NCBI GenBank assembly: GCA_963770895.1
Contig: CAVYRF010000002.1
Coordinates: 992,001-1,056,000, forward strand
Direction of reading: 5' to 3'
Length of the DNA stretch: 64,000 bases
Origin: an uncultured Acidobacteriota bacterium
Lineage (GTDB): Bacteria > Acidobacteriota > Thermoanaerobaculia > Multivoradales > UBA5704
In this document: piece by piece, positions 1-64,000 of the stretch
Numbering within the stretch: position 1 is the first letter of the stretch
Layout of the letters: each line of letters begins with the position of its first letter
The notes under the pieces: model-generated
The model's database searches: none
Seen by the model: only the letters and a program-made list of their open reading frames with translations
Told to the model about the DNA's origin: nothing
Made by a program: the position numbers and the translations under genes

Positions 1-1
1 G

Positions 2-970
2 GTGTCGATCGACTCGCAGGGACGCATCCTGACCTGCAACGAGGCGGCCCTGCGGCTGCTGCGGCAGCGCGAAGACGAGGTGGTCGGCAGGCCGGTCGAA
101 GAGGCCTGGTCGGACGGCGAGCGGCGCAAGCTGGCGGCGCTCGCCGCCACGCCGCGGCCGGCCGCCAGCCAGGAGGTGCACCTGTTCCTGGGCGGCGAAT
201 GGACCACCTTCGACGCCACGGTGACCGCCCTGGAAGGGGCCGCCGGCACGCCGCGCGGCCGCGTGCTGGTGCTGGAAGACCTGACCGAGCTGATCAAGGC
301 GCAGCAGCTGGCGGCGTGGAGCGAGGCGGCGAGGCGCATCGCGCACGAGATCAAGAACCCGCTCACCCCCATCCGCCTGGCCGCCGAACGCATGCTCAAG
401 AAACACCGCCAGGGCGACCCCGGCCTGGCGCAGGCGCTGGAGGGCGGCGTGGAAATCATCGTCCGCGAGGTCGACACGCTGCAGGGGATGGTCGACGAGT
501 TCTCGCGCTACGCCCGCATGCCGCGGCCGCGGCCGTCGCGGGTCGACCTGCCGCGGCTGCTCGACGAGACGGTGCACCTCTACCAGAACCTCAAGCCGGG
601 CGTCGCCGTCGAGGCCGACCCCCAGGGCGACCTGGCGGCCATCTGGATCGACGGCGAGCAGATCAAGCGCGCCCTCATCAACCTGCTCGACAACGCCGTC
701 GAGGCGACCGAGGCTCCCGGCCGCATCACCGTCGCGGCGCGCGCCGCGGACGGCCGGCTGGTCATCCGCGTCGCCGACACCGGCCGCGGCATCCCGCCGG
801 CGGCCAAGGAGAAGCTGTTCCTGCCCTACTTCTCGACCAAGGGGCGCGGCACCGGCCTGGGGCTGGCCATCGTCCACCGCATCGTCTCCGACCATCACGG
901 CGTCATCCGGGTCGAAGACAACCCGCCGCACGGCACGGTTTTCATCCTGGATCTGCCCAGCCAGTCCTGA
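2..970 (+). CDS. NtrY-like PAS sensor histidine kinase (5' truncated by window edge)
   Basis: PAS segment; H-box AWSEAARRIAHEIKNPLTPI; N-box NLLDNA; G boxes DTGRGI and GTGLGL. Confidence 0.9.
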   Translation: MSIDSQGRILTCNEAALRLLRQREDEVVGRPVEEAWSDGERRKLAALAATPRPAASQEVHLFLGGEWTTFDATVTALEGAAGTPRGRVLVLEDLTELIKAQQLAAWSEAARRIAHEIKNPLTPIRLAAERMLKKHRQGDPGLAQALEGGVEIIVREVDTLQGMVDEFSRYARMPRPRPSRVDLPRLLDETVHLYQNLKPGVAVEADPQGDLAAIWIDGEQIKRALINLLDNAVEATEAPGRITVAARAADGRLVIRVADTGRGIPPAAKEKLFLPYFSTKGRGTGLGLAIVHRIVSDHHGVIRVEDNPPHGTVFILDLPSQS

Positions 971-1091
971 TCCGCCGGCGCTGCGCCGGCCCGCCGGACG
1001 CGGCAGGCCGGCCGCACATGGGTTAAAATACCCGGCGATCCCTCAAACTCGGCACGGCGGAAGTCGCGGTCCGCGGTGGAGCACGTCGGGA

Positions 1092-3158
<2,067 letters not shown>

Positions 3159-3274
3159 TTTCCAGCGGGGCCATCCGGGATGTCTGGCAGTGTCCCGGCG
3201 TGGGGGGCGGCGGCTGGCCGGCCGACCGGCGGGCGCCGGCCGGGCACGGCCTGCCGTCGGGGCGAGGTTTGCGC

Positions 3275-3445
3275 TCAGCAGACCGGCAGGCAGCTGGCGT
3301 GCGGATAGGTGACCGTACAGTTGGGCGTGCAGCTGGTGGCGGGGCCGCTGATCACGCCGGCGGCGACGTCCTTGAGCTGCATCGGCGCCAGGTGGCGAAG
3401 GGTTTCGCGGTTGAGGGTGATGCGCTGCACCTTGTTGTTTTTCAT
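3275..3445 (-). CDS. RiPP/lanthipeptide-like precursor, 56 aa (MKNNKVQRITLNRETLRHLAPMQLKDVAAG-VISGPATSCTPNCTVTYPHASCLPVC)
   Basis: Hand translation; ATG at 3445 with AAGGGG SD-like motif upstream; TGA at 3275-3277; LNRETL leader, AG cleavage-like site, core with 4 Cys and 7 Ser/Thr. Confidence 0.8.
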   Translation of the reverse strand: MKNNKVQRITLNRETLRHLAPMQLKDVAAGVISGPATSCTPNCTVTYPHASCLPVC

Positions 3446-3518
3446 GGCATGCCCCTTTTCGGTGAAGATTCATTCCTGAATAGGAACATCACTATATTCC
3501 AGGCGCACGCGGCGGCGC

Positions 3519-3524
3519 TAGAAT
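3519..3524 (+). promoter_or_regulatory. -10 hexamer TAGAAT, 6 nt before the GTG at 3531 (leaderless-type promoter)
   Basis: TAGAAT-gacgcc-GTG with no SD. Confidence 0.5.
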
Positions 3525-3530
3525 GACGCC

Positions 3531-5086
<1,556 letters not shown>

Positions 5087-5090
<4 letters not shown>

Positions 5091-5563
5091 CCACCCAACC
5101 CGACGCCACTCCGCAGCAGCGCATCGAAGGCGACCTCAAGCAGTCCCTCAAGGCCGGCGACAAGGCCCGCCTGAGCACCCTGCGGCTGCTGCTGACCGAC
5201 ATCAAGAACGAGCGCATCCGGCGCGGCGGCGAAGTGGACCAGGCAGGCTTCGTGGCGCTCGTACGCAAGGCCATCAAGCAGCGCGAAGACGCGGCGGAGC
5301 AGTACCGCGCCGGCAACCGCCAGGAGCTGGCAGCCAAGGAAGAGGCCGAAAAGGAAATCCTGGCCAGCTACCTGCCGGCTGCCGCCAGCGAAGCGGACGT
5401 GCGCGCGGCGATCGCCGCCCTGATCGCCGAGCGCGGCCTGGCCGGACCGGCCGCCATCGGCCCGATCATGAAGGAGATGCTGGCGCGCTTCGGCACCAGC
5501 GCCGACGGCGCGACGATCAATCGCCTCGCCCGCGAGCTGCTCGCCGCCGGCGCCGCGCGCTGA
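5087..5563 (+). CDS. GatB/YqeY domain protein
   Basis: DLKQSLKAGDK..LSTLRLL; KQREDAAEQYRAGNRQELAAKEEAE..IL..YLP; ATGA overlap with the upstream stop; TATAAT at 5075-5080. Confidence 0.88.
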
Positions 5564-5572
5564 GCTGCCGGC

Positions 5573-7720
5573 GTGGCCCCTTCCAAGGACCCTGCCCGTC
5601 CCCTTGCCGGCAACGGCGCCAACGGCGCCGGCGCGGCCGGCGCCGAAGGTGCCGCCGATCCCGCGGGCGGCGGCCCACCCAGCCTGCCGCACGCCCTGAT
5701 CGGCACCGCGGGCCACATCGATCACGGCAAGACCCGGCTGCTGCTGGCGCTCACCGGCATCGACTGCGACCGCTGGGCGGACGAAAAGGCGCGCGGCATC
5801 ACCATCGACCTCGGCTTCGCGCACCTGGCCGAAGCGGGGGTGCAGCTCGGTTTCGTCGACGTCCCCGGCCACGAGCGGTTCCTGCACAACGCCCTGGCGG
5901 GGCTCGGCGGCATCCGGGTGATGCTGCTGGTGGTGGCCGCCGACGAAGGGGTCAAGCCGCAGACCCGCGAGCACCTGGCCATCTGCTCGCTGCTCGGCAT
6001 TCCGGCGGCGGTGGTGGCGCTGACCAAGGCCGACCTGGCCAGCGCCGACCTGCTGGAGCTGGCGCAGCTGGAGATCGAAGACCTGCTGGCCGCCACCCCC
6101 TTTGCCGGCGCGCCGGTGCTGCCGGTGTCCAGCCTGACCGGGCAGGGCATCGCGGAGCTCAAGTCCGTGCTGCTGGCCGCGGCGGCGCGCCACGCGGTGG
6201 CCGCCGACCCGCGGCTGCCGGCGCGCCTGCCGATCGACCGCGCCTTCCACCTGCGCGGCCTGGGCGTGGTGGTGACCGGCACGCTGGCCGGCGGCGCGGT
6301 GCGCGTCGGCGACAGCCTGGAGCTGCTGCCGCCCGAAGCGGGGGTCGACGGCGCCGTACGGGTGCGCGCCATCCAGGTCCACGGCCAGGCGCGCCAGGAG
6401 GCTCTCGGTGGCGAGCGCACCTCGCTGCAGTTGAGCGGCGCGCCGCTCGAAGCCCTGCGGCGCGGCCAGCAGCTGGGCACCGTGGGCGCCTTCGCCGCCA
6501 CCACCAGCCTGCTGGCGCGCGTGCAGCTGCTGCCGGGGGCGGCGCCGCCTGGCGGCGGCGGCTTCATGCCGGTGCGGGTCCACCTGCATACCGGCCAGGC
6601 GCTGGGGCGGATGCGCTTTCTGCGTGCGCCGGCCAGCCCGGCGCACAGGGCAGCGGCAACGGCCGGGCCGGAGGCTACGACAGGGCCGGCGGCGACGGCG
6701 GGAACGGCGGCGGCGGAAGCGGCAGCAGCCGAAGCCGGCCAGGCACTGGCCGAGATCCGCCTGCAGACACCGCTGGCCGCGGTGCGCGGCGACCGGCTGA
6801 TCCTGCGCCGGCCGTCGCCCGCCGCGACGCTGGGGGGCGGCGAAGTGCTCGACCCGCGCTGGCGCCGCCACCGCGGCGCGGCGCTCGCCATCGCCCTGCC
6901 CGCCCTCGGCGGCGACGTCGATCGGGCGCTGGCGTTCTGGGCGCTGGAGGCCGGCGAAGGCGGGCTGGACGCGGACGCGGCCGGGCGCCGGCTGGGCGTG
7001 CCGCCGGCGCGGGCCGCGGCGCGCCTGGCCGCGCTGGCCAAGGGCGCCCGGCTGATCGAAGTGGCGGAGGGGCCGGGCCACGGCCGGGTGTGGATCGCTC
7101 CCGCCGCGGTGCAGCGCGTCGTCGAGCGCGCCCGGCGGGTGCTGGCGGACTACTTCGCGCGCCAGCGCCTGGCCGACGGCTGCCCCAAGGCGGAAGCGGT
7201 GCGGCGGATCCTGCGCGGCCGCGCCGCCGACCTGGCGCCGGTCTACCTGGCGTGGCTCGCGGCGCAGAAGGTGCTGGTGGTAAGCGGCGACCAGGTGACG
7301 CTGCCGGGGCGCAGCGCCCAGCTCACCGGCGACGAATCCAAGCTGGCGGCGGCGGCGCTGGCGGAGTTCGAACGCGGCGGCCTGACGCCCCCCTCGCCGG
7401 GCGAGGTGCGCCAGCTGCTCGCCGCCAAGCCGCAGATTCTGGAAGGCGTGCTGCACCACCTGGTGACCCGCGGCAAGCTCCTGCGCCTGCCGGGGGGGCT
7501 GATCGTCGCCGCCAGCGCCATCGCGGAGCTGCGGCGCGAGCTGCTCGCCACCGGATGGGAGCGCTTTTCGGTGCCGCAGTTCAAGGAGCGCTTCAACTTC
7601 AGCCGCAAATGGGCCATCCCGTTGCTGGAGCACCTGGACAGCGCCGGGATCACCCAACGCGCCGGCGACGAGCGCCTGGTGCTCAGGACGCCGCAGCCGG
7701 CGGCAGCGCCGGATCGCTAG
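5573..7720 (+). CDS. selB: Selenocysteine-specific elongation factor
   Basis: IGTAGHIDHGKT, EKARGITIDLGF, DVPGHERF; C-terminal winged helix SRKWAIPLLEHLD. Confidence 0.93.
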   Translation: MAPSKDPARPLAGNGANGAGAAGAEGAADPAGGGPPSLPHALIGTAGHIDHGKTRLLLALTGIDCDRWADEKARGITIDLGFAHLAEAGVQLGFVDVPGHERFLHNALAGLGGIRVMLLVVAADEGVKPQTREHLAICSLLGIPAAVVALTKADLASADLLELAQLEIEDLLAATPFAGAPVLPVSSLTGQGIAELKSVLLAAAARHAVAADPRLPARLPIDRAFHLRGLGVVVTGTLAGGAVRVGDSLELLPPEAGVDGAVRVRAIQVHGQARQEALGGERTSLQLSGAPLEALRRGQQLGTVGAFAATTSLLARVQLLPGAAPPGGGGFMPVRVHLHTGQALGRMRFLRAPASPAHRAAATAGPEATTGPAATAGTAAAEAAAAEAGQALAEIRLQTPLAAVRGDRLILRRPSPAATLGGGEVLDPRWRRHRGAALAIALPALGGDVDRALAFWALEAGEGGLDADAAGRRLGVPPARAAARLAALAKGARLIEVAEGPGHGRVWIAPAAVQRVVERARRVLADYFARQRLADGCPKAEAVRRILRGRAADLAPVYLAWLAAQKVLVVSGDQVTLPGRSAQLTGDESKLAAAALAEFERGGLTPPSPGEVRQLLAAKPQILEGVLHHLVTRGKLLRLPGGLIVAASAIAELRRELLATGWERFSVPQFKERFNFSRKWAIPLLEHLDSAGITQRAGDERLVLRTPQPAAAPDR

Positions 7721-7747
7721 TAAGGACTATTAGATCGAGAGGGACCC

Positions 7748-8122
7748 ATGAAGACCATCGCCGTGCTCGGCGCCTCCGCCGACCGCAGCAAGTTCGGCAA
7801 CAAGTGCGTGCGCGCCTACCTTGCCACCGGCTGGCAGGTCTACCCGGTGAATCCTGCCGGGCACGACATCGAAGGCTTGCCGGTCTGCCACGACCTGTCC
7901 GCGGTGCCGCAGCCGCTCGACCGCGTCAGCGTCTACCTGGCGCCGCCGCTCACCCTCGCCCTGCTGCCGGCGATCGCCGCCTGCGGGGCGCGCGAGGTCT
8001 GGTTCAACCCCGGCGCGGCGGACGGCGCCGTGCTGGCCGAAGCGCGGCGCCTGGGAATCCCCAGCCGCCCCGGATGCAGCATCGTCGACATCGGCCGCAG
8101 CCCGTCCGAGTTCCCCGGCTGA
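7748..8122 (+). CDS. CoA-binding protein (YccU-like)
   Basis: KTIAVLGAS..RSKFG, VYPVNP, VWFNPG; GAGGG SD. Confidence 0.88.
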   Translation: MKTIAVLGASADRSKFGNKCVRAYLATGWQVYPVNPAGHDIEGLPVCHDLSAVPQPLDRVSVYLAPPLTLALLPAIAACGAREVWFNPGAADGAVLAEARRLGIPSRPGCSIVDIGRSPSEFPG

Positions 8123-8247
8123 ACAAAATAGAACGGCAAACGTATACAGGCGTAGACTCCGGCTGGATGGCGTCGTAGCGTCAGGCCTGACTCCGCGGGG
8201 GCGGGGCGCCCAATGCCAGGCCGTGGTCCCTTCGGGAGGACGACCAG

Positions 8248-11200
8248 ATGTTTGCGGTGCTCGTGCACCCGGCGCTCTACCAGCGTTTGCGGCGGGGCTC
8301 GCCGGCCTTGCGCTCGCGGGTGCACAAGACGCTGCTGCGGCTGCGCGACGGCCGCTGGGGAGGCGGCACGCGGGTCAAGCGGCTGCGCGGCGCCTCCCAC
8401 GCCGTCTACGAAGCGCGCACCGACGGCGGCGACCGCATGCTCTTCACCATGGCGCGCCTCGCCGCCGGCGGCGGCGACCCGGCGGGCGGCGACGCTCTCC
8501 ATTTGCAGATCTGGGACCTGGTGGAACACGACGACGTCGACCGCGCCGCCCGGCGCACCCGCTCGCCCGAGGCCGGGTTCCTGGCCCTGGCCGCGCTCGA
8601 AGAGTTCGAGATCAGCGAGCCGCCGCCCTATCCCGACGCTCCCTTCAGCGCCTGGAGCGGCGCGGGCGACCAGGACCCGCTGCTGCGCTTCCTGCTGCCC
8701 GACGCCGACCCCGCGGCGGCGGCCGGCCCCGCCGGCGACTCCGCAGCCGACGCCCGGCTTGCCGCGGCCGCCGGCGGAAGCGGGACCGGGGCGGCGCCGC
8801 GCAACGTCCGCTGGTTCCAGCTCGACGCGGCCTGGCTGGCGGGCGAAGCGCAGTTCCAGCAGCTGCTCGACCGCGCCGGCGACCAGCTGGAGCTGAAGCT
8901 GGACGCCGAGCAGCTCCGCATCCTGCGGGCGCCGGGCCCGCTGCTGCTCGCCGGCAGCGCCGGCAGCGGCAAGACCACCCTGGCCGTGCACCGTCTGGCC
9001 GCTGCCGCCCTGGCGCCCGGCGACGGCCGCGCGCTGTACGTCTCGTGCAGTCCGGCCCTGGTCGAGCGCGCCCGCCGGCTCTACGACGACCTGACGGCGC
9101 TGCGCGGTGGCGACGCGGCAGCGTTGCGCGATGGCGACGCGGCGGCGCGGCGCCCCGACTTCTTCACTTTCGACGACCTGTACGCCACCGTGGTGGGGCG
9201 CGACTTCGAGCGCCACCGCTCCCGCCTGATGAGCGAAGCGGCCTTCGAAGAGTGGTTCCGCCGCGCCGGCCGGCCGCTCGATCCGGCGCTGGTGTGGCAG
9301 GAGGTGCGCAGCATCCTCAAAGGCGCCTGCCTGGCCCCCGGCAAGAGCGCCATGCTCGACCGCGACCAGTACTTTGAGCTGGGCCGCAAGCGCGCGCCGC
9401 TCTTTGTCGACCTGCGCCCGCAGATCTACCGCATCGCCGAGCGCTACCAGCAGTGGCTCGCCGAAGAAGACCGCCTGGACTCGATCGATCTCTGCCGCCT
9501 GGCCCTGGGCGAGCTGCGACGGCGCCGCGGCGGACCCTACGACGTGGTGATCTGCGACGAGGTGCAGGACCTGACGGAACTGGAAGTCGGTTTCGTGATC
9601 GCTCTGTCGGCCCGCACCGACCTGGCCGGCGTGATGCTGGCCGGCGACGCCCAGCAGGTCCTGAACCCCAGCGGCTTCCGCTGGGCCGAGGTCCGCCGCC
9701 TGGCCGCGCGCCACGCCCGCCAGCAGGCGCCGCCCGCCGTCCTGCACCTGCGCGACCCCGCCCGCTCCACCGCGCCCCTGTGCGCCTTCGCCAGCGCCCT
9801 GTCCACCCTGCGCCGCGACGTCTTCGGCCGCGGCGACGGCGAGCAAGGCGAAGACGAGCTGCCCGCCACCGCCCCCGGCCCCTTCCCGGTCCAGATCTTC
9901 GGCGATGAGGCGGCCGTCGTGGCATCGATCGTCGCGGTCGCCACCCCCGGCGCCAACGACGCGGGCCACGAGCGCGGCTTGGATCGCGGGAACCCAGCGC
10001 ATTGCGGGTACGACGCCGACGACGCCGGCGGTTGCGCCGTGCTGGTGGCGGATGCCGTCACCGCCCAGGCGCTGCGCGAGCGTCTGCCCGGATGCGCCGT
10101 GCTGACGGTGGCCCAGGCCAAGGGGCTGGAGTTCGACACCGTGGTGATGTGGCGGCTGCTGGCGGCGGACGCCGACCTGGTGGAGCGCCACCTGCGCGGC
10201 GAAGCGCGCGGCGAGCGGGAGGCGCGCTTTGCGCGGCTGCTGCGCTGGCTCTACGTCGCCGCAACGCGCGCCCGGCGCTGCCTGGCGGTCTACGAGGGCC
10301 AGGCGCCGCACCCCTTCTGGGGCCGCGCGCCGCTGGCCGCCGCGCTCGACCCTCTGCCGGCGCAGCACCTGCCGCGCGTCTTCCGCGCCGCCGCCGATCC
10401 GGAGGAGTGGGAGCGCCAGGGCGACTTTTTCGCCGCCCAGGACCTGCCGCGCCAGGCCGCCGAGTGCTACCGCCGCGCCGGCCTGGTGGAGCGCGAAACC
10501 GCAACCCTGGCGCAAGCCGACGAGGCGCGCCAGGATTGGGCGGCGGCGCTCGCCCGCTGGCAGGCGCTGGGCGGCACGGCACCGGCCCGCGAAGCGCCGC
10601 TGCTCGCGCGCCTGGGCCGCTTCGCCGCCGCCGCCGAGCGCTACCGCGCCGCCGGCCAGCGCGCCGCGGCGCTACGCTGCGACCTCCTGCTGCTGGAAAG
10701 CCGCGGCGCCTGGACCGACGCCGCCCGCGGCTGGGAAGACCTGGGCGACGACACGCGCGCCGCCCGCTGCTGGGCCGCCGCCGGCCAACGACGCGCCGCG
10801 ACCGCCGCCACCCTGCGCACCGCCGAAGCCGCCGGCGACTGGCCCACCGCCGCCGCCGGCTGGCTCGACCTCGGCGAGCACGACCGCGCCGCCCGCGCCT
10901 TCACCGCCGCCGCCGACCCCCGCGGCGCCGCCCACGCCGCGGCCCTGGCGCACCGCGAAGCCGGACGCTGGCCCGCCGCCGCCGCCGCCTTCCGCCTGTG
11001 CGGCCGCCGCCAGGACGCGCACCACTGCCTTGCCCAAGCCTTCGAAGCCGCCGGCCGCCCCCGCCAGGCAGCCCGCCACTGGCTGCACCTGGGCGACCCC
11101 GCCAGCCATCGCCGCGCCGTCGATCGCCTGGTCGAAGCCGGCGCCTGGCTCGACGTCGCCCGCCTGGAGCCCGCCGCACCGCCCCCCGCAACCGAATCCG

Positions 11201-11811
11201 CCGGCGCCAAGCCCGGCAGCCGCGTCCTGACCCACATCGAGCAGCTGGTGGCTGACCGGACAAGCGAGCGGGAGGATGGCAACGCTGCCGTCCTGCTGGC
11301 CACACGGAGGGAGGCTCTGACGCCGCTGCTGCCGGAGGTGCCTTGGTTTCTGGCGGGCGCGGAGGAGCGGCGGGCGCGGGCGGAGTTGCAAGCGGTCGAG
11401 CAGCTCGAGCTGCGCCGGCGCGCCATCGCGGCGGAACGGGCGGGGGCTTGGAGCCGCGCCAGCCGGTGCTGGCGGCGGGCGGGCGACCTGCGGCGGGCTG
11501 ACGGCGCGCGCGACCGGCGGATCGCCGGACTTGCCGATCCGCTGCGCCAGGTGCGGGCCTGGTGGCTGACGGGCGACCCTGCCAGCCGCCGGCGTGCCGC
11601 GGCGTTGGCCGCCGGCGCCGCGGCGCGCGGGCCGCTGCTGACTGTCGCCGTCGCGGCGCTGGCTGCTGAAGGTGAGGGCCGCTGGCAGACGGCCGCGGAG
11701 CTGTGGGCGCGGATCGCGCGGCGCGGCGACGTGATGCGCTGCATGGCCCGGGTGGCCGCATTCCGTGACGAGGCGCTGCCGCCGGCCCACGGCGGCAGGA
11801 GGCGGTCCTGA
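8248..11811 (+). CDS. UvrD/Rep (SF1) helicase with putative N-terminal RelE/ParE-like domain and C-terminal TPR-like solenoid
   Basis: GSAGSGKT, DEVQD, AGDAQQ, TVAQAKGLEFD, LYVAATRAR; N-terminal VYEAR..GDRMLF..IWDLVEHDDV; repeated W..AA..(W/Y/F) helices. Confidence 0.82.
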   Translation: MFAVLVHPALYQRLRRGSPALRSRVHKTLLRLRDGRWGGGTRVKRLRGASHAVYEARTDGGDRMLFTMARLAAGGGDPAGGDALHLQIWDLVEHDDVDRAARRTRSPEAGFLALAALEEFEISEPPPYPDAPFSAWSGAGDQDPLLRFLLPDADPAAAAGPAGDSAADARLAAAAGGSGTGAAPRNVRWFQLDAAWLAGEAQFQQLLDRAGDQLELKLDAEQLRILRAPGPLLLAGSAGSGKTTLAVHRLAAAALAPGDGRALYVSCSPALVERARRLYDDLTALRGGDAAALRDGDAAARRPDFFTFDDLYATVVGRDFERHRSRLMSEAAFEEWFRRAGRPLDPALVWQEVRSILKGACLAPGKSAMLDRDQYFELGRKRAPLFVDLRPQIYRIAERYQQWLAEEDRLDSIDLCRLALGELRRRRGGPYDVVICDEVQDLTELEVGFVIALSARTDLAGVMLAGDAQQVLNPSGFRWAEVRRLAARHARQQAPPAVLHLRDPARSTAPLCAFASALSTLRRDVFGRGDGEQGEDELPATAPGPFPVQIFGDEAAVVASIVAVATPGANDAGHERGLDRGNPAHCGYDADDAGGCAVLVADAVTAQALRERLPGCAVLTVAQAKGLEFDTVVMWRLLAADADLVERHLRGEARGEREARFARLLRWLYVAATRARRCLAVYEGQAPHPFWGRAPLAAALDPLPAQHLPRVFRAAADPEEWERQGDFFAAQDLPRQAAECYRRAGLVERETATLAQADEARQDWAAALARWQALGGTAPAREAPLLARLGRFAAAAERYRAAGQRAAALRCDLLLLESRGAWTDAARGWEDLGDDTRAARCWAAAGQRRAATAATLRTAEAAGDWPTAAAGWLDLGEHDRAARAFTAAADPRGAAHAAALAHREAGRWPAAAAAFRLCGRRQDAHHCLAQAFEAAGRPRQAARHWLHLGDPASHRRAVDRLVEAGAWLDVARLEPAAPPPATESAGAKPGSRVLTHIEQLVADRTSEREDGNAAVLLATRREALTPLLPEVPWFLAGAEERRARAELQAVEQLELRRRAIAAERAGAWSRASRCWRRAGDLRRADGARDRRIAGLADPLRQVRAWWLTGDPASRRRAAALAAGAAARGPLLTVAVAALAAEGEGRWQTAAELWARIARRGDVMRCMARVAAFRDEALPPAHGGRRRS

Positions 11812-13511
11812 CCGCGCCCGCACAGCACCCCGATCCAGCGGCCGTTCGCCGCCTGATCCTGGGCACCGCATCGCCGGTCGAGGCGCGGCAGGTCGTTCGC
11901 CACCTGCTGACCGGCTGCGGCCACTGCAATCGCTTCGCGCACGCCGCCGGCGCCGGCCCGACGGGCGGTGACGACGCCGCGGCGGCGTCTGATTCCGCAT
12001 CCACCGCCGCCCGCGATGCCGCCAACGCCCGCGCCCGAGGCTCGGCTCCCTCCCCGGCCCGCTCTCCCTCCCCGTCCGATTCCGCCGGCGATCCGCGGGA
12101 CGCCTCCAAGTACGACCAGGTGTTTGAGCGCATGAAGGAGCGCCTGCGCTCCGCGCCGCTCGGCGACTCGCCGGCCCATGACGCCGATGAGGACGCGCCG
12201 GAGGCGCCCGCGGCAGCCGGCGATGGGCGACCAGGCGCAGAAGCGGCACTGCCCTCGCCGGGTGCCGCGCCGTCGGGCACCCTCGCCATCTCCACCGCCC
12301 CCATCATCCGGCCCGGCCGCCCGGCGCCGGGCGCCGCGGACCTGGCGCGGCAGACGCTAGCCGCCGGCGGCGCCGCCGGGGCGGGAGCCGGCGCCGGCGC
12401 CCACGAGCTGTACGCCGAGCTTTTGGGGCACGACGCGGTGCAGGCCCTGACGCAGGTGCAAAGCACCCGGCGCTACGCCTATCTGGCGCTGTGCGAGCTC
12501 CTGCTGCGCAAGAGCTTCGGCCTGGAAAACGGCACGACGGCGGCGGCGGGCGTGGGCGACGCGGCGGCGATGGCGGCGCGCTGCGTCGTGGCGGCGGCCG
12601 AGGTCGCGGAGCTGCTCGACCTGGAAGTCTACGGCGCGCCGGTCGTCCAGGACGTGCGCGCCATCGCCTGGACCTATTTCACCGGCGGCGAGAGCATGCA
12701 GGAGGACATGCGCACCGCCGAGGTTTCGCGGCGCCTCGCCGCGCGGCTGCTCGCCGGCAGCGCCGACCGCGCACCCGGACGGCCGTCGCTGCTCGCGGCG
12801 CAGGCGGCGCTCGCCGGACATTGCGGACATTTTGGCGAGTCGCTGCGCCTGCTCACCGGCGCGGCCGGGTGCTATCGCCGCACCGATCAGGCTCACCTGG
12901 CTGCCCGCTTCCTGCTCAAGAAGGGCATGGCGCTGGGCAACGCCGGCGAAACCCAGGCCGCCGTCCGCCTGCTGTGGCGCGGCCTCGACACCATCGAGCC
13001 GGCGCGCGAGCCGCGGCTGCTGGTGTGGGCGACCCACAACCTCGCGTGGTTCCTGCACGAAGCCGGGCGCACCGGGCAGGCCGCCTCGTGCATCGAAGCC
13101 GCCCGCAAGCTCTATCGCGCGGCGCGCGACCGCCGCGAAATGTCGCGCTTGCGCTGGCTGGAAGGCAAGCTCGCGGCCGACTTCGGCACCGCCGAAACCG
13201 CCCTCGCCGAGGCCCGCGACGGCCTGGCGCGCGAGGGCCTGGCCTACGAGGCGGCGCTGGCCGCGATGGATCTCGCCGTGCGCTATGCCGGCGAGCGGCA
13301 GGCGGCGCGGATGCGCCAGCAGGCCGACGGCATGCTGGCGCTGTTCCGGTCGGATAGCATGTACGGGGAAACGGTCTTCGCCATGCGCTCCTTCCGCGAG
13401 CACGGCGGCGGCGACGACCCCAGCGACCTGTTGCGCGACCTGACCGCCTACCTCGACCAGGCCCGCCGGCCGCAAAACCCCAAGGCCCTGGCAGCCAGCA
13501 TTCCGCCCTGA
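11808..13511 (+). CDS. Zinc-finger (ZAS-like H-x24-H-x4-C-x2-C) + TPR-like protein; probable CTG start (track start is 12120)
   Basis: Frame open from 11769; AGGAGG at 11797-11802 then CTG at 11808 overlapping the helicase TGA; VVRHLLTGCGHC; REPRL and RLRWLEGK shared with the paralog at 50227. Confidence 0.72.
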   Translation: MTAPAQHPDPAAVRRLILGTASPVEARQVVRHLLTGCGHCNRFAHAAGAGPTGGDDAAAASDSASTAARDAANARARGSAPSPARSPSPSDSAGDPRDASKYDQVFERMKERLRSAPLGDSPAHDADEDAPEAPAAAGDGRPGAEAALPSPGAAPSGTLAISTAPIIRPGRPAPGAADLARQTLAAGGAAGAGAGAGAHELYAELLGHDAVQALTQVQSTRRYAYLALCELLLRKSFGLENGTTAAAGVGDAAAMAARCVVAAAEVAELLDLEVYGAPVVQDVRAIAWTYFTGGESMQEDMRTAEVSRRLAARLLAGSADRAPGRPSLLAAQAALAGHCGHFGESLRLLTGAAGCYRRTDQAHLAARFLLKKGMALGNAGETQAAVRLLWRGLDTIEPAREPRLLVWATHNLAWFLHEAGRTGQAASCIEAARKLYRAARDRREMSRLRWLEGKLAADFGTAETALAEARDGLAREGLAYEAALAAMDLAVRYAGERQAARMRQQADGMLALFRSDSMYGETVFAMRSFREHGGGDDPSDLLRDLTAYLDQARRPQNPKALAASIPP

Positions 13512-13613
13512 GCCAGCGCCCCGGCGCCGCGACGACACGCCGACCCGGCGGCCCGGGGAAGCGGAGCCGATGCCCCAGAGACCACCGCGAACCACCAGGA
13601 GACCCGCCGACCC

Positions 13614-14804
13614 ATGCCGCCACAGATCCCCGACACCGAGCTGCTGGCCCGGCTGGTCGGCTTCGACTCGACCAGCCGCAACAGCAACCTGCCGATCGCG
13701 GATTTCCTCTGCGACTACCTCGATCGGCCCGGCATCCGCGTGCACCGCAACCTGTCGAGCGCGGGCGACAAGGCCAACCTGATCTTCACCGTCGGTCCGC
13801 CCCACGACGAAGCCGCCGGCGGCGACGGCAGCGGAGCCGGCCCGGCCCGGCCCGGCCTGGTGCTGTCGGGACACATGGACGTCGTGCCGGCCGAGGAGGC
13901 GGGTTGGCAGAGCGATCCCTTCACCCTCACCGACCACGCCGACCGCCTGGTCGGGCGAGGTGCCTGCGACATGAAAGGCTTCCTCGCCCTGGCCGCCAAC
14001 CTGGCGATCGAGGCCAGCGGCGGGCGGCTGGCCCACCCGCTGGCGCTGCTCTTCACCTACGACGAAGAGGTGGGGACCCTGGGCGCCAAACGGCTGGTCG
14101 AAAGCTGCGCCGCGGCGCGCTCGCTGCCCTCCAACGCGGTCATCGGCGAACCCACCTGCCTGCGGGTGGTGCGCGCCCACAAGGGCCACCTCACCATGCG
14201 GGTCACCCTGCACGGCCGCAGCGCCCACAGCGGCTACCCGCACCTCGGGCAGAATGCCATCGAACCCGCCGCCCTGGTGGTGACCGCTCTCGCCGGCCTG
14301 CGCCGCCAGCTGGCCGCCGAGTCGACGCCGCACGCCGAGCTCTTCCCCGAAGTGCCCTTCGTGCCGCTCAACGTCGGCAGGGTGCACGGCGGCGCCGCCA
14401 TCAACGTCGTCCCCGACCGCTGCGTGATCGAGCTCGGCATGCGGCGGCTGCCCGGCGGCGACTCGCGGCAGCTGGCGGCGCGGGTCGAGCAGATCGTCCA
14501 GGACGTGGCGGCCGGCTGCCAGCCCCAGGTGGAGGTCCTCACCGACAGCCCGCCGCTGCTGGCGGCGAACGACGCGCCGGTGGTCCGCCGCCTGCTGGAG
14601 CTCAGCGGCCAGCAGGAACCGCAAACCGTCTCCTATGCCACCGACGCCGGATGGCTGCAACAGCTCGGCATGGATTGCGTCCTGTTCGGTCCCGGCTCGA
14701 TCGACGTCGCCCACCGCCCCAACGAGCACCTCCCCAAGGCCGACCTTGCCGCCGCTCGCCAGGTGATCGGTCAGGCGGTCGCTGCGTTCTGCGCCGAGAC
14801 CTGA
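13614..14804 (+). CDS. argE: M20 family acetylornithine deacetylase-like amidohydrolase
   Basis: LSGHMDVVP, GRGACDMKGF, YDEEVG, IGEPT, FGPGSI..AHRPNE. Confidence 0.8.
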   Translation: MPPQIPDTELLARLVGFDSTSRNSNLPIADFLCDYLDRPGIRVHRNLSSAGDKANLIFTVGPPHDEAAGGDGSGAGPARPGLVLSGHMDVVPAEEAGWQSDPFTLTDHADRLVGRGACDMKGFLALAANLAIEASGGRLAHPLALLFTYDEEVGTLGAKRLVESCAAARSLPSNAVIGEPTCLRVVRAHKGHLTMRVTLHGRSAHSGYPHLGQNAIEPAALVVTALAGLRRQLAAESTPHAELFPEVPFVPLNVGRVHGGAAINVVPDRCVIELGMRRLPGGDSRQLAARVEQIVQDVAAGCQPQVEVLTDSPPLLAANDAPVVRRLLELSGQQEPQTVSYATDAGWLQQLGMDCVLFGPGSIDVAHRPNEHLPKADLAAARQVIGQAVAAFCAET

Positions 14805-14808
14805 GACA

Positions 14809-16224
14809 ATGCCGCGACGCCCGGCGCCCCGATCGCCGCGTCCATTGACGCCCGAGGCCACCTTGCCCCCCGACCGCCTGCCCAGTCCCGAGATCATCGA
14901 GGCCGACCTGACCTGGACCGGTGAAGCGTTCACCTCCGGCATCCAGCTGCGCCTCGATGCCGCCGGCCGCATCGCCGAAGCCGGCCCGCTGGGGGCCGTG
15001 CCGACGCGCCGCCTGCGCGGCCAGGCGCTGCTGCCCGGCATGGTGAGCGCCCATTCGCACGCCTTTCAGCGCGGTCTGCGCGGCCAGGGCGAACGCTTTC
15101 CGGTGGGCGTCGGCAGCTTCTGGAGCTGGCGCGAAGCGATGTACGACCTGGCCGCGCGGCTCGACGGCGACGGCTTCGAGCGCCTGTGCCGCCACACCTT
15201 CCAGGAGATGCGCGCCGCCGGGATCACCACCGTCGGCGAGTTCCACTACTTCCACCACGATCGGGAAACCGCCGAGGGCCAGTCTCCCGACTACGCCATG
15301 GACGCCCGCGTGCTGCGCGCCGCCGCCGCGACCGGCATCCGCATCGCCCTGCTCAACACCTACTACCGCACCGGCGGCATCGCGCAGCCGCTGACCGGCG
15401 CGCAGCGCCGCTTCGAATCGCCCGAACCGGCCGTCTTCTGGGAGCAGATGGACCGCCTGGCCGCCAACCTGGACGGCCCGCTGCAAACCCTGGGAGCCGC
15501 GGTCCACAGCGTCCGCGCCGCCACCCCCGCGGAGCTGGGCGCGATCTACACCGAAGCCCGCCGGCGCAACCTGGCGATCCACATGCACATCGAAGAACAG
15601 CGCCGCGAGATCGACGACTGCTTTGCCCACTACGGCCAGAGGCCCATGCAACTGCTGCTCGCCACCCTGCCCTCGGCCCAGGGCTTCACCGCCATCCACT
15701 GCACGCACACCTCGCCCCAGGACATGGAGGGCTTCCTGGCCGCCGGCGGCGCCGTCTGTCTCTGCCCGCTGACCGAGGCCAACCTGGGCGACGGCCTGCC
15801 CGATCTCGCCCTGCCCCACCGCGCCGGCAGCCGTCTCTGCCTGGGCTCCGACTCCAACGCCCGCATCTCGATGCTCGAAGAGATGCGCTGGCTCGAATAC
15901 GGCCAGCGCCTGCGCGGCGAAAGCCGCGGCGCCCTGCGCGACGCCGGCGGCGACGTGGCGCGCACCCTCCTGCACGCCGCCACCACCGGCGGCGCCAGCG
16001 CCCTGGGCCTCCCCTGCGGCGAGCTGACCGCCGGCCGCTGGGCCGACTGCGTCGCCATCGATCTGGAGCACCCCAGCCTGGACGGCGCCGACGCCGCCTC
16101 GCTCCTGCCGGCGCTCCTCTTCGGCGCCGGCGACGACGCCATCGTCGCCACCGCCGTCGCCGGCACCTGGCAACAGCGCACACCGCGCGGCCAAGACCAG
16201 CGCGCCGCCAACCGCGGCCGCTAG
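14809..16224 (+). CDS. hutF: Formimidoylglutamate deiminase
   Basis: AHSHAFQRGL, FWSWREAMY, GEFHYFHH, HSVRA, HMHIEEQRRE, CPLTEANLGDG, GSDSN. Confidence 0.88.
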   Translation: MPRRPAPRSPRPLTPEATLPPDRLPSPEIIEADLTWTGEAFTSGIQLRLDAAGRIAEAGPLGAVPTRRLRGQALLPGMVSAHSHAFQRGLRGQGERFPVGVGSFWSWREAMYDLAARLDGDGFERLCRHTFQEMRAAGITTVGEFHYFHHDRETAEGQSPDYAMDARVLRAAAATGIRIALLNTYYRTGGIAQPLTGAQRRFESPEPAVFWEQMDRLAANLDGPLQTLGAAVHSVRAATPAELGAIYTEARRRNLAIHMHIEEQRREIDDCFAHYGQRPMQLLLATLPSAQGFTAIHCTHTSPQDMEGFLAAGGAVCLCPLTEANLGDGLPDLALPHRAGSRLCLGSDSNARISMLEEMRWLEYGQRLRGESRGALRDAGGDVARTLLHAATTGGASALGLPCGELTAGRWADCVAIDLEHPSLDGADAASLLPALLFGAGDDAIVATAVAGTWQQRTPRGQDQRAANRGR

Positions 16225-16324
16225 GCCGCGGACACCAAACCCCCGGCAGCCCGCCCGCCGCGAGCTGCCGGATCGAGGCCACCCGAGCCGCAAGGCTGGT
16301 GGCCACCTGTCGCGGAGGACGGAT

Positions 16325-16996
16325 ATGTGCGGACGCTACACCCTCACGTCTCCCGGTGAAGTCGTCGCCGAAGTCTTCGAGCTGCCCTTTGTGCCCGACC
16401 TGGCACCGCGCTACAACATGGCGCCGACCCAGGAAGCCGCCATCGTCCGCGTCCCGGCCGCGGGAGCCCCGCGCACCCTCGACCGCCTGCGCTGGGGCCT
16501 CATCCCCGCCTGGGCCAAGGACCCCGCCATCGGCAACCGCATGATCAACGCCCGCGCCGAAACCGTCGCCGAAAAACCCGCCTACCGCGACAGCTTTCGC
16601 CGCCAGCGCTGCCTGGTCGCCGCCGACGGCTTCTACGAATGGAAGCGACAAGGCAAAGCCAAGCAGCCCTACCTCATCCGCCGCGCCGACCGCCAACCCT
16701 TCGCCATCGCCGGCCTCTGGGCCGCCTGGCGCGGCGCCGGCGTCCCCGTCGAAACCTTCACCATCCTCACCACCGAGCCCAACGACCTCATGCGCGACCT
16801 CCACGACCGCATGCCCGTCCTCCTCGACCGCCGCGACTTCGCCGCCTGGCTCGACCCCGCCAACCGCGACACCGCCACCCTGCAATCCCTCCTCGTCCCC
16901 GCCCCCACCACCGGCTGGGAAGCCCTCCCCGTCACCACCCGCGTCAACAGCCCCGCCAACGACACCCCTGACTGCCTGGAGCCCCTCATCCCCTGA
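16325..16996 (+). CDS. SOS response-associated peptidase (SRAP, YedK/HMCES-like)
   Basis: MCGRY N-terminus, RYNMAPTQ, WGLIP, INARAET, GFYEW, HDRMP; GGAGG SD. Confidence 0.95.
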   Translation: MCGRYTLTSPGEVVAEVFELPFVPDLAPRYNMAPTQEAAIVRVPAAGAPRTLDRLRWGLIPAWAKDPAIGNRMINARAETVAEKPAYRDSFRRQRCLVAADGFYEWKRQGKAKQPYLIRRADRQPFAIAGLWAAWRGAGVPVETFTILTTEPNDLMRDLHDRMPVLLDRRDFAAWLDPANRDTATLQSLLVPAPTTGWEALPVTTRVNSPANDTPDCLEPLIP

Positions 16997-17108
16997 CCCC
17001 AGCCGCAGCGCCTGAACCGCCAGACACATGCAAGGTGAACGCTCAGCCTCCGGGCGGCGGGCCAGCCCGCACGCCCGCAAGCCTGCATGTCGGTGCTACC
17101 GTGCTGTC

Positions 17109-17351
17109 ATGGGCAAGCAGCTGACGATTCGCGGGGTATCGGAAGAGATCCAGAGCAAGCTGAAGAGCATTAGCCGAGCGCGAGGCCAGAGCGTCAACGC
17201 CACAGTGCTCGAGATCCTTGCGACAGCGGTCGGATTGGACGAGCGACGGCAGAAGCTGAGCCGCTATATGACGTGGAATCGGGAAGACCTGGCGGAGTTC
17301 AGCGAGGCTCTGACGGCGCAGAGGTCGACGGATGATCCCCTTCGGCGCTGA
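17109..17351 (+). CDS. FitA/Arc-like ribbon-helix-helix antitoxin (no adjacent cognate toxin evident)
   Basis: MGKQLTIRGVSEEI..KLK..SRARGQSVN..VLEIL; extended -10 TGcTACCGT 6 nt upstream. Confidence 0.7.
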   Translation: MGKQLTIRGVSEEIQSKLKSISRARGQSVNATVLEILATAVGLDERRQKLSRYMTWNREDLAEFSEALTAQRSTDDPLRR

Positions 17352-17439
17352 CGATGCCAGTCGATTGGTCCTCTGGCAGCCCCCAGCTGGGCAATAGGTC
17401 GGCATGGACGGAAAGCTGTTTTTCTGGAAAAATGGGGCC

Positions 17440-17712
17440 ATGAAGGCCACTTTCGAGATTCCTGACGATCTCTTCGTCGAAGTGAAGGTGGAGGCGGCCC
17501 GCCGTCACAAGAAGCTCAAGGAGCTGGTGCCGGATCTGGTGCGCGCGGGCCTGCGGGCGCAGCAGGCCGCCGGCCCCGTTTCGCGGCGGGACAGCGAGCG
17601 GTGGCTGGAGGAGTGGGTACGACTTGGCCAGGCGGCGCTCAAAGACCGGCCGCCAAGGCCGACAGCCACCGAGATCCTTGCCGCGGATCGCCGGCGCCTT
17701 GACGATCGCTAG
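17440..17712 (+). CDS. VapB-like antitoxin
   Basis: MKATFEIPDDLFVEVKVEAA...LKELV; directly abuts the PIN gene. Confidence 0.75.
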   Translation: MKATFEIPDDLFVEVKVEAARRHKKLKELVPDLVRAGLRAQQAAGPVSRRDSERWLEEWVRLGQAALKDRPPRPTATEILAADRRRLDDR

Positions 17713-18315
17713 GTGCTCGTCCTTGACGCAAACGTCTGGGTCGCCGCCTTCGATCCATCGGACAGATTCCACGATGAGAGCGTGGCGGTGTTTGCCACGG
17801 CGGCGCGCGGCGGCCTGCGGCTGGCAGGTCCGGCGTTCCTGGCGCTGGAATCGATTTGTGCCCTCAATCGGCGCCTGGGCAATCCGACGTTCGCGGCAGC
17901 GGCCGCCGCGCAGATCGCGAACCATCCGGCGCTGTACCTTCAGCCACTCGACGAAGAGCTCCTTGCTGACGCTCAACGACTTGGGGTCGAACGCCGATTG
18001 CGGGGCGCCGACGCGCTCTACCTGGCGACTGCGGTGCGGTTGGGTTGCCCGCTCCTGTCCTGGGATGCGGAGCTGCAGTCCCGCGGCGGGGCGTGGTCGC
18101 CGCGCGATTGGCTGGAGCGGCAGTCAGGAGTGCAGCAGGTAGACGGCGGCGAACAGGGCGAGCATGGTGAAGATGAGGGCAAGGTTGCCGGCGGCGGCCA
18201 GGATGAGGCCGAACCAGGCGGCCAGGCCGGCGCGGCCGGCGCGGCGCAGGTCGCGGCGGGCGATGAGCTCGCCGGTGAAGGCGCCGACGAAGGGGCCGAG
18301 CAGGACGCCGGGTAG
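17713..18315 (+). CDS. VapC-like PIN-domain toxin (C-terminal extension overlaps the antisense gene)
   Basis: LVLDANVWV, D.FH, LRGADALYLATA, LLSWDAEL. Confidence 0.82.
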   Translation: MLVLDANVWVAAFDPSDRFHDESVAVFATAARGGLRLAGPAFLALESICALNRRLGNPTFAAAAAAQIANHPALYLQPLDEELLADAQRLGVERRLRGADALYLATAVRLGCPLLSWDAELQSRGGAWSPRDWLERQSGVQQVDGGEQGEHGEDEGKVAGGGQDEAEPGGQAGAAGAAQVAAGDELAGEGADEGAEQDAG

Positions 18316-18630
18316 GGAGAAGAAGAGCCCTGCCAGGCCGCCGATGAAGGCGCCGGCGAGGGCGAGCCGGCTGGCGCCGACGCGGCGGGCGCCGTGGCGC
18401 GCGGCCCACAGGTCGATGACGAAGTGGCAGAGGGCCAGGATGCCCAGCAGCGTGAGGGTCACCCAACCGACTTTCTGAAAGTCGTCGATGGACGCGGCGA
18501 CGAGCAGCCCCGCGAAGACCAGCGGCGCGCCCGGTATCGCCGGGACGACGGTGCCGGCGATGCCGCCGGCGACCAGCGCGCCGGCGAGCAGCCACAGCAG
18601 CGGCGCCATCTGCGGATCGGGCGTCGCCAT
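18124..18630 (-). CDS. DUF456 family membrane protein
   Basis: GIAGTVVPAIPG, GARRVGASR, LGPFVGAFTGEL; alternative GTG start at 18654. Confidence 0.85.
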   Translation of the reverse strand: MATPDPQMAPLLWLLAGALVAGGIAGTVVPAIPGAPLVFAGLLVAASIDDFQKVGWVTLTLLGILALCHFVIDLWAARHGARRVGASRLALAGAFIGGLAGLFFSLPGVLLGPFVGAFTGELIARRDLRRAGRAGLAAWFGLILAAAGNLALIFTMLALFAAVYLLHS

Positions 18631-18650
18631 GGCAACCCAGGCCAGGACGG

Positions 18651-19391
18651 TCACACGCCCGCCTCGGCGCCACGCTGTTGGCGCCTCGCGGTCAGCCGGC
18701 GGTAAAGGCGGTCGAAGCGGCGGCGGTGCAGGTTGGCGTCGGCGAAGTCGTAGTGGTTGGGGAGGATGCGGCCAGGGGCCAGGGCGGCCACCCGGTCCAG
18801 GCTGGCGGGGATCAGGCGGGGGACGCTGTTGAGGATGGGCGGCGGCAGGTTGAGATTGAAAAAGTAGCTGGCAAAGAGGTCGCCCGCGAACAGCAGGTCG
18901 TGCCGCTCGCTGTAGAACCCGCAGTGTCCCTCGGTGTGGCCGGGCAGGTGGACGACGCGCAAGCCGCCCCAATAGGGCAGCAGGTCGCCGTCTGCGAAGT
19001 GGCCGGCGAGCGGCGCCGCGCGATAGCGCAGCACGGCGCGCCCGAACGCTTCCAGCCGCCCGCACCAGCGGCTCACGCCCTGGTAGGGGTAGGTGCCGCG
19101 GACGTGCAGCTCCTCCTTTTCGTGGGCGAAGGCCGGGGCGCCGGTCCAGCGGCAGATCGGCGACAGGTTGCCGGCGTGGTCCAGATGGCCGTGGGTGAGC
19201 AGGACGGCCTGGACCGCCTGCGGCGCCAGCCCGAGCCGGCGCAAGCGGCGCCGCAGCCCGCGCACTTCGCCGTACAGGCCGGTGTCGATCAGGCAGGCGC
19301 CGGTATCGTCCACCAACAGGTGGCAGATGCCCAGCACCCCGCGGATGGGATACAGACCGGCAGGGAGCGGCGGCACCATCGCGCGCCTCAC
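18651..19391 (-). CDS. MBL-fold metallo-hydrolase
   Basis: LIDTG, THGHLDHAG, PGHTEGH, FAGD. Confidence 0.88.
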   Translation of the reverse strand: MRRAMVPPLPAGLYPIRGVLGICHLLVDDTGACLIDTGLYGEVRGLRRRLRRLGLAPQAVQAVLLTHGHLDHAGNLSPICRWTGAPAFAHEKEELHVRGTYPYQGVSRWCGRLEAFGRAVLRYRAAPLAGHFADGDLLPYWGGLRVVHLPGHTEGHCGFYSERHDLLFAGDLFASYFFNLNLPPPILNSVPRLIPASLDRVAALAPGRILPNHYDFADANLHRRRFDRLYRRLTARRQQRGAEAGV

Positions 19392-20212
19392 CGCCCGCCC
19401 GCGGGCGGCGGCGGGTTGGCCGGCGGCGCCGCGGCCGGCGGCGGCACGCTGGGCGACGGCGGAGCCGCGCCGGGAAGCGGCGTGGCGCCGGACGGCGGCG
19501 AAGGCGCGCCGCGAGGCGGGGTGGCGCCGGGCGAAGACGGCGCGGCGGCCGAGCCGCGCGCGGCGGGCGGCGCCGCCGCGGGCGCCATGGTGAAGCCCAG
19601 CTGGCGCAGGAAGCCGGCCTGGTCGTTGAGCACGAAGGCCGAGTCGATGCGGCCGCCATGCATGTGGAAAAAGGCCACGCCGTCGAGCGCCACGGTGGGC
19701 GGCGCGGGCTTGCCCGGCAGCGGCCGGGGGGTGCCCAGGACCAGGTAGTGCACCGCCACGCGATCGTCTTCGGCGGTCAGCTCCTGCGGGTCGTACTCGA
19801 CGGTGGCAAACACCGTGCGCACGCGCTGCGCCGCCTGCCGCGCGGCGTCCAGGCCGCGCGCGTTGGGCGCCGCCGGCGAGCGGTCGACAAAGGTCTTGGC
19901 GACGATCTGGTCCAGCTGGTCGAGCCGCCCGGCGGCCAGCACCTCGGTCAGATATCGCCGCGCCAGCAGCTTGTTCTCCTGCCGGTGGTCGGCGGCAGGG
20001 GCGGTCTTGGCGCCGGCGGCGGGCAGCGCCGGCGCGGGGGCGACGGCGGCCGTGCTCGGCGGGGTCGCCACGGCAGGCGCGGCGGCGGCGATCGGCGCGG
20101 CGCCGCGGATGACCAGGGTGAGGAGCAGCAGCGCAAGCGAGGCCGGCGCGGCCAGACGGCGCGCGCGCGGGCGGCGAGCTGGGATCGGCCGGCGGGGGCT
20201 GCCCGGAGTCAC
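19388..20212 (-). CDS. Secreted SnoaL/NTF2-like (ester cyclase-like) protein
   Basis: Signal-like LALLLLTLV; ENKLLARRYLTEV..GRLD; AEDDRVAV; GGRI; QLG; start uncertain. Confidence 0.65.
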   Translation of the reverse strand: MTPGSPRRPIPARRPRARRLAAPASLALLLLTLVIRGAAPIAAAAPAVATPPSTAAVAPAPALPAAGAKTAPAADHRQENKLLARRYLTEVLAAGRLDQLDQIVAKTFVDRSPAAPNARGLDAARQAAQRVRTVFATVEYDPQELTAEDDRVAVHYLVLGTPRPLPGKPAPPTVALDGVAFFHMHGGRIDSAFVLNDQAGFLRQLGFTMAPAAAPPAARGSAAAPSSPGATPPRGAPSPPSGATPLPGAAPPSPSVPPPAAAPPANPPPPAGGR

Positions 20213-20231
20213 GATGCCCGGCTCCCCCGGC

Positions 20232-21398
20232 TCAGGCGAGCACGGCGGCCAGCCGCTCCAGGCCTTCGAGCAGCTGGGCGCGCGAGCAGGCAAAGGAAAT
20301 GCGGATGTGGTTGTCGGCGCCGAAGGCGGCTCCGGGCACCACCGCCACCTGCGCCTTGTCGAGCAGGAATTCGGTGAACTGGACCGATCCCTGCCGTCCC
20401 GGCCCAAAGGCGCCCGACACGTCGGGGAAGGCGTAAAAGGCGCCGAGCGGCGGCTGGCAGCGCACACCGGGGAGCTGGTTGAGGCGGGGGATGAGCATCT
20501 CGCGACGGGCGCGGTATTCGGCGATCATCCGCTCGACGTCGGGTTCGGCGTCGCGCAGGGCGGCCAGGGCGCCGACCATGGCGAAGGAGGTGGGATTCGA
20601 CGTGGCGTGGCTCTGGATGTTCTCGATCGCGTTGACCAGCGGCTTGGGGCCCAGCAGGTAGCCGATCCGCCAGCCGGTCATGGCGTAGGTCTTGGAAAAC
20701 GACCCCACCAGGACGACGGTGTCGGGAAATTCCGCGGCCAGGCTGGCGGCGCTGGCGTGGGGCTGGTCGTAGACGAAGCGCTCGTAGGTTTCGTCGGAAA
20801 TGACGATCAGGCCGCGGTTGGCGGCGAAGCGCACGACCTGGCGCAGGTCCGCGGCGGCGATGACGCCGCCCGTCGGGTTGCACGGCGAATTGAGCAGGAT
20901 GGCCCGCGTGCGGTCGGTGACCGCCGCCAGGATGGCGTCCGCGTGCTGGCGGAAACCGTCGGCGCCGACGGTTTCAAAGGGCACCGGCACCGCGCCGGCA
21001 AAGCGGATCTGCTCGCCGAAGCTGACCCACGAGGGATTGGGCAGCACCACTTCGTGGCCGGGCTCGAACAGCGCCAGGGCCAGTTGGAAGAGCGCCGCCT
21101 TGCCGCCCACCGTGACCACCGAGTCCTGAGCCTGCCAGGGAGCGCCGTAGCGGTCCCGCGCCCAGGCGGCGAGCGCCTGCCGCAGCTCCGGCGTGCCGCT
21201 GCCCGGCGTGTAGCGGGTGAACCCGGCGGCCAGCGCCTGGCAGGCAGCTTCGACGGCCACCGCCGGGGAGTTGAAATCCGGCTCGCCGGCGCCGAAATCG
21301 ACCAGGGCGACGCCCTGCGCCTTGAGCGCGGCGGCGCGGCGCGTGACCGCCAGGGTCGCGGATTCGGCAATGCCGGCGGCTCTGGCAGAGAGAATCAC
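20232..21398 (-). CDS. PLP-dependent class I aminotransferase (aspartate aminotransferase-like)
   Basis: GEPDF, NSPCNPTG, SDETY, SFSKTYAMTGWRIGY. Confidence 0.92.
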   Translation of the reverse strand: MILSARAAGIAESATLAVTRRAAALKAQGVALVDFGAGEPDFNSPAVAVEAACQALAAGFTRYTPGSGTPELRQALAAWARDRYGAPWQAQDSVVTVGGKAALFQLALALFEPGHEVVLPNPSWVSFGEQIRFAGAVPVPFETVGADGFRQHADAILAAVTDRTRAILLNSPCNPTGGVIAAADLRQVVRFAANRGLIVISDETYERFVYDQPHASAASLAAEFPDTVVLVGSFSKTYAMTGWRIGYLLGPKPLVNAIENIQSHATSNPTSFAMVGALAALRDAEPDVERMIAEYRARREMLIPRLNQLPGVRCQPPLGAFYAFPDVSGAFGPGRQGSVQFTEFLLDKAQVAVVPGAAFGADNHIRISFACSRAQLLEGLERLAAVLA

Positions 21399-21516
21399 CG
21401 GCGAATGCTATCACCGCTGCGCGCCGCTGCCGGGCGGAGGCGGCGGATGCTATTGTGCGGCAAGGGGCTGCCGCGCGCCCGCGCCACGCCGACGTCGCAT
21501 CCCAAGGACAAAGGTC

Positions 21517-23640
21517 ATGAAGCCATCCGTTTTGCACCGTCTTCCCGCCCGCCGCAGGGCGCTTGCCGTCGCCGCGGCGGCGCTCGCCGTGGCGGCCGCC
21601 GCAGCTTGCGGTCCGGGCGTCGCCACCGCCTCGGCCGCCGGCATCCCGCGCCCCGAAAAAGCCAAGCTGGCGCTGCAGGCGGACGCCTCCTCCTACCCCG
21701 CCGGCGCCGCCGCCGGGATCTCGGCGCAGGTGTCGATCGAACCCGGATGGCACGTCAACAGCCACACGCCGACGTTCGACTACCTGATCCCCACCGCCCT
21801 CGAAATCGAGATGCCGGCCGCCTGGCCGGCGGCGGAGATCCAGTACCCGCCGGCACAGAAGAAGAAGTTCACCTTTGCCGAGGTGCCGCTGTCGGTCTAC
21901 GACGGCGACGTGACCATCCTGGCCGTGATCCACATCCCCGAGGGCAGCCCGCAGGGGCGCTTTCCGCTGCACGCGCGCCTGAGCTACCAGGCCTGCAACG
22001 ATTCCCAATGCCTGCCGCCGGTGAGCGTCGCCGGCCAGGTCTCGATCACCGTCGGCGGTCCAGCCGCCGGTGCCGCCGGCAGCGCCGCGGCGCCGGCCGC
22101 CGCCACGCCCACCGCGTCGACCGCATCGACCGCATCGACCGCTGCAACCACCGCGACCGCACCCGTCGCACCAGACGCACCGGCCGGCCTGGCCACGGCG
22201 CACGGCACGGCCGCGGCATCGGCGCAACCGCTGCTGTCCGCGCATGCCGCCGGCGGCGATGGCGCGGCGCCAACGGCGCCCGCATCGGCAACGACCGCAA
22301 CGACTTCGACAACGCCGCCGCCGCCGGCCCCCAAGGCCGCGGCGCCGCTTTCGGCGCGCACGCTGGCCGGCATGCTGCTGGTGGCGGTGCTGGGCGGTCT
22401 GATCCTCAATGCCATGCCGTGCGTGCTGCCGATCCTGTCGCTCAAGGTGTTCGGCATGGTGCGCAGCGCCGGCCACGGCCGGTCGGAAGTGACGCGCGGC
22501 GCGCTCGCCACCGCGGCGGGGATCCTGCTGTCGTTCCTGCTGCTGGCCGGCGCGGCCATCGCGGCGGCTGCCGCCGGCGCCGCCGTCGGCTGGGGCGTCC
22601 AGTTCCAACGCCCCGGCTTCGTCGCCTTCCTGCTGGTGGTGGTGACGCTCTTCTGCTTCAACCTGTGGGGCCTGTTCGAGATCCCGCTGCCCGGCGCGCT
22701 CGCCCGCCTGGGCGGCACCGGCGGCGCCCGCGAGGGCCTGGCCGGCCACTTCGTGTCGGGCCTGTTCGCGACCCTGATGGCGACCCCCTGTTCGGCGCCC
22801 TTCCTGGGCACCGCCATCGGCTTTGCGCTGGCGCAGCCGGCGCCGGTTATCGTCGCCATCTTCGCCGCCGTCGGTGTCGGCCTGGCCCTGCCCTACCTGA
22901 TCCTGGCCGCGGCGCCCGGCGCGGCGCGCCTGCTGCCGCGCCCCGGCCCCTGGATGGACACGCTGCGCGGCACGCTCGGCTTCGTCCTGGCGGGCTCGGC
23001 GGTATGGCTGCTGTACGTGCTTGGCGCCCAGGTCAGCCCCGAGCGGCTGGCGCTCCTGGAGGTGGGCCTGGTGCTGATGGGCCTTTGCACCTGGCTGCGC
23101 CACCGCGCCGAGCAGCAGCGCTACGCCACCGCAGACAGCCCGGCGGCGCGGCCGGCAGCCGCGGGCCGGCACGCCGTCCTCGCCGGGCTGGCCGTCCTGG
23201 TCATGGCGGTGGCCACGATCGCCGCCGCCGCCGCCGGCGGTTCGGCCGCCGCCGCGGAGGGCCGCTTCGCCGCGCGCTCCCACTCCGCCGGCCTGATCGG
23301 CTGGGTCGCGTTCGACCGCACGCGCGCCGAATCGCTGGCGGCTGGCGGCCAGCTGGTCTTCGTGGACGTGACGGCGGACTGGTGCTTCACCTGCAAGGTC
23401 AACGAGCGGCTGGTCCTGGATACGCCCGAGATCGCCGGCGCCTTCGCGCGCCATCACGTGCTGCCGATGCGCGCCGACTGGACCAACCGCAGCGACGAGA
23501 TCGCCCACTTCCTCGCCGAGCACGGCCGCTACGGCATTCCGTTCTACCTGCTCTACCGCCCCGGCCGCGACCCCTACGTGTTCAGCGAGGTGCCCACCAA
23601 GGGCACGATCCTCGCCGCCCTCGACGCCGCGACGTCCTGA
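21517..23640 (+). CDS. DsbD/ScsB-like thiol:disulfide interchange protein
   Basis: GWHVNS..YQACNDSQC; LNAMPCVLP; ATPCSAP; C-terminal TADWCFTCKVNE. Confidence 0.9.
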   Translation: MKPSVLHRLPARRRALAVAAAALAVAAAAACGPGVATASAAGIPRPEKAKLALQADASSYPAGAAAGISAQVSIEPGWHVNSHTPTFDYLIPTALEIEMPAAWPAAEIQYPPAQKKKFTFAEVPLSVYDGDVTILAVIHIPEGSPQGRFPLHARLSYQACNDSQCLPPVSVAGQVSITVGGPAAGAAGSAAAPAAATPTASTASTASTAATTATAPVAPDAPAGLATAHGTAAASAQPLLSAHAAGGDGAAPTAPASATTATTSTTPPPPAPKAAAPLSARTLAGMLLVAVLGGLILNAMPCVLPILSLKVFGMVRSAGHGRSEVTRGALATAAGILLSFLLLAGAAIAAAAAGAAVGWGVQFQRPGFVAFLLVVVTLFCFNLWGLFEIPLPGALARLGGTGGAREGLAGHFVSGLFATLMATPCSAPFLGTAIGFALAQPAPVIVAIFAAVGVGLALPYLILAAAPGAARLLPRPGPWMDTLRGTLGFVLAGSAVWLLYVLGAQVSPERLALLEVGLVLMGLCTWLRHRAEQQRYATADSPAARPAAAGRHAVLAGLAVLVMAVATIAAAAAGGSAAAAEGRFAARSHSAGLIGWVAFDRTRAESLAAGGQLVFVDVTADWCFTCKVNERLVLDTPEIAGAFARHHVLPMRADWTNRSDEIAHFLAEHGRYGIPFYLLYRPGRDPYVFSEVPTKGTILAALDAATS

Positions 23641-23699
23641 CCCGGCGGCCCGGACACCCTGCGGCCCGCCTCCGGGAGCTCCGCGGGGTCGCCCCCACC

Positions 23700-25244
23700 T
23701 CAGTAGTTTTTGGCGAAAACCACCGTTTCGCGCCGCGGCGCGCCGCACATGACGCAGCGCGAAAAGTCGCCGGCCGGCACCTGATCGATCGGGATGCAGC
23801 GGATGGTCACCTTGAGCTCGTCCTTGATGCGCGCCTCGCACGCCGCTTCGCCGCACCACGGAGACACGGCGAAGCCGCCGTGGATCTCGGGCCGCTCGGC
23901 GTTGCGCGGGGTGAAAAAGGCCGCGAACTCGCCGGCGTCGCCGATGGCGCGCATGTGGCGGGCGCGGAATTCCACGGCGCGGGCGAACAGGCCGGCCTGC
24001 ACCTGGTCGAGCGCCGCCAGCACCGCGGCGGCCAGGCCGTCGGCCGGCAGCTCCGCGGTCGCCTGCACTTCCTGGTCCCGGCGCGAGAACGACACCACGC
24101 GGCGGTCCACGTCGCGCGGGCCGATCTCCAGCCGCAGCGGCACGCCCCGCTTCACCCATTCCCACTTCTTCTGGCCGCCGCGGACGTCGCGGCGATCCAC
24201 CTCCACCACCACCGGCGCGCCGTGGTAGCGCTGCGCGCGCAGGTCGGCGGCGATCGCATCCACGTAGTCCAGCACCTTCTGCCGCGTGTCGTCGGCGCGC
24301 AGGATCGGCAGGATGACGACGTGCGCCGACGCCACCCGCGGCGGCAGCACCAGGCCGTTGTCGTCGCTGTGCGTCATCAGCAGGCCGCCGATCAGCCGCG
24401 TCGACACTCCCCATGAAGTGGTCCAGGCCAGCTCGTCCGCTCCCGACTGGCCCTGGAACTTGATGCCGCTGGCCTTGGCGAAGTTCTGGCCCAGGAAGTG
24501 CGAAGTGCCCGCCTGCAGCGCCTTGCGGTCCTGCATCATCGCCTCGATGGTGTAGGTTTCGACCGCCCCCGGAAAGCGCTCGCTCGCCGTCTTGCGGCCG
24601 CGCAGGACCGGCATGGCCAGGTACGACTCGGCGAACTCCTTGTACAGGTCCAGGATCTTCGCCGTCTCCTCCTGCGCCTCGCGTTCGGTTTCGTGCGCCG
24701 TGTGCCCTTCCTGCCAGAGGAACTCAGAGGTGCGCAGGAACATCCGCGTGCGCAGCTCCCAGCGCACCACGTTGCACCACTGGTTGATCAGCAGCGGCAG
24801 GTCGCGGTAGCTCTGCACCCAGCGCGCGAACATCTCGCCGATGATGGTTTCGGACGTGGGCCGCACGATCAGCGGCTCTTCCAGCTCCGCCGCGGGATCG
24901 ACGACCAGCGCCCCCTTGTCGTTCTGGATCAGCCGGTGGTGGGTGACCACCGCGCACTCCTTGGCGAAGCCCTGCACGTGCTCGGCTTCCTTTTCCAGGA
25001 ACGACTTGGGGATGAACAGCGGGAAGTAGGCGTTGCGGTGGCCGGTCGCCTTGAACATCGCGTCCAGGTCGCGCTGGATGTTCTCCCAGATGGCGAAGCC
25101 CCACGGCTTGATCACCATGCAGCCGCGCACCGGCGAGTTCTCCGCCAGATCCGCGGCGCGGATGACCTGCTGATACCACTCGGCATAGTCGTCTTCGCGA
25201 GTGGGGGTGATCGCGGTCGTGCTCGATTCCTGATTCTTGGCCAT
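23700..25244 (-). CDS. proS: Proline--tRNA ligase (archaeal/eukaryote-type)
   Basis: YFPLFIP, RPTSET, FLRTSEFLWQEGHT, QAGTSH, C-terminal TIRCIP...FAKNY; GAGG SD before the ATG at 25244. Confidence 0.95.
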   Translation of the reverse strand: MAKNQESSTTAITPTREDDYAEWYQQVIRAADLAENSPVRGCMVIKPWGFAIWENIQRDLDAMFKATGHRNAYFPLFIPKSFLEKEAEHVQGFAKECAVVTHHRLIQNDKGALVVDPAAELEEPLIVRPTSETIIGEMFARWVQSYRDLPLLINQWCNVVRWELRTRMFLRTSEFLWQEGHTAHETEREAQEETAKILDLYKEFAESYLAMPVLRGRKTASERFPGAVETYTIEAMMQDRKALQAGTSHFLGQNFAKASGIKFQGQSGADELAWTTSWGVSTRLIGGLLMTHSDDNGLVLPPRVASAHVVILPILRADDTRQKVLDYVDAIAADLRAQRYHGAPVVVEVDRRDVRGGQKKWEWVKRGVPLRLEIGPRDVDRRVVSFSRRDQEVQATAELPADGLAAAVLAALDQVQAGLFARAVEFRARHMRAIGDAGEFAAFFTPRNAERPEIHGGFAVSPWCGEAACEARIKDELKVTIRCIPIDQVPAGDFSRCVMCGAPRRETVVFAKNY

Positions 25245-25359
25245 ATCCTCTACCGGTCCGCTGCCTGAAGATGCCGCCCGCGCCCCCCGGGCAGCCGGGC
25301 GCGAGGCCGCATGATACCCGACGCGCGGTCCGCCGGCGGCACCCCGCCGGCAGGGCACG

Positions 25360-26817
25360 CTACGGTTTCGGCCGTTCCTGCCGCTCGCGCCGCACGCCGG
25401 CGCGCAGCGCGCGAACCTCTTCCAGGCGCGCCTTGAGCGCCTCTTCGAAGCCGCGGCCGCGGGGTTCGTAGAAGCGCGTGCCAGCCAGCGATTCGGGCAG
25501 GCAGTCGATGCCGCCGACGCCCTCTTCGGTCGCGTGGGCGTAGACGTATCCGGCGCCGTAGCCCAAGCCCTTCATCAGCCGCGTCGACGCGTTGCGGATG
25601 CTCATCGGCACCGGGTCGGCGGGGCGTTCCTCGACCGTGTGCTGGGCGGCGCCGAAGCCGGCGTAGACCGCGTTGCTCTTGGGCGCCAGCGCCAGGTAGA
25701 CGACGGCCTGCGCCAGGGCCAGCTCGCCTTCGGGCGACCCCAGCAGGTGGAAGGCGTCGCGCGCCGCCAGCGCCTGCGGCAGGGCCTGCGGGTCGGCCAG
25801 GCCGACGTCCTCGCTGGCGAAGCGGACCATGCGCCGGGCGACGTACATCGGGTCCTCGCCGGCGCCGAGCATGCGCGCCAGCCAGTAGAGCGCGGCGTCG
25901 GGGTCGCTCTCGCGCAGCGACTTGTGCAGCGCCGAGATGAGATTGAAGTGCTCTTCGCCCGCCTTGTCGTAGACCAGCACCTTGCGCTGCGCCACCCGCC
26001 GCACCGCCTCGGCATCCAGGCGGCGCCGGCCGTCCGCTGCAGCGGCGCCTTGCGGCGCGCCGCCGCCGGCGGCCGGGTCCTCCGCCGCTGCCGCCGGATC
26101 GGCGGCGTCGGCCACCGCCAGCTCCAGCAGGTTGAGCGCCCGCCGGGCGTCGCCCGAAGCCAGCTGGGCGAGGGAGGCAAGGGCGTCGTCCTCCACCTCG
26201 ATCGCCGCCGCGGCCTCCCCCAGGCCGCGCTCGCGGTCGGCCAGGGCGCGGCGCAGCAGGACGGTCAGGTCGTCGGCGGTGAGCGGCCCCAGCACCACCA
26301 CGCGGCAGCGCGACAGCAGCGCCGCGTTGAGCTCGAAGGACGGGTTTTCGGTGGTGGCGCCGACCAGCACGATGTCGCCGCGCTCGACGTAGGGCAGGAA
26401 GGCGTCCTGCTGCGAGCGGTTGAAGCGGTGGATCTCGTCGACGAACAGCAGCGTCCGGCGTCCCTGGGCGCGCCGCAGGCGGGCGGCCTCGGCCATCACC
26501 TCCTTGACCTCCTTGATGCCCGAGGTGACGGCGGAGAAGGGGACGAAGACGCAGGCGGTGGCGGTGGCGATCAGCCGCGCCAGGGTGGTCTTGCCCGATC
26601 CGGGAGGGCCCCAGAAGATCAGCGACGGCACGCGGTCGGCGGCGATGGCGCGGCGCAGGAACGCCTGCGGCCCGACCACCGCGGCGTGCCCCACCACCTC
26701 GTCGAGGCTGCGCGGACGCATGCGCTCGGCCAGCGGAAAGCCCCCGCCGCCCCCCGCTTCGCCGTCTGCCGCCGCCCCGCCGCCGGCCGGGGCCTGATCG
26801 TCGAACAGACCCCGCAT
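25360..26817 (-). CDS. rarA: Replication-associated recombination protein A
   Basis: PLAERMRP, WGPPGSGKTT, DEIHRFN, ATTENPSF, ISALHKS. Confidence 0.93.
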   Translation of the reverse strand: MRGLFDDQAPAGGGAAADGEAGGGGGFPLAERMRPRSLDEVVGHAAVVGPQAFLRRAIAADRVPSLIFWGPPGSGKTTLARLIATATACVFVPFSAVTSGIKEVKEVMAEAARLRRAQGRRTLLFVDEIHRFNRSQQDAFLPYVERGDIVLVGATTENPSFELNAALLSRCRVVVLGPLTADDLTVLLRRALADRERGLGEAAAAIEVEDDALASLAQLASGDARRALNLLELAVADAADPAAAAEDPAAGGGAPQGAAAADGRRRLDAEAVRRVAQRKVLVYDKAGEEHFNLISALHKSLRESDPDAALYWLARMLGAGEDPMYVARRMVRFASEDVGLADPQALPQALAARDAFHLLGSPEGELALAQAVVYLALAPKSNAVYAGFGAAQHTVEERPADPVPMSIRNASTRLMKGLGYGAGYVYAHATEEGVGGIDCLPESLAGTRFYEPRGRGFEEALKARLEEVRALRAGVRRERQERPKP

Positions 26818-28913
26818 CAGGCGCCGGGATCGCGTTCGACGTCCACCTGCGCGTCGTTGAAGCAGGCGCCGCCGCCCACGTCGGACAGGCTCGCCGGCGT
26901 CAGGGCGTTGGCGGTGGTGCCGGAACGGGTGTTGTGGCTCCACAGACCCTTGGGCAGCATGACCACGCCGGGGCGCAGGTCGGGGTTGAGGCGCACGTCG
27001 GTGCGCACTTCGCCCAGCTCGTTCCACACCCGCACCGGCATGCCGTCGGCCAGGCCGCGCTCCGCCGCGTCCACCGGGTGCATCTCGACCGCGACCAGCT
27101 TGCGGTGCAGCTCGCCGAGCGTCGAGCTGATGGTGCGCGACGACGCCGGCGAGATCAGCGTCAGCGGAAACCGGACGCTGGCCTGCGGCTCGCGATAGGC
27201 ATACAGCCCGCCCGGCGCCTCGCTGTCCAGCTCCGCCGGCACCAGGTCGATGCGGCAGTCGGGGGTGCGCGGAAAGACGTCCACGAACTGCACCGGGTTG
27301 GCGCCGCAGTCCGGCAGCGCCACGCCGCCGCGGTCCAGGTCGCGGCGCACCCGCGGCGCGCCGGCAAAGAGCGCCGCGGTCAGCTCTTCGGCGTTGCGCG
27401 GATCGCCGGGCCGCGACAGGCCCAACCGGTCGCACAGCTCGCCGAACACCTGGTAGTTGGGCCGCGACTCGCCCACCGGCGCGATCGCCGGCGCCGATTG
27501 GTGGATCAGCAGCGAACCGTAGCTCTTGACCAGCTCGTGGTGCTCCAGAAACGTCGTCGCCGGCAGCACCAGGTCGGCATAGCGGGCGGTGTCGGTCAGC
27601 ACCGGGTCGAACACCACGGTGAACAGGTCTTCGCGCTCCAGCCCGCGGCGCACCCGCTGCTGGTCCGGCATGGTCGCCAGCGGATTGCAGTTGTAGACGA
27701 ACAGCACCTTGACCGGCGGCTCCCCGGCGCCGCCGCCGGCACCTTCACCGTCGCCGCCGCCGTCGCCGCACAGCACCTGGCCAAGGCGGTTCATGTTGAC
27801 CAGGCGCGGCGGCCGTCCGCCCGCGGTCGCGGCGGGCGCCGGCGCCGCCGAGGGGTCGCCCAGCTGCCAGGCGCCCGAGGCAGACATCATGTAGCCGCCG
27901 CCGCGCACGCCGAACTTGCCGGCCACCGCCGGCAGCGCCAGCGCCGCCGCCACCGCGGCGCCGCCGTTGCGGTTGCGCTCCAGCCCCCAGCCGGTGCGCA
28001 CCACCGCCGGAGACCGGTCGGCGTACAGCCGCGCGAAGCGCTCGATGTCGGCCACCGGCACCCCGGTGACCGCGGCGGCGCGCGCCGGTTCCCACGCCGC
28101 GGCGCGCCGTCGCAGCTCTTCGGCGCCGCGCGTGTGCCGCGCCAGGAACGCCAGGTCGGCCCGTCCCTCTTCGAACAGCCAGCGCAGCACCGCCAGCGCC
28201 AGCGGTAGGTCGGTGCCGGGCCGCGGCGCCAGGTGCAGGTCGGCGCGCTTGGCCAGCGCCGTCCGCCGCGGGTCGACGATCACCAGGGCGGCGCCCTGCC
28301 GCTGCGCCTCCTGGATCACCGGCACCAGGTGGATTCCGGACGCCGACGGATTGGCGCCCCACAGCACGATCAGCCGGGCGTGCACGAAATCCGTCAGCGC
28401 CACTCCCGGCATGCGCCCATACATGCCGGTCGTCGCCGCGGTCGAGGGGGCGGCGCAGACGGTGCGCGCCAGCTGGCTGGCACCCAGGCGGGCGAACAGC
28501 CGCTGGTCGGTGGTGTCCTGGGTGAGCAGCCCATTGGAGCCGCCGTAGCTGAACGGCAGGATCGATTCGGCGCCGTGGCGGTCGCGCGCGTCGCGTATTT
28601 CCGCGGCGACCAGGGCCAGCGCTTCGTCCCACGACACCCGTTCGAAGCTGGCCGTCCCCTTGCGGCCGCGGCGCACCGCCGGGTGCAGCAGCCGCGCCTC
28701 GCCGTAGGCGTGTTCCGGCCAGCGCCGCACCTTGGCGCAGATGAAGCCCGCGGTCAGCGGATTGAGGTGGGTGCCGTCGAGCTTGACCGCCCTGCCGTTT
28801 TCGATCTCGACCGTCAGGCTGCACGCGTCGGGGCAGTCGAGCGGGCACGCGCTGCGCACCGCCGTGCGCACCGCGGGCGTAGGTGCGACCAGGCTTGCAG
28901 TCGGCGGCGCCAC
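26817..28913 (-). CDS. Molybdopterin-dependent oxidoreductase
   Basis: CPLDCPDAC, GFICAKV, WDEAL, DTARYADLVLPATT, C-terminal molybdopterin-binding domain. Confidence 0.9.
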   Translation of the reverse strand: MAPPTASLVAPTPAVRTAVRSACPLDCPDACSLTVEIENGRAVKLDGTHLNPLTAGFICAKVRRWPEHAYGEARLLHPAVRRGRKGTASFERVSWDEALALVAAEIRDARDRHGAESILPFSYGGSNGLLTQDTTDQRLFARLGASQLARTVCAAPSTAATTGMYGRMPGVALTDFVHARLIVLWGANPSASGIHLVPVIQEAQRQGAALVIVDPRRTALAKRADLHLAPRPGTDLPLALAVLRWLFEEGRADLAFLARHTRGAEELRRRAAAWEPARAAAVTGVPVADIERFARLYADRSPAVVRTGWGLERNRNGGAAVAAALALPAVAGKFGVRGGGYMMSASGAWQLGDPSAAPAPAATAGGRPPRLVNMNRLGQVLCGDGGGDGEGAGGGAGEPPVKVLFVYNCNPLATMPDQQRVRRGLEREDLFTVVFDPVLTDTARYADLVLPATTFLEHHELVKSYGSLLIHQSAPAIAPVGESRPNYQVFGELCDRLGLSRPGDPRNAEELTAALFAGAPRVRRDLDRGGVALPDCGANPVQFVDVFPRTPDCRIDLVPAELDSEAPGGLYAYREPQASVRFPLTLISPASSRTISSTLGELHRKLVAVEMHPVDAAERGLADGMPVRVWNELGEVRTDVRLNPDLRPGVVMLPKGLWSHNTRSGTTANALTPASLSDVGGGACFNDAQVDVERDPGA

Positions 28914-28970
28914 GCCACCATTGTAAATCGCCCCCTCCCGCAGCGGTAGCGAACCGCCGGAAGGCGACCC

Positions 28971-31532
28971 TCAGGCGGCCGGGAGGCCGGCGGGCTGCGG
29001 CCCCGGGCGCCCGCCACCGCCAGGCGGCCGACCGCGGCGACTCCAACGACCGCGGAGACCCCGGCGATCGCCAGCGCGGGACACCAGCGCCAGCCCGAGC
29101 GTGACGGCCAAGGCCAGCCCGCCGAGCGCCGTGCCGGCGAGCAGGCCAGGCGGCCGGTAGGCCAGGTCGACGCGCTGCACGCCGGGCGGCACCACGACAC
29201 CCAGAAAGGCGCCGTCGACGGTGATCTCGGCCAGCGGCCGGCCGCTGTCGCCGCCACTGCCGCCATTGCCGGCGCCGGCGGTATCGGCGGCCTGCGCCCG
29301 CCAGCCGTACGGACCGGCGAGCGAGGTGGCGAGCAGCCGCACGCCCGCGCCCGGCACCGCCAGCCGCGCCCATCCCGGACCCGACGCCAGCGCGCGCGCC
29401 GGCGTCACGGCGGCCGCCGGGCGGCTCGCACCCGCCCCTGCCCCTGCCGCCGGCGTGGGAGCCGCGCCGCCCAGCGGTACGCCGGCGAGCGCCGGCAGCT
29501 GGTCGCGATACACCGCCACGCGGCCGGCGTCGTCCATCCTGGCCAGCCAACCGGTGAACGCCGCCCGCTCGATCGGCTCGATCGCCGCCGGCACGAACCA
29601 GCGCGGCAGCGCCCGCGGGTTGCGGTAGACGATGAACGGCAGCAGCTCCGGTTCGTCGAGCGGCACCAGCGTCCTGGGCCGCGGCAGGTAGAGGTTGCCG
29701 ACCGCCGCGCGCACGCCCAGGAAGGACATCATCGGGTGGTCGGGATGGCGGAAGGCGGCGTAGTAGTTGAGCAGGGTGGGCGCAAACCCGCCGGCGTACT
29801 CCAGCACCTGCAAATACGAGGACGGCACCATCACCTGGTTGGTGCGGATCTCGGCGATGCCGTACGCCGGCAGCAGCGACGGGTACACCAGCAGGTCGAT
29901 GCCCACGGCGCGCCACGGCGCGCCGGCGCCGGTGGGCGCCGTCTCCCTGGCCAGCACGCGCGTCAGCGGGTTGGCCGGCAGGAACAGCTCCGGCTGGCCG
30001 CGCGGCAGCAGCCGCTCCGCCCACGGTCCGAGGTCGAGCGCCAGGGCCAGCGCCAAGACCGCCACTGCCATGCCCCGCCGCCGCGGCGCCAGCAGGGCGC
30101 CGGCCGCGAGCAGCGCCCAGCACAGCACCACCCACGCCGACCGGTCGCCCACCAGGCTGACCACCGCCGCCACCGCCAGCGCCGCCAGCGCCCGCCGGCG
30201 CGCCGCGGCCGTCAGGCGCCGCAGCAGCAGGTCGACGCCGAAGCCGCCGGCCACCGCCACCGCCAGGCTGCACACCGGCAGCAGCCGCGTGTACGCCGGC
30301 AGCCGCAGCGCCGGCACCCGCTCGACGAGCAGCGCGAAGGGCACGAAATCACCCGCCACCAGCAGCGCGGCGACGGCGAAGCCGAGGAAGGGCAGGGCGC
30401 GCCGCGCCTGCCGTCGCCGCCAGCCGACCAGCGCCACCGTGGCGCCGGCGAAGGCGACCAGGCCGGTGTAGCCCGACAGCGCGTCGACCCAATCTTCCGG
30501 GCCCTTGAACGGCTCCTGGTACGGAATCCCGTACACCCGCGGGTTGGTCGGCGCCAGCACGAACTTGGCGCTCGCCGGCACGAACCAGCTGCGCGGCGAC
30601 AGCAGCCGCGCGTCGTGGTCGGGCAGGTGCAGCGCCAGCATGTCGCGCGTGCGCTGCGCCTGCGGCAGGGCGCGCACGAACGGTAGGATGACCGGCGCCG
30701 CCAGCGCGAAACCGAGCAGCGCCGCCGCCCCCGCCGCCGCCAGGCCGCGCGGCAGGCCGGTGCGCCGCCGCCGCAGGCCGATGCCGCACGCCGCCACGAA
30801 GAGGCCGCCCGCCGCCGCGGTCTCGGGATGGGCCGACAGCAGCAGGATGGCGGTGACCACCGCCGTGGTCGCCACCGTCAGCGGCCGCGGCCGCCGGAAC
30901 AGGCGCACGCAGCCGACGGCGAGCCACGGCACCCAGCACAGCACGGTGGTATGCGGATAGAGCCCCCACGACAGCATGCCGCCGCCCAGGGTGAAGCCCG
31001 CCGCCGCCAGGCCGCTGGCGGCACGGCTGATCCCCGCCTGGCGCGCCAGGAGCCAGGCGCCCTCGCACGCCACCAGCAGCTTGAGGACCAGCACCACCAG
31101 CAGGAAGTACTGGATCGGCAGGACGCGCGACAGCATGGCGAGCGGCGACAGCACGCCCAGCAGCGGATTGATCCAGGGCGAGCTGCCGCCGTCGATGACG
31201 TCGGACCACAGCGGCAGCCGGCCGGCGCGCAACGCGTGCCGCACCTCCAGCTCCCAGGGCAGCAGCTCGTAAAAGGTGTCGCTCTGGATGATGTGGGTGG
31301 AGCGCACCACCGCCGGCGGCGCCGCCGGCAGCACCCCCGCCAGCACGCCGGTCGGCGCCAGCAGGACGTTGTCGCGGAACAGGAAGGGCGCCAGCAGGAC
31401 CAGCGGCAGGATCAGCCCAAGCGCCATCGCGCGGCGCTCCAGGCGCACGCCGAGCCCGCGCGCCAGCAGCCAGCAGAGCGCCTGGACGACGGCGAGCAGC
31501 AGACAGACTTTGAGCGGCAAGCCCAGCAGCAC
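28971..31532 (-). CDS. YfhO-like polytopic membrane protein (putative glycosyltransferase)
   Basis: LRAGRLPLW..GGS motif; many TM helices; NPRALPR; GW.A...G.V.P.G...V.L.Y.P C-terminus. Confidence 0.7.
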   Translation of the reverse strand: MLLGLPLKVCLLLAVVQALCWLLARGLGVRLERRAMALGLILPLVLLAPFLFRDNVLLAPTGVLAGVLPAAPPAVVRSTHIIQSDTFYELLPWELEVRHALRAGRLPLWSDVIDGGSSPWINPLLGVLSPLAMLSRVLPIQYFLLVVLVLKLLVACEGAWLLARQAGISRAASGLAAAGFTLGGGMLSWGLYPHTTVLCWVPWLAVGCVRLFRRPRPLTVATTAVVTAILLLSAHPETAAAGGLFVAACGIGLRRRRTGLPRGLAAAGAAALLGFALAAPVILPFVRALPQAQRTRDMLALHLPDHDARLLSPRSWFVPASAKFVLAPTNPRVYGIPYQEPFKGPEDWVDALSGYTGLVAFAGATVALVGWRRRQARRALPFLGFAVAALLVAGDFVPFALLVERVPALRLPAYTRLLPVCSLAVAVAGGFGVDLLLRRLTAAARRRALAALAVAAVVSLVGDRSAWVVLCWALLAAGALLAPRRRGMAVAVLALALALDLGPWAERLLPRGQPELFLPANPLTRVLARETAPTGAGAPWRAVGIDLLVYPSLLPAYGIAEIRTNQVMVPSSYLQVLEYAGGFAPTLLNYYAAFRHPDHPMMSFLGVRAAVGNLYLPRPRTLVPLDEPELLPFIVYRNPRALPRWFVPAAIEPIERAAFTGWLARMDDAGRVAVYRDQLPALAGVPLGGAAPTPAAGAGAGASRPAAAVTPARALASGPGWARLAVPGAGVRLLATSLAGPYGWRAQAADTAGAGNGGSGGDSGRPLAEITVDGAFLGVVVPPGVQRVDLAYRPPGLLAGTALGGLALAVTLGLALVSRAGDRRGLRGRWSRRGRPPGGGGRPGPQPAGLPAA

Positions 31533-31554
31533 CGGCCGTGCTCCTTAGAAGAGG

Positions 31555-32598
31555 TTAAGCAAAGCCGTCGCGCTCGCCGGCGGGCTCGATGCCCGCGTCG
31601 AGCGCCGCCACCACGGCGTCGGTAAAGCGGGTGGTGGTGGCGTCGCCGCCCAGGTCGCGGGTGAGCACGCGATCGACCACGATGACCTTGCGCACCGCGG
31701 CGCCGACGCGTTGCGCCACCGCGTCCTTGCCAAGGTGATAGAGCATCAGGATGGCGGAACGGATCAGCGCCAGCGGGTTGGCCAGGCCGCGGCCGGCGAT
31801 GTCGGGGGCGCTGCCGTGCACCGCTTCGAACACCGAGGATTCAAGGCCGATGTTGGCGCCCGGCACCACGCCCAGCCCGCCCACCAGCCCGGCGCAGAGG
31901 TCGGAGACGATGTCGCCGTACAGGTTTTCGAGCAGCAGCACGTCCCATTCCTCGGGCCGCATCACCAGCTGCATGCACATGTTGTCGACGATCCGATCGT
32001 CGGCCTGGATGTCCTTGTATTCGACCGCGACGCGGCGGAAGCAGTCCAGGAAGAGGCCGTCCGAAAGCTTCATGATGTTGGCCTTGTGCACCGCCGTGAC
32101 GCGCTTGCGGCCGTGCCGCCGGGCGTATTCGAAGGCGAAGCGGGCGATGCGCGTGGAGGCCTTTTCGGTGATGATCTTGAGGCTTTCCACCACGCCGGGC
32201 ACCACCACGTGCTCCAGGCCGCTGTACAGGTCCTCGGTGTTTTCGCGCACCACCACCAGGTCCACCCCTTCGAAGCGGTTGGGGATGCCGGGCAGCGACC
32301 GCGCGGGCCGCAGGTTGGCGTACAGGTCGAGCTTCTGGCGCAGCTGCACGTTGATCGACTGGAAGCCACCGCCGACCTGGGTGGTGACCGGCCCCTTGAG
32401 CGCCACCTTGGTGCGGCGGATGGAATCCATCACTTCGCCGGGCAGCGGGTCGCCGAAGCGCTTGAGCGCCTCGGTGCCCACGATGTGCGACTCAAATTCC
32501 AGCTCAGCGCCGGCGGCTTCCAGCACCCGCACGGTGGCCGCCGCCACCTCGGTGCCGATGCCGTCGCCAGGAATCAAGGTGATCGTCGTCTTGCTCAT
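31555..32598 (-). CDS. Isocitrate/isopropylmalate dehydrogenase family (NAD-IDH-like)
   Basis: IPGDGIG, RENTEDLY, VHKANIMKLSDGLF, NLYGDI, FEAVHGSAPDIAG. Confidence 0.92.
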   Translation of the reverse strand: MSKTTITLIPGDGIGTEVAAATVRVLEAAGAELEFESHIVGTEALKRFGDPLPGEVMDSIRRTKVALKGPVTTQVGGGFQSINVQLRQKLDLYANLRPARSLPGIPNRFEGVDLVVVRENTEDLYSGLEHVVVPGVVESLKIITEKASTRIARFAFEYARRHGRKRVTAVHKANIMKLSDGLFLDCFRRVAVEYKDIQADDRIVDNMCMQLVMRPEEWDVLLLENLYGDIVSDLCAGLVGGLGVVPGANIGLESSVFEAVHGSAPDIAGRGLANPLALIRSAILMLYHLGKDAVAQRVGAAVRKVIVVDRVLTRDLGGDATTTRFTDAVVAALDAGIEPAGERDGFA

Positions 32599-32748
32599 GC
32601 GTCTTCCTCTTTTTGCGCTAGTGTCCCGCCCGATTCATTCGCAAGGTATTCGCACTAGCCGGCGACGCCGCGGGGCGCCAAAGGCTATCATGGCCGCCCT
32701 GCTAGAATCGCCCGCGAACGCGGTCCAACAGAGCGGAGAGCGCACGAC

Positions 32749-33897
32749 ATGCACGGTTCCCCGGAGTCCTCGCACCTGGCCGCCAAACCGATCCGTCCCC
32801 GCCCGATCACCGGCCAGGAGACCGCCGCCGAGCTCATCCGCAACGCCTTCACCGCCTACAACGGCGCCCGGCTGCGCGAGGCGTGCGACCTGCTGGTGAC
32901 GCGGATGCTGCAGCCGGAGGTGACCGTGGGGGTGAGCCTGTCCGGCGCCCTGACGCCGCCCGGTTACGGCACCTCGTGCCTGGTGCCGCTCATCGAAGCG
33001 GGCGCGATCGATTGGATGGTTTCGACCGGCGCCAACCTGTACCACGACACCCACCATGCGATCGGCCTCAAGCTCCACCCGGGCAGCCCGTTCTGGAACG
33101 ACGTCGAGCTGCGCGAGCAGGGCGTCGTGCGCATCTACGACATCGTGTTCGACTACTCGGTGCTGCTCGAAACCGACAAGTTCTACCGCCGCCTGCTGCG
33201 CACGCCGGAGTTCCAGGGGCCGATGTCGACGGCCGAATTCCATTACCGGGTGGGCCGCTACCTGGCGGCGATCGAAAAGCGGCTGGGGATCGAGGGCACC
33301 TCGCTGCTGGCCGCCGCCTATCGGCACGCGGTGCCCATCTTCACCTCGTCGCCGGGCGACAGCTCGATCGGCATGAACGTCGCGGCGCTGGCCCTGGAAG
33401 GCGGCAAGCTGACCTTCGACGTCAACCTGGACGTCAACCTGTCGGCCGGCATCGTCTGGCAGGCCAAGGAAGGCGGCGGCAAGAGCGCCTGCTGGATCCT
33501 GGGCGGCGGCAGCCCCAAGAACTTCATGCTGCAGACCGAACCACAGATCCAGGAAGTGCTGGGGCTGGCCGAAGCCGGGCACGACTACTTCCTGCAGGTG
33601 ACCGACGCCCGCCCCGACGTCGGCGGTCTGTCGGGGGCGACCCCCGCCGAGGCGGTGTCGTGGGGCAAGGTGGACCCGGACCGGCTGCCCGACGCCGTGG
33701 TGGTCTATTGCGACGCCACGGTCGTGCTGCCGCTGCTCACCCACTACGCCCTGGCGGCGGGAGCGCGCCGGCCGCCCAAGCGGCTGTACGAGCGGCTGCC
33801 GCACTTCCTGGAGCTGCTGGCGGCGGGCTTCAGCCAGACCCGCGAAGCGCGCAAGGACGAAGGGATGCTCGACGAGGACGGCGTGGCTCCCGCTTAG
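32749..33897 (+). CDS. Deoxyhypusine synthase-like protein (probable homospermidine biosynthesis, SpeY-like)
   Basis: [40 protein letters not shown]. Confidence 0.85.
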
Positions 33898-33900
33898 TGA

Positions 33901-36900
33901 TCAGTGAGGGTGCCCCAGCTCCTCGATCCTGGCCACCACGTCGCGATAGTTGGTGTTGATGCCGTAGACATCGACAAAGGTCTTGTACGCTCCGGCGTTG
34001 TCGCCCATCGCCAGGTAGGCGCACCCCATGTCGTACAGCAGGCCCAGGGTGTCCTCCTCGCTGATGCCTGAAGCTTCCATGCCGCGGCGATACCACTTGA
34101 TCGCCAGCTCGGGCAGCCCCTTGTCCAGGAAGCACAGGCCGAGCATCGAGCAGCAGGAGACCAGGTAGCGGGCATCCTTGGCGGAAACCTGGAACTCCCC
34201 GATCGCCTCGTCGAGCAGCCCCATCTCGCGGTAGGCGATGCCCAGGTTGAAGTGCGTGTCGTAGTCGGTCGGCGACAGGTGCTCCGCGACGCCGCGCTTG
34301 AACCCTTCGACGATCTCTTCGAGCGACTGCTCCTGCTGCACCAGCAGGTCTTCCCCCTGAAACACCGGCTCCTGCGACAGCTCCTGCTCGAGCTCGCCGG
34401 CGAGATCGAAGAAGTCCGCTTCGTCGTCGAACAGGCTGGCGGCGCGCGCCGCCAGGCGGTCCTTGCCGGAGTCGGCTTCGTCGAGCCAGCTCATGCCGGT
34501 GTCGTCCAGGGCGGCGCTGCCCGCGGCGTCGGCGGCAGGCGCATCGGCGGCGCCCACCGCCGCGGCCGGCACGGCGGCAGGGGGCGCCGATGACGGCGGC
34601 GGCGCCGACGGCGGTTCGCTCGCGCCGATCGCGCCAATCGCTGCCATCGCGCCGCTGGCGCCGGCGGCGGGGGCCGGGGCGGGCGGCGGCGGGGCGAAAC
34701 CCCCGGCCGGCGGCTGGCCCTGACCAAAGCCCGGCATCGGGCGGCCATCGTCCCAGTCGATCTCTTCGCTCTCGACCATGGCGCCGATCTCGAGCGGATT
34801 GAAAATCGGCAACCCGTCCCCGGCCGGCTCCGCTCCCGCCTCTGCCGATTGCTGGGGTTGCAGGGGCTGGAGGGGCTGCAACGGCGCCAGCTCGATTCCG
34901 TCGTCGTCCGCCAGCGCGCCCGCCGGCAGGCTGCCGTCGTGAGCCGGGCCGCCGGCGGCGAAACCGCCCGGCGCCATGGAGGCGGGGGCGTGCGGCGCGG
35001 CGGCCTCCCCGGCGCCCAGGAGCGCCGCGGCCTCGGCCAGGAAGGCCGCGGTCGGCTGCTGCGGGGCCGGCTCGCCCGCCGCCGCACCGGACGGGGCGGC
35101 GGCACCGGCGCCCGCGGCCGCGGGCGCGGCAGCCTGGGCCGGATCGGCGGCGACGTCGGCAATGCCGGCGATGTCGGCGACGCCGGAGCCAAGGGCAGGA
35201 GCCTCCGGCGCAGCCGGGGCGGCGGCGGCAGACGGCTTCGGCGGGCGCTTGGCGCGCGGCGCCATCAGGCTCTCCAGCATCTGCTCGAGGCCGGCGGCGG
35301 CCACCGCGCGCGGGCGCTGGCCCGGGCGGCCGGCGCCCGCGGCACCTGGCGGGGCAACCGGTGCCACCGGCGGGGCGGCAGCGGCGAGCGGCGGCGCCAC
35401 CTCGTCGGGAACCACCGCTGCGGCTGGCGGTGCCGCCGGGGACGGCGCCGCGGCGGCCTGGCTGTCGGCCGCCGCGGCGGATCGCGGCGAGGCGGCCACG
35501 CGATCGCCGTCGATGCGATAGCCGGCGGCCAGCAGCCGCTTGCGCAGCTTGGGCCAGGTCTCGCGGTCGGAGGACTGGGCGGTGAGCTCCGCCACCTGGT
35601 TGGCCAGCTCGATCACCCGTCCGTGGCGGCCCTTGTCGAGCTGCAGCTGGATGAGCAGCAGGTAGGCCGCGACGTGGCGCGGCTTGATGCGAATGGCGTC
35701 GCGCAGCCGCTCCGCCGCTTTCTCTTCGAGGCCGTACTTTGCCAACACCTCGGCTTCGGACACCAGGTCTTCGTAGCGCTCCGTGGTCTGCGGCAGCAGC
35801 TCCGCCGCCGTGCGCTCCAGCAGATCGGAGTCGATCTCGATCGCTGGCGACGCAAACGGCGGCTCGCCGGCCGCCGCCGGCGTCATGGCAGCCTGCTCGC
35901 CCGTATCGCCCGTATCGCCCGCATCGCCCGCCATCGGCGACAGCGCCTGCTCCATATCCTCCGGCAGCGGCGACAGGAGCTGTCCGGACGGCGGCGGGCC
36001 GGCCGCGACCGGGCCGGGGCCTGCGGCCGGCGCCGGCAGGTCGAACGCGTCGGGCGCCATCGAGCCGAACGGCGAGGCCGCCACGTCCAGGTCCGCCAGG
36101 TCCGGCAGGTCGCCCAGGTCGGGCAGCTCCAGCAAGCTGAAATCCGCGTCGGCATCCGCCGCCGGCAGGGAACCGCCGTGCGCGGGCGCGCCGGCCGCCG
36201 CCGCTGGCGCCGGGTGGGCACCTGCTGCCCCTTCGAGCCCGGCGGCCGAGGGCCGCGGCGCCGGCGCCTTGGGCGTCGCGGCCGGCGGCGGTGCGGCGGC
36301 GGCAGGGGTGGCGCCCTGTGCCCACGACGGGCGGCGCGGCTCCCGCAGCATGTCCGGCGGCGGTTTGACCAGGCTGGCCGGCTCTTCGTCGTCCTCGATG
36401 TCGAGCACGAACACGTCGTCGAGGTCCGCCGCGCCGTGATCCGCCGCCGCGCCGGCACCCTGGGTCTCCCCGGCCCGAGCGCCGGCGCCGTAGGCGTCCG
36501 CGTCCCGTGCATCGACCGGCTGCCCGGCGTGAGGGGCATCGCCGCCGGGACGGCGCGTGTACGGCAGCGACGGCGGCGCCGCCTCTTCGTCGATTTCAAA
36601 CGCCGCGTCCAGAGCGCTGTCGGCCGCCAGGCCGCCCACCGCGGAGTACGAGTCGTCGGATGCCAGAGGCGGCAGGCTGCTGCCGGCAGGCGACGCACCC
36701 AACTCTTCGTCGAGGATCAGGTCGGCGCCCAGGTCGATCTCGATCTCCTCGAAATCGACGTCCATGTCGGCGCCGTCCAGGCCGGGCATCGCGGCGGCCC
36801 CCGCCATGGCCGCGGGCGCCGGCAGCGCGCTGTCCTGTTCCTCGAAGCGGGAGTCGTGATCGACGTAGGCGCGTGCGTCGCGGCCCGGCGGCGGGGGGGC

Positions 36901-37818
36901 GGCGGGGGCCGCGGCGGGGGCCGGCGGCGGCGCCGCCGCCGGCGACCGGGACGGCCGCGGCGCCTGACGCACCGCCGTTTCGTCGCCCGGCTGGCGCTGA
37001 GGCTCCGGCGGCGCGGCCGGTGCCGCGGGCTGCAGCACCGGCGCACCGGCGGCAGCGACGCCCGAGTAGGTGCCGCCCAGGCCGGCGGCGCCGCCGACCA
37101 GCCGCGCAACCTGCAGGGCCTGGGGATTGCGCTCCACCGCCGCCGCCAGGAAGCGGGCCGCGACCGCCGGCCCCGCGGCGGTCTTCAGCTTGAGCGCGGC
37201 GTCGCTGATGAAGCCGAGGTTGCTGCTGTCGATGGCGAGCGCGCGCTCGTAGACCTGGCCGGCCTCCTGCGGGTGGCCGTGCTCGATCATCAGCTCGGCG
37301 ATGATGCGGTACTCGCCCATCGCCTTGTCGATGAGCTGCTGCTGCTGGTACAGCTCGGCGAGCTTGACGTGATAGGTCGGGTTGTTGGGCTCCAGCTCGG
37401 CCATCTTCTGGTAGATGGCGATGGTCGAGGTGGCGTTCTCGTGCTTTTGGTAGTAGTCCGCCAGAACCTGGTACTGGGTGCGCGCTTCGGTCACCAACCC
37501 CTGACGGTGGTAGAGCTCCGCCAGGCTCTCGTAGACGTCCAGCCGCGTCGGATCCAGCTTGATGATCTTCTTGTAGATGGCGATGGCCTTGACGAAAAAG
37601 CCCTCGCCCGCGTATTGCTCGGCGATCTGGTTGAAGAAGTCGACCGCTTCGTCGATCCGCTGAATCCGCGCGTACAGGTCGCCGACGCGGTTGAGCGTAT
37701 TGATGTCGTTGGGGTTCTCCTCCAGGAGCTTGCGGTACTCCCGGATCGCCGGCTCGATCTTGCCGCGCGCCACGTACTTTTCGGCGGTCTGCACCACCTG
37801 CTCGCGCTTGACCGCCAT
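33901..37818 (-). CDS. Large TPR protein with acidic low-complexity linker (SgmX-like architecture)
   Basis: N-terminal TPRs (GFFVKAIAIYKKI); C-terminal THFNLGIAYREMGLLDEAI, NYRDV. Confidence 0.85.
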   Translation of the reverse strand: MAVKREQVVQTAEKYVARGKIEPAIREYRKLLEENPNDINTLNRVGDLYARIQRIDEAVDFFNQIAEQYAGEGFFVKAIAIYKKIIKLDPTRLDVYESLAELYHRQGLVTEARTQYQVLADYYQKHENATSTIAIYQKMAELEPNNPTYHVKLAELYQQQQLIDKAMGEYRIIAELMIEHGHPQEAGQVYERALAIDSSNLGFISDAALKLKTAAGPAVAARFLAAAVERNPQALQVARLVGGAAGLGGTYSGVAAAGAPVLQPAAPAAPPEPQRQPGDETAVRQAPRPSRSPAAAPPPAPAAAPAAPPPPGRDARAYVDHDSRFEEQDSALPAPAAMAGAAAMPGLDGADMDVDFEEIEIDLGADLILDEELGASPAGSSLPPLASDDSYSAVGGLAADSALDAAFEIDEEAAPPSLPYTRRPGGDAPHAGQPVDARDADAYGAGARAGETQGAGAAADHGAADLDDVFVLDIEDDEEPASLVKPPPDMLREPRRPSWAQGATPAAAAPPPAATPKAPAPRPSAAGLEGAAGAHPAPAAAAGAPAHGGSLPAADADADFSLLELPDLGDLPDLADLDVAASPFGSMAPDAFDLPAPAAGPGPVAAGPPPSGQLLSPLPEDMEQALSPMAGDAGDTGDTGEQAAMTPAAAGEPPFASPAIEIDSDLLERTAAELLPQTTERYEDLVSEAEVLAKYGLEEKAAERLRDAIRIKPRHVAAYLLLIQLQLDKGRHGRVIELANQVAELTAQSSDRETWPKLRKRLLAAGYRIDGDRVAASPRSAAAADSQAAAAPSPAAPPAAAVVPDEVAPPLAAAAPPVAPVAPPGAAGAGRPGQRPRAVAAAGLEQMLESLMAPRAKRPPKPSAAAAPAAPEAPALGSGVADIAGIADVAADPAQAAAPAAAGAGAAAPSGAAAGEPAPQQPTAAFLAEAAALLGAGEAAAPHAPASMAPGGFAAGGPAHDGSLPAGALADDDGIELAPLQPLQPLQPQQSAEAGAEPAGDGLPIFNPLEIGAMVESEEIDWDDGRPMPGFGQGQPPAGGFAPPPPAPAPAAGASGAMAAIGAIGASEPPSAPPPSSAPPAAVPAAAVGAADAPAADAAGSAALDDTGMSWLDEADSGKDRLAARAASLFDDEADFFDLAGELEQELSQEPVFQGEDLLVQQEQSLEEIVEGFKRGVAEHLSPTDYDTHFNLGIAYREMGLLDEAIGEFQVSAKDARYLVSCCSMLGLCFLDKGLPELAIKWYRRGMEASGISEEDTLGLLYDMGCAYLAMGDNAGAYKTFVDVYGINTNYRDVVARIEELGHPH

Positions 37819-38660
37819 CAGGTTCTCCCCTGCCGGGCGCGCGCCTGGCGGCGCGGCATCACCGGCCCGAACGTCAGGCGGTGCTCGGGGCATGGGCCGT
37901 AGGCCGCCAGGGCCTGCAGGTGCTCGGGCACGCCGTAGCCCTTGTGCGCGGCGAAGCCGTACTGCGGATAGCGCCGGTCCAGGTCTCCCATCAGCCGGTC
38001 GCGCTCCACTTTAGCCAGAATGGAAGCACATGCAACAGCGTAGCTTATGGCGTCGCCGCGCACCATCGGCAGGCAGGGAAAAGTCAGCCCGCGCACCGCG
38101 ACGGCATCCACCACCGCGCAGTCGGGCGCCGGCGCCAGGCCGGCCAGGGCTTGAAACATCGCCAGCCGGGAGGCTTCCAGGATATTCACCCGGTCGATCA
38201 CATCAGCACCTACGCTCGCCACGGTGAATCCGATGCAACGGGCGCGGATGGCGGCCGCCAGCCGCTCTCGCTCGGGACGGGGGACGCACTTGCTGTCGTC
38301 GACCCCGGGCAGCAGGCAGCCGCGCCCCAGGATCACCGCGGCCGCCACCACCGGACCGGCCAGCGCGCCGCGCCCCGCCTCGTCGGTGCCGGCGATGCGC
38401 ACGAAGCCGTAATGCTCCAGATGGTCTTCCAGCGACCGCAGGAGGCGCAGGCGGTAGACTTCGGCGAACAGATCCGGCAGGCGAGCCGGCGCCGGTGCCG
38501 GTTGGGCCGGCGACGGCGCTGTCGCCGCACGGTCTGACGCCGCGGCAGCCCGCTCGGCGCTGGAGCGAGGACGCACCACTCGCGTCGGGCGCGTCGGGGG
38601 GTTTGGAGGCGCCGATGCCACCTTACCCGCCGATGCCGCCCTGCTCACCGGCCGTCCCAT
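37818..38660 (-). CDS. rnhB: Ribonuclease HII (true start may be downstream)
   Basis: GTDEAGRGALAGPVVAAA, DDSK, ASILAKVERD, HKGY. Confidence 0.92.
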   Translation of the reverse strand: MGRPVSRAASAGKVASAPPNPPTRPTRVVRPRSSAERAAAASDRAATAPSPAQPAPAPARLPDLFAEVYRLRLLRSLEDHLEHYGFVRIAGTDEAGRGALAGPVVAAAVILGRGCLLPGVDDSKCVPRPERERLAAAIRARCIGFTVASVGADVIDRVNILEASRLAMFQALAGLAPAPDCAVVDAVAVRGLTFPCLPMVRGDAISYAVACASILAKVERDRLMGDLDRRYPQYGFAAHKGYGVPEHLQALAAYGPCPEHRLTFGPVMPRRQARARQGRT

Positions 38661-38704
38661 CGTGAAGCTCTCCCCGACCCCCTTTCAACCGGCGGTGCCG
38701 GCGC

Positions 38705-39064
38705 TCAGGCGGTCGGCTGGTCGTCGCGGCGCTCCTCGATGCGGGCCGCCTTGCCGCGCAGAGAGCGGAGGAAATAGAGCTTGGCGCGCCGCACCTTGCC
38801 GTGCCGGATCACCTCGATCCGGTTGATCGACGGCGAATGCAGCGGAAAGATCCGTTCGACGCCGATGCCGCCCGAAACCTTGCGCACGGTGAAGGTTTCG
38901 CGGGTGCCGCCGCCGCGCCGGGCGATCACCACCCCCTGGAACACCTGGATGCGCTCCTTGTCGCCTTCGACGACGCGCACGTGGACGCGGACCGTATCGC
39001 CGGCGCGGAACTCCGGCTGCTCCTTGTGTATGTAAAGGCTTTCCACCTGATGCAGCTGATTCAT
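38705..39064 (-). CDS. rplS: 50S ribosomal protein L19
   Basis: [29 protein letters not shown]. Confidence 0.97.
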
Positions 39065-39170
39065 CAGACCACCTCTTCATCCTTCATCAAAAGTCCGGCG
39101 CCCCTTGCCTGGGAACAAGTCCGGCCATTATTGCCAACTTGGACGCCGGCGCGCAAGCGCCGCCGCCCCG

Positions 39171-39938
39171 TCAGGACTGCTTCGCCAACAGATCCGGCCG
39201 CTTGGCGCGCGTCGCCGCCAGCGCCTGCTCGCGGCGCCAGCGCTCGATCGCCGCATGGTCGCCGGACAGCAGCACCGGCGGCACCGCCATCCCTTCCACC
39301 AGCGGCGGCCGGGTGTAATGGGGGTAGTCCAGCAGGCCGGCGCGAAAGCTGTCCGCCGCCACCGAATCGGCCAATCCCACCACCCCCGGAACCTGCCGCG
39401 ACAGAGCTTCGATCAGCACCATGGCGGGCAGCTCGCCGCCCGACAGCACGTAGTCGCCGATCGAGATCTCTTCGTCCACCACGCTCAGCCGCACCCGCTC
39501 GTCGATCCCTTCGTAGCGGCCGCAGAGCAGGACCAGGTGGTCGCGCCCGGCCAGCTGGCGCACCTTGCCGTCGTCCAGCCGCACCCCCTGCGGCGACAGC
39601 AGCACCCGCCACGCGGCAGCCGCCTGAGCCGACGCGGTGTCGCTTCCTGCCCCGGCGCTGCTTGCGGCCGCCCTATCGCTTCCGGCCGCGACGCCGCCCG
39701 CGTCCGGCGGATCGGCCAGGGCGCGCACCGCGCGGATCCAGGGCGGCGCCGTCATCACCATGCCGCCGCCGCCGCCGTAGGGCTCGTCGTCCACGCTGCG
39801 GTGCCGATCGGCGGTGAACTCGCGCAGATCGCGCACCTCGATGCGCAGCAGCCCCCTGGCCACCGCCCGACCCACCAGGCTGGTGGCGAGAAAGGGCGCG
39901 AACAGCTCGGGAAAGATGGTCAGGACCTGGATGCGCAC
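39171..39938 (-). CDS. trmD: tRNA (guanine37-N1)-methyltransferase
   Basis: [41 protein letters not shown]; GTG start at 39938. Confidence 0.95.
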
Positions 39939-40516
39939 GCCTCGATCAACCCCGGCGGCAGATCCAATTCGATCCTGCCGCTCGCCACGTCGATTGCCAG
40001 CAGGAACCGGGTCGCGAACGGCACCGGCACCTTCCGGTCGCCATCCGAGACGATCAGCAGCAGGCCGCCGCCGTCTTCCACCACCTCCACCACGGCGCCC
40101 AGCTCCACGCCCGCGACGACGCACCGGCAGCCCACCAGCTCGTAGTGGTAGTACTCGCCCGCCGGCGCCGGCGGCACCTGCGATCGCTCCACCTCCAGCC
40201 AGGCGCCGCGCAGCGATTCCGCCCCGTCGCGGTCGTCGATGCCGGCGAACCGCAACCGCGCCATGGTCCGGCGCCCGGTGACGGGACCCGGCCTGGCCGG
40301 CGGCTCGGTACCGCGCGCCGCCACCACCACGGGCACCGGCGGCTCACCTTCGCGCACCAGCAGGAGGGAGTTACCCGGATCGAGGCGCCCCGGCACGTCG
40401 CTCAGGACTTCCACCGCGACCTCGCCGCGCAGCCCGTGAGGGCGCAGGACGCGGCCGACGGTCACCGTCTGTGGAAGGTCGCCGCGGCCCTCAGTCTTCG
40501 AGGATTTCAAGCTCAT
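39920..40516 (-). CDS. rimM: Ribosome maturation factor RimM
   Basis: [25 protein letters not shown]; position between khpA and trmD. Confidence 0.9.
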
Positions 40517-40748
40517 ACCGCTCGCCACGCCGGTCGCCCCGCGTTTCAAGCAGCGTGCGCACGGCGCGGGCGGTGCGACCCTGGCGGCCGATCACCTTGC
40601 CCAGGTCGTCCGGCGCCACGCGCAGCTCCAAAACCGAGCCGTGATCGCGCCGCGCCGCCCCCGACTCCAGCTCCGAGACCGCCACCGCATCCGCATCGTC
40701 CACCAGCAGACGCGCCAGATCGCGGAGATCGTCGGCCAGCTCAGGCAT
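40491..40748 (-). CDS. khpA: KH-domain RNA-binding protein
   Basis: DDLGKVIGRQGRTARAVR; follows rpsP. Confidence 0.9.
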   Translation of the reverse strand: MPELADDLRDLARLLVDDADAVAVSELESGAARRDHGSVLELRVAPDDLGKVIGRQGRTARAVRTLLETRGDRRGERYELEILED

Positions 40749-41049
40749 TGGCTTCGGGCTTTGCCTGCCGCTTGGCGCGCGCCGGCTTGGCCGCCGCGGC
40801 CGGCACCGCAGGCGCGGCCTTGGCGCCGTCCACCAGCCGCTTGACCGTCGGCGACAGCTGCGCCCCCTTGGCGATCCAATGATGGATCCGCTCGGAGTTA
40901 AGGCGCACCTCGGCCGGATTGGTGGTCGGATTGTAGTGCCCCAGCTCCTCGACCGCCGAAGCGGTGGGGACGTTGCGCGAATCCGACACCACCACGCGAT
41001 AGAAGGGGCTGTGCCGAGCGCCCATACGGCGCAGGCGAATCTTCAACAT
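40741..41049 (-). CDS. rpsP: 30S ribosomal protein S16
   Basis: MLKIRLRRMG..HSPFYRVVV, GHYNP, GAQLSPTV. Confidence 0.96.
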   Translation of the reverse strand: MLKIRLRRMGARHSPFYRVVVSDSRNVPTASAVEELGHYNPTTNPAEVRLNSERIHHWIAKGAQLSPTVKRLVDGAKAAPAVPAAAAKPARAKRQAKPEANA

Positions 41050-41364
41050 TTCTTCGAGCCTCACGTTCAGGTCACTGGAAGGGACCGCGGCCAGGCGCGC
41101 CGAACCAATCCGCATCCCGGCCGCCCCCGCACCCGCAAAGACGGGCGAGTCTAGCAGATCCAGCAATCCTCCGCCAACTGCGCCGGGCCGCGAAGGAAAA
41201 ACGAACCCGCGGAGAAGGTGCGCCAAGGACAGGCGTCGCGCCAGGGTCTAGCCTGCCTGTACCGTGCCGTCCGACCCGACGGCGGCAAACCCGGTGCCGG
41301 CGGCGCGCAGCTTCCGGCCCAAGCGCGGTGACGTCCGCGGCGACGCTCGCCACAAGGAGAGCTC

Positions 41365-42159
41365 ATGCACCTGAACTCCGCTTCCCGATCCCTCTTGCTG
41401 GCCGTTGCCGTCCTGGCTGCCGGCGCCTGCCAGAAGACGCCGCCGGCGCCCGCCGCGACCGGCTCGCCATCCGGCGCCACCTCGACCACGACGACCACGG
41501 CGACCGCCACGAGCGGCGCGGCGACCGCTGCGACGGCACCGGCTGCCCAGATTCCCAGGGCACAGGTCTGCTCGCTGCTCTCCGCCGCGGACGTCGGCGC
41601 GATCATGGGCAAGACGCTGGTCCAAAGCCCCGACAACTGCTCCTACGGCCTGGACCCCAGCGCCAAGGAAGCGGCGCTGGCCAAGACCCAGCAGGCGTGG
41701 GACGCCGCCGCCAAGGGGGGCAACCCAGGCGCCATGCTGCCTGGCATGCAAAAGGTTGGAAGGCAGCAGCAGCAGACCGGCGCCGTCATGATGGACCAGA
41801 TGGAAGTCTCGGTAGACGCCCATCGCGACGATCAGACCGAAGAGGCCGTCAAGGAGCTGTATGCCAAGACCGGCAAGGTCGTGCACGGCACCCTGGCACC
41901 CGAGCAGCACGGTCTCAACGGCTTCATCGAAGGGATGACCGAGGTGAGCGGCGTGGGCGATTGGGCGTTCGCCACCAATATCGCATCGGTCAACATGGGG
42001 ATGGGCTTCACCATCCGCGGCCGCATCCTGGAGGCGCGCAAGGGACCCTGGCACGTCACAGTTTCCGCCACGGTGTCGCCCGACCCTGGCGTCACCACGC
42101 TCGACGACCAGATGGCCAGGGTGGCGCGCGCCCTGATCGCCAAGCTCGAGCAGAGCTGA
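41365..42159 (+). CDS. Putative lipoprotein
   Basis: AAGGAG SD; lipobox LAAGA-C; Thr-rich linker; CSLLS..C pair. Confidence 0.75.
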   Translation: MHLNSASRSLLLAVAVLAAGACQKTPPAPAATGSPSGATSTTTTTATATSGAATAATAPAAQIPRAQVCSLLSAADVGAIMGKTLVQSPDNCSYGLDPSAKEAALAKTQQAWDAAAKGGNPGAMLPGMQKVGRQQQQTGAVMMDQMEVSVDAHRDDQTEEAVKELYAKTGKVVHGTLAPEQHGLNGFIEGMTEVSGVGDWAFATNIASVNMGMGFTIRGRILEARKGPWHVTVSATVSPDPGVTTLDDQMARVARALIAKLEQS

Positions 42160-42211
42160 CCGCCGCGCCGGCGACGGCGGCGACGACCTGTGGACCTGCG
42201 AGCCTGCGGCC

Positions 42212-43534
42212 CTACATGCCGCCGCCCAGGGCTTTGCGCAGCCACTTGCCCTGGACGCCTTTGAACATCTTCTGCATGCCGCGGTACTGCTTGAGCAGGC
42301 GGTTGATGTCCTGCACCGAGGTGCCGGAGCCGATGGCGACGCGGCGCTTGCGGCTGCCGTTGAGCACGTCGGGGCGCCGGCGCTCGTGCGGGGTCATGGA
42401 GTTGATGATGGCTTCGACGCGCTTCAGGCCGCCCTCGTCGACGTTGGCGCCTTCGAGGCCGCGCAGCGGCCCCACCTTGGGAAGCAGCTCCAGGACCTGC
42501 GACAGGGGACCCATGCGGCGCAGCTGCCGCAGCTGGTCGCGCAGGTCCTCCAGGGTGAACTGCTGGTGAGCCAGGCGATGCGCCAGGCGCTCGGCTTCGT
42601 CGCGGTCCAGGCCGCGCTCGGCCTTCTCGATCAGCGACAGGACGTCGCCCATGCCGATCATGCGCGAGGCCATGCGCTCGGGGTGGAACAGCTCCAGGTC
42701 GTCGGCCTTCTCGCCGACGCCGACGAAGCGGATCGGCACCTGGGCCACGGTGCGGATGGACAGCGCGGCACCGCCGCGGGAGTCGCCGTCCAGCTTGGTC
42801 AGGATGACGCCTGTCAGGCGCAGTGCCTGGGCGAACTGCTCGGCGCTGCGCACCGCGTCCTGGCCGGTCATCGAGTCGGCGACGAACAGCGTCTCATCCG
42901 GCGACAGCTCCTTGGCGAGCGCCGCCAGCTCCTGCATCAAGGCCTCGTCCACGTGCAGGCGGCCGGCGGTGTCCACGATCACCACGTCGTGGCCGCGCTG
43001 GCGGGCCACCGCGACACCGCGGGCGGCCAGGGCCAACACCGTTTCGCCTGGCTCGGGGGCGACCACCGGCACCTCGACGCCCTTGCCCACCTGTTGCAGC
43101 TGCTCGACCGCGGCAGCGCGCTGCAGGTCGCCGGCGACCAGCAGCGGGTGGCGGCCGCGCGCCTTCAGCCGCTTGGCCAGCTTGCCCACGGTGGTGGTCT
43201 TGCCGGACCCCTGCAGGCCGCACAGCAGCACCACCGCCGGGCGGCCTTCCAGACGCAGGTCGGCGCCCTCTTCGCCCAGCAGCGCGGTCAGCTCGTCGCG
43301 CACCACCTTGATGACCTGCTGCGCCGGCGTCAGGCTCTCCATCACCTCGGCGCCCAGCGCGCGCTCCCGCACCCGCTCGATGAACGGCTTGACCACCCGC
43401 ACCTGGACGTCGGCTTCCAGCAGCACCAAGCGGATCTGGCGCATCGCCGCCTGCAACGCCTCGGGGGTGATCTTGCCCTCGCCCCGCAGCTGGGAGAACA
43501 CCTCTTGCAGCTTGGATTGCAACCCGTCGAACAT
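42212..43534 (-). CDS. ffh: Signal recognition particle protein
   Basis: GLQGSGKTT, DTAGR, TKLDGDSRGG, M domain IINSMT..ER. Confidence 0.97.
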   Translation of the reverse strand: MFDGLQSKLQEVFSQLRGEGKITPEALQAAMRQIRLVLLEADVQVRVVKPFIERVRERALGAEVMESLTPAQQVIKVVRDELTALLGEEGADLRLEGRPAVVLLCGLQGSGKTTTVGKLAKRLKARGRHPLLVAGDLQRAAAVEQLQQVGKGVEVPVVAPEPGETVLALAARGVAVARQRGHDVVIVDTAGRLHVDEALMQELAALAKELSPDETLFVADSMTGQDAVRSAEQFAQALRLTGVILTKLDGDSRGGAALSIRTVAQVPIRFVGVGEKADDLELFHPERMASRMIGMGDVLSLIEKAERGLDRDEAERLAHRLAHQQFTLEDLRDQLRQLRRMGPLSQVLELLPKVGPLRGLEGANVDEGGLKRVEAIINSMTPHERRRPDVLNGSRKRRVAIGSGTSVQDINRLLKQYRGMQKMFKGVQGKWLRKALGGGM

Positions 43535-43637
43535 CGCGTCACCTCATCCAGCGTCGAACCCGCTGCGCCGGCAGCGGCCGGACGGACCGGGCCGGCATCG
43601 TACCATCCCGGCCCGGCGGCGCGGCCTCACCCAAACC

Positions 43638-43667
43638 CCGCCCATGCCGCCCATGCCGCCCATGCCG
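43638..43667 (+). repeat. 9-bp tandem repeat (CCGCCCATG)x3 in the divergent ffh / phosphoesterase intergenic region
   Basis: ccgcccatg ccgcccatg ccgcccatg ccg. Confidence 0.7.
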
Positions 43668-43700
43668 AAGGCGCCGCGGGCGGCGGGATAGACTCCGCGG

Positions 43701-45221
43701 GTGAGCCGTCGTCGCCTTGCGGTCTGGGCCGCTGCCGCCGTCATCGCCGCCGTGCTGGCCGGCGTCGACGCCTTCTGGTTCGAAACGCGGGTGCTGTTGC
43801 TGCAGGACAGCATCCACATGCCGCTGCTCGCCGGCGCGGCGCGCCTGCGCCTGGCGCACCTGAGCGACCTGCACGTCACCGGCGACGCGCCGCTGCTGCA
43901 CGACCTGCTGCAACGGGTCGCGGCGGCGCATCCCGACGTGGTGGTCGTCACCGGCGACTTCATCCGCGACGTGCCCGAGCCGCGGGAGCTGACCCGCCAC
44001 GTCGACGCCGCGGCGGCCTTCGTGTCGCAGCTGCGCCGGCTGGTGCCGCAGGCGCCGGTGCTGGCGGTGCAGGGCCACAGCGAGTACGCGGGCGAAGTGA
44101 TCGTCGCCCTGCGGCGCGCCGGCGTGACCTGGCTTTCGGACGAGGGCCGGCGCATCGGGCCGGACGGCGACCTGCTGGTCCTCGGCGTCAACCAGCAGGT
44201 GGGGATCGACCGCCTGGCGGCCGCCGGCCGCTCGCCGTTCCGCATCGCGCGGGTGAACGGCCAGTGGGTGCACAGCGCCCGGCTCGGGCCGCCGTTGCGC
44301 AACTTCTACAGCCACTACGACCCGGCGCCGCCCAGCCTGGCCGATACCGGGGGACCGCTCGCCTGGAGCGGCTACGACACCCTGGCCGACGTGCGCATCG
44401 ACCGCGAATCCACCGGCGCCGGCATCGAAGCCCACAGCCGCTACGTGGTGGGCGAGGACCGCATGATCCGCCTGCGCCGCATGAGCCGCGAAGACAACGA
44501 TACCGGCACCTTCTGCCTGATCGCCCACGGCACCGTGTTCACCGGCGGCGCCGCCGACCACCTGGACACCGGCGTCGAGCCGCAGCCCGGCCGCTGGTAC
44601 CGGCTGCGCCTGCGCACCCGCGTGGAGCCCGCAGCGGTACGGGTCTGGGCACGCGCCTGGCCGGCCGATCAGCCGGAGCCGGCGGCCTGGCAGGCCTGGG
44701 CGGAGGATCGTTCGCCCGAGCGCGTCGAGTCGGGCACCGTGGGCGTATGGGCCTGGGGCGGCGGCACCGTCCTCTACCGCAACGTACAGGCGATCGACGC
44801 CGCCGGCCGGACTCTCTTTTGCGACCCGGCCGGCGGGCCGCGGCGGCCGCGCGACTGGCGTGACGAGGCGCGCGGCACCCGACTGGAGCTGGCGCTGGCG
44901 CGCAGCCCCACAACGCCGCCCGGCACGCCGCGCCTGGTGCTGTCCCACACCCCCGACGTCGTGCTGGAAGCGTCGCAGCGCGGCATCGAGGCGGTGCTCG
45001 CCGGCCACACCCACGGCGGCCAGGTGCGCCTGCCCTTCGTCGGCGCGATCACCACCCGCTCGTCGCTCGGCCCCTTCTACTCCGCCGGCCTGTTCGACTT
45101 TGCCGCCCCCAACCAGCGCGGGCTCACCACCCTGTTCATCAACTCGGGCGTCGGCACCTCGCTGCTCCCTGTCCGCTTCCTCTGCCCGCCGCGCTTCGCC
45201 ATCGTCGACCTGGGCCGCTGA
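43701..45221 (+). CDS. Calcineurin-like metallophosphoesterase with a large inserted beta-rich domain
   Basis: SDLH, TGDF, GHSE (GNH-like position), SHTPD, AGHTHGGQ, NSGVG. Confidence 0.82.
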   Translation: MSRRRLAVWAAAAVIAAVLAGVDAFWFETRVLLLQDSIHMPLLAGAARLRLAHLSDLHVTGDAPLLHDLLQRVAAAHPDVVVVTGDFIRDVPEPRELTRHVDAAAAFVSQLRRLVPQAPVLAVQGHSEYAGEVIVALRRAGVTWLSDEGRRIGPDGDLLVLGVNQQVGIDRLAAAGRSPFRIARVNGQWVHSARLGPPLRNFYSHYDPAPPSLADTGGPLAWSGYDTLADVRIDRESTGAGIEAHSRYVVGEDRMIRLRRMSREDNDTGTFCLIAHGTVFTGGAADHLDTGVEPQPGRWYRLRLRTRVEPAAVRVWARAWPADQPEPAAWQAWAEDRSPERVESGTVGVWAWGGGTVLYRNVQAIDAAGRTLFCDPAGGPRRPRDWRDEARGTRLELALARSPTTPPGTPRLVLSHTPDVVLEASQRGIEAVLAGHTHGGQVRLPFVGAITTRSSLGPFYSAGLFDFAAPNQRGLTTLFINSGVGTSLLPVRFLCPPRFAIVDLGR

Positions 45222-45292
45222 CCGCCGCGCGACCGGCCACGGGGGCCACTGCTGCACAGGCGTTCGGCCAGCGGCGGCGGGCGCCGCGGGGG

Positions 45293-47878
45293 TCAGCCGG
45301 CGCCCGGCCCGGCGTCCGGCGCCGCGGCGCCGCGGTCGCTCCGGCCGGCGCTCCAGCTGAGAAAAGCGGGCACCAGGGTGACGGCGACGAGCGAGGTGAA
45401 CAGGGCGCCCAGCACCGCCACCTTGCCGGTCGATTGCAGGCCGGGGTAGTGGGAAAAGATGATCGAGCCGAAGCCGACGATGGTGCACAGGGCGGCCGCG
45501 GCAACCGCCTTGCCGGTCTCGCGCAGGCTCTGGTCGTGGACCGGCCGCGGCGCCCCGCGCAGCTCGCGGTGGCGATGCACGACGTAGATGCCGTAGTCGG
45601 TGCCGATGCCGATGATCATGGTGGTGACGAAGATGTTGATGAAGTTGAGCTTCAGCCCCAGCACCACCATGCCCGCGACCATCCAGACCATGCCCACCAG
45701 CAGCGGCGCCAGCGCCAGCAGCGTCGAGCCCAGGCTGCGAAAGGCGATGGCCAGGACGATCGCCACCAGCACCAGGCCGATGACGCCCGCGATCCAGGCG
45801 TCGTGCACCACGATCTCGCGGATCTTCTGGTTGACGACGTTGATGCCCGCCAGCTCCGCCTGGGGACCCAGCCCGGCGGCGAGCTGCGCCACGCCCGGCG
45901 GCACTTCCCGCCGCCAGCGAGGATCGGGCGGCGGGTAGAGGTACACGGCGGCGCGGTACCCCCAAGGCTTCTTCTTGAGATACCGATCGAGCAGCAGCTG
46001 CGTCTGCGGCAGGCGCGCAAAATCCGCCACCCCCAGGGGGTGGACCAGCGACAGCGCCTGCTGCAGAAGGTCGAGCCCCGGCGCGAAGGGCTCGGGACGC
46101 AGACCCTCGCGCCGCATCGCCGCATCGAACTGCCGCCGCACGCGATCCATGTCCAGGGCCTGCGGGCGCTGCCGCGCCAGCCACGCCAGCACCTGCTCCT
46201 GGCGGCTGCGCGGCGGGATCAGCGCCGAAGGAGCGCTCACCCCCAGGAGCACGCCGCGCGCCACCAGGTCGTGCGCCGCGGTTTCGGCGCGCTCCGACAG
46301 CTCCAGGGTCTCGTCGACGGTGCGTCCGGACAGCGACAGCAGCATCGAGTCGAAACCCGAGCCGAAGTGCTTGCCCACCTCGGCGCTCACCCGGCTGCCG
46401 CTGTTGATGGTCGGGCGCATGCTGGCCATGCTTTCGTCGAACGTCACCCGGCTGGCCACCCCGACCGCCGCCAGGGTCGCCAACGCCCCCAACGCCATCG
46501 CCGCGCGCGGCCGCCGCATGCACAGGGCGGTCAGCCGCCGCGTGCCCATGCCCTGCAGGAAAAGCCTGGGCGCGGTGCGCCGGCGCTCGGCGTGGTCGTG
46601 GCCCCACGCCAGCATCGCCGGCAGCAGCAGCAGCACCGCGACCATGCAGAACAGGATGCCGGTGCCGGTCAGCAGGCCCATCTGGCGCAGGCCGGTGAAT
46701 TCGGTGAAGGTGAAGGCGTAGAAGGTGGCGGCGGTGGTCGTGGCCCCGGCGATCACCGCGCCGCCGGTCGCGCCGCACATGGTGGCCAGCGCCTCCTCCA
46801 CGTCCTGGCCGCGCTGGCGTTCCTCGACGAAGCGCCCGTAGGACACGATGACGAAGTCGATCCCCAGGCCGATGAGCAGCGCCGCGCAGATGCTGGTCGC
46901 CGACGACAGCGACCCGAACGCCACCGCGGCGAAGCCGAAGGTGAGGGCCAGGCCGGTCAGCAGCGGCACGAAGGCGTAGATCAGCGCGCCGGCGCGCCGG
47001 AAGGCGAACAGGAACAGCGCCAGCACCGCCAGCGCCGACGTCGCCATGTTGACGAACATGTCGTGCCGGATGAGCGACGCATCCGAAAGGGTCGTCAGGT
47101 ACGGGCCGCCGATCTCGACCACCGGCCGCGCCGGGCCGTCCGGCCCGGCAAACGTCTCCCAGCGCGAGAGCGAATCGTCGACGATGCGCTGGGCGCCCGC
47201 GGTCAGGCGCTCGTCGAACGGGATGCTCTGCGGCGAGCGGCGCGGCTCCGCCAGCAGCAGCAGCAGGCGGTGGTCGCGCGACAGGTAGTAGCCGCTCGCC
47301 CAATCCACCTGCAGCGTGCCGCGGGAACCGTTGATGTGCTCCAGGAAGATGTCGGACAGGCCCAGCGGATCCAGCTTGACCAGCTCCTTGATCGACAGCG
47401 CCTGCGGCGTGGTCAGCTGGCGGCGCAGCTCGCCGGCGCGGCGGCTGATCCCCGCCTCGCTCAGCCGCGCCTCCAGCTGGCGCTCGCCGGCGGCATCCAG
47501 GAACAGCACCGACTTGGGGAAGAAGGCGGCCAGCAGCTCCTCGGGGTTGCCCAGCCTGGACTGCACCGACTTGATCTCGGGGAGCTTGGCGAGGTGCGCC
47601 GCCAGGTCGTCCGCCAGCGACTCGTAGGGTTCCGGCACCGCGCCAGGGGGCAGCCGCACTACCACCATCAGGTAGGTGTTGCTGCCGAAGTCCTGCAGCA
47701 TGTCGATGTACGAGTGGATCGCCGGGTCGCGGCGCGGCAGCAGGTTGAGCACGTCGGTGTCGAACGACAGCCGCGAAATCGCCACGCCCGAGGCCGCGAC
47801 CAACACTGCGAACACCGCGAAGATGGCGCGGTACCGCCGGCGCGCCAACCGCGCCAGCCCGGCGAGGAACCGGTTCAC
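45293..47878 (-). CDS. MMPL/RND family exporter
   Basis: Two TM repeats with GLGIDF and GIGTDY, TIVGFGS. Confidence 0.88.
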   Translation of the reverse strand: MNRFLAGLARLARRRYRAIFAVFAVLVAASGVAISRLSFDTDVLNLLPRRDPAIHSYIDMLQDFGSNTYLMVVVRLPPGAVPEPYESLADDLAAHLAKLPEIKSVQSRLGNPEELLAAFFPKSVLFLDAAGERQLEARLSEAGISRRAGELRRQLTTPQALSIKELVKLDPLGLSDIFLEHINGSRGTLQVDWASGYYLSRDHRLLLLLAEPRRSPQSIPFDERLTAGAQRIVDDSLSRWETFAGPDGPARPVVEIGGPYLTTLSDASLIRHDMFVNMATSALAVLALFLFAFRRAGALIYAFVPLLTGLALTFGFAAVAFGSLSSATSICAALLIGLGIDFVIVSYGRFVEERQRGQDVEEALATMCGATGGAVIAGATTTAATFYAFTFTEFTGLRQMGLLTGTGILFCMVAVLLLLPAMLAWGHDHAERRRTAPRLFLQGMGTRRLTALCMRRPRAAMALGALATLAAVGVASRVTFDESMASMRPTINSGSRVSAEVGKHFGSGFDSMLLSLSGRTVDETLELSERAETAAHDLVARGVLLGVSAPSALIPPRSRQEQVLAWLARQRPQALDMDRVRRQFDAAMRREGLRPEPFAPGLDLLQQALSLVHPLGVADFARLPQTQLLLDRYLKKKPWGYRAAVYLYPPPDPRWRREVPPGVAQLAAGLGPQAELAGINVVNQKIREIVVHDAWIAGVIGLVLVAIVLAIAFRSLGSTLLALAPLLVGMVWMVAGMVVLGLKLNFINIFVTTMIIGIGTDYGIYVVHRHRELRGAPRPVHDQSLRETGKAVAAAALCTIVGFGSIIFSHYPGLQSTGKVAVLGALFTSLVAVTLVPAFLSWSAGRSDRGAAAPDAGPGAG

Positions 47879-48471
47879 TGCGCCGCGCCCCGCGTCGAGG
47901 GCGGCTCACCGCCGGCCATCGGCGCCGGGCTGGACGCGGCAACCAGGTAGCGGCGGAAGCGCACAAAGTACTCCACGCCGGAGTAGACCGAGATCGCGAC
48001 CGCCGCCCACAGCGAGACCAGCGACACGTGTCGCAGTTCGCCCGGCAGCTGGTTGTGGATGATCAAGGTCGAGACGGCAACGATCTGCACCACGGTCTTG
48101 ACCTTGCCCAGGAAACCGGCCGGGATCACCATGTTTTCAGCCGCGGCAAAGCTGCGCAGGGCGCTGACCGCAAACTCACGCGCCACGATCACCACCACCA
48201 TCCAGGCCGCCGCCAGCCCCATCTCGACCAGCGAGATGAACGCCGCCGAGATCAGGATCTTGTCGGCGGCCGGATCGAGCAAGGTGCCCAGACGCGTCAC
48301 CTGGCTCCGTCGCCGCGCCAGGTAGCCGTCAAAGAAATCCATCAGCGCCGCGAGCAGGAACAGGCCCAGCCCCCACCACTCCTTGTCCTCGAACTGGGTC
48401 AGCAGCACCACCACCAACGGCGGCACCAGCAGGATCCGGCAGATCGAAAGCAGGTTGGGGAGATTGAGCAT
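47875..48471 (-). CDS. pgsA: CDP-diacylglycerol--glycerol-3-phosphate 3-phosphatidyltransferase
   Basis: NLPNLLS..R, DFFDGYLARR..G..LDPAADK, REF. Confidence 0.92.
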   Translation of the reverse strand: MLNLPNLLSICRILLVPPLVVVLLTQFEDKEWWGLGLFLLAALMDFFDGYLARRRSQVTRLGTLLDPAADKILISAAFISLVEMGLAAAWMVVVIVAREFAVSALRSFAAAENMVIPAGFLGKVKTVVQIVAVSTLIIHNQLPGELRHVSLVSLWAAVAISVYSGVEYFVRFRRYLVAASSPAPMAGGEPPSTRGAAQ

Positions 48472-48639
48472 CGGATGAGGGAAGGTCGCCCCCGGCATTC
48501 TATGCCACCTCCGCCAGGGCCAGCCGGCGCCGCGGCATCCCGGCGCACACACCGACCCCCAGGCGCCCATCGGCGGCAGCGCTGGCCGGCGCCGGCGCTG
48601 CTGCCGGGCGGCCAGGTGGCTGGAGAGCCAGGTGGCTAG

Positions 48640-49416
48640 CTAGTGGCTGCTGGGGGTGCTGGACAGCGCGGTCGTCACCACCAGGCGGCCGCTGCTGCCG
48701 CGGGTGACGTAGGGGGCCGGCCGCAGGCCGGCGCGGGGTGCCGACGTGGCGGCGGCCGCCGCCACCCGCGCCGGCAGCATCACCGCGGCGCCCTGGTACA
48801 GGGACATCACCCGCTGCACGTAGTCGATCGTGTCGGGGAAGGGCGGGACGCCGCCGTGCCGCTCGACCGCGCCCGGCCCGGCGTTGTAGGCCGCCAGGGC
48901 CATTTCGACGCTGCCGTGGAAGGCGTCGATCATCTGGCGCAGGTAGGTGATGCCGCCGCGCAGGTTCTCTTCGACGTCGAACGGATGCCGCACCGCCAGC
49001 TCGGCCGCGGTTTCGGGCATCAGCTGCATCAGCCCCATGGCGCCCTTGTTGGAGCGCGCCCGGTGGTTGTACCCCGATTCGACCTGGATCACCGCCCGCA
49101 CCAGCCGCGGGTCCAGCCCATGCTCACCGCTGTGACGCACGATCAGCGGTTCCAGCGCCCCCACCGGCAGCCCCGGCACGTCGGGCACCGGCAGCAGCTC
49201 GCCGGCAAAGCGGCGGGCATGCTGCACCGAGCTCTCGTTGAAGATCACCTTGCGCCCCGCGGCATCGACGCTCAACTGCACGGGATGCGCCTTGGGAGCG
49301 GTTTGAAAGGGGTGCACCTGCGAAAAACCGACCTGGATCTGGAACGCCCCCGCCGACGTCACCGACAGCCAGGCCAGCGCTCCTCCCAAGCAGACAACCG
49401 TCCTTGCAGCCTTCAC
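48640..49416 (-). CDS. Lytic transglycosylase (SLT domain), secreted
   Basis: VIQVES, GAMGLMQLMP, ALAAYNAG; GGAGG SD then GTG at 49416. Confidence 0.9.
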   Translation of the reverse strand: MKAARTVVCLGGALAWLSVTSAGAFQIQVGFSQVHPFQTAPKAHPVQLSVDAAGRKVIFNESSVQHARRFAGELLPVPDVPGLPVGALEPLIVRHSGEHGLDPRLVRAVIQVESGYNHRARSNKGAMGLMQLMPETAAELAVRHPFDVEENLRGGITYLRQMIDAFHGSVEMALAAYNAGPGAVERHGGVPPFPDTIDYVQRVMSLYQGAAVMLPARVAAAAATSAPRAGLRPAPYVTRGSSGRLVVTTALSSTPSSH

Positions 49417-49809
49417 GTCATTCCTCCACCGACAATTGGGAGCGCGATCATAGCCGCCGCAAACCCCAATGACAAGCGGGCAACGGGTAGTGGGGTGCGC
49501 CTCTTGCTGGCCCAGGGATAGGGGTATCCACCGCTGTGGTCGCCGACCCGCCACTGCCTGCCGAGGTAGCGGGCGCCGATCGAAGTCACGAAGTCACGCA
49601 TGCCGACGAGAAGACAGCGGTGCCTGCACAGGCAGAAGCACAAAAGTGCCCCGGTCTCCTCGCACTGGCAACACCCTCTTAGCATGAGCTGCCGTTTCGT
49701 CGGAACGGAACATCCACGACCAGGCCAACGGAACCCAGGTCTGTGGATACGGAACCCGTGGCACGCACCGCGGCGGTCGCGCGATCCAACGGGGTCCCTG
49801 GAGAAGGGT

Positions 49810-50094
49810 ATGCGTCTTCGAAGTGTCGCTCTCGTAGCTCTCGCCTTGTTCCTGCTTGGCCTCCCTGTTTCAGGTTCGGCTATGGACATCCTGCACGGCA
49901 TGCGTGCGGGAGTCGAGGTGGCGTCCTTGCCCAACTCGTGGTGGACCCGATTCGAGCGGGTTTTGCGAGGGATCCTGCCAACCGGGACGCCCGATCGCCA
50001 CGTTGACAGCCGCTCAGCCGGTGGCGGCACACACGGCGGAAGTGTCCACAGCCAGGGCAACATCGGCATGGACCCGAACGGTGGCGGCGGCTAG
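49810..50094 (+). CDS. Small secreted protein (94 aa) ending GNIGMDPNGGGG; candidate signalling propeptide
   Basis: GGAGAAGGG upstream of the ATG; signal peptide MRLRSVALVALALFLLGLPVSGSA; followed by a terminator. Confidence 0.65.
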   Translation: MRLRSVALVALALFLLGLPVSGSAMDILHGMRAGVEVASLPNSWWTRFERVLRGILPTGTPDRHVDSRSAGGGTHGGSVHSQGNIGMDPNGGGG

Positions 50095-50122
50095 GGAAAA
50101 CCAGCTCGCAGTGTTCGTTTTT

Positions 50123-50153
50123 GGGGCGCCGGCACTTGCCGGCGCTTTGTTTT
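50123..50153 (+). terminator. Rho-independent terminator
   Basis: GCGCCGGC-actt-GCCGGCGC followed by TTTGTTTT. Confidence 0.75.
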
Positions 50154-50226
50154 GCAGTTGCACACAGGGTGCGCATTCGCTAGAGTTCACGACACTGAAA
50201 TACGTTACCGTGGGAGGGAATGCCGG

Positions 50227-51645
50227 ATGCCCAAAGAACGCGATGCGCAGCGGAAAGGCGCGTCCGGCGATGATCCCGCCGGCGTGCACTTCTCGGCAAA
50301 AGAGTTCGCGGACCTGGTTGCCAATCGGCTGCCGGGCCGGCGGCGGCATCAGCTTGTCCGCCACATGGTGCGCGGTTGCGTGGCGTGCTCGAAGATCTCG
50401 GCGCGCGTCCTGGCGTCCACCAGGAAGGAGGGGGTGCCGCAGCTCCCCCTGGGGATCAACCAGGCAGAGTTCGATCTCGTGTTCACCAATGCCACCAGCG
50501 CCACCGAGCTGCGGGACCGACAGCTTGCCTGGGAGCGCCTCCAGGCCTGGGTGCTCTGGTGCGAGCTGGAGCCCCTGCCGCCCGCAGAGAGGCAACACCG
50601 CGTACGCCACTACAAGGAGTTTCACACCTGGGGCATGTACGAGCGGTTGCTGGAGGCAAGCGTCTGGCACCGCCACAACGATCCGGCGGAAGCGGTCGAC
50701 ATCGTGAAGCTGGCGGTGCTCGTCGCTGAGAACATGCCCAGCTCTCACATCCCGGGGCGAGCCGGTGGCCGCACCCGGCTGCTGGCGCGCGCCTGGACCC
50801 ATCTCGCCAACGCGATGCGGGTGGCGGCGGATTTCGACGACGCGCGCAGAGCCCTCAACCAGGCGTGGGGATTTTGGGAGGACGCGCACGACCCCGAAAC
50901 GGAGGCCAGGATCTACAGTGTCGAAGCCAGCTATCACAGCGACCGCGGCGACTTCGCCATGGCCGAGATCGTCGGCCAGCAGGCGCTCGATATCTATACG
51001 GCGCTGGGCGCCGAGTATCGGCACGAGCAGGGGCAGACGCTGCTGACGATGGGGGTCAATCTCATCGACGCCAATCCCCGCAAGGGCATGTTGTTCTTGC
51101 GGCGCAGCCTGGGCCTGGTGGACCTGAACCGCGAGCCGCGGTTGCACCTCTACGGCAAGCACAGCATCGCGGCCTGTCTTGCAGCGCTGCGGCAGGGCGA
51201 AGCCGCGCTTGCAGCCTTGGAGGAAGTCCGGCCGCTCTACCGGCAGTACGATGACGACGCCTTCATTCAGCTGCGCTTGCACTGGCTTGAAGGCCGAGTC
51301 GTTCGATGCCTCGGCAAGCCCGTCGAGGCGGCGCAAGTCTTCGCGCAGGTGGCGGAGCAGTTCAGGGCGCTCGACATGCGTCATGAAACGGTGTTGGCGG
51401 CGCTCGACCAAGCGGAGGCGCTGGCCGCGCAAGGCGACTTCGACGCCGCGCAAAGGGCTCTCGAAGAGGTCACACCTCTGATGACCGCCTGGCGGCTGAA
51501 CACCTACCTGGTGGCGGCGTGGCTCCTCCTGATCAACGCCCTCAAAACCCACCAGACGGTCGATCTCTTTCCCCGCCTGCAGCTCTACTTCAGCCTCCGC
51601 TGGAAAGCGCCTGTGGAGTTCGTCGCAAATCCCGAGCCGTCGTGA
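50227..51645 (+). CDS. Zinc-finger (ZAS-like H-x24-H-x4-C-x2-C) + TPR-like protein, paralog of 11808-13511
   Basis: GGGAGG SD then ATG at 50227; VRHMVRGCVAC; REPRL; RLHWLEGR; helical repeats. Confidence 0.75.
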   Translation: MPKERDAQRKGASGDDPAGVHFSAKEFADLVANRLPGRRRHQLVRHMVRGCVACSKISARVLASTRKEGVPQLPLGINQAEFDLVFTNATSATELRDRQLAWERLQAWVLWCELEPLPPAERQHRVRHYKEFHTWGMYERLLEASVWHRHNDPAEAVDIVKLAVLVAENMPSSHIPGRAGGRTRLLARAWTHLANAMRVAADFDDARRALNQAWGFWEDAHDPETEARIYSVEASYHSDRGDFAMAEIVGQQALDIYTALGAEYRHEQGQTLLTMGVNLIDANPRKGMLFLRRSLGLVDLNREPRLHLYGKHSIAACLAALRQGEAALAALEEVRPLYRQYDDDAFIQLRLHWLEGRVVRCLGKPVEAAQVFAQVAEQFRALDMRHETVLAALDQAEALAAQGDFDAAQRALEEVTPLMTAWRLNTYLVAAWLLLINALKTHQTVDLFPRLQLYFSLRWKAPVEFVANPEPS

Positions 51646-51718
51646 GAAGAATCGACGGCATGGCGCCCAGCGGCGGCACGGGATGATCCAGCAAGGGATC
51701 TGAAGCTCCAAGCCCGTT

Positions 51719-51847
51719 TTACGGCGGGCCGCACTTGATCGCGACGGAGCAGATGGGCGGGTTCGAATTGTTGCCGCCTTGCACGGTGCTGAGAAGACTG
51801 GTGAGGGTCTCCCTGTGGATCACGAGCTTCGCTGCATTCTTTTTCAT
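51719..51847 (-). CDS. RiPP/lanthipeptide-like precursor, 42 aa (MKKNAAKLVIHRETLTSLLSTVQGG-NNSNPPICSVAIKCGPP)
   Basis: Hand translation; AGGAGG SD 4 nt before the ATG; TAA at 51719-51721; RETL leader, double-Gly, core with 2 Cys and 2 Ser. Confidence 0.8.
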   Translation of the reverse strand: MKKNAAKLVIHRETLTSLLSTVQGGNNSNPPICSVAIKCGPP

Positions 51848-52069
51848 GTCGCCTCCTGGCGGTTGGCGGGCGCCGGCGCAACCGCCGAACGCGCGCCCTA
51901 TCTCATGTTCTACTTATAGACTGTGCGCAATCTTCGAAAAATGAGACGCGGGGGGCACTGCAAGCCAACTCCGCCGCCCAACCGCCAGGCCGGCGCTTCG
52001 GACGGCCGCGGCGGTCCCTGCGTCGCCGGCGGACTGGTGCCGCCGGCACAATCCGCGGCTGCCGCCGTT

Positions 52070-52633
52070 TCAGGCGCGGCTGTCCCAGAGCGGGTCGGGG
52101 ATGCCTTTTTGCAGGTTTTCGAAGCGCGCCATGACGAACAGGGCGTCCGACAGGCGGTTGACGTAGGTGAGGACGCAGGGGCCGATCGCTTCCTGGCGTG
52201 CCAGGGCGACCAGGAGCCGTTCGGCGCGGCGGCACACGGTGCGGGCGACGTGCAGGTGGGCGGCTCCGGGGCTGCCGCCGGGCAGGATGAAATTGGCCAG
52301 CGGGCCCAGGCGGTCGGTGAGGTCGTCGAGCAGCGCTTCGAGCGCATCCACGTGGCGCTGCTCGATGACCGGCACCTTGATGCGCTCCTTGTCCTCTTCG
52401 CGCACGCACAGGTCGGAGCCCAGGTGCAGCAGCTCGTTCTGGATGCGGCGGACGGGACCGGCCAGCTGCGGGTCCAGGCCGTGCGCCAGGGCGACGCCGA
52501 GCGTCGAGCTGAGCTCGTCGACGGTGCCGAACGATTCGATGCGCAACGAATCCTTGGCCACCCGTTGGCCGCCGGCCAGGCCGGTCGTGCCGTCGTCGCC
52601 GGTGCGGGTATAGACGCGCGTGATGCGGGGCAT
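52070..52633 (-). CDS. PduO-type ATP:cob(I)alamin adenosyltransferase
   Basis: [38 protein letters not shown]. Confidence 0.93.
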
Positions 52634-52650
52634 GGGCGCAGTGAGCGAGC

Positions 52651-54162
52651 TTAGCGCGGGGCGGTGGCGCCGGCTGCCGGAGAGTCGGAACCCGGCAGAG
52701 CGGCGGCGGTGGACGCGGCGCCCTGGGCCAGGTCGCCCGCCAGACGGCGCAACAGCTGCCACAGGTCGTCCAGGTGGTCCCGTGAGGTGCGCAGGTTGCC
52801 GATCGCCACGCGCAGAGTGTACCTGCCGTCGAGGACGGTGTGCGACAGAAACCAGGGGCCGGCGGCGTTGACCGCGGCCATCAGCCGCTCGTTCAGGCGG
52901 TCCTGGTCCGCGGGCGCCACGCCCTCGCCGGCGCGGGCGCGGAAACAGACGACGCTCAGGGGGACGGGAGCCGCCAGCTCGAAGGCGGGGTCGGCTTCGA
53001 TCCGGGCGGCCAGCTCGCGCGCCATGGCGCAGTGATCGCGCAGGCGCTCCCGCAGCCCATCGACGCCGAACGCGCTGATCACCATCCACAGCTTCAAGGC
53101 GCGAAAGCGGCGTCCCAGCTGAAAGCCCAGGTCCATCAGGTTGGTCGCCTGGTCGCCGTCGGTGCGCAGGTATTCGGGCACCAGCGAAAAGGCGTCGCGC
53201 AGGTTGGCCGGATCGCGGACCAGCAGGATCGAGCAGTCGACCGGCGTGAACAACCACTTGTGCGGGTTGATCACGATCGAATCGGCGCGCTCCAGGCCGG
53301 GCATCTGCGTCCGCAGCTCGGGACAGATCGCCGCCGCGCCCGCATACGAGGCGTCGGCGTGCAGCCACAGGCCGTGGGCGGCGCAAATGTCGGCGATCCG
53401 CGGCAGCGGATCGATGCTGGTGCTGGAGGTGGTGCCGATCGTCGCCACCACGGCCAAGGGGCGCCGTCCCGCCGCAAGGTCGGCGGCGATGGCCGCTGCC
53501 AGGGCATCGGGAACCATGCGGAACGCCGCGTCGCTCGCCACCCGGCGCATCTGGTCCTGTCCCAGCCCCAGGACGATGGCGGCCTTGTCCACCGACGAAT
53601 GAGCCTGGTCGCTGGCGTAGAGGGTGAGCGGCGCCACCTCGGGCCGCCCGGCCAGACCGCGGGTGCGCGCGTCCAGGCCGGGCAGGCGGTGGCGCGCCGC
53701 CGCCAGGGCGACCAGCGTGCTGGTCGAGGCGGTGTCGTTGATGTGGCCGCGGAACTCCTGCGGCAGGCCGATCATCTGGCGAAACCAGTCGCAGACCCGC
53801 TCTTCCAGCTCCGTCGCCGCCGGTGACGTGCGCCACAGCATGGCGTTGACGTTGAGCCCCGCCGCCAGCGCTTCGCCGACGATACCGGGAGCCGAGCCGG
53901 TGATGGCGAAGTAGGCGAGAAAACCGGGATGGTTCCAGTGCGTGACGTTGGGCTCGATCCACCGCTGGTAGTCGTCGATCAGGTCGTCCAGCGATCGCGG
54001 ACCATCCGGCGGCGCCACCGGCAGGTGGGCAGCCACCTCGCCGGGCTTGACCCCGGGCAGCACCGGCCGCTCGCCGACGCCTTCCAGGTAGTCGGCCACC
54101 ACGTCGGCAACGCGGTGCATCGCGGCGCGGAATTCAGGGATGGGGGTGTCCTGGCTCGACAT
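52651..54162 (-). CDS. Group II PLP decarboxylase (aromatic-L-amino-acid decarboxylase-like)
   Basis: [41 protein letters not shown]. Confidence 0.9.
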
Positions 54163-54259
54163 TCGGCGCCCCGGTCACAGAGTTGTTGGCGTGAGCAGCT
54201 GAGGCGGCCCGCCGGCATCTGCACCGCGCGGACCGCCCCTGGATGGATTGGACGATCGG

Positions 54260-55354
54260 CTAGCTGACGTTCTTGCGCTTCAGCTCGTCGTCGATGATCT
54301 TGGACAGCTCGTCCGAGGAGACCGCGCCCGAGATGAAACGGCCGTTGACGAACATCGCCGGCGTGCCGTTGACGCCCGCCTTGCTGCCGGCCTTCATGTC
54401 GACCTGCACCTGCGGCTGGTCCTTGCCCGAATCCAGGCAGCTGTTGAAAGCGGTGGCGTTGATGCCGGGAATCGCCGCGGCCTTGGTCTTCAGGTTGTCG
54501 ACGGCCAGGGCGGTCTGGTCCTTGAACATGGCGTCGTGCATCTCCCAGAACTTGCCCTGGTCGTTGGCGCACAGCGCGGCTTCGGCGGCCTTGGCGGCAT
54601 TCTGGTGCATGGGCAGGGGGAACTGGCGGAAGACCAGGCGCACCTTGCTGCCGTACTTGGTGACCACTTCCTGCAGCGTCGGGGTGACGCGGCCGCAGAA
54701 CGGGCACTGGAAATCGGAGAATTCAACGATGGTGACCGGGGCGTCTGCCGGGCCGCCCTTGGCGGGGAAGCCGGCGGCGGCCACCTGCACGCGCATCGGC
54801 TCCAGCATGTAGTCGACCTTGTACTTGGCCTCCAGCGTTTCGTAGAACTTGTCGCGCGCCTGCTGCTGGCCCTGCGCCTGCAGGTACTGCTTGATCTGCG
54901 GGATCAGCTGCTCCTTGGGGCGCGGCGGCATCTGCGCCTTGTTCTTCTCGTAGAAGGCTTCGGCATCCGCGTCGGACACTTCGGCGGGCTTGATATCGGC
55001 AAGCAGCTTGTCGCTCGAGACGCCGCGCGCCGCCGCTTCGGCGTCCAGCAGCCGCGCCTGCACCATCTTCTTGAGCTCCTGCTCGGTGATGTCGTGCTTG
55101 CGCTGCTGGTATTCGTGATCCAGCTGGTCGTACTGGTCGGAGGCCGCGGCGTTCAAGTCTGCCGCCGTGATCACCTTGCCGTTGACCCGCGCCAGCACCT
55201 GCGACGAGCTGTCCTGCGCGGATTTGCCGGTGCCGGCGTCGTTCTTGGCCTGCGCCGAGCAGGCGGGCAGGCAGCAGCCGACGCCGAGCGCCAGCGCCAG
55301 CACGCCCTTGACCACCTGGCGAGAGGCGGTCTTTGTACGATGGGATGCATCCAT
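54260..55354 (-). CDS. DsbA-like thioredoxin-fold protein with SurA-like N-terminal domain
   Basis: EFSDFQCPFC, RQFPL..H, GVNGTPAMFVNG; AAGGAG SD before the ATG at 55354. Confidence 0.88.
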   Translation of the reverse strand: MDASHRTKTASRQVVKGVLALALGVGCCLPACSAQAKNDAGTGKSAQDSSSQVLARVNGKVITAADLNAAASDQYDQLDHEYQQRKHDITEQELKKMVQARLLDAEAAARGVSSDKLLADIKPAEVSDADAEAFYEKNKAQMPPRPKEQLIPQIKQYLQAQGQQQARDKFYETLEAKYKVDYMLEPMRVQVAAAGFPAKGGPADAPVTIVEFSDFQCPFCGRVTPTLQEVVTKYGSKVRLVFRQFPLPMHQNAAKAAEAALCANDQGKFWEMHDAMFKDQTALAVDNLKTKAAAIPGINATAFNSCLDSGKDQPQVQVDMKAGSKAGVNGTPAMFVNGRFISGAVSSDELSKIIDDELKRKNVS

Positions 55355-55544
55355 GGTCTGTAACTCCTTTGTACTGTAAACAGGATCAACGATTTGCAAG
55401 GCAAATCCCGAGAGCGCGGCCTGGTATTTTAGCACACGGCAAGCGGCTCACCGCCAGCGAGCGACCAGCCAGCGGGATCAAACGACCCCTCGATCGGGTC
55501 TACGAACGCGGCAGCCGCGCCGTCTATGCGCCGCCTATGCGCCG

Positions 55545-56468
55545 CTAGGTGTCGCGCCCACCCTGCACGTTTGCCGGGGCCGCCACGGCGGCGGCGGGCG
55601 CCGCCAGGTGGCGCGCCACCAGGCCCTCCAGGATGCGCTCGGCGCCGATGCCGCGCATCCGCATCGACGGCCCCGACAGCAGCGCTTCCGCCAGCGCCAG
55701 CAGCGCCCCGCGCGGCGGTTGCCGCGACGACGGCGGCAGCGACCGCAGGACGGCCGCCGCGGCGACGGCCCAGGGTTGCCCGGCGCGCGGGTCGTCCCAG
55801 CCGCCGTCGCCGCCGGCGCGCTTGCCGCCCCCGCCGGGCGAGCCGGCACCGGCCAGCGCTTCGGCGGCGTGCAGCAGGTACACCGCGGCGCCGGTCGAGG
55901 CGTAGGCGCTGGCGGCGGCGGCAAACGCCCGTGCCACCGCGTCGACGCGCTCGCCGTCGGCCGCCGTCGCCGGCCCCAGAAAGACGGCCAGCGAGCGGCT
56001 GCGCAGCGTCGGCAGCAGGTCCAGGCGCGACGGCGCCAGCAGCAGGAAGTGGCGGGGAGAGGTCAGGTGCGGCTCTTCCAGGCTCTTGAGCAGGGCGTTG
56101 GCCGCCTCGCCGGTGAGGCTTTCGGCGCTGGCGATCACGAACACCTGGCCGCGCGCTTCGAAGGGTGACACCTGCGCCCCACGCATCAGCTCGCGCGTCG
56201 CATCGACCGAGGTCGACGCCTTGAGGTCGCGCTCCAGCACCTGCAGATCGGGATGAAAGGGGGCGTCCTCCGCCTCCCCGGGCCAGGCGATGCGCCGGCA
56301 GTGCCGGCAGACGCCGCAAGGCCGCGCCGGCGGCGGCGCTTCACACAGCAGGATGCGCGCCAGCTCGATCGCCGCGTGGCGCCGCGCCGCGGCTTCGCCG
56401 CCGTACAGAATGGTGGACGGATACAGCCGCCCCAACCGGGCCGCCTCGATCGCCGCCGGCAGGTTCAG
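55545..56468 (-). CDS. holB: DNA polymerase III delta-prime subunit-like (start CTG 56468 or TTG 56435)
   Basis: C...PCGVCRHC, HPD, ANALLKSLEEP, LLPTLRSR; follows tmk. Confidence 0.82.
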   Translation of the reverse strand: MNLPAAIEAARLGRLYPSTILYGGEAAARRHAAIELARILLCEAPPPARPCGVCRHCRRIAWPGEAEDAPFHPDLQVLERDLKASTSVDATRELMRGAQVSPFEARGQVFVIASAESLTGEAANALLKSLEEPHLTSPRHFLLLAPSRLDLLPTLRSRSLAVFLGPATAADGERVDAVARAFAAAASAYASTGAAVYLLHAAEALAGAGSPGGGGKRAGGDGGWDDPRAGQPWAVAAAAVLRSLPPSSRQPPRGALLALAEALLSGPSMRMRGIGAERILEGLVARHLAAPAAAVAAPANVQGGRDT

Positions 56469-57217
56469 AACCGCGCCTCCGCCGCCGGCGGCGGCAGCAG
56501 GTCCGCCAGCGCCGCGCGCACTTGCGACGCGGTGCGCGCCGGATCGCCGCTGGCGTCGATGACGTGGAAACGCCGCGGCTCGCGCTCGGCCAGATCCAGG
56601 TAGCCGCGCCGCACCCGCTCGTAAAACGCCAGGTCCTCCGCATCCAGGCGGTCGGTCCCGGCCGCTCCGCCGCCGCCGCCGCCACTGCCGCCGGTGCCAT
56701 CCTCGCCCGCGGCGCCGGCGCCGGCGAGCCCTGCGGCGGCCGGCCGCGGATGCCGCGACGCGCGGCGGGCGCCGGCATGGCGGCGGGCGCGGGCGGTGGC
56801 CGCGGGCAGCTCGAACAGCAGGGTACGGTCAGGACGGCGGCCGCCCGTCGCCAGGAGGTCGATCTGGTCGATCAGCGGCAGCGCCAGGCCCCTGCCGCTC
56901 CCCTGGTAGGCGAGGGTCGAATCGGTGAAGCGGTCGCACAGCACCGTCTGGCCCGCGGCCAGCGCCGGCTCGATCACCTGCAGCAGGTGCTGGCGCCGGC
57001 TGGCGAACAGCATCAGCAGCTCCACCGTGCTGTCGAGGGCTCCCCAGCGCGGGTCCAGGAACAGCTCGCGCAACGCTTCGCCCAGCGGGGTGCCGCCCGG
57101 TTCGTGGGTGGTCAGGGTGGCGACGCCGTGGCCGGCCAGCCAATCCGCCGCCCGCGCCAGGTGCGTCGTCTTGCCACTCCCGTCGACCCCCTCGAACGTG
57201 ATGAACAGCGGCGGCAT
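56465..57217 (-). CDS. tmk: Thymidylate kinase
   Basis: FITFEGVDGSGKTT, EPGGT, DRFTDSTLAYQG. Confidence 0.95.
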   Translation of the reverse strand: MPPLFITFEGVDGSGKTTHLARAADWLAGHGVATLTTHEPGGTPLGEALRELFLDPRWGALDSTVELLMLFASRRQHLLQVIEPALAAGQTVLCDRFTDSTLAYQGSGRGLALPLIDQIDLLATGGRRPDRTLLFELPAATARARRHAGARRASRHPRPAAAGLAGAGAAGEDGTGGSGGGGGGAAGTDRLDAEDLAFYERVRRGYLDLAEREPRRFHVIDASGDPARTASQVRAALADLLPPPAAEARF

Positions 57218-57245
57218 GGCGCGTCAACTTAACACGCGCCCGCGT

Positions 57246-58325
57246 TCAGGTCAGCAGGGCCACGCCCTTGATCACCGCGTAGATCTCCTGGCCAGGCCGC
57301 AAGTCGAGGTTGGCGAGAGACTTGCGCGTGATCTGGGCGAGCAGCGGCGTACCTCCGGCGTCCAGCTTGACGACCGGCTGCCCGGCGCCGCCGGAGACGT
57401 CTGCGGCGATCTCCGCCACCAGCGCCGCCACGATGTTGAGGACGCTGGTGCGCTGGGGGCGGTCGAGCGCCAGGGTAACGTCCGTGGCCAGCACGCGCAC
57501 GCGCAGCCGGCTGCCGGGAGCCGCGGCCAGGCGCGGCAAGCTCAGCCTGCCGCCGGCGAAATCCACGTAGGTGAGCGCGAAGGCGTCGTCGTGCGCCGCC
57601 ACGGTGGCCTCGACCACCGCTCCCAGCTCGCCATCGCTCGCCCAGGGGAGCAGGTCGAGCCGGGTCGCCACCTCGCCCGCCGGGCCGGCGGCGCGCACCC
57701 TGCCGCCGGCCAGCAGCAGCAGGTGGTCGGCAAGGCGCAGCACCTCGCCGGCGGAGTGGCTGACGTAGACGATCGGCACCGCCAGAGCGGCGTGCACGCG
57801 CTCCAGGTAAGGCAGGATCTCGCGCCGGGCGGCGACGTCGAGCGCCGCCAGCGGCTCATCCATCAGCAGCAGCCGCGGGCTGGCCAGCAGCGCGCGGGCG
57901 ATGGCGACGCGCTGGCGCTCGCCTCCCGACAGGCCGCGCGGGTCGCGCGCCAGAAGCGGCGCCAGGCCCAGCCACTCGACCGCCTCGTCGAAGGCCACGC
58001 GGCGTTGCCCGGCGGCGGTGCGGCGCCAGCCATAGTCCAGGTTGCGGCGCACCGACAGGTGGGCGAACAGGCCGGCATCCTGAAAGACGTAGCCGACGCG
58101 GCGGCGATGGGTGGGCATGAACCGCCCCCTGGCCTCGTCCTGCCACACCTCGCCGCCGACCTCCAGCAGGCCGCCGGCGGCGCGATCGAGCCCGGCGAGG
58201 CAGCGCAGCAGGGTGGTCTTGCCGGAGCCCGAGGGACCGAACACGGCGGTGACGCCGGCGTCCGGGGCGGTGAAGTCGACGTCCAGCGCGAAGCTGCCGC
58301 GCCGCAGCTGGAAGCGGGCCTTCAT
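57246..58325 (-). CDS. modC: Molybdate ABC transporter ATPase
   Basis: GPSGSGKTT, LSGGERQR, MDEPL, C-terminal TOBE domain AQITRKS. Confidence 0.92.
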   Translation of the reverse strand: MKARFQLRRGSFALDVDFTAPDAGVTAVFGPSGSGKTTLLRCLAGLDRAAGGLLEVGGEVWQDEARGRFMPTHRRRVGYVFQDAGLFAHLSVRRNLDYGWRRTAAGQRRVAFDEAVEWLGLAPLLARDPRGLSGGERQRVAIARALLASPRLLLMDEPLAALDVAARREILPYLERVHAALAVPIVYVSHSAGEVLRLADHLLLLAGGRVRAAGPAGEVATRLDLLPWASDGELGAVVEATVAAHDDAFALTYVDFAGGRLSLPRLAAAPGSRLRVRVLATDVTLALDRPQRTSVLNIVAALVAEIAADVSGGAGQPVVKLDAGGTPLLAQITRKSLANLDLRPGQEIYAVIKGVALLT

Positions 58326-59014
58326 TCCGGCGGCGCCGCCGGCAGGGCGCGCCGCTGCCCGCGATTGAGGACGTAGACCACCCACAGGACGGCAAACGAG
58401 AACAGCAGGATGCCGAGCGACAGCCGGTGCGCCTGGGCGTATTCGAGCCGCTCCACGTGGTCGTAGATGGCGATCGACAGCACCCGCGTGCGGCCGGGGA
58501 TGTTGCCGCCGATCATCAGCACCACACCGAACTCCCCCAGGGTATGGGCGAAGCCCAAGGTCGCGGCGGTCAGGAAGCCGCGCCGCGCGAGCGGCACGGC
58601 GACGGTCCAGAAGCGGTCGGCGGGACCGGCGCCGAGCGTCGCCGCGGCCTCCAGCGGCAGCCTGCCGATGCTCTCGAAGGCGCCTTGCAGCGGCTGCACC
58701 ACGAACGGCAGCGAGTAGAGCACCGAGCCGATCACCAGGCCTGGAAAGCTGAACACCGGCGGATCGAGCCCCAGGGCCAGCCACATCCGGCCGCCGAAAC
58801 CGTGCGGGCCGAGCGCCAGCAGCAGGTAGAAGCCGAGCACGGTGGGCGGCAGCACCAGCGGCAGCGCCACCACCGCCTCGCAGAACGGGCGCAGCGGGTT
58901 GCGCGTGCGCGCCAACCACCACGCCAGCGGCGTACCCATCAGCAGCAGCAGCGGCGTGGCGGTCGCCGCCAGCCGCAGCGTCAGCCACAGCGCTTCGGTG
59001 TCGGTGCCGGGCAT
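58322..59014 (-). CDS. modB: Molybdate ABC transporter permease
   Basis: LPLVLPPTVLGFYLL, EAAATLGA, FAHTLGEFG, GNIPG.T. Confidence 0.93.
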   Translation of the reverse strand: MPGTDTEALWLTLRLAATATPLLLLMGTPLAWWLARTRNPLRPFCEAVVALPLVLPPTVLGFYLLLALGPHGFGGRMWLALGLDPPVFSFPGLVIGSVLYSLPFVVQPLQGAFESIGRLPLEAAATLGAGPADRFWTVAVPLARRGFLTAATLGFAHTLGEFGVVLMIGGNIPGRTRVLSIAIYDHVERLEYAQAHRLSLGILLFSFAVLWVVYVLNRGQRRALPAAPPE

Positions 59015-59195
59015 TCCGCATCGCAGGCTAAGCCCGCGCTGCCGGCCCGTCAACCGGCCGGTCACGCGACCCGTCAACAGACCCGCCGACCGGAGCGCCG
59101 GGCGGCCGGGTTTGCTCCGGGCGGCGGATTTGCATAACGTGTGCGACGGCTTGTTAGCCCGTACTTTCCAATTTCACCTACGCGGAGGAGCACCT

Positions 59196-59486
59196 ATGCC
59201 AGGCAAGACCACCGAAAAGAAGCCCGCCGGCGCGAGCAAAACCAGCGCCTTCATGAAACCCGTGCAGCCGGACGCCGTGCTGGGGGCCATCGTCGGCACC
59301 GCGCCGCTGCCGCGCACCGAAGTCACCAGCAAGATCTGGGACTACATCCGCAAGCACAACCTGCAGGACCCGCAGGACAAGCGCACCATCCGCGCCGACG
59401 ACAAGCTCAAGCCGTTCTTCGGCGGCAAGGCCTCGGTGTCCATGCTGGAGCTGCCCAAGCTGGTCAAGGAGCACCTCAAGACGTAG
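59196..59486 (+). CDS. Stand-alone SWIB/MDM2 domain protein
   Basis: FMKPVQP, PLPRTEVTSKIWDYIRKHNLQD..DKR.I..D; GGAGGAG SD. Confidence 0.9.
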   Translation: MPGKTTEKKPAGASKTSAFMKPVQPDAVLGAIVGTAPLPRTEVTSKIWDYIRKHNLQDPQDKRTIRADDKLKPFFGGKASVSMLELPKLVKEHLKT

Positions 59487-59694
59487 GGCTCGGCCAGCCG
59501 GTCGGACCGCCCGCGGTGCTGCCGGGCTCCGCGCAGCCGCGCTCGCGCGTCTCCCCTGGCGCCTGGGGGCCCGGCCACGGCGGCACTTCGAACGTGCCGC
59601 CGCGGCCATCCCGGCCTGCTCCCGGCCCTGGCGTGGCCGCGGCCGGGGCCGGTCGATCGGCATGCGAGCATTCGAGCATTCGAGGGCAAGGACC

Positions 59695-61665
59695 ATGCGC
59701 CACGCCGGACATCGATTCCCCAACGCCCGCGGCGCGCTGTTGCCGGCCTGCCTCGCCAGCTGCCTGCTCGCCTGGGGCGCCGCGCGCCGGCCTGCCGCGT
59801 CGGCGCCGCCGGGCGGCCCTGATGGCGCCCCCCAGCCGCCGGCGGCGCGGCGGTCCACGCCGCCGGCGCAAATCGCCGGCGCCGTCGCCTCCGGACACGC
59901 CAGCGCCAGCGCCGCCGGCTTGAGCATGTTGGCAGCCGGCGGCAACGCCGTGGACGCCGCCGTGGCAACCGCCCTGGCACAGGCCGTGGTCTATCCCGAG
60001 GCCGGCAACCTGGGCGGCGGCGGCTTTGCCGTGGTCAAGATGGGCGACGACGTGCGGGCGCTCGACTTTCGCGAAACGGCGCCGGCAGCGGCCAGCCGCG
60101 ACATGTACCTGGATGCCGCGGGGCACCCGCGCGCCGACGCCGCCAAGGTGGGGCCGCTGGCGGCCGGCGTACCCGGCAGCCCGGCCGGCCTCTACGAGCT
60201 GCACCACGCCCTCGGCAGGCTGCCCTGGGCGCAGGTGGTCGCGCCGGCCATCCGGCTGGCGCGCCAAGGCTGCCCGGTCGACGCGCACCTCCATGCCCTG
60301 CTGGCGGCGGACGCGCAGCGGCACATGCTGGCATCCTTTCCGCAGTCCGCGGAGCGCTGGCTGCCCGGCGGCCAGCCGCCGCCCCAGGGCGCCAACGTGC
60401 AGCTCCCCGAGCTTGCCGCAACCCTGGAGGATTACGCCAGGCGCGGTCCGGCGGCGATCGTCCAAGGGCGGGTTGCCGAGGCGGTGGCGGCGGCCAGCCG
60501 TCGCCACGGCGGCGTCCTTGAGGCCGGCGACCTGGCCGCCTACCGGCCGCAGTGGCGCCAGCCGGTGCGCTTCAGCGCCTTTGGCTGGCAGGTCGCCAGC
60601 ATGCCGCTGCCGTCGGCGGGCGGCATCCTGATCGGTCAGACCTGCGGCATGCTGGAGGGCCTGCACTGGGCGGACCTTCCCGCCGGCGGCGCCGACCGCC
60701 CGCACCTGCTGATCGAAGCGTTCCGCCGCGCCTTTGCCGATCGCATGCTGCTCGCCGACCCGGCGGCCAGCCGCGCCACGGTGGCGGATCTGCTCGATCC
60801 GCGGTGGATCGCCACGCGCGCCGCCGGGATCGATCCACGGCGCGCCACGGCGTCCGCGGCGCTCGCTCCGTGGCCCGCCGGCAACGCCACGGTGGGGCGC
60901 CGCGGCGGCGAAACGACCCACCTGTCGGCGATCGACGGCGACGGCAACACCGTGGCGCTCACCACCACGCTCAACGGCCTTTTCGGCTGCGGCCTGTTCG
61001 TGCCCCAGCTCGGCTTTCTCAACAACGAGATGGGCGACTTCGCCATCGCCCCGGCGGCCGCCGCCGGCGTGGCGGTGGCGGCGGCCCAGGCGTCGCCCAA
61101 TGGGGTCGCACCGGGCAAGCGTATGCTCTCCAGCATGGCGCCGACGATCGCGTGGCGGGAGCAGGAAGTGATCGCCCTGGGCGGGCGCGGCAGCATGCGC
61201 ATCCCCACCAACGTCGTGCAGGTGCTGCTCGCCGTGCTGGTCGATCACGCCGGCCTGCAGGCCGCGGTCGACCGGCCGCGCCTGCATGCACAGCCACCCC
61301 AGGACCCGGCCCAGGGAGGCCACACCCAGGCGGCTGGCAGCGCGCCGGCGGCACCGGCAGCCGACCGCGTCGAAGTCGAGCCGGGCGCGCTGTCGGCGGC
61401 GGTCCAGCAGGAGCTGACACGGCGCGGCCACCACCTGGTGCCACCAGGGATCGGCGAGCAGGCGCGCGTCAACGCCGTGCAGCGCCTGGCCGACGGCAGC
61501 TTCGCGGCGGCCGTCGACCAGCGCGGCGACACCGCCCTGGACGGCGCCCGCGTGCTGGCGCCACCGCCGGCCCCGCACGCCGGATCCGCGTCCCCCTCCG
61601 CCGCCGCCCACCCGCCCGCCGCGCCGTCTCCGGCGGCAGACACCTTTCCGAGGAATCCACGATGA
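59695..61665 (+). CDS. ggt: Gamma-glutamyltransferase
   Basis: GGNAVDAAVA, GGGGF, DFRETAP, ETTHLS nucleophile, LNNEMGDF, KRMLSSMAP. Confidence 0.92.
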   Translation: MRHAGHRFPNARGALLPACLASCLLAWGAARRPAASAPPGGPDGAPQPPAARRSTPPAQIAGAVASGHASASAAGLSMLAAGGNAVDAAVATALAQAVVYPEAGNLGGGGFAVVKMGDDVRALDFRETAPAAASRDMYLDAAGHPRADAAKVGPLAAGVPGSPAGLYELHHALGRLPWAQVVAPAIRLARQGCPVDAHLHALLAADAQRHMLASFPQSAERWLPGGQPPPQGANVQLPELAATLEDYARRGPAAIVQGRVAEAVAAASRRHGGVLEAGDLAAYRPQWRQPVRFSAFGWQVASMPLPSAGGILIGQTCGMLEGLHWADLPAGGADRPHLLIEAFRRAFADRMLLADPAASRATVADLLDPRWIATRAAGIDPRRATASAALAPWPAGNATVGRRGGETTHLSAIDGDGNTVALTTTLNGLFGCGLFVPQLGFLNNEMGDFAIAPAAAAGVAVAAAQASPNGVAPGKRMLSSMAPTIAWREQEVIALGGRGSMRIPTNVVQVLLAVLVDHAGLQAAVDRPRLHAQPPQDPAQGGHTQAAGSAPAAPAADRVEVEPGALSAAVQQELTRRGHHLVPPGIGEQARVNAVQRLADGSFAAAVDQRGDTALDGARVLAPPPAPHAGSASPSAAAHPPAAPSPAADTFPRNPR

Positions 61666-63287
61666 TTGCGACGGCTCTGCGTATCCTGGCAACCCGCCTG
61701 CCCCGGCTGCCCCGCCTGTCCGTGCTGTCCGTCCTGGTGGTGGCGGGGTTGGCCGGTCCAGGTCTGGCCGGTCCGGCTGCCCAGGCGGCTGCGGCACCCG
61801 GTCCCCAACCCGCTCCTCAGGCCGCGCCGGCCGCCCCTGACGCCGCCGGCCAGGCGTCGACGCAGAACTTTGCCGAGAAGGTCCTGGTGCGCGAGATCGA
61901 AGTCATCGTCGAGATCCCCACCACGCTGCGCGAGTCGCGGCGCAAGGAGCTCGGCACGCGCGATTTCCAGGTGCAGGAAGACGGCGTCTTCCGGCAGGTG
62001 GTCAAGGCGTCGCCGGTGGCCTCCGCGGGCGACCCTTCGCCCTGGCGGCTGGTGCTCTATTTCGACCGCGTCCTGGCGGACCCCGCGACCATCTTCGTCA
62101 CTGCCAATGCCCTGGCCCGCCATGCCGGCCACCTCGCCGCCCTGGGCGAAGTGGACGTCGTGGTGGCCGATCCGCTGCCGCACTCGCTGCTCGTGACCCA
62201 CGAGCCGAAGGACCTGGAGCAAGCCCTGATCGACGTCGCCGCGCGCGCCGAACGCCAGCGCAGCGGCGAGGCCAGCGCGACCCCGCGGCCCGACGCCGCG
62301 GCGGTGACGACGCAGGAAGACCGCCTGGTCAACCTGCTCACCGCCATGCCGCCCGGCGGCCCCCACGCGCTCTTCCTGGTCGCCAACGGCTTCGACACCT
62401 CGACCTCGGGCGGCAATGCCGACCATGCCGCCCAGGCCGTCGCCGAAGAACCGGCGCGCACCCTGGCGGCCTACGGCTGGGTGACCTTCGCCGCCCCGAT
62501 GCGCAAGGACGAAAAAGACGTCGAGCGGCGTGAGGTCACCGACATCGAGCGCATGCGCCAGGCGGAATCCGGCACGCCGGGCAGCGTGGTGCCGCCCGAA
62601 ACCGCGGCGCAGCTCGGGCCGCGCTCCAAGCTCAACTACGACGGAGTGCTCGACCTGTTCACCGAGCCGGCCTCCGCCTCGCTCAACGCCGTGGCCGCCG
62701 CCACCGGCGGCACGGTCGTCGGCTTCCCCAGCCAGCTCGACGGGGTGATCGCCGGCATCGCCAAACGCTGGCACCTGTTCTATCTGGCTCCCGACCCCGA
62801 AGACGGGCGCCCGCATCCGGTCGAAGTGCGGCTGGTCCCCGAAAACAACATCCTGCGCGCGCCGGTCTGGCGCCGCTCCTCGACTCCCGACGAAGCCAGC
62901 GCCGCCCGCGCGCGCCAGCTGCTCAGCGGCGCCGCCGACCACGGCACCCTGACGGTGCGGGCGGCCGCGTCGCCCCACGCCGTGCGCGTCACCCTGGGCG
63001 CCTGGAGCACCCCCGACAACAACCCGCCCGGTCCCTTCCGCGTCACCTTCGCCTTTGCCAGTGCCGGTGCCGGCGCCACCGCCGGCGCCAACAGCGCTCC
63101 CGTCGTCGTCCAGCACCGCCTGCTCACCCAAAGCGACCTGACCGAAAAAGGCTGGACCTCCACCGTGGCCGTCGACATCCCCGCCGCCAGCCGGCGCGTC
63201 GCGATCACCGTCGAAGACCTGGCGCACCAGCTGTGGGGAGGCACCACCCTCGACCTGAACCCCGCCGCCACCGCCGGCCACCCCTAG
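61662..63287 (+). CDS. Secreted VWA-related (acidobacterial-type) protein
   Basis: Signal-like N-terminus; DFQVQEDG; LVLYFD; AAATGG; Y..P...DGR.H.VEV; ATGA overlap with ggt. Confidence 0.6.
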   Translation: MIATALRILATRLPRLPRLSVLSVLVVAGLAGPGLAGPAAQAAAAPGPQPAPQAAPAAPDAAGQASTQNFAEKVLVREIEVIVEIPTTLRESRRKELGTRDFQVQEDGVFRQVVKASPVASAGDPSPWRLVLYFDRVLADPATIFVTANALARHAGHLAALGEVDVVVADPLPHSLLVTHEPKDLEQALIDVAARAERQRSGEASATPRPDAAAVTTQEDRLVNLLTAMPPGGPHALFLVANGFDTSTSGGNADHAAQAVAEEPARTLAAYGWVTFAAPMRKDEKDVERREVTDIERMRQAESGTPGSVVPPETAAQLGPRSKLNYDGVLDLFTEPASASLNAVAAATGGTVVGFPSQLDGVIAGIAKRWHLFYLAPDPEDGRPHPVEVRLVPENNILRAPVWRRSSTPDEASAARARQLLSGAADHGTLTVRAAASPHAVRVTLGAWSTPDNNPPGPFRVTFAFASAGAGATAGANSAPVVVQHRLLTQSDLTEKGWTSTVAVDIPAASRRVAITVEDLAHQLWGGTTLDLNPAATAGHP

Positions 63288-63361
63288 CGACTCGAGTCAC
63301 CCGTTCCGCCCGGCGGCCGCGCGACCGCTCCTTGCGCACTGCGGCCCAGCGCGGCGTTCCG

Positions 63362-64000
63362 TCAGACCACCAGGTCTTCGGGCGGCGGCGGCGCGCCGAG
63401 CAGGTCCGCCAGGATCGCCAGCGCGGCGTCCAGCTGCCGCGCTTCGGCGGCGGCGCCCAGGCAGATGCGCACCGCGGCGGGGGCGGACGCGGCGGGAGCA
63501 GCGACAAAGGCTGGCGCCGCATTGACGGCGACGCCGCGACGCCGCGCCCACTCGACGAACGGCGCGGCCTGCCAGGGCGGGGGCAGCGTCAGCCACAGGT
63601 GGCAGCTGTGCTGGTGGGACGCCCAGTCCAGGCCGGCGAGCCGGGTGCGGGCGACGTCCTGCCGCCGCGCCACCTCGCGGCGTTTGGCCTCCACCAGCCG
63701 CCGCGCCCGCCCATCGCGCAGCCAGCGGGTCGCCAGGTCGAGCAGTGACGGCGCCGCCACCAGGCCGGACGCAGCCACCTCCGCCTGCAGCCTGGGCACC
63801 AGCGGCTCCGGCGCCACCAGGTAACCCAGACGCATCCCCGGCAGCAGCGCCTTGGCGCCGCTGGTGATGTGGCAGGTGCGCTCCGGCGCCAGCGCCGCCA
63901 GCGGCGGCAGCGGCCCCGGCAGCAGAAACTCGTACGCCCCGTCCTCGATCAGGGTCAGGTCGTGCAGGCGCGCCAGCGCCACCACCTCGCGGCGCCGCGC
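63362..64000 (-). CDS. MocR/ARO8-like PLP-dependent aminotransferase-family protein (5' truncated)
   Basis: LIEDGAY, SGAKALLPGMRLGY, HLWL.LP, VRICLG. Confidence 0.85.
   Translation of the reverse strand, partial: ARRREVVALARLHDLTLIEDGAYEFLLPGPLPPLAALAPERTCHITSGAKALLPGMRLGYLVAPEPLVPRLQAEVAASGLVAAPSLLDLATRWLRDGRARRLVEAKRREVARRQDVARTRLAGLDWASHQHSCHLWLTLPPPWQAAPFVEWARRRGVAVNAAPAFVAAPAASAPAAVRICLGAAAEARQLDAALAILADLLGAPPPPEDLVV

Follow-up and report, generated by a model that had tools for sequence, protein, structure and literature searches.

Class I lanthipeptide precursors from outside the Firmicutes have been described in Bacteroidetes. PMC7268733 gives them an L-x-L-x-K-x5-L leader motif and a GG leader end, and places them inside LanB/LanC/C39 clusters. 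In databases, this type of precursor is represented by the models NF038153 and PF28317. Double-glycine leaders also direct the export of unmodified bacteriocins and pheromones by C39 peptidase-ABC transporters. According to PMC6363468, a C39 protease (PCAT) recognizes V-4, L-7 and L-12, and the published C39 cleavage sites are GG, GA or GS at −2/−1.

Prochlorosin-type systems of cyanobacteria place hypervariable cores behind one conserved double-Gly-type leader, which is of the Nif11 type, and use class II LanM enzymes. Their precursor genes are dispersed in the genome and occur in multiple copies, many of them away from an enzyme. Prochlorococcus MIT9313 has 30 such substrates (PMC6363468). 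Within the Acidobacteriota class Thermoanaerobaculia, the tha/the class II clusters encode Cys-rich cores behind mersacidin/lichenicidin-type leaders together with LanM and a GMC oxidase, and lanthionine formation was demonstrated experimentally (PMC13083261). Here, we describe an Acidobacteriota gene that shares features with each of these systems and has none of their enzymes nearby.

A small gene encodes a leader-plus-core peptide

We analysed a 64-kb stretch of DNA (the window) from a 5.83-Mb contig, with 3.2 kb of the window to the left of the gene described here. The ORF at 3275..3445 on the minus strand (ATG to TGA, stop codon included) encodes a 56-aa peptide composed of the leader MKNNKVQRITLNRETLRHLAPMQLKDVAAG and the core VISGPATSCTPNCTVTYPHASCLPVC. 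The initial annotation had proposed an unlisted precursor gene at this site. With its 56 aa, the ORF would fall under a 60-aa length threshold, which would explain its absence from the ORF track. An identical protein is present in a public protein collection and has therefore been predicted by some gene caller.

The ORF had a GC content of 0.54/0.51/0.89 at the three codon positions, typical for coding DNA in the source genome. A longer overlapping ORF on the minus strand (2760-3473) had a GC3 of only 0.52 across the same region, and a plus-strand frame with high GC3 was interrupted by a stop codon. The Shine-Dalgarno-like AAGGGG was present as annotated (3452..3457, minus strand), 6 nt before the ATG. 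Most of 29 family genes likewise had purine-rich AGGAG/GGAGG-like motifs within 20 nt upstream.

The upstream DNA was AT-rich, as had been noted (GC 0.40-0.54 at 3425-3499, compared to 0.73 for the window). The intergenic region at 3446..3530, which the precursor gene shares with the divergent NtrX-like gene, is the presumed promoter region and contains TATAGT at 3491-3496 (minus strand). A sigma-70-type consensus scan of the region upstream of the precursor returned 0 sites. Upstream of the family genes, no sigma-54 promoter was found (best matches 6-9 of 11 positions, at inconsistent positions). Downstream, a G+C-rich hairpin at 3208..3259 (minus strand), ~16 nt past the stop codon, lies in the gap that separates the peptide gene from the convergent kinase gene and is a possible terminator. 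The terminator reading is weak because the 121-nt stretch containing the hairpin (3160-3280; −58.1 kcal/mol) was no more stable than its shuffles (z = −0.74) and has no U-tract. An Rfam scan gave a chance-level match only.

We observed that the pattern [LIVM]x[LIVM]x[KRQ]E[TS][LIV] matched just two small ORFs when the window was translated in all six frames, one of them the precursor ORF. A leave-out leader HMM, built from 31 relatives and no window sequence, was run against 897 window frames. It recovered the precursor frame at E = 1.4e-14 (49.1 bits), and the next unrelated frame scored E = 1.4. A HMMER (phmmer) search of 1.84 billion representatives gave 10 matches at E ≤ 1e-3. Eight of these (P0002-P0009) share the leader and are 52-97 aa long (best E = 1.5e-7, 57% identity). 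A profile search gave 1639 proteins at E ≤ 1e-3, among them the window peptide (P0001, E = 1.4e-11) and several relatives carrying the NCBI name "class I lanthipeptide [Thermoanaerobaculia bacterium]". A word-index search for homologues of the single peptide found nothing but the peptide itself, and tblastn against plasmids gave no match. The initial annotation had made the gene depend on homologues with a conserved leader; the eight small peptides are such homologues. These data establish 3275-3445 (minus strand) as a genuine small gene whose ribosomal product is a leader-plus-core precursor peptide.

The leader belongs to a family labelled as class I lanthipeptide leaders

The leader (residues 1-30; 3356..3445, minus strand) consists of a conserved box followed by a double-glycine-type signal. 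In the alignment of relatives, the box reads I9-x-L11-N-R13-E-T-L16-R-x-L19. The Bacteroidetes motif thus takes the form I9-x-L11-x-R13-x5-L19, in which the I/L and R/K replacements are conservative, and the leader architecture is the same in a different host phylum. A core with abundant Cys, Ser and Thr is a further feature in common with the Bacteroidetes precursors. The spacing of the motif at E(−17) was kept in 118 of 124 relatives. The export-type signal comprises L19 (−12), L24 (−7), V27 (−4), A28 (−3) and A29-G30, where the predicted cleavage after G30 is placed from the alignment. Hydrophobic residues therefore occupy the three C39 recognition positions. The Ala at −3 and the small residue pair are likewise shared with double-glycine bacteriocins and pheromones. 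Unlike these, the window leader carries a further box at its N-terminus that is strongly conserved. Conservation in the leader is highest from −22 to −12, a stretch that reaches past the C39-contacted V-4, L-7 and L-12.

The A29-G30 end differs from the published GG, GA and GS sites. Among the 124 relatives, the −2/−1 pair was GG in 113, GA in eight and AG in three. P0002 and P0003, the closest relatives, have both the A-G site and a V/I-I/V-S/T core start in common with the window peptide, so the A-G variant is conserved and not a one-off.

NF038153 (lant_leader_L1a) was the sole NCBIfam match of the window peptide. The alignment covered residues 1-30 and the full model (E = 0.0018), at 18.4 bits, below the 22-bit cutoff. 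This cutoff was passed by 25 of 33 relatives, and the homology of the window peptide to passing members was significant in both the leave-out HMM and the phmmer search. The nearest atlas clusters are labelled PF28317 Lant_leader_dom (score 0.88, a lead only). Pfam gave no match on the peptide with a model set that did not include PF28317 and was also silent on relatives with a precomputed PF28317 label.

We also observed matches to TIGR04149, a radical-SAM RiPP leader model, in 17 of the 33 relatives at E ≤ 1, one of them exceeding the model cutoff. The window peptide had no TIGR04149 match at E ≤ 10. The cross-matches in relatives indicate that this leader type is not class-specific. The peptide is a member of the family named "class I lanthipeptide leader" in NCBIfam and Pfam. 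The proposed assignment as such a leader held for the family and for the published motif, but the HMM score is below the cutoff and the leader ends in A-G, not G-G.

Dispersed copies occur across Acidobacteriota

The window contains two family copies, 48 kb apart. The paralogue (51719..51847, minus strand) is a 42-aa peptide, MKKNAAKLVIHRETLTSLLSTVQGG followed by NNSNPPICSVAIKCGPP, with an AGGAGG ribosome-binding site (NF038153, E = 0.056; leave-out HMM, E = 0.04). With a narrower alignment of relatives, we recovered 19 related loci holding 27 family genes, all in Acidobacteriota (including Thermoanaerobaculia and Holophagales). Up to six copies were present in one MAG, across two contigs. A search of partially accessible literature found no characterised product of this leader family.

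Ser/Thr residues precede Cys residues in the core family

The predicted 26-aa core VISGPATSCTPNCTVTYPHASCLPVC (3278..3355, minus strand) has four Cys, seven Ser/Thr and zero charged residues. The composition reported initially (four Cys, three Ser, four Thr and a C-terminal Cys) was correct, and each of the four Cys can be paired with its own upstream Ser/Thr. We assessed this arrangement in a representative set of 33 divergent cores (<45% identity). In 30 of the 33 cores, every Cys could be paired with a separate upstream Ser/Thr, compared to 10.7 ± 2.6 in shuffles (maximum 19 in 1000). The reverse pairing, with a Ser/Thr downstream of each Cys, worked in only seven. A Ser/Thr lay within six residues upstream of 94.5% of Cys (shuffles 74.2 ± 3.6%; 0 of 1000 reached the observed value). 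The Ser/Thr-before-Cys arrangement in the initial annotation is therefore a property of the family as well as of the window core.

Cys counts in the same 33 cores were even in 18 and odd in 15. An even-Cys preference in a first set of 33 sequences (22 of 33, P = 0.04, weak) was gone in the representative set. Across 124 unique cores, Ser plus Thr were at least as numerous as Cys in all 124, and the Cys count was odd in 46. The cores are hypervariable across the family. In each of two core subfamilies, of 38 and 36 sequences, four Cys columns and four Ser/Thr columns are conserved at ≥90%, and whole subfamilies retain five or seven Cys. The lack of an even-Cys preference and the upstream Ser/Thr favour thioether rings over disulfides; these statistics describe a family of related members and not the window peptide itself, for which the Cys count is even (four).

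The window core segment T-S-C-T-P-N-C resembles the SxxxCTP(G/S)C motif of nisin-type lipid II-binding lantibiotics, and P0002 has S-C-T-P-R-C. The segment (...P-A-T-S-C-T-P-N-C...) differs from the motif by an Asn at the Gly/Ser position (Arg in P0002) and by the absence of a Ser four residues ahead of the first Cys, the upstream Ser spacing being different. Because the motif as defined is not present, no activity can be inferred from the resemblance.

No modifying enzyme is encoded near the precursor genes

The precursor gene is flanked by a convergent Hanks-type Ser/Thr kinase gene (1092-3158, plus strand) and a divergent gene for a response-regulator/sigma-54/HTH_8 protein (3531-5090, plus strand). 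Both neighbours were thus found where the initial annotation had named a kinase and ntrX. For the latter, NtrX was the best NCBIfam match, at 475 bits below the cutoff of 600, and we call the gene NtrX-like. We considered the kinase as a class III/IV synthetase and dropped this idea because its LanL and LanKC matches span the kinase domain only and are far under the cutoffs (116 vs 650 and 75 vs 575 bits); it is a generic Hanks kinase. A candidate selenocysteine read-through elsewhere in the window (28971-28973) proved to be a normal TGA stop; a ribosome-binding site and a new start come after it.

Pfam searches of 39 ORFs in the 64-kb window identified no LanB, LanC, LanM, radical-SAM enzyme or C39/ABC exporter. 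Around the 19 related loci, 205 + 38 ORFs lying no more than 10 kb away (the 38 drawn from 55 gap candidates) lacked all of these as well. NCBIfam found no such enzyme in 28 unexplained neighbour ORFs, and neither YcaO nor GMC-oxidase genes were near any precursor copy in the window or the 19 loci. In an all-against-all BLAST of the neighbours, no family occurred in more than three loci and no RiPP enzyme was noticed among the families. LanB and LanC genes, which accompany the Bacteroidetes precursors, and a cognate transporter with a Peptidase_C39 match were therefore both absent from the window and the 19 loci. Because no modifying enzyme is nearby, the link to LanB/LanC rests on the name of the leader family and on composition.

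Discussion

Our data identify a genuine orphan precursor of a known leader family, for which a lanthipeptide product is plausible. With modest confidence, we favour the reading that the product is a class I leader-family precursor whose core Ser/Thr are dehydrated and linked to Cys as (methyl)lanthionine rings by enzymes encoded elsewhere. The N-terminal box I-x-L-N-R-E-T-L-R-x-L would probably be the handle for the modifying enzyme, because it is conserved beyond what export alone needs. The double-glycine-type signal, with its hydrophobic residues at −12, −7 and −4 and its A-G end, would serve export and cleavage. Because a hydrophobic stretch of the Sec type is absent from the leader, a dedicated peptidase-ABC transporter would be required for export. 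Core Ser/Thr would most likely be dehydrated and then joined to the four Cys. LanB/LanC-type enzymes elsewhere in the genome may serve several dispersed precursor genes in trans. The polycyclic product of the initial annotation is plausible on sequence grounds; we go no further than that because of the sub-cutoff score, the A-G end, the lack of enzymes nearby and the TIGR04149 cross-matches.

The peptide could instead be secreted unmodified, either as a signal or as a toxin resembling class II bacteriocins, with two disulfides formed in the periplasm or extracellularly and a leader used for export and cleavage only. Its even number of Cys and the fit of the C-terminal half of the leader to the double-glycine export pattern are consistent with this, and no modifying enzyme was near in the 20 genomic contexts examined. 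The window also encodes a DsbD-type gene (21217-23640) and a DsbA-type gene (54260-55435), and relatives gave weak Bacteriocin_IIc cross-matches (E 0.07-0.26). We nevertheless consider an unmodified product rather unlikely. The family has no even-Cys preference, Ser/Thr lie directionally upstream of Cys far above shuffles, Ser/Thr columns are as strongly conserved as Cys columns, and leader conservation reaches beyond the residues that C39 contacts. Compared to double-glycine bacteriocins, the window peptide also has a modification-type core composition and no transporter nearby. A different RiPP chemistry on a generic GG-type leader (radical-SAM thioethers, azoles made by a YcaO or an oxidase, or the work of an undescribed enzyme) seems unlikely. 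Lanthionine formation calls for Ser/Thr placed ahead of Cys, the directional pattern seen here, and to our knowledge azole formation makes no such demand. The TIGR04149 cross-matches in relatives and the absence of LanBC near any copy would suit such a chemistry, but the window peptide itself lacks the TIGR04149 match and the radical-SAM, YcaO and GMC-oxidase genes are absent near any copy as well. Thermoanaerobaculia do have unusual RiPP enzymology, in which thiazoles are installed in Cys-rich cores by a GMC oxidase (PMC13083261). The window precursor comes from the same class and also has a Cys-rich core behind a leader; in contrast to the tha/the precursors, it is not clustered with LanM and a GMC oxidase. 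We rejected a ThaA/TheA-type leader, because the published precursors are mersacidin/lichenicidin-like and unrelated to the window leader, and neither LNRETL nor RETLR was found in the text of four supplementary files, one of them truncated (PMC13083261).

Two further explanations concern the gene itself. A silent orphan paralogue that has drifted and lost expression and processing would account for the sub-cutoff NF038153 score, the rare AG leader end, the lack of a recognisable promoter in consensus scans and the setting among housekeeping and regulatory genes. This is improbable given the intact frame, ATG, ribosome-binding site and GC3 of 0.89, the high leave-out HMM score (49 bits), and the A-G site and core start held in common with P0002 and P0003. 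That the ORF arose by chance in G+C-rich DNA and is no gene merits almost no credence. Spurious ORFs are common in high-GC genomes, and the window has 166 ORFs that reach 150 aa or more, a large share of which overlap. This reading is contradicted by the highly significant homology to a 1639-protein family, and also by the codon-position GC and by a motif with two occurrences in the window.

Returning to the lanthipeptide reading, the family resembles prochlorosin-type systems in its hypervariable cores behind one conserved leader and in its multiple copies per genome, many away from an enzyme. Prochlorosins differ in their Nif11-type leaders, class II LanM and cyanobacterial hosts, and for the window family no enzyme that could act in trans was found in the window or the 19 loci. 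We tentatively suggest, as a possibility we still doubt, that Thermoanaerobaculia and related Acidobacteriota maintain a prochlorosin-like combinatorial library of many short genes, spread among housekeeping and regulatory genes, in which one conserved leader and hypervariable Cys/Ser/Thr cores are served by a single trans-acting machinery, either LanB/LanC or an unrecognised enzyme.

This locus illustrates how small RiPP-type precursor genes escape annotation: a true positive of 56 aa was missed by length thresholds and, at 18.4 bits, by a 22-bit cutoff. It belongs to an uncharacterised family with 1639 profile relatives, whose 19 recovered genome loci are all in Acidobacteriota. The location of the precursors away from recognisable tailoring enzymes, together with the directional Ser/Thr-before-Cys cores, leads to the hypothesis that soil Acidobacteriota make lanthionines by enzymes acting in trans. 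The family would also supply many new scaffolds of polycyclic peptides that could be expressed heterologously. If the library exists and uses class I machinery, a soil phylum that is poorly cultured would contain a dispersed library of class I lanthipeptides. Should it exist in genomes without any known synthetase, it would point to a new route to thioether or other cross-links on this leader.

A short gene between a kinase and a regulator

We found a 56-aa ORF at 3275-3445 (-), running from ATG to TGA and encoding MKNNKVQRITLNRETLRHLAPMQLKDVAAGVISGPATSCTPNCTVTYPHASCLPVC, in a window with 72.9% G+C over 64 kb. It was missing from the ORF track of the initial annotation, probably because 56 aa lies below a 60-aa ORF threshold; an identical protein is present in a public protein collection. 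As that annotation had claimed, a Shine-Dalgarno-like AAGGGG (3452-3457, -) stands 6 nt ahead of the ATG, the region immediately 5' of the gene is AT-rich (G+C dips to 0.40-0.54), and the core, the C-terminal 26 residues, contains 4 Cys (one of them C-terminal), 3 Ser and 4 Thr. Codon-position G+C of the ORF was 0.54/0.51/0.89, matching the coding pattern of this genome. For a longer overlapping ORF at 2760-3473 (-), third-position G+C in the peptide region was just 0.52.

The peptide gene is convergent with a Hanks-type Ser/Thr kinase gene (1092-3158, +) and divergent from an NtrX-like receiver/sigma-54/HTH_8 regulator gene (3531-5090, +), whose product had NtrX as its top NCBIfam match (475 bits vs a cutoff of 600). 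The family match of the Ser/Thr kinase was confined to residues 9-257; the remainder, a long Ala/Gly/Pro-rich stretch and a C-terminal part of ~150 aa, had no family match. Next to this kinase lies an NtrY-like PAS histidine kinase gene (2-970). NtrY/NtrX-type gene pairs are usually adjacent; here the two genes are separated by the Ser/Thr kinase and peptide genes. The window also encodes a SelB-type selenocysteine elongation factor (5573-7720, +), and no tRNA gene of any kind was found in it. Two ORFs that share a frame are separated by a TGA at 28971-28973, which proved to be an ordinary stop with a ribosome-binding site and a start after it.

Homology identifies a precursor gene

Six-frame translation of the window gave just two occurrences of the pattern [LIVM]x[LIVM]x[KRQ]E[TS][LIV], each close to the beginning of a small ORF that opens MK(K/N)N. 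A leader HMM trained on 31 relatives, with the window sequences excluded, was scored on 897 frames: the peptide frame reached E=1.4e-14 (49.1 bits), the second small ORF E=0.04 and the next frame E=1.4. Exhaustive HMMER searching of 1.84 billion representatives returned 10 matches at E<=1e-3, one being the peptide itself and eight being 52-97-aa peptides that share its leader (best E=1.5e-7, 57% identity). The tenth, the 1558-aa protein P0010, is probably a Cys/Thr-rich repeat protein; it aligned with the peptide at six distinct places (E=9.3e-4, 31% identity). With a profile from 33 family members, 1639 of 2577 candidate proteins were matched at E<=1e-3. Homologs with a conserved leader, whose absence had been named as counting against the precursor, were found by the HMMER search. 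The leave-out HMM score, family homology, coding-type codon G+C and rarity of the motif exclude a chance ORF, and we regard the peptide ORF as almost certainly a real gene.

Scanning a single genome per species gave 19 loci, every one from Acidobacteriota MAGs (13 Thermoanaerobaculia, 5 'uncultured Acidobacteriota' and 1 Holophagales), holding 27 family genes in addition to the 2 in the window. Most have an AGGAG/GGAGG-like purine-rich motif within 20 nt before the start. Tandem copies were present in three loci (4 in L004, 4 in L019 and 2 in L010), and copies were also spread over separate contigs of one MAG, with a maximum of six per MAG. Alignment of the family members gave the strongly conserved leader M-K-K-x-x-K-K-L-T-L-N-R-E-T-L-R-x-L-x4-L-x2-(V/A)-A-G-G, followed by hypervariable cores of 17-43 residues (16% Cys, 14% Thr, 9% Ser, 9% Pro). 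Several relatives carry the NCBI name 'class I lanthipeptide [Thermoanaerobaculia bacterium]', and many a precomputed PF28317 label (Lant_leader_dom in the protein atlas); the atlas score of the window peptide, 0.88, is a lead and no more. A literature search, conducted short of full-text depth, turned up no account of this acidobacterial leader family.

The second leader-family gene of the window (51719-51847, -; 2 Cys) encodes 42 aa, MKKNAAKLVIHRETLTSLLSTVQGG + NNSNPPICSVAIKCGPP, behind an AGGAGG ribosome-binding site. The gene converging on it (50152-51645, +) encodes a 497-aa TPR protein with a weak likeness to NsdA-type regulators (E=3e-5, below cutoff). This TPR protein and that of 12120-13511 (+) have no family match, or TPR alone; they are homologous to each other, and their BLAST cluster takes in the HTH/TPR proteins 15784-16629 and 17145-18623 of L013.

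By raw tally, at 10 of 22 family gene sites a signalling or transcription gene lay within ~1 kb (both window genes, L003, L004, L005, L007, L009, L010, L016 and L017). These neighbours include ECF sigma/anti-sigma factors, sigma-54 activators, histidine kinase/response regulator pairs, a Ser/Thr kinase-TPR protein, HxlR and an HTH-M78 protein; in L010, ECF sigma factor and kinase-TPR genes directly follow the family copies. The genes at L001 3690-3814, L010 9860-9988 and L010 10300-10428 have in common a conserved upstream stretch of ~110 nt (...GGGATGTCCC...GAATCCGCATCTC...CTCTCGTGGACAAATCCGTCCCGGGATCGGAAAGCGAGCC...), which might act as a common promoter or 5' leader.

Leader anatomy and search for modifying enzymes

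An LxLxKx5L leader, in many cases ending in Gly-Gly, is found in a number of Bacteroidetes class I precursors, whose clusters often encode a C39 protease (PMC7268733). The equivalent in the window peptide is I9-x-L11-x-R13-x5-L19. A C39 protease domain accommodates leader residues -4, -7 and -12 in a hydrophobic groove, position -3 is nearly always Ala, and cleavage follows GG, GA or GS pairs (PMC6363468). Counted back from G30, the window leader has A at -3, V at -4 and L at -7 and -12. Its cleavage pair is A-G, shared by P0002 and P0003, the relatives closest to it; the 124 unique relatives divided into GG (113), GA (8) and AG (3). Scored against NCBIfam, the peptide had a sole match, the class I lanthipeptide leader NF038153 (lant_leader_L1a), at 18.4 bits (E=0.0018), below the cutoff of 22 that 25 of 33 relatives pass. 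The class I leader proposed in the initial annotation held for motif and homology, but not for the curated score; the cleavage pair falls outside the published set.

Leader conservation peaked at -22 to -12, N-terminal of the C39-contacting V-4, L-7 and L-12. Because this box is conserved beyond the protease contacts, it may be recognised by a second partner, which is probably a modifying enzyme. As the leader lacks a hydrophobic segment of the Sec type, the peptide would depend on a dedicated transporter for export.

Pfam analysis of 39 window ORFs found no lanthipeptide dehydratase, LanC-like cyclase, LanM, radical-SAM, YcaO or C39/ABC exporter; the search around the peptide covered the 64-kb window (3.2 kb of it left of the gene) of a 5.83-Mb contig. 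The same proteins were not found in 205 ORFs within 10 kb of the 19 related loci or in 38 of 55 further gap ORFs there, and an NCBIfam scan of 28 unexplained neighbours gave no such enzyme. No neighbour gene family was common to more than three loci. The adjacent kinase was rejected as LanL/LanKC (match limited to the kinase domain, far below cutoff). The window peptide and its relatives are therefore orphan precursors within the loci examined.

Other enzymes do occur near family genes. L015 encodes a tryptophan-halogenase-family flavoenzyme (10375-12057, -; E=1.2e-145) 165 nt from a family gene with a Trp-free core, and L011 a weaker relative (17479-19149, +) 7 kb from its family gene. In L001, an NRPS module (adenylation, carrier, condensation; 5377-9723, +) starts 1.35 kb after the family gene.

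Thioethers, disulfides or other chemistry

The core statistics, drawn from related sequences, describe the family and not the window peptide itself: 124 unique cores had 3 (2 cores), 4 (49), 5 (32), 6 (29) or 7 (12) Cys, an odd number in 46, and Ser+Thr at least equalled Cys in all 124. Among 33 divergent representatives (<45% pairwise core identity), Cys number was even in 18 and odd in 15, and correlated with Ser+Thr number (r=0.56). In 30 of the 33, a separate upstream Ser/Thr could be assigned to each Cys, vs 10.7 +/- 2.6 (max 19) in 1000 within-core shuffles; one-to-one pairing in the reverse, downstream direction was possible in just 7. A Ser/Thr lay <=6 residues upstream of 94.5% of Cys vs 74.2 +/- 3.6% after shuffling (0/1000 as high). 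Two core subfamilies (38 and 36 sequences) each conserve 4 Cys and 4 Ser/Thr columns at >=90%. This one-to-one directional pattern with no even-Cys preference is as lanthionine formation predicts, and a purely disulfide family would predict neither. The window core has the even Cys count (4) expected of an unmodified two-disulfide bacteriocin or signal peptide, a reading we consider unlikely given the family-wide pattern. Its Ser/Thr layout also permits four rings, in keeping with the earlier proposal that Ser/Thr upstream of Cys allow thioethers, and we lean slightly towards the lanthipeptide explanation.

Other RiPP chemistry seems quite unlikely. Weak matches to the TIGR04149 leader of radical-SAM-modified peptides were seen in 17 of 33 relatives (one above cutoff), and unusual RiPP enzymes are known from Thermoanaerobaculia (PMC13083261); however, the precursors in that source are described as mersacidin-like, a search of its text supplementary files gave neither LNRETL nor RETLR, and no such enzyme lay near any family copy examined. 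That the gene is a silent, drifting copy is very unlikely, as its frame is intact, a ribosome-binding site is present and the A-G subfamily is conserved.

Relation to known systems

Within the lanthipeptide explanation, the peptide works like Bacteroidetes-type class I precursors and is homologous to the leader-family members, but it misses the curated class I score and is not clustered with LanB/LanC. T-S-C-T-P-N-C in its core is similar to the nisin-type SxxxCTP(G/S)C without matching it. The closest match for its genomic behaviour, several hypervariable copies and no enzyme alongside, is the prochlorosin model. The gene is a genuine, easily overlooked precursor gene of an already known kind; ordinary as a family member, it is more notable as part of a large, dispersed and uncharacterised acidobacterial set.

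Follow-up and report, generated by a model that had tools for sequence, protein, structure and literature searches.

A probable CTG-initiated zinc-domain TPR protein linked to a RelE-like/UvrD/TPR helicase in an uncultured acidobacterium

The window we analyzed, which is the entire 64,000-nt stretch of DNA, contains a large helicase gene that runs directly into a second gene on the same strand, whose predicted product joins a zinc anti-sigma-type (ZAS) domain to a TPR superhelix (Table 1). A preliminary description of this DNA had proposed that the second gene, here called ZAS-TPR, begins at a CTG codon, and the features it listed at the junction are all present. The frame is open from 11769 to 13508 (580 codons, with the stop at 13509-13511) and holds no in-frame ATG, GTG or TTG from 11769 to 12119, the earliest being GTG 12120 and ATG 12132. 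AGGAGG precedes the CTG (11808-11810) by 5 nt, the helicase stop TGA (11809-11811) overlaps the CTG as CTGA (a -4 overlap), and the product read from this codon has 567 amino acids. The stop that bounds the frame upstream, at 11766, is incidental, as one related contig has CGA instead.

Table 1. Features of the helicase and ZAS-TPR genes (positions in the window).
Feature	Position	Strand	Remarks
Partner helicase, 1187 aa	8248..11811	+	RelE/YoeB-like N-domain, UvrD-type SF1 core, C-terminal TPR-like repeats
RelE-like domain of helicase (predicted RNase)	8248..8589	+	K44, E55, R57, R63, H94 invariant
Shine-Dalgarno sequence AGGAGG	11797..11802	+	two rare AGG Arg codons near the helicase 3' end
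Probable CTG start codon and helicase stop, overlapping (CTGA)	11808..11811	+	
ZAS-TPR gene, 567 aa (predicted)	11808..13511	+	
Zinc anti-sigma-type three-helix domain	11826..11951	+	putative ligands H11826, H11901, C11916, C11925
Ala/Pro/Gly-rich linkers flanking conserved YDQVF helix (12111-12125)	11952..12401	+	longer than in most orthologs
TPR superhelix	12402..13508	+	common to all paralogs

The SD-CTG arrangement is more than a chance occurrence. AGGAGG is found only 4-9 nt before 630 of the 390,493 CTG triplets of the genome (0.16%). AGG accounts for 3% of Arg codons genome-wide, and two of the three AGG codons in the helicase gene make up the Shine-Dalgarno (SD) sequence. The predicted SD:anti-SD duplex has an energy of -10.3 kcal/mol for 11808, compared to 0.0 for 12120 and -6.4 for 12132. 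The RNA around 11808 folds no better than shuffled sequences (z -1.17), and a scan of 7700-13700 found no promoter or terminator, a result that is uninformative at 71% GC. The database gene call (P0002) starts at ATG 12132, giving 459 aa and losing the zinc domain.

All 23 unfused orthologs have an ATG, GTG or TTG start located 5-12 codons before the first His, and in 16 of them (14 ATG, 1 GTG, 1 TTG) the start is at the very position of the CTG codon, -6 relative to that His. The predicted CTG start is lineage-specific, with a canonical start in every unfused ortholog examined. Contigs from four runs span 11808-11811 unchanged and without a frameshifting indel, at depths of 2-5.4, with more than 31 letters on either side of the CTG codon only in run X2; the contig of run X3 is identical, ends 3 letters from the codon and may be the source itself. 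The SD sequence is identical in the contigs of runs X1, X2 and X4. Given the canonical starts near the same position in the orthologs and the retention of SD and CTG in the strain contigs, CTG 11808 is very likely the start of the ZAS-TPR gene. A sequencing error at the CTG was rejected because the codon is unchanged in the contigs of four runs, and a frameshift error masking a fusion to the helicase was rejected because the related contigs have no indel in 11670-11946. Synonymous changes pass from the helicase frame (5/8 upstream) to the ZAS-TPR frame (6/9 downstream), with the switch between 11805 and 11813. As a separate observation, the same genome has a second gene that probably starts with CTG.

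The hidden N-terminal zinc domain also holds up, as a homolog of ZAS anti-sigma domains with one extra residue. The H-x24-H-x4-C-x2-C spacing given for it is correct and is identical in the protein at 50227; the canonical H-x3-C-x2-C is absent, and the window domain does not match Pfam zf-HC2, nor is it among the zf-HC2 matches of the genome, while 15 of 50 family domains match zf-HC2 at E <= 1 (best 2e-4). A profile of these 50 domains matches DdvA, ChrR and RslA in the PDB (E 0.005-0.017), and the ligand positions of the family align to H5/H31/C35/C38 of ChrR. In the 50 domains, which were picked by that pattern, H5, C35 and C38 are invariant and H30 nearly so; in an independent set of 84 full-length homologs, H10, H35, C40 and C43 are each conserved in at least 90%. 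The AlphaFold model has three helices (residues 8-16, 21-32 and 36-46). Compared against 48,161 chains, it is closest in fold to RsiW (Z 5.4, rmsd 3.5, 56 aa), MucA (4.9) and RslA (4.8); these scores are low, which is expected for a domain of 60 residues. All 11 Foldseek matches listed are ZAS proteins (E 2.7-9.5). The predicted zinc domain is under purifying selection; the substitutions inside it in the related contigs are all synonymous (3/3). The ZAS-TPR protein has no NCBIfam or PADLOC match. The genome encodes roughly 40 sigma-70 proteins. There is no Sigma70_r2 match in the window, and inspection by eye of the genes called at 16 ortholog loci revealed no sigma factor gene. Sigma-70 genes do adjoin three zinc-type paralogs, one pair forming an overlapping operon.

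The motifs said to be common to the ZAS-TPR and 50227 proteins (YDQVF/FDLVF, REPRL, LYR, RLxWLEG(K/R) and LAA(M/L)D) align, and pairwise BLASTP supports their paralogy (E 6e-9, 31% over 152 aa). To speak of a second paralog was wrong, as we counted about 45-54 family members in this genome. Paralogs are found in many unrelated gene settings, and many bear an XRE-HTH where the zinc domain would be (confirmed in 6/6 tested). Many also adjoin genes for secreted DPNG peptides, in an RRNPP-like arrangement: of 41 short ORFs with a terminal [D/N]P[N/D]G motif, 17 have a family gene no more than 1.5 kb away, and the area within that distance covers about 3.1% of the genome. No such peptide gene is located beside the helicase-linked copy in the window or in 16 ortholog loci. 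The structure model of a homolog (P0004) is a TPR superhelix (pLDDT 87.6). The seven Foldseek matches that it has at E <= 0.001 are Rap proteins without exception (best E 3.5e-4, TM 0.36), which are weak matches (TM 0.34-0.38), and in the VIA fold comparison Rap (Z 17.0) and NprR (15.9) are tied with generic TPR proteins such as LGN (17.7). The chains of RRNPP structures have no HMM or sequence-level match to the TPR family. The His-Asn of the ATHN motif is invariant across the helicase-linked subfamily. In the literature searched we found no description of the x4 ZAS domain or of the DPNG-peptide/TPR family, and no report of RRNPP systems in Acidobacteria.

The 1187-aa helicase matches Pfam UvrD-helicase and UvrD_C_2 above cut-off, its Walker A motif GSAGSGKT and its DEVQD are conserved across 58 homologs, and its homologs have precomputed Pfam matches to TPR. 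PADLOC matches cover the helicase motifs only; the core resembles defense helicases of the GajB type. The N-terminus is predicted to be a RelE-like RNase from feature similarity and sub-threshold Pfam matches: residues 1-125 of a homolog (P0119) match RelE-family clusters in the ESM Atlas (0.92, with 167-175 shared features), and four of 36 distant relatives have sub-cut-off YoeB or HigB matches (E 1.6e-4 to 9e-3). The invariant residues in Table 1 were computed from 20 aligned sequences. The domain in the window has no Pfam, NCBIfam or PADLOC match, and its profile finds only chance matches among PDB sequences. A class-wide search recovered a close RelE-like domain in 2/201 genomes, both from family f1; distant proteins of the RelE-UvrD-repeat type also occur elsewhere. 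The likeness of the conserved INPSG/VNPSG stretch of the helicase to the DPNG peptide was dismissed as chance, since the stretch falls within a core helicase motif and is also present in distant relatives.

The translational coupling of ZAS-TPR to the helicase that the preliminary description proposed is plausible here, where the overlap exists, but the overlap is not conserved: among the 23 orthologs the genes overlap in 5, are separated by 9 nt in 2 and by 37-116 nt in 16, for an overall range of -26 to +116 nt. The link between the two genes is nevertheless stronger than had been claimed. Among 92 genomes of the family, 35 have both genes, two have one only and 55 have neither; the helicase C-terminus and a ZAS-TPR at ortholog level (best match at E <= 2e-115, the next at 4e-91) are each found in 36 genomes. 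Kinship, adjacency and fusion all inflate this co-occurrence, with genus g7 contributing 10 of the 35. In six g7 genomes the genes are fused into a single ORF (7/32 loci), and the fused unit is duplicated in tandem in G015 and G098. Four genomes (G001, G003, G007 and G023) keep the CoA-binding and argE flanks and lack both genes. There are exceptions: the helicase of G088 has no partner at the locus, which looks frameshifted in a genome that is 71% complete; in G061 the partner adjoins only a helicase remnant; and G010 retains only a relic of the zinc domain (84 aa). A 123-aa gene separates the pair in G091. The other small genes at the site vary from genome to genome while helicase and partner remain together, and the module holds one chromosomal site amid housekeeping genes. 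A search of metagenome and genome contigs for related loci gave no match. Neighboring position, joint presence and absence, and the fusion in g7 suggest that ZAS-TPR is likely the regulatory partner of the helicase. We consider a functional partnership probable, and the chances of direct binding between the two proteins about even.

The explanation that we favor, at somewhat less than even confidence, is that ZAS-TPR is a soluble, CTG-started 567-aa protein dedicated to the RelE-like/UvrD/TPR helicase as its regulatory partner. Ribosomes ending translation of the helicase would restart at the SD-CTG. ZAS-TPR would descend from the peptide-receptor-like TPR family of this genome and, with its own peptide gene lost, would have turned its TPR groove to the helicase. 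The task of the zinc domain would be either to sense oxidation or to capture another protein, in the simplest case an ECF sigma factor whose gene lies at another locus; we rate a sigma factor as the target of the zinc domain as rather less likely than not. The pair may then represent an accessory stress or anti-parasite module composed of an ATP-driven helicase, a predicted RNase and a switch. CUG initiation in E. coli is reported to give 1-2% of AUG output (10.1101/063800), which fits poorly with a partner required in equal amounts. In a bolder version, which we regard as unlikely, the RelE-UvrD-TPR enzyme captured a peptide receptor, and the two make up a cytoplasmic sentinel. The helicase would occupy the TPR groove, which in the paralogs would take up a secreted peptide, the zinc domain would free an ECF sigma once the helicase meets its trigger, and each lineage would tune the dosage by its gene arrangement: separate with an ATG start, coupled with a CTG start, or fully fused.

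The strongest competitor, although on balance improbable, is that ZAS-TPR is an orphan peptide receptor that responds to a DPNG-type peptide encoded at another locus and acts through its zinc domain on a sigma factor or XRE protein, with the helicase as co-transcribed cargo. The clustering of peptide ORFs near family genes, the exclusively Rap matches in Foldseek, the sigma-70 genes beside three paralogs and the invariant, groove-type His-Asn are all consistent with this reading. However, the helicase-linked copies have no neighboring peptide gene, the fold is matched as well by LGN and other TPR proteins, and the fusion and joint duplication with the helicase would be left unexplained. Less probable still is an antitoxin or inhibitor that binds the RelE-like RNase of the helicase and keeps it inactive until stress, through zinc loss or a phage trigger, sets it free. 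The RelE-like domain keeps its invariant basic residues and His, the core is similar to GajB-type helicases, the locus is patchy within genera (1/9 other g1 and 14/41 g5 genomes), and G061 and G010 retain remnants in which the partner or part of it survives; yet in this reading the toxin is encoded first, the second gene has a weak start codon here, a helicase without a partner is seen in G088 (with the reservations given above), and the module is fixed at one site among housekeeping genes.

We think it quite improbable that the two genes are mere neighbors that are passed on and lost together, with the g7 fusion a tolerated accident. The variable intergenic distance and the many unrelated settings of the paralogs would suit such a history, but the pair persists while the small genes around it turn over, and no fewer than six genomes keep the fusion, as does each copy of the tandem duplications. 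Least probable is that the CTG is unused, so that the zinc domain is made only by a -1 frameshift from the helicase, or is omitted by initiation at 12120 or 12132. The frame is open for 13 codons before the CTG and lies at -1 relative to that of the helicase, natural fusions exist, the database call begins at 12132, and CUG is described as a weak start (10.1101/063800). Against this, the sequence CGG TCC TGA shows no slippery run, the related-strain contigs have no indel here, the CTG coincides with the ATG codon of orthologs behind a strong SD, and purifying selection acts on the zinc domain.

The CTG start and the zinc domain missed by the database call correct the annotation of this gene; rare CUG starts are already known. 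What is new here is a subfamily without peptide genes whose tie to a RelE-like/UvrD/TPR helicase is seen in synteny, in shared presence and in fusion. Should the two proteins form a complex, an anti-sigma module would be linked to a nuclease-helicase, an arrangement that we did not find in the literature searched, and if the sentinel version were true, an RNA-cutting helicase would be coupled directly to a transcriptional response. The separate, overlapped and fused versions provide a natural series on how start codon and fusion may set subunit dosage.

The start resembles other cases of bacterial CUG initiation in pairing a near-cognate codon with a strong SD, and is supported here by orthology and strain data. 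The N-terminus resembles class I ZAS proteins (ChrR, RslA, RsiW and DdvA), which likewise have a three-helix N-domain with His...His-Cys-x2-Cys ligands. It differs from them in having x4 instead of x3 between His and the first Cys, and the protein differs in lacking an adjacent sigma gene, being helicase-linked instead, and in that neither the model nor the Pfam scans show a transmembrane segment or CHAT protease. DdvA of Myxococcus xanthus, which is reported to control a defense island, also couples a ZAS domain to TPRs (PMC11506125). The likeness to the RRNPP(A) receptors Rap, NprR and PlcR lies in the TPR superhelix, with Rap as the best Foldseek matches, and in the secreted peptide genes that adjoin many paralogs. 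Between Rgg/NprR and Rap, an XRE-HTH is swapped for a protein-binding N-domain, as in the paralog family. These receptors are from Bacillota, whereas the host here belongs to the Thermoanaerobaculia; the ZAS-TPR copy has no peptide gene, its N-domain is of the zinc anti-sigma type, and its TPR family, without a sequence-level match to RRNPP structures, is in fold no closer to them than to LGN and other TPR proteins. The partner, with its predicted RelE-like N-domain on an SF1 helicase, is closest to RelE/ParE-superfamily RNases fused to other domains and to helicase-nuclease defense proteins such as GajB-type UvrD; one RelE-fused helicase, adjoining Tiamat (type I-K), is mentioned in 10.64898/2026.09.30.754977, and the main text of a RelE/ParE survey (PMC11980606) does not mention "helicase" or "TPR". 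The helicase described here is distinguished from these by its long C-terminal TPR array and by its ZAS-TPR partner.

The preliminary description, whose sequence statements are all correct, had placed the start of the ZAS-TPR gene upstream of its canonical codons. The frame open from 11769 indeed runs to a stop at 13509-13511 with no ATG, GTG or TTG before 12120, and AGGAGG (11797-11802) precedes CTG 11808, which overlaps the helicase stop and yields a 567-aa product; the motifs listed as common to this protein and the 50227 paralog align. We inspected start codons at 32 helicase-anchored loci (the source genome, G091, seven fusions and 23 separate orthologous genes); the zinc motif of G091 was not within the locus first examined and was found further off. 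All 23 separate orthologs have the canonical start that had been sought, an ATG, GTG or TTG 5-12 codons ahead of the first His, and in 16 it falls at codon -6, the position of CTG 11808 in the source genome. This CTG is the sole near-cognate codon from the upstream stop to the first His. Predicted SD strength is -10.3 kcal/mol for 11808, versus 0.0 for 12120 and -6.4 for 12132. Only 0.16% of CTG triplets in the genome have an AGGAGG so placed, and this SD consists of two of the three AGG codons in the helicase, AGG making up 3% of Arg codons.

A sequencing error had also been considered; in contigs from four runs belonging to as many studies, which are of low depth and one of which is possibly the source itself, the codon is unchanged and there is no frameshifting indel. 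Upstream of the start, 5 of 8 substitutions in these contigs are synonymous in the helicase frame; downstream, 6 of 9 are synonymous in the ZAS-TPR frame, including all three within the zinc domain, so that the synonymous frame changes between 11805 and 11813. The two indels are each 3 nt, and the hexamer score over 11808-12119 weakly favours the ZAS-TPR frame. Together these observations argue that the N-terminal extension is coding and that, considering also the orthologous starts and the strong SD, the CTG is very likely its start. The public gene call (P0002) begins at ATG 12132 and is without the zinc domain, and those homologs that carry a name are annotated as 'tetratricopeptide repeat protein' in Thermoanaerobaculia/Acidobacteriota. 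A frameshift or a downstream start in place of the CTG is very improbable. The extended gene is a real, well-supported and solid annotation correction. Since CUG in E. coli yielded only 1-2% of the output of AUG, according to 10.1101/063800, ZAS-TPR output may be low unless translational coupling compensates. The stop/start overlap is no conserved trait: it occurs in 5 of the 23 separate orthologs, the start lying 9 nt after the helicase stop in two and 37-116 nt after it in 16. An OmpR-type response regulator probably represents a second CTG start in the source genome, and there is a third candidate (see the table).

The proposed paralog family exists and could be counted: the single ZAS-TPR protein has 32 matches in the genome, and an iterated HMM has 77, of which 54 reach at least 120 bits and include some fragments or generic TPR proteins. 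The x4 zinc motif is found in 18 of these 54, and about 25 members have, by eye, an HTH-like N-terminus, confirmed as XRE-type in all six tested. Of 41 short ORFs ending in [D/N]P[N/D]G, several of which begin with an apparent signal peptide, 17 have a family gene no more than 1.5 kb away, such surroundings making up about 3% of the genome. Sigma-70 genes adjoin three zinc-type paralogs, one in an overlapping peptide-sigma-ZAS-TPR operon. The ZAS-TPR gene differs from these paralogs: neither such a peptide nor a sigma gene neighbours it in the window or its orthologs in 16 loci, where two DPNG peptides flank other paralogs. Small XRE-like genes, with HTH_3 in two of three tested, are convergent to many zinc-type paralogs, and their products might instead be what the zinc domain targets.

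Coordinates of features in the window, the source genome (contigs C1 and C2) and related loci
Location	Source contig position	Strand	Feature
window 49600-50094		+	Upstream of 50227 paralog; ORF ending ...GNIGMDPNGGGG, DPNG-type peptide precursor
window 3275-3445; 51719-51847		-	Short ORFs resembling RiPP precursors; common leader-like N-terminus KxxxxLxxxRETL, Cys/Thr/Ser-rich C-terminus
L077:7062-7208			ORF similar to this pair; similar ones also on C1
L083:4039-8843	C2 5716541-5721342	-	Secreted DPNG peptide, ECF-like sigma and ZAS-TPR in one operon; the latter two overlap 4 nt; two further sigma paralogs upstream
L085:5577-6125; L086:5579-6064; L084:3233-3733; L082:7020-7448; L087:5695-6126; L088:3159-3980			Small XRE-like HTH genes
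L090	C1 659100-660665		Zinc-type paralog apparently split into two ORFs; for this paralog and that of L081, in-frame TAG and probable frameshift
L081	C2 898814-900649		Zinc-type paralog apparently split into two ORFs; see L090
L120:300-967	C1 1954666	-	OmpR-type response regulator; GGAGG and CTGA overlap; no canonical start inside 20 codons; ATG near same place in G007 homolog
L121:881	C2 5713080	-	AAGGAGG and CTGA overlap before gene called from downstream GTG
L103:6581-15262; L104:5717-14617			Tandem duplicates of fused helicase-ZAS-TPR gene, genus g7; ZAS-TPR part of one copy diverged (43-51% to P0008 vs about 62%)
L107:6402-6773; L112:8460-8831			Same 123-aa gene (MDLSEKVT...) after helicase; opposite strand in G091, same strand in G088, where it occupies the expected place of ZAS-TPR
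L118:7213-7467			84-aa zinc-domain relic upstream of argE in G010, which is without a helicase match

The helicase has intact SF1 motifs, and RelE-family clusters in the ESM Atlas place its N-terminal domain (0.92). Invariant in 20 sequences of this domain are K44, E55, R57, R63 and H94, which may resemble RelE/HigB catalytic residues. A profile of the domain gathers 204 clusters (50% identity). Of 36 sampled, the 16 long members all belong to the UvrD proteins and mostly carry TPR, clathrin-like, LRR or WG repeats; four short members have YoeB/HigB matches below the cut-off. Such an arrangement of effector, NTPase and repeats hints at an enzyme of stress or conflict. The distant RelE-like/UvrD proteins P0249, P0264 and P0285, whose extras include an OB fold at the N-terminus, LRR at the C-terminus or WG repeats, belong in our reading to a wider NLR-like helicase family.

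Among 92 family genomes, the helicase C-terminus is matched in 36 and an ortholog-level ZAS-TPR is present in 36, by a cut-off set after a gap was seen between E 2e-115 and 4e-91. Both genes occur in 35, neither in 55, and one alone in G088 (71% complete; helicase with no partner at its locus) and in G061 (partner with a helicase remnant). Presence is patchy inside genera (1 of 9 others in g1, 14 of 41 in g5), and four genomes (G001, G003, G007, G023) miss both genes and retain the flanking selB/CoA-binding and argE genes. Because related genomes are not independent observations and genus g7 supplies 10 of the 35 that have both genes, these counts show strong linkage, short of proof of co-evolution. 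In g7 the two genes form a single ORF (seven loci in six genomes); G015 and G098 each have two copies of the entire fused ORF, and the database protein P0094 has the same junction.

We lean, tentatively, toward ZAS-TPR as the helicase's regulatory partner: it would descend from the peptide-receptor family, its TPR part likely binding the helicase and its zinc domain likely binding a sigma-type partner. That it is an orphan receptor for a peptide, the helicase being cargo, would suit the peptides found beside other family members, and suits less their absence beside this gene and the g7 fusion; we consider it unlikely. An antitoxin role, which the RelE-like domain brings to mind and the solitary helicase of G088 does not favour, appears more doubtful again. 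Mere linkage of the two genes, for which the kinship behind the counts speaks and against which their fusion and joint duplication speak, is improbable to a still greater degree.

Beyond the annotation correction and the variant ZAS domain, the proposed regulatory partnership is found in no paper searched; the literature searched, with thin coverage of subscription journals, contains no description of the ZAS-TPR family or of the pair, and the main text of PMC11980606 has no occurrence of 'helicase' or 'TPR'. A type I-K RelE-helicase, possibly related to the present helicase, appears in 10.64898/2026.09.30.754977. Taken from a model of the compact homolog P0004 (pLDDT 87.6), the rest of the ZAS-TPR protein is an all-helical TPR superhelix; Rap proteins lead its Foldseek matches (E 3.5e-4, TM 0.36) and VIA ties LGN, Rap and NprR, and a sequence search found no RRNPP chains. 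The protein's own zinc domain is modelled as three helices (pLDDT 79.5), with RsiW, MucA and RslA as best structural matches and with Foldseek matches to ChrR, RsiW, RslA and DdvA at weak E-values; the Pfam zf-HC2 model does not match it. For a profile built from 50 zinc domains, the five best PDB sequences are DdvA (described in PMC11506125), ChrR and RslA (E 0.005-0.017). On these profile and fold matches the domain is by homology an x4 variant of the ZAS domain, as had been proposed, with putative zinc and sigma binding, and in the profile alignment it differs from DdvA, ChrR and RslA by one residue inserted between His and Cys.

Follow-up and report, generated by a model that had tools for sequence, protein, structure and literature searches.

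A secreted DPNG propeptide paired with a zinc-domain/TPR protein in Thermoanaerobaculia: a candidate peptide-gated cassette for ECF sigma factor control

Introduction

What a small exported protein and a large tetratricopeptide repeat (TPR) protein encoded side by side in an acidobacterium may have to do with each other is the question raised by the locus described here. It lies in a 64,000-nucleotide stretch of DNA from an uncultured member of the Thermoanaerobaculia (Acidobacteriota), referred to below as the window. We consider the chances about even that the two genes are a copy of a regulatory cassette found in this class, in which a peptide-gated zinc/TPR protein acts on an ECF sigma factor.

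Cytoplasmic TPR receptors of secreted peptides are described, in PMC10075063, for Bacillota and their mobile elements, and the same paper gives the RRNPP signature as five points: a propeptide of 10-100 aa, Sec export, a receptor of 250-500 aa, TPRs and adjacent genes. A first-pass annotation, made from the nucleotide sequence, had proposed an RRNPP-like signalling module for this locus. The two genes prove to be paired and to agree with the five points, and the peptide is predicted to bind in the TPR groove. No sigma factor gene is adjacent, and a third, 42-aa part of the proposed module does not belong to it. Our literature search returned no report of a TPR receptor with a secreted peptide in Acidobacteria, of a peptide-gated soluble anti-sigma factor, or of this system.

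Results and Discussion

The locus

The patch between slt and pduO had been judged by eye to be less GC-rich, and a sliding GC profile confirms a modest dip, with values of 0.62-0.69 across 49200-52000, where the flanks reach 0.70-0.76 and the genome as a whole stands at 0.707. The three ORFs first annotated there are all present, their coordinates needing minor adjustment. The following features were placed in it.

49810-50094, + strand: propeptide gene, 94 aa (ATG at 49810, stop codon 50092-50094; GGAG 6-9 nt upstream)
50044-50091, + strand: propeptide residues 79-94, VHSQGNIGMDPNGGGG, predicted receptor-binding end with the candidate mature peptide
50123-50156, + strand: terminator-like GC hairpin and U-tract between the propeptide and TPR genes, from RNA folding
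50227-51645, + strand: zinc-domain/TPR protein gene, 472 aa (GGGAGGG 7 nt before the ATG)
50281-50436, + strand: N-terminal three-helix zinc-type domain, anti-sigma-like, residues ~19-70 with H21, H46, C51 and C54
50509-51606, + strand: TPR superhelix, residues ~95-460, predicted peptide-binding sensor domain
51719-51847, - strand: ORF for a double-Gly-leader, Cys-containing peptide, 42 aa (AGGAGG before the ATG)

Pairing of the two genes

The propeptide and TPR genes are separated by 132 nt. An upstream propeptide gene on the same strand was found at 47 of the 52 related loci in Thermoanaerobaculia genomes (44 by the first criterion and three by a relaxed one). No further gene cluster recurs across these loci. 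The genome of the window itself has 14 signal-peptide ORFs with a DP[ND]G end, and 13 of them have a TPR paralog within 1.5 kb; when ORFs were placed at random, 2000 trials gave 0.32 on average and never more than 3. The linkage of TPR-protein homologs to small DP(N/D)G signal-peptide ORFs, put forward as a check of the signalling proposal, is evident both across genomes and within one: the two genes belong together in a conserved cassette, and their pairing goes far beyond chance. Two scans of metagenomes added no member: the sole locus returned with P0180 (L065) was spurious, being an antisense frame of an adenylation-domain gene in an unrelated organism, and the scan with P0002, an ortholog of 59% identity, returned no relative.

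A pair of this kind could also consist of a regulator and its target. The zinc/TPR protein would then sense some other cytoplasmic cue, and the exported protein would merely be co-expressed or controlled, its DPNG turn having a periplasmic or surface role. We hold this to be unlikely, yet worth weighing at each step. The neighbourhoods of the 52 loci lend it something, as importer, protease, exporter and secretion machinery do not recur there and no import system is linked to the cassette. Two SBP_bac_5 genes (OppA/DppA-type) are present in the genome, and peptide import is thereby at least possible. Against a mere regulator and target stands the composition of the cassettes: sister paralogs of the 472-aa protein bear an XRE helix-turn-helix (HTH) in place of the zinc domain, and the small ORF stays with the TPR sensor domain under either output, zinc-type or XRE.

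The propeptide

The 94-aa product opens with a Sec-type signal peptide (residues 1-24, N-terminus MRLRSVALVALALFLLGLPVSGSA), which is followed by an amphipathic segment (SWWTRFERVLRGILP), a Gly/Ser-rich linker and a single C-terminal unit, QGNIGMDPNGGGG. The chain ends in GNIGMDPNGGGG, that is, in NIGMDPNGGGG. A crude Sec heuristic, distinct from SignalP, was passed by 39 of 41 propeptides; it asks for an n-region of positive charge, no fewer than 9 hydrophobic residues and a small-x-small site. The secreted ORF with its distinctive C-terminus is accordingly as first annotated. The terminator ascribed to it fared less uniformly: folding places an 11-bp GC-rich hairpin at 50123-50148, followed by UUUGUUUU, but a consensus terminator scan did not call the hairpin at 50123-50156, and the stability of the whole 74-nt stretch that holds it is ordinary (z -1.37). 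That the propeptide gene has a terminator-like hairpin to itself counts in favour of the regulator-and-target reading.

Relatives of the propeptide are 69-106 aa long and carry one to three units of the consensus [DKE][GS]R.[TGS][MI]DP[ND]G, and in most of them the DPNG motif is terminal or within 2-3 residues of the free C-terminus. In P0180, a relative at 90% identity, every substitution falls outside the last 16 residues. The six residues preceding DP are 63% identical between units of the same propeptide (47 pairs) as against 39% between propeptides (3034 pairs). Comparison of these sequences shows the C-terminal DPNG unit to be the conserved, repeated portion of the propeptide. Tandemly duplicated RRNPPA pheromone propeptides are described in PMC11343458, and relatives here likewise have two or three near-identical units, whereas the propeptide of the window differs in having a single one.

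Repetition and homogenisation of units within a propeptide speak against an exported protein that is only the target of its neighbour. The degree of conservation between cassettes points the other way. The [MI]DP[ND]G core is near-identical among many paralogous cassettes within one genome; one would not expect this of a specific signal, and as judged from the sequences a common processing or structural motif may fit the shared core equally well. Furthermore, XRE-type cassettes present the motif in loops bracketed by Cys residues, in the manner of a folded module outside the cell.

The TPR protein and predicted peptide binding

The 472-aa protein matches TPR_12 of Pfam at 1e-13, and its AlphaFold2 model is an all-helical superhelix predicted to be soluble, with a mean pLDDT of 85. 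Together with the H21-x24-H46-x4-C51-x2-C54 motif, which is exact, this agrees with the protein as originally described. NCBIfam gave a single, sub-threshold match, to the NsdA family (24.8 bits vs 75), and nothing else. There are 48 paralog matches in the same genome, and the family numbers 1,879 cluster representatives at E<=1e-30; among the 29 matches listed, the sources that name them give just 'tetratricopeptide repeat protein'. The close subfamily is present in at least 5 of 301 genomes sampled across the phylum, own genome counted, a lower bound since five candidates were scored per genome; the other four belong to the same family or order.

By fold, the TPR domain aligned in VIA-align with LGN (Z 21-23), RapJ (20.8), NprR (20.4), phage Rap (20.3-20.4) and KLC (19), and the matches listed are by title structures in which a partner or peptide is bound, with the exception of an apo NprR entry. 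The best of these, LGN/Pins, superposes over ~300 residues and holds extended peptides along its inner groove; it is, however, a eukaryotic polarity protein that shares the repeat geometry alone, at 14-17% identity. That LGN is slightly better by fold than Rap and NprR is one difference from the RRNPP receptors, and another is found at the level of sequence, where a whole-protein profile search of PDB sequences returned generic TPR matches with no RRNPP chain among them.

Complex prediction with the TPR domain and the mature propeptide gave a score of 0.67 (runs 0.67, 0.65 and 0.71), and the best of three controls reached 0.08. A mark of 0.67 was attained by 116 of 157 solved complexes and by 2 of 215 mismatched pairs. 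The runs share at least 52% of contacts, with a partner-chain pLDDT of 42-47, and the partner chain's own fold in the predicted complex is uncertain. In the models the confident interface on the partner chain comprises residues 79-94 only, with the tightest contacts at N84-P89, and would lie within the TPR groove. On the side of the TPR protein the predicted interface includes the invariant residues N195, R198, H312, R350, W353, L354, E387 and L390, although enrichment of interface residues in conserved columns was not significant (17/44 vs 117/378, P 0.16; range 0.14-0.16). The score may stem from resemblance to solved TPR-peptide complexes. The groove placement, at 0.67 against 0.08, is the outcome that had been asked of a complex prediction with the propeptide C-terminus, and it suggests that the superhelix would bind the DPNG unit in its inner groove. 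That exactly the DPNG end is set there is a further argument against the regulator-and-target reading.

The same models bear on a third possibility, namely that the TPR protein recognizes the precursor before export, binding its DPNG tail either as a dedicated chaperone or to gauge how much is being exported; the pair would then monitor secretion and not a signal coming back from outside. C-terminal tails are known ligands of TPR clamps, the motif is at or near the free C-terminus in most propeptides, and the chain modelled was the unprocessed mature propeptide, of which only the C-terminal 16 residues bind. The host is presumably a diderm, judging by its phylum, and a signal peptide would then have to cross an outer membrane twice; recognition before export, which has no need of re-import, would suit such a cell. 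In contrast, the internal repeated units, with a conserved [GS]R ahead of them, suggest a precursor that is cut into several peptides, a step that a tail-reading chaperone would not require, and secretion machinery is not linked to the cassette. On balance, we regard recognition before export as improbable.

The zinc-type domain and the link to sigma factors

H21, H46, C51 and C54 are invariant over 36 sequences; in the 20-sequence alignment A1 this holds for H46, C51 and C54, with H21 conserved in at least 90%. The canonical motif of zinc anti-sigma (ZAS) domains is (C/H)-x23-26-H-x3-C-x2-C. The claim of a ZAS-type motif stands with regard to the four ligands and the x24 spacing; the protein of the window and most of its relatives depart from the canonical form in having H-x4-C-x2-C in place of x3. 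Pfam zf-HC2 (PF13490) had no match in the window protein and matched 10 of 36 relatives weakly, below threshold (best E 0.0044).

Profile matches of the domain in the PDB were to ChrR only (2q1z/2z2s, E 0.33, below significance), and in them the ChrR ligands H6, H31, C35 and C38 align with H21, H46, C51 and C54 with a one-residue gap. Foldseek placed RslA and ChrR on top, likewise below significance (E 1.3-4, RslA 1.3). VIA-align against 48,161 chains was led by RsiW (Z 5.4) and MucA (Z 5.3), with many unrelated rows at Z 5; residues 4-54 of RsiW match the three short helices of the window protein over 51 residues with an rmsd of 2.6 Å. A protein atlas gave zf-HC2 clusters as a lead at 0.85. 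As in ChrR, RslA, RsiW and RsrA, an H..C..C cluster located where a helix-turn-helix has its junction follows the first His after 24 residues. The domain appears to resemble ZAS anti-sigma domains most, as a divergent form, its best matches in sequence and model being all weak and all anti-sigma.

ECF sigma genes were found beside paralogs and relatives of the window protein, as expected of ZAS proteins, whereas the window protein itself is set apart from these by its H-x4-C, its sub-threshold zf-HC2 score, its fusion to a cytoplasmic TPR sensor and the lack of an adjacent sigma; the 40 kb around the window copy contain no sigma gene. Within the genome, an ECF sigma lies within 1.5 kb of 3 of the 19 zinc-type paralogs (C2:3000642, C2:5716538 and C1:576641; random 0.42, P 0.01) and of 0 of the 20 XRE-type paralogs. 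The linked sigmas are mutual best matches and hence form one clade, which also holds two orphans (G000 C2:1250023-1250598 and C1:797943-798548). With the orphans the clade has seven members, the others being encoded at G000 C2:2999411-2999938, C2:5718604-5721294 (three genes) and C1:578343. A directly adjacent sigma was present at 3 of the 52 related loci (L058, L060 and L061), and all three sigmas belong to this clade; the non-adjacent sigmas of L019 and L021 fall outside it. The closest relative of L060 in the genome of the window is the sigma-linked paralog C2:3000642, from the window protein's own clade. These observations support a link of paralogs and relatives of the window protein to one clade of ECF sigma factors.

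A possible mechanism and its relation to known systems

The reading that we prefer, a peptide-gated zinc/TPR protein acting on an ECF sigma, may be put as follows. The product of the first gene would be a propeptide that leaves by the Sec route and whose function resides in the (N)IGMDPNG unit at its C-terminus. Once exported, it would be trimmed to a short DPNG peptide, and this peptide would return to the cytoplasm, where the TPR superhelix could hold the DPNG unit in its inner groove. Occupancy of the groove would alter how the zinc domain holds an ECF sigma of the one clade. For the window copy this sigma would be encoded elsewhere, the two orphans being the candidates. Export past the inner membrane, processing, re-import, sigma binding, the direction of regulation and cell-cell signalling are the steps that we infer. 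The wider proposal, that DPNG peptides are signals of the Thermoanaerobaculia which are read inside the cell by a modular TPR sensor, wired to either an XRE or a zinc anti-sigma domain and gating an ECF sigma, is more tentative and in our judgement falls somewhat short of an even chance.

The cassette shares with the RRNPP(A) systems (Rap-Phr, NprR-NprX, PlcR-PapR and AimR-AimP) all five computational points given in PMC10075063 (94 aa; Sec heuristic; 472 aa; TPR_12; 132-nt gap). To these are added the TPR fold, which aligns with RapJ, NprR and phage Rap at Z 20-21, and the predicted position of the peptide in the groove. As in Rap, the N-terminal non-TPR domain would act on a protein partner and not on DNA, and the XRE HTH of the sister paralogs recalls NprR and PlcR. 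RRNPP systems are those of Bacillota, whereas the host here, an acidobacterium, is by its phylum presumed to be a diderm. The arrangement differs as well, since the propeptide gene is upstream, the DP[ND]G core is common to many paralogs and the output is zinc/anti-sigma-like. ECF42-type sigmas with a C-terminal TPR extension, as presented in PMC7826278, also couple TPRs to ECF control without a membrane anti-sigma; their TPRs are fused to the sigma, whereas here they are part of a separate zinc-domain protein that is paired with a secreted peptide.

If the proposed mechanism is true, the range of peptide signalling would extend to an abundant and mostly uncultured soil phylum, a new mode of ECF sigma control would be added, and a large family of 1,879 cluster representatives would gain a function. 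Should the wider proposal of intracellularly read DPNG signals hold, peptide quorum sensing of the Gram-positive type would occur in a phylum of diderms and be coupled there to a new output.

The convergent 42-aa ORF

The convergent double-Gly ORF counted as the third part of the module does exist, 74 nt past the end of the TPR gene, and folding of the intervening stretch gave no notable structure. It is very improbable that the peptide-sensing zinc/TPR protein controls it as a RiPP-like precursor. This would draw on its proximity, its strong Shine-Dalgarno site and a count over the genome, where 5 of the 51 features related to RiPPs (GG-leader peptides, LanC, C39) have a TPR paralog within 3 kb (1.8 expected, P 0.03). 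However, distances of 1 kb and 5 kb give no significant enrichment (P 0.09 each), neither LanC nor C39 is encoded near the window copy when the genome-wide matches are placed, and a GG-leader peptide occurs within ~5 kb at only 2 of the 52 related loci, close to the density in the genome of the window, which has 29 such peptides in total. The ORF is a neighbour from a scattered lanthipeptide-leader-like family and lies outside the cassette. As a candidate class I lanthipeptide precursor it scores 13.6 bits with the leader model NF038153 (cut-off 22), and 13 of the 21 paralogs of the peptide that were scanned match the same model at E<=1, one of them above the cut-off.

Organization and conservation of the gene pair

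The window covers positions 992001-1056000 of contig 2. Three ORFs lie between the genes for an SLT transglycosylase and a PduO-type cobalamin adenosyltransferase, as the first-pass annotation had observed, and its visual impression of a less GC-rich patch is borne out by GC values of 0.62-0.69 across this stretch versus 0.70-0.76 in the flanks (the whole genome, 8.16 Mb, has a GC content of 71%).

Features of the three-ORF stretch (window positions)
49810-50094, + strand: propeptide ORF, ATG start, 94 aa, with Shine-Dalgarno site, Sec-type N-terminus and C-terminus GNIGMDPNGGGG
50227-51645, + strand: zinc-domain/TPR protein gene, 472 aa, 132 nt downstream of the propeptide ORF
51719-51847, - strand (convergent): 42-aa double-Gly peptide ORF with AGGAGG site

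Folding places a GC hairpin and U-tract 3' of the propeptide ORF; this hairpin was not called by a consensus terminator scan. The 472-aa protein carries H21-x24-H46-x4-C51-x2-C54 and matches Pfam TPR_12 at 1e-13. The flanking genes (45293-48441 and 52651-55435), which encode an MMPL transporter, a CDP-alcohol phosphatidyltransferase, a PLP-dependent decarboxylase and a DsbA-like thioredoxin with a SurA_N domain, are ordinary and mutually unrelated, which fits the cassette of propeptide and TPR protein being an insertion.

The proposal that these two genes form a linked module is upheld by 52 related loci retrieved from public Thermoanaerobaculia genomes with a 20-homolog alignment of the TPR protein. 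A same-strand ORF with a signal peptide and DP[NDS]G units stands just upstream of the TPR gene in 44 of the 52, encoding 86-106 aa (69 aa in one case) with one to three units, of which the final one reaches or nearly reaches the stop codon. Of the other eight loci, three (L015, L020, L033) gain a propeptide under a relaxed criterion; the remaining five either have no upstream DNA (L037, L040) or are partial matches (L035, L062, L063). Clustering of all likely ORFs in the 52 loci gave no other recurrent neighbour.

The association recurs within the window's own genome, where a TPR paralog is found no more than 1.5 kb from 13 of the 14 ORFs that have both a hydrophobic N-region and a DP[ND]G terminus, as against 0.32 on average, and never more than 3, in 2000 random placements; 19 of 46 TPR paralogs have such an ORF nearby.

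Paralogs with two kinds of N-terminal domain

The window's genome holds 48 matches to the TPR protein, with N-termini of two kinds, a zinc-type H..H....C..C domain (19 ORFs) and an XRE helix-turn-helix (20 ORFs). In a maximum-likelihood tree of 36 TPR domains every XRE-type row falls on one side of a 100/100 branch, so that one domain exchange suffices. The partners of zinc-type paralogs have linear ..MDPNG ends, and those of XRE-type pairs Cys-bracketed repeats (C..DPNG..C). At E<=1e-30, a profile of the protein recovered 1,879 cluster representatives from 1.84 billion proteins. The relatives identified for it come from Thermoanaerobaculia, Acidobacteriota. With five candidates scored per genome, the close subfamily occurred in 5 of 301 sampled genomes of the phylum, the window's own and four of its family or order.

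Several paralogs deserve separate mention. A second zinc-type paralog at window 11769-13511 (+) has no Pfam match, and a DPxG partner ORF was not found for it; its H..H....C..C motif lies in open frame upstream of the first ATG/GTG/TTG (12120) and an AGGAGG site precedes the in-frame CTG at 11808 by 5 nt, so that CTG is the likely start. The close paralog at contig 1, 659208-660668 (L004), which shares 37% identity with the window protein, has an in-frame TAG within its coding sequence, lacks a propeptide ORF and is probably a decaying copy. At contig 2, 1060220-1062243, 4 kb past the window end, a TPR paralog adjoins a signal-peptide ORF whose Cys-bracketed loop reads CAFNKDPNGLC.

The peptide unit and its predicted binding

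The unit consensus is [DKE][GS]R[GSA][TGS][MI]DP[ND]G. The six residues before DP are 63% identical among units of one propeptide versus 39% between propeptides, and the Arg conserved at -4 may mark a cleavage site. A single, divergent unit, QGNIGMDPNGGGG, is present in the window's propeptide. The sole close relative of this propeptide in the databases, P0180, shares 90% identity with it, and all substitutions fall outside the last 16 residues.

The AlphaFold2 model of the TPR protein is a TPR superhelix (mean pLDDT 85). Its best structural matches are LGN/Pins (Z 21-23). Close behind come RRNPP receptors, the type known from peptide quorum sensing in Bacillota, with RapJ at 20.8, NprR at 20.4 and phage phi3T Rap at 20.3-20.4, and other TPR chains that are titled as complexes with a peptide, degron or partner. 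Complex prediction, proposed in the first-pass annotation, was run with TPR residues 95-472 and the mature propeptide, each with its alignment (A1 and A3), and three controls. The pair scored 0.67 (runs 0.67, 0.65, 0.71; at least 52% of contacts in agreement) versus 0.08 for the best control. Among solved complexes 116 of 157 attain the mark of the pair, and among mismatched pairs 2 of 215. On the propeptide side, the confidently predicted interface is confined to residues 79-94, with the tightest predicted contacts between N84-P89 and receptor residues 277-390. The propeptide's own fold is uncertain (pLDDT 42-47). The predicted receptor interface includes the invariant N195, R198, H312, R350, W353, L354, E387 and L390; conserved columns were not significantly over-represented among its residues (P 0.14-0.16). 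A resemblance to solved TPR-peptide complexes may account for the score.

The zinc-type domain and ECF sigma factors

An anti-sigma-like zinc domain had been claimed for the N-terminus, and this stands as a resemblance. The four candidate ligands are invariant in 36 sequences. Searched against the whole PDB, the domain profile matched ChrR only (E 0.33; H6, H31, C35 and C38 align, with a gap of one residue), and the domain model (pLDDT 86) gave RslA and ChrR on top in Foldseek (E 1.3-4). An unbiased scan of 48,161 chains ranked RsiW first (Z 5.4, rmsd 2.6 A, 51 residues), with MucA at 5.3, neither clearly above unrelated rows. The spacing is H-x4-C, whereas the canonical motif of zinc-binding anti-sigma (ZAS) factors is H-x3-C-x2-C, and Pfam zf-HC2, weakly matched by 10 of 36 relatives, is missed by the window protein. 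Since these matches are weak, the domain is called ZAS-like rather than a ZAS family member. At L019 (9979-11022) an ECF sigma gene is followed by a canonical H-x3-C-x2-C anti-sigma gene, 3.7 kb from a cassette, in contrast to the x4 spacing of the TPR family.

An ECF sigma gene lies within 1.5 kb of 3 of 19 zinc-type paralogs (random 0.42, P 0.01) versus 0 of 20 XRE-type paralogs. The linked sigmas (contig 2, 2999690, 5718841, 5720392 and 5721106; contig 1, 578343) are mutual best BLAST matches and form one clade with two orphans (contig 1, 797943-798548; contig 2, 1250023-1250598). These orphans are without a zinc-type TPR neighbour; orphan zinc-TPR proteins may be their partners in trans. 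In other genomes, sigmas directly adjoining cassettes (L058, L060, L061) match the linked clade; those several kb away (L019, L021) do not. The closest relative of L060 in the window's genome, at contig 2, 3000642, shares its layout of divergent sigma / propeptide / TPR and is one of the five members of the clade that includes the window protein. No sigma gene lies within about 40 kb of the window's copy, so the protein, if an anti-sigma factor, acts in trans. One of the sigma-linked blocks (contig 2, 5716538-5721294) encodes a zinc-type TPR protein of 671 aa and a DPNG propeptide (..GISMDPNGGG) together with three ECF sigma factors that are paralogs.

Relation to known systems

A peptide/TPR-receptor pair with anti-sigma-like output is the best-supported explanation, and the whole mechanism has, in our judgement, an even chance of being right: the propeptide would be exported past the inner membrane, processed and re-imported, and the receptor would bind a sigma factor through its putative zinc-binding domain. 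The cassette shows the five-point RRNPP signature described in PMC10075063, which falls short of showing that it shares ancestry with RRNPP receptors. The survey in that paper covered complete Firmicutes genomes and viruses only. The ECF reclassification (PMC7826278) states that soluble anti-sigma factors unlike known ones are probably missed. A literature search for RRNPP together with Acidobacteria gave no match, and the cassette was not described in searches on soluble zinc/TPR anti-sigma factors and RRNPP in Gram-negatives, nor among the matches listed for the motif strings. None of the best-ranked matches for Thermoanaerobaculia and quorum sensing names the class or describes the cassette.

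The convergent 42-aa ORF

The 42-aa double-Gly precursor had been counted as part of the module. GG-leader peptides occur in 2 of 52 related loci (446 kb in total) versus 29 in the 8.16 Mb of the window's genome, which indicates no linkage to the cassette, and the ORF should be left out. It is a divergent member of a family that is scattered and similar to class I lanthipeptide leaders: NF038153 matched 13 of 21 scanned paralogs at E<=1, one above cut-off, and scored the window's ORF at 13.6 bits, below the cut-off of 22. The lanthipeptide-type repertoire of this genome is large and mostly scattered (e.g. contig 1, 1579906-1581279; contig 2, 4304002-4308793), with at least 29 Cys-rich 'KLxLxRETLxxL...GG' leader peptides and 14 LanC-like and 9 C39 peptidase matches, no LanC or C39 match being near the 42-aa ORF. 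At four places (contig 1, 512349-518613 and 574391-578482; contig 2, 3846459-3848989 and 4267557-4269693) TPR paralogs have LanC, C39 or GG-leader genes no more than 3 kb away. Together with the window's own ORF these make 5 of 51 RiPP-related features versus 1.8 expected (P 0.03), a weak enrichment over chance.
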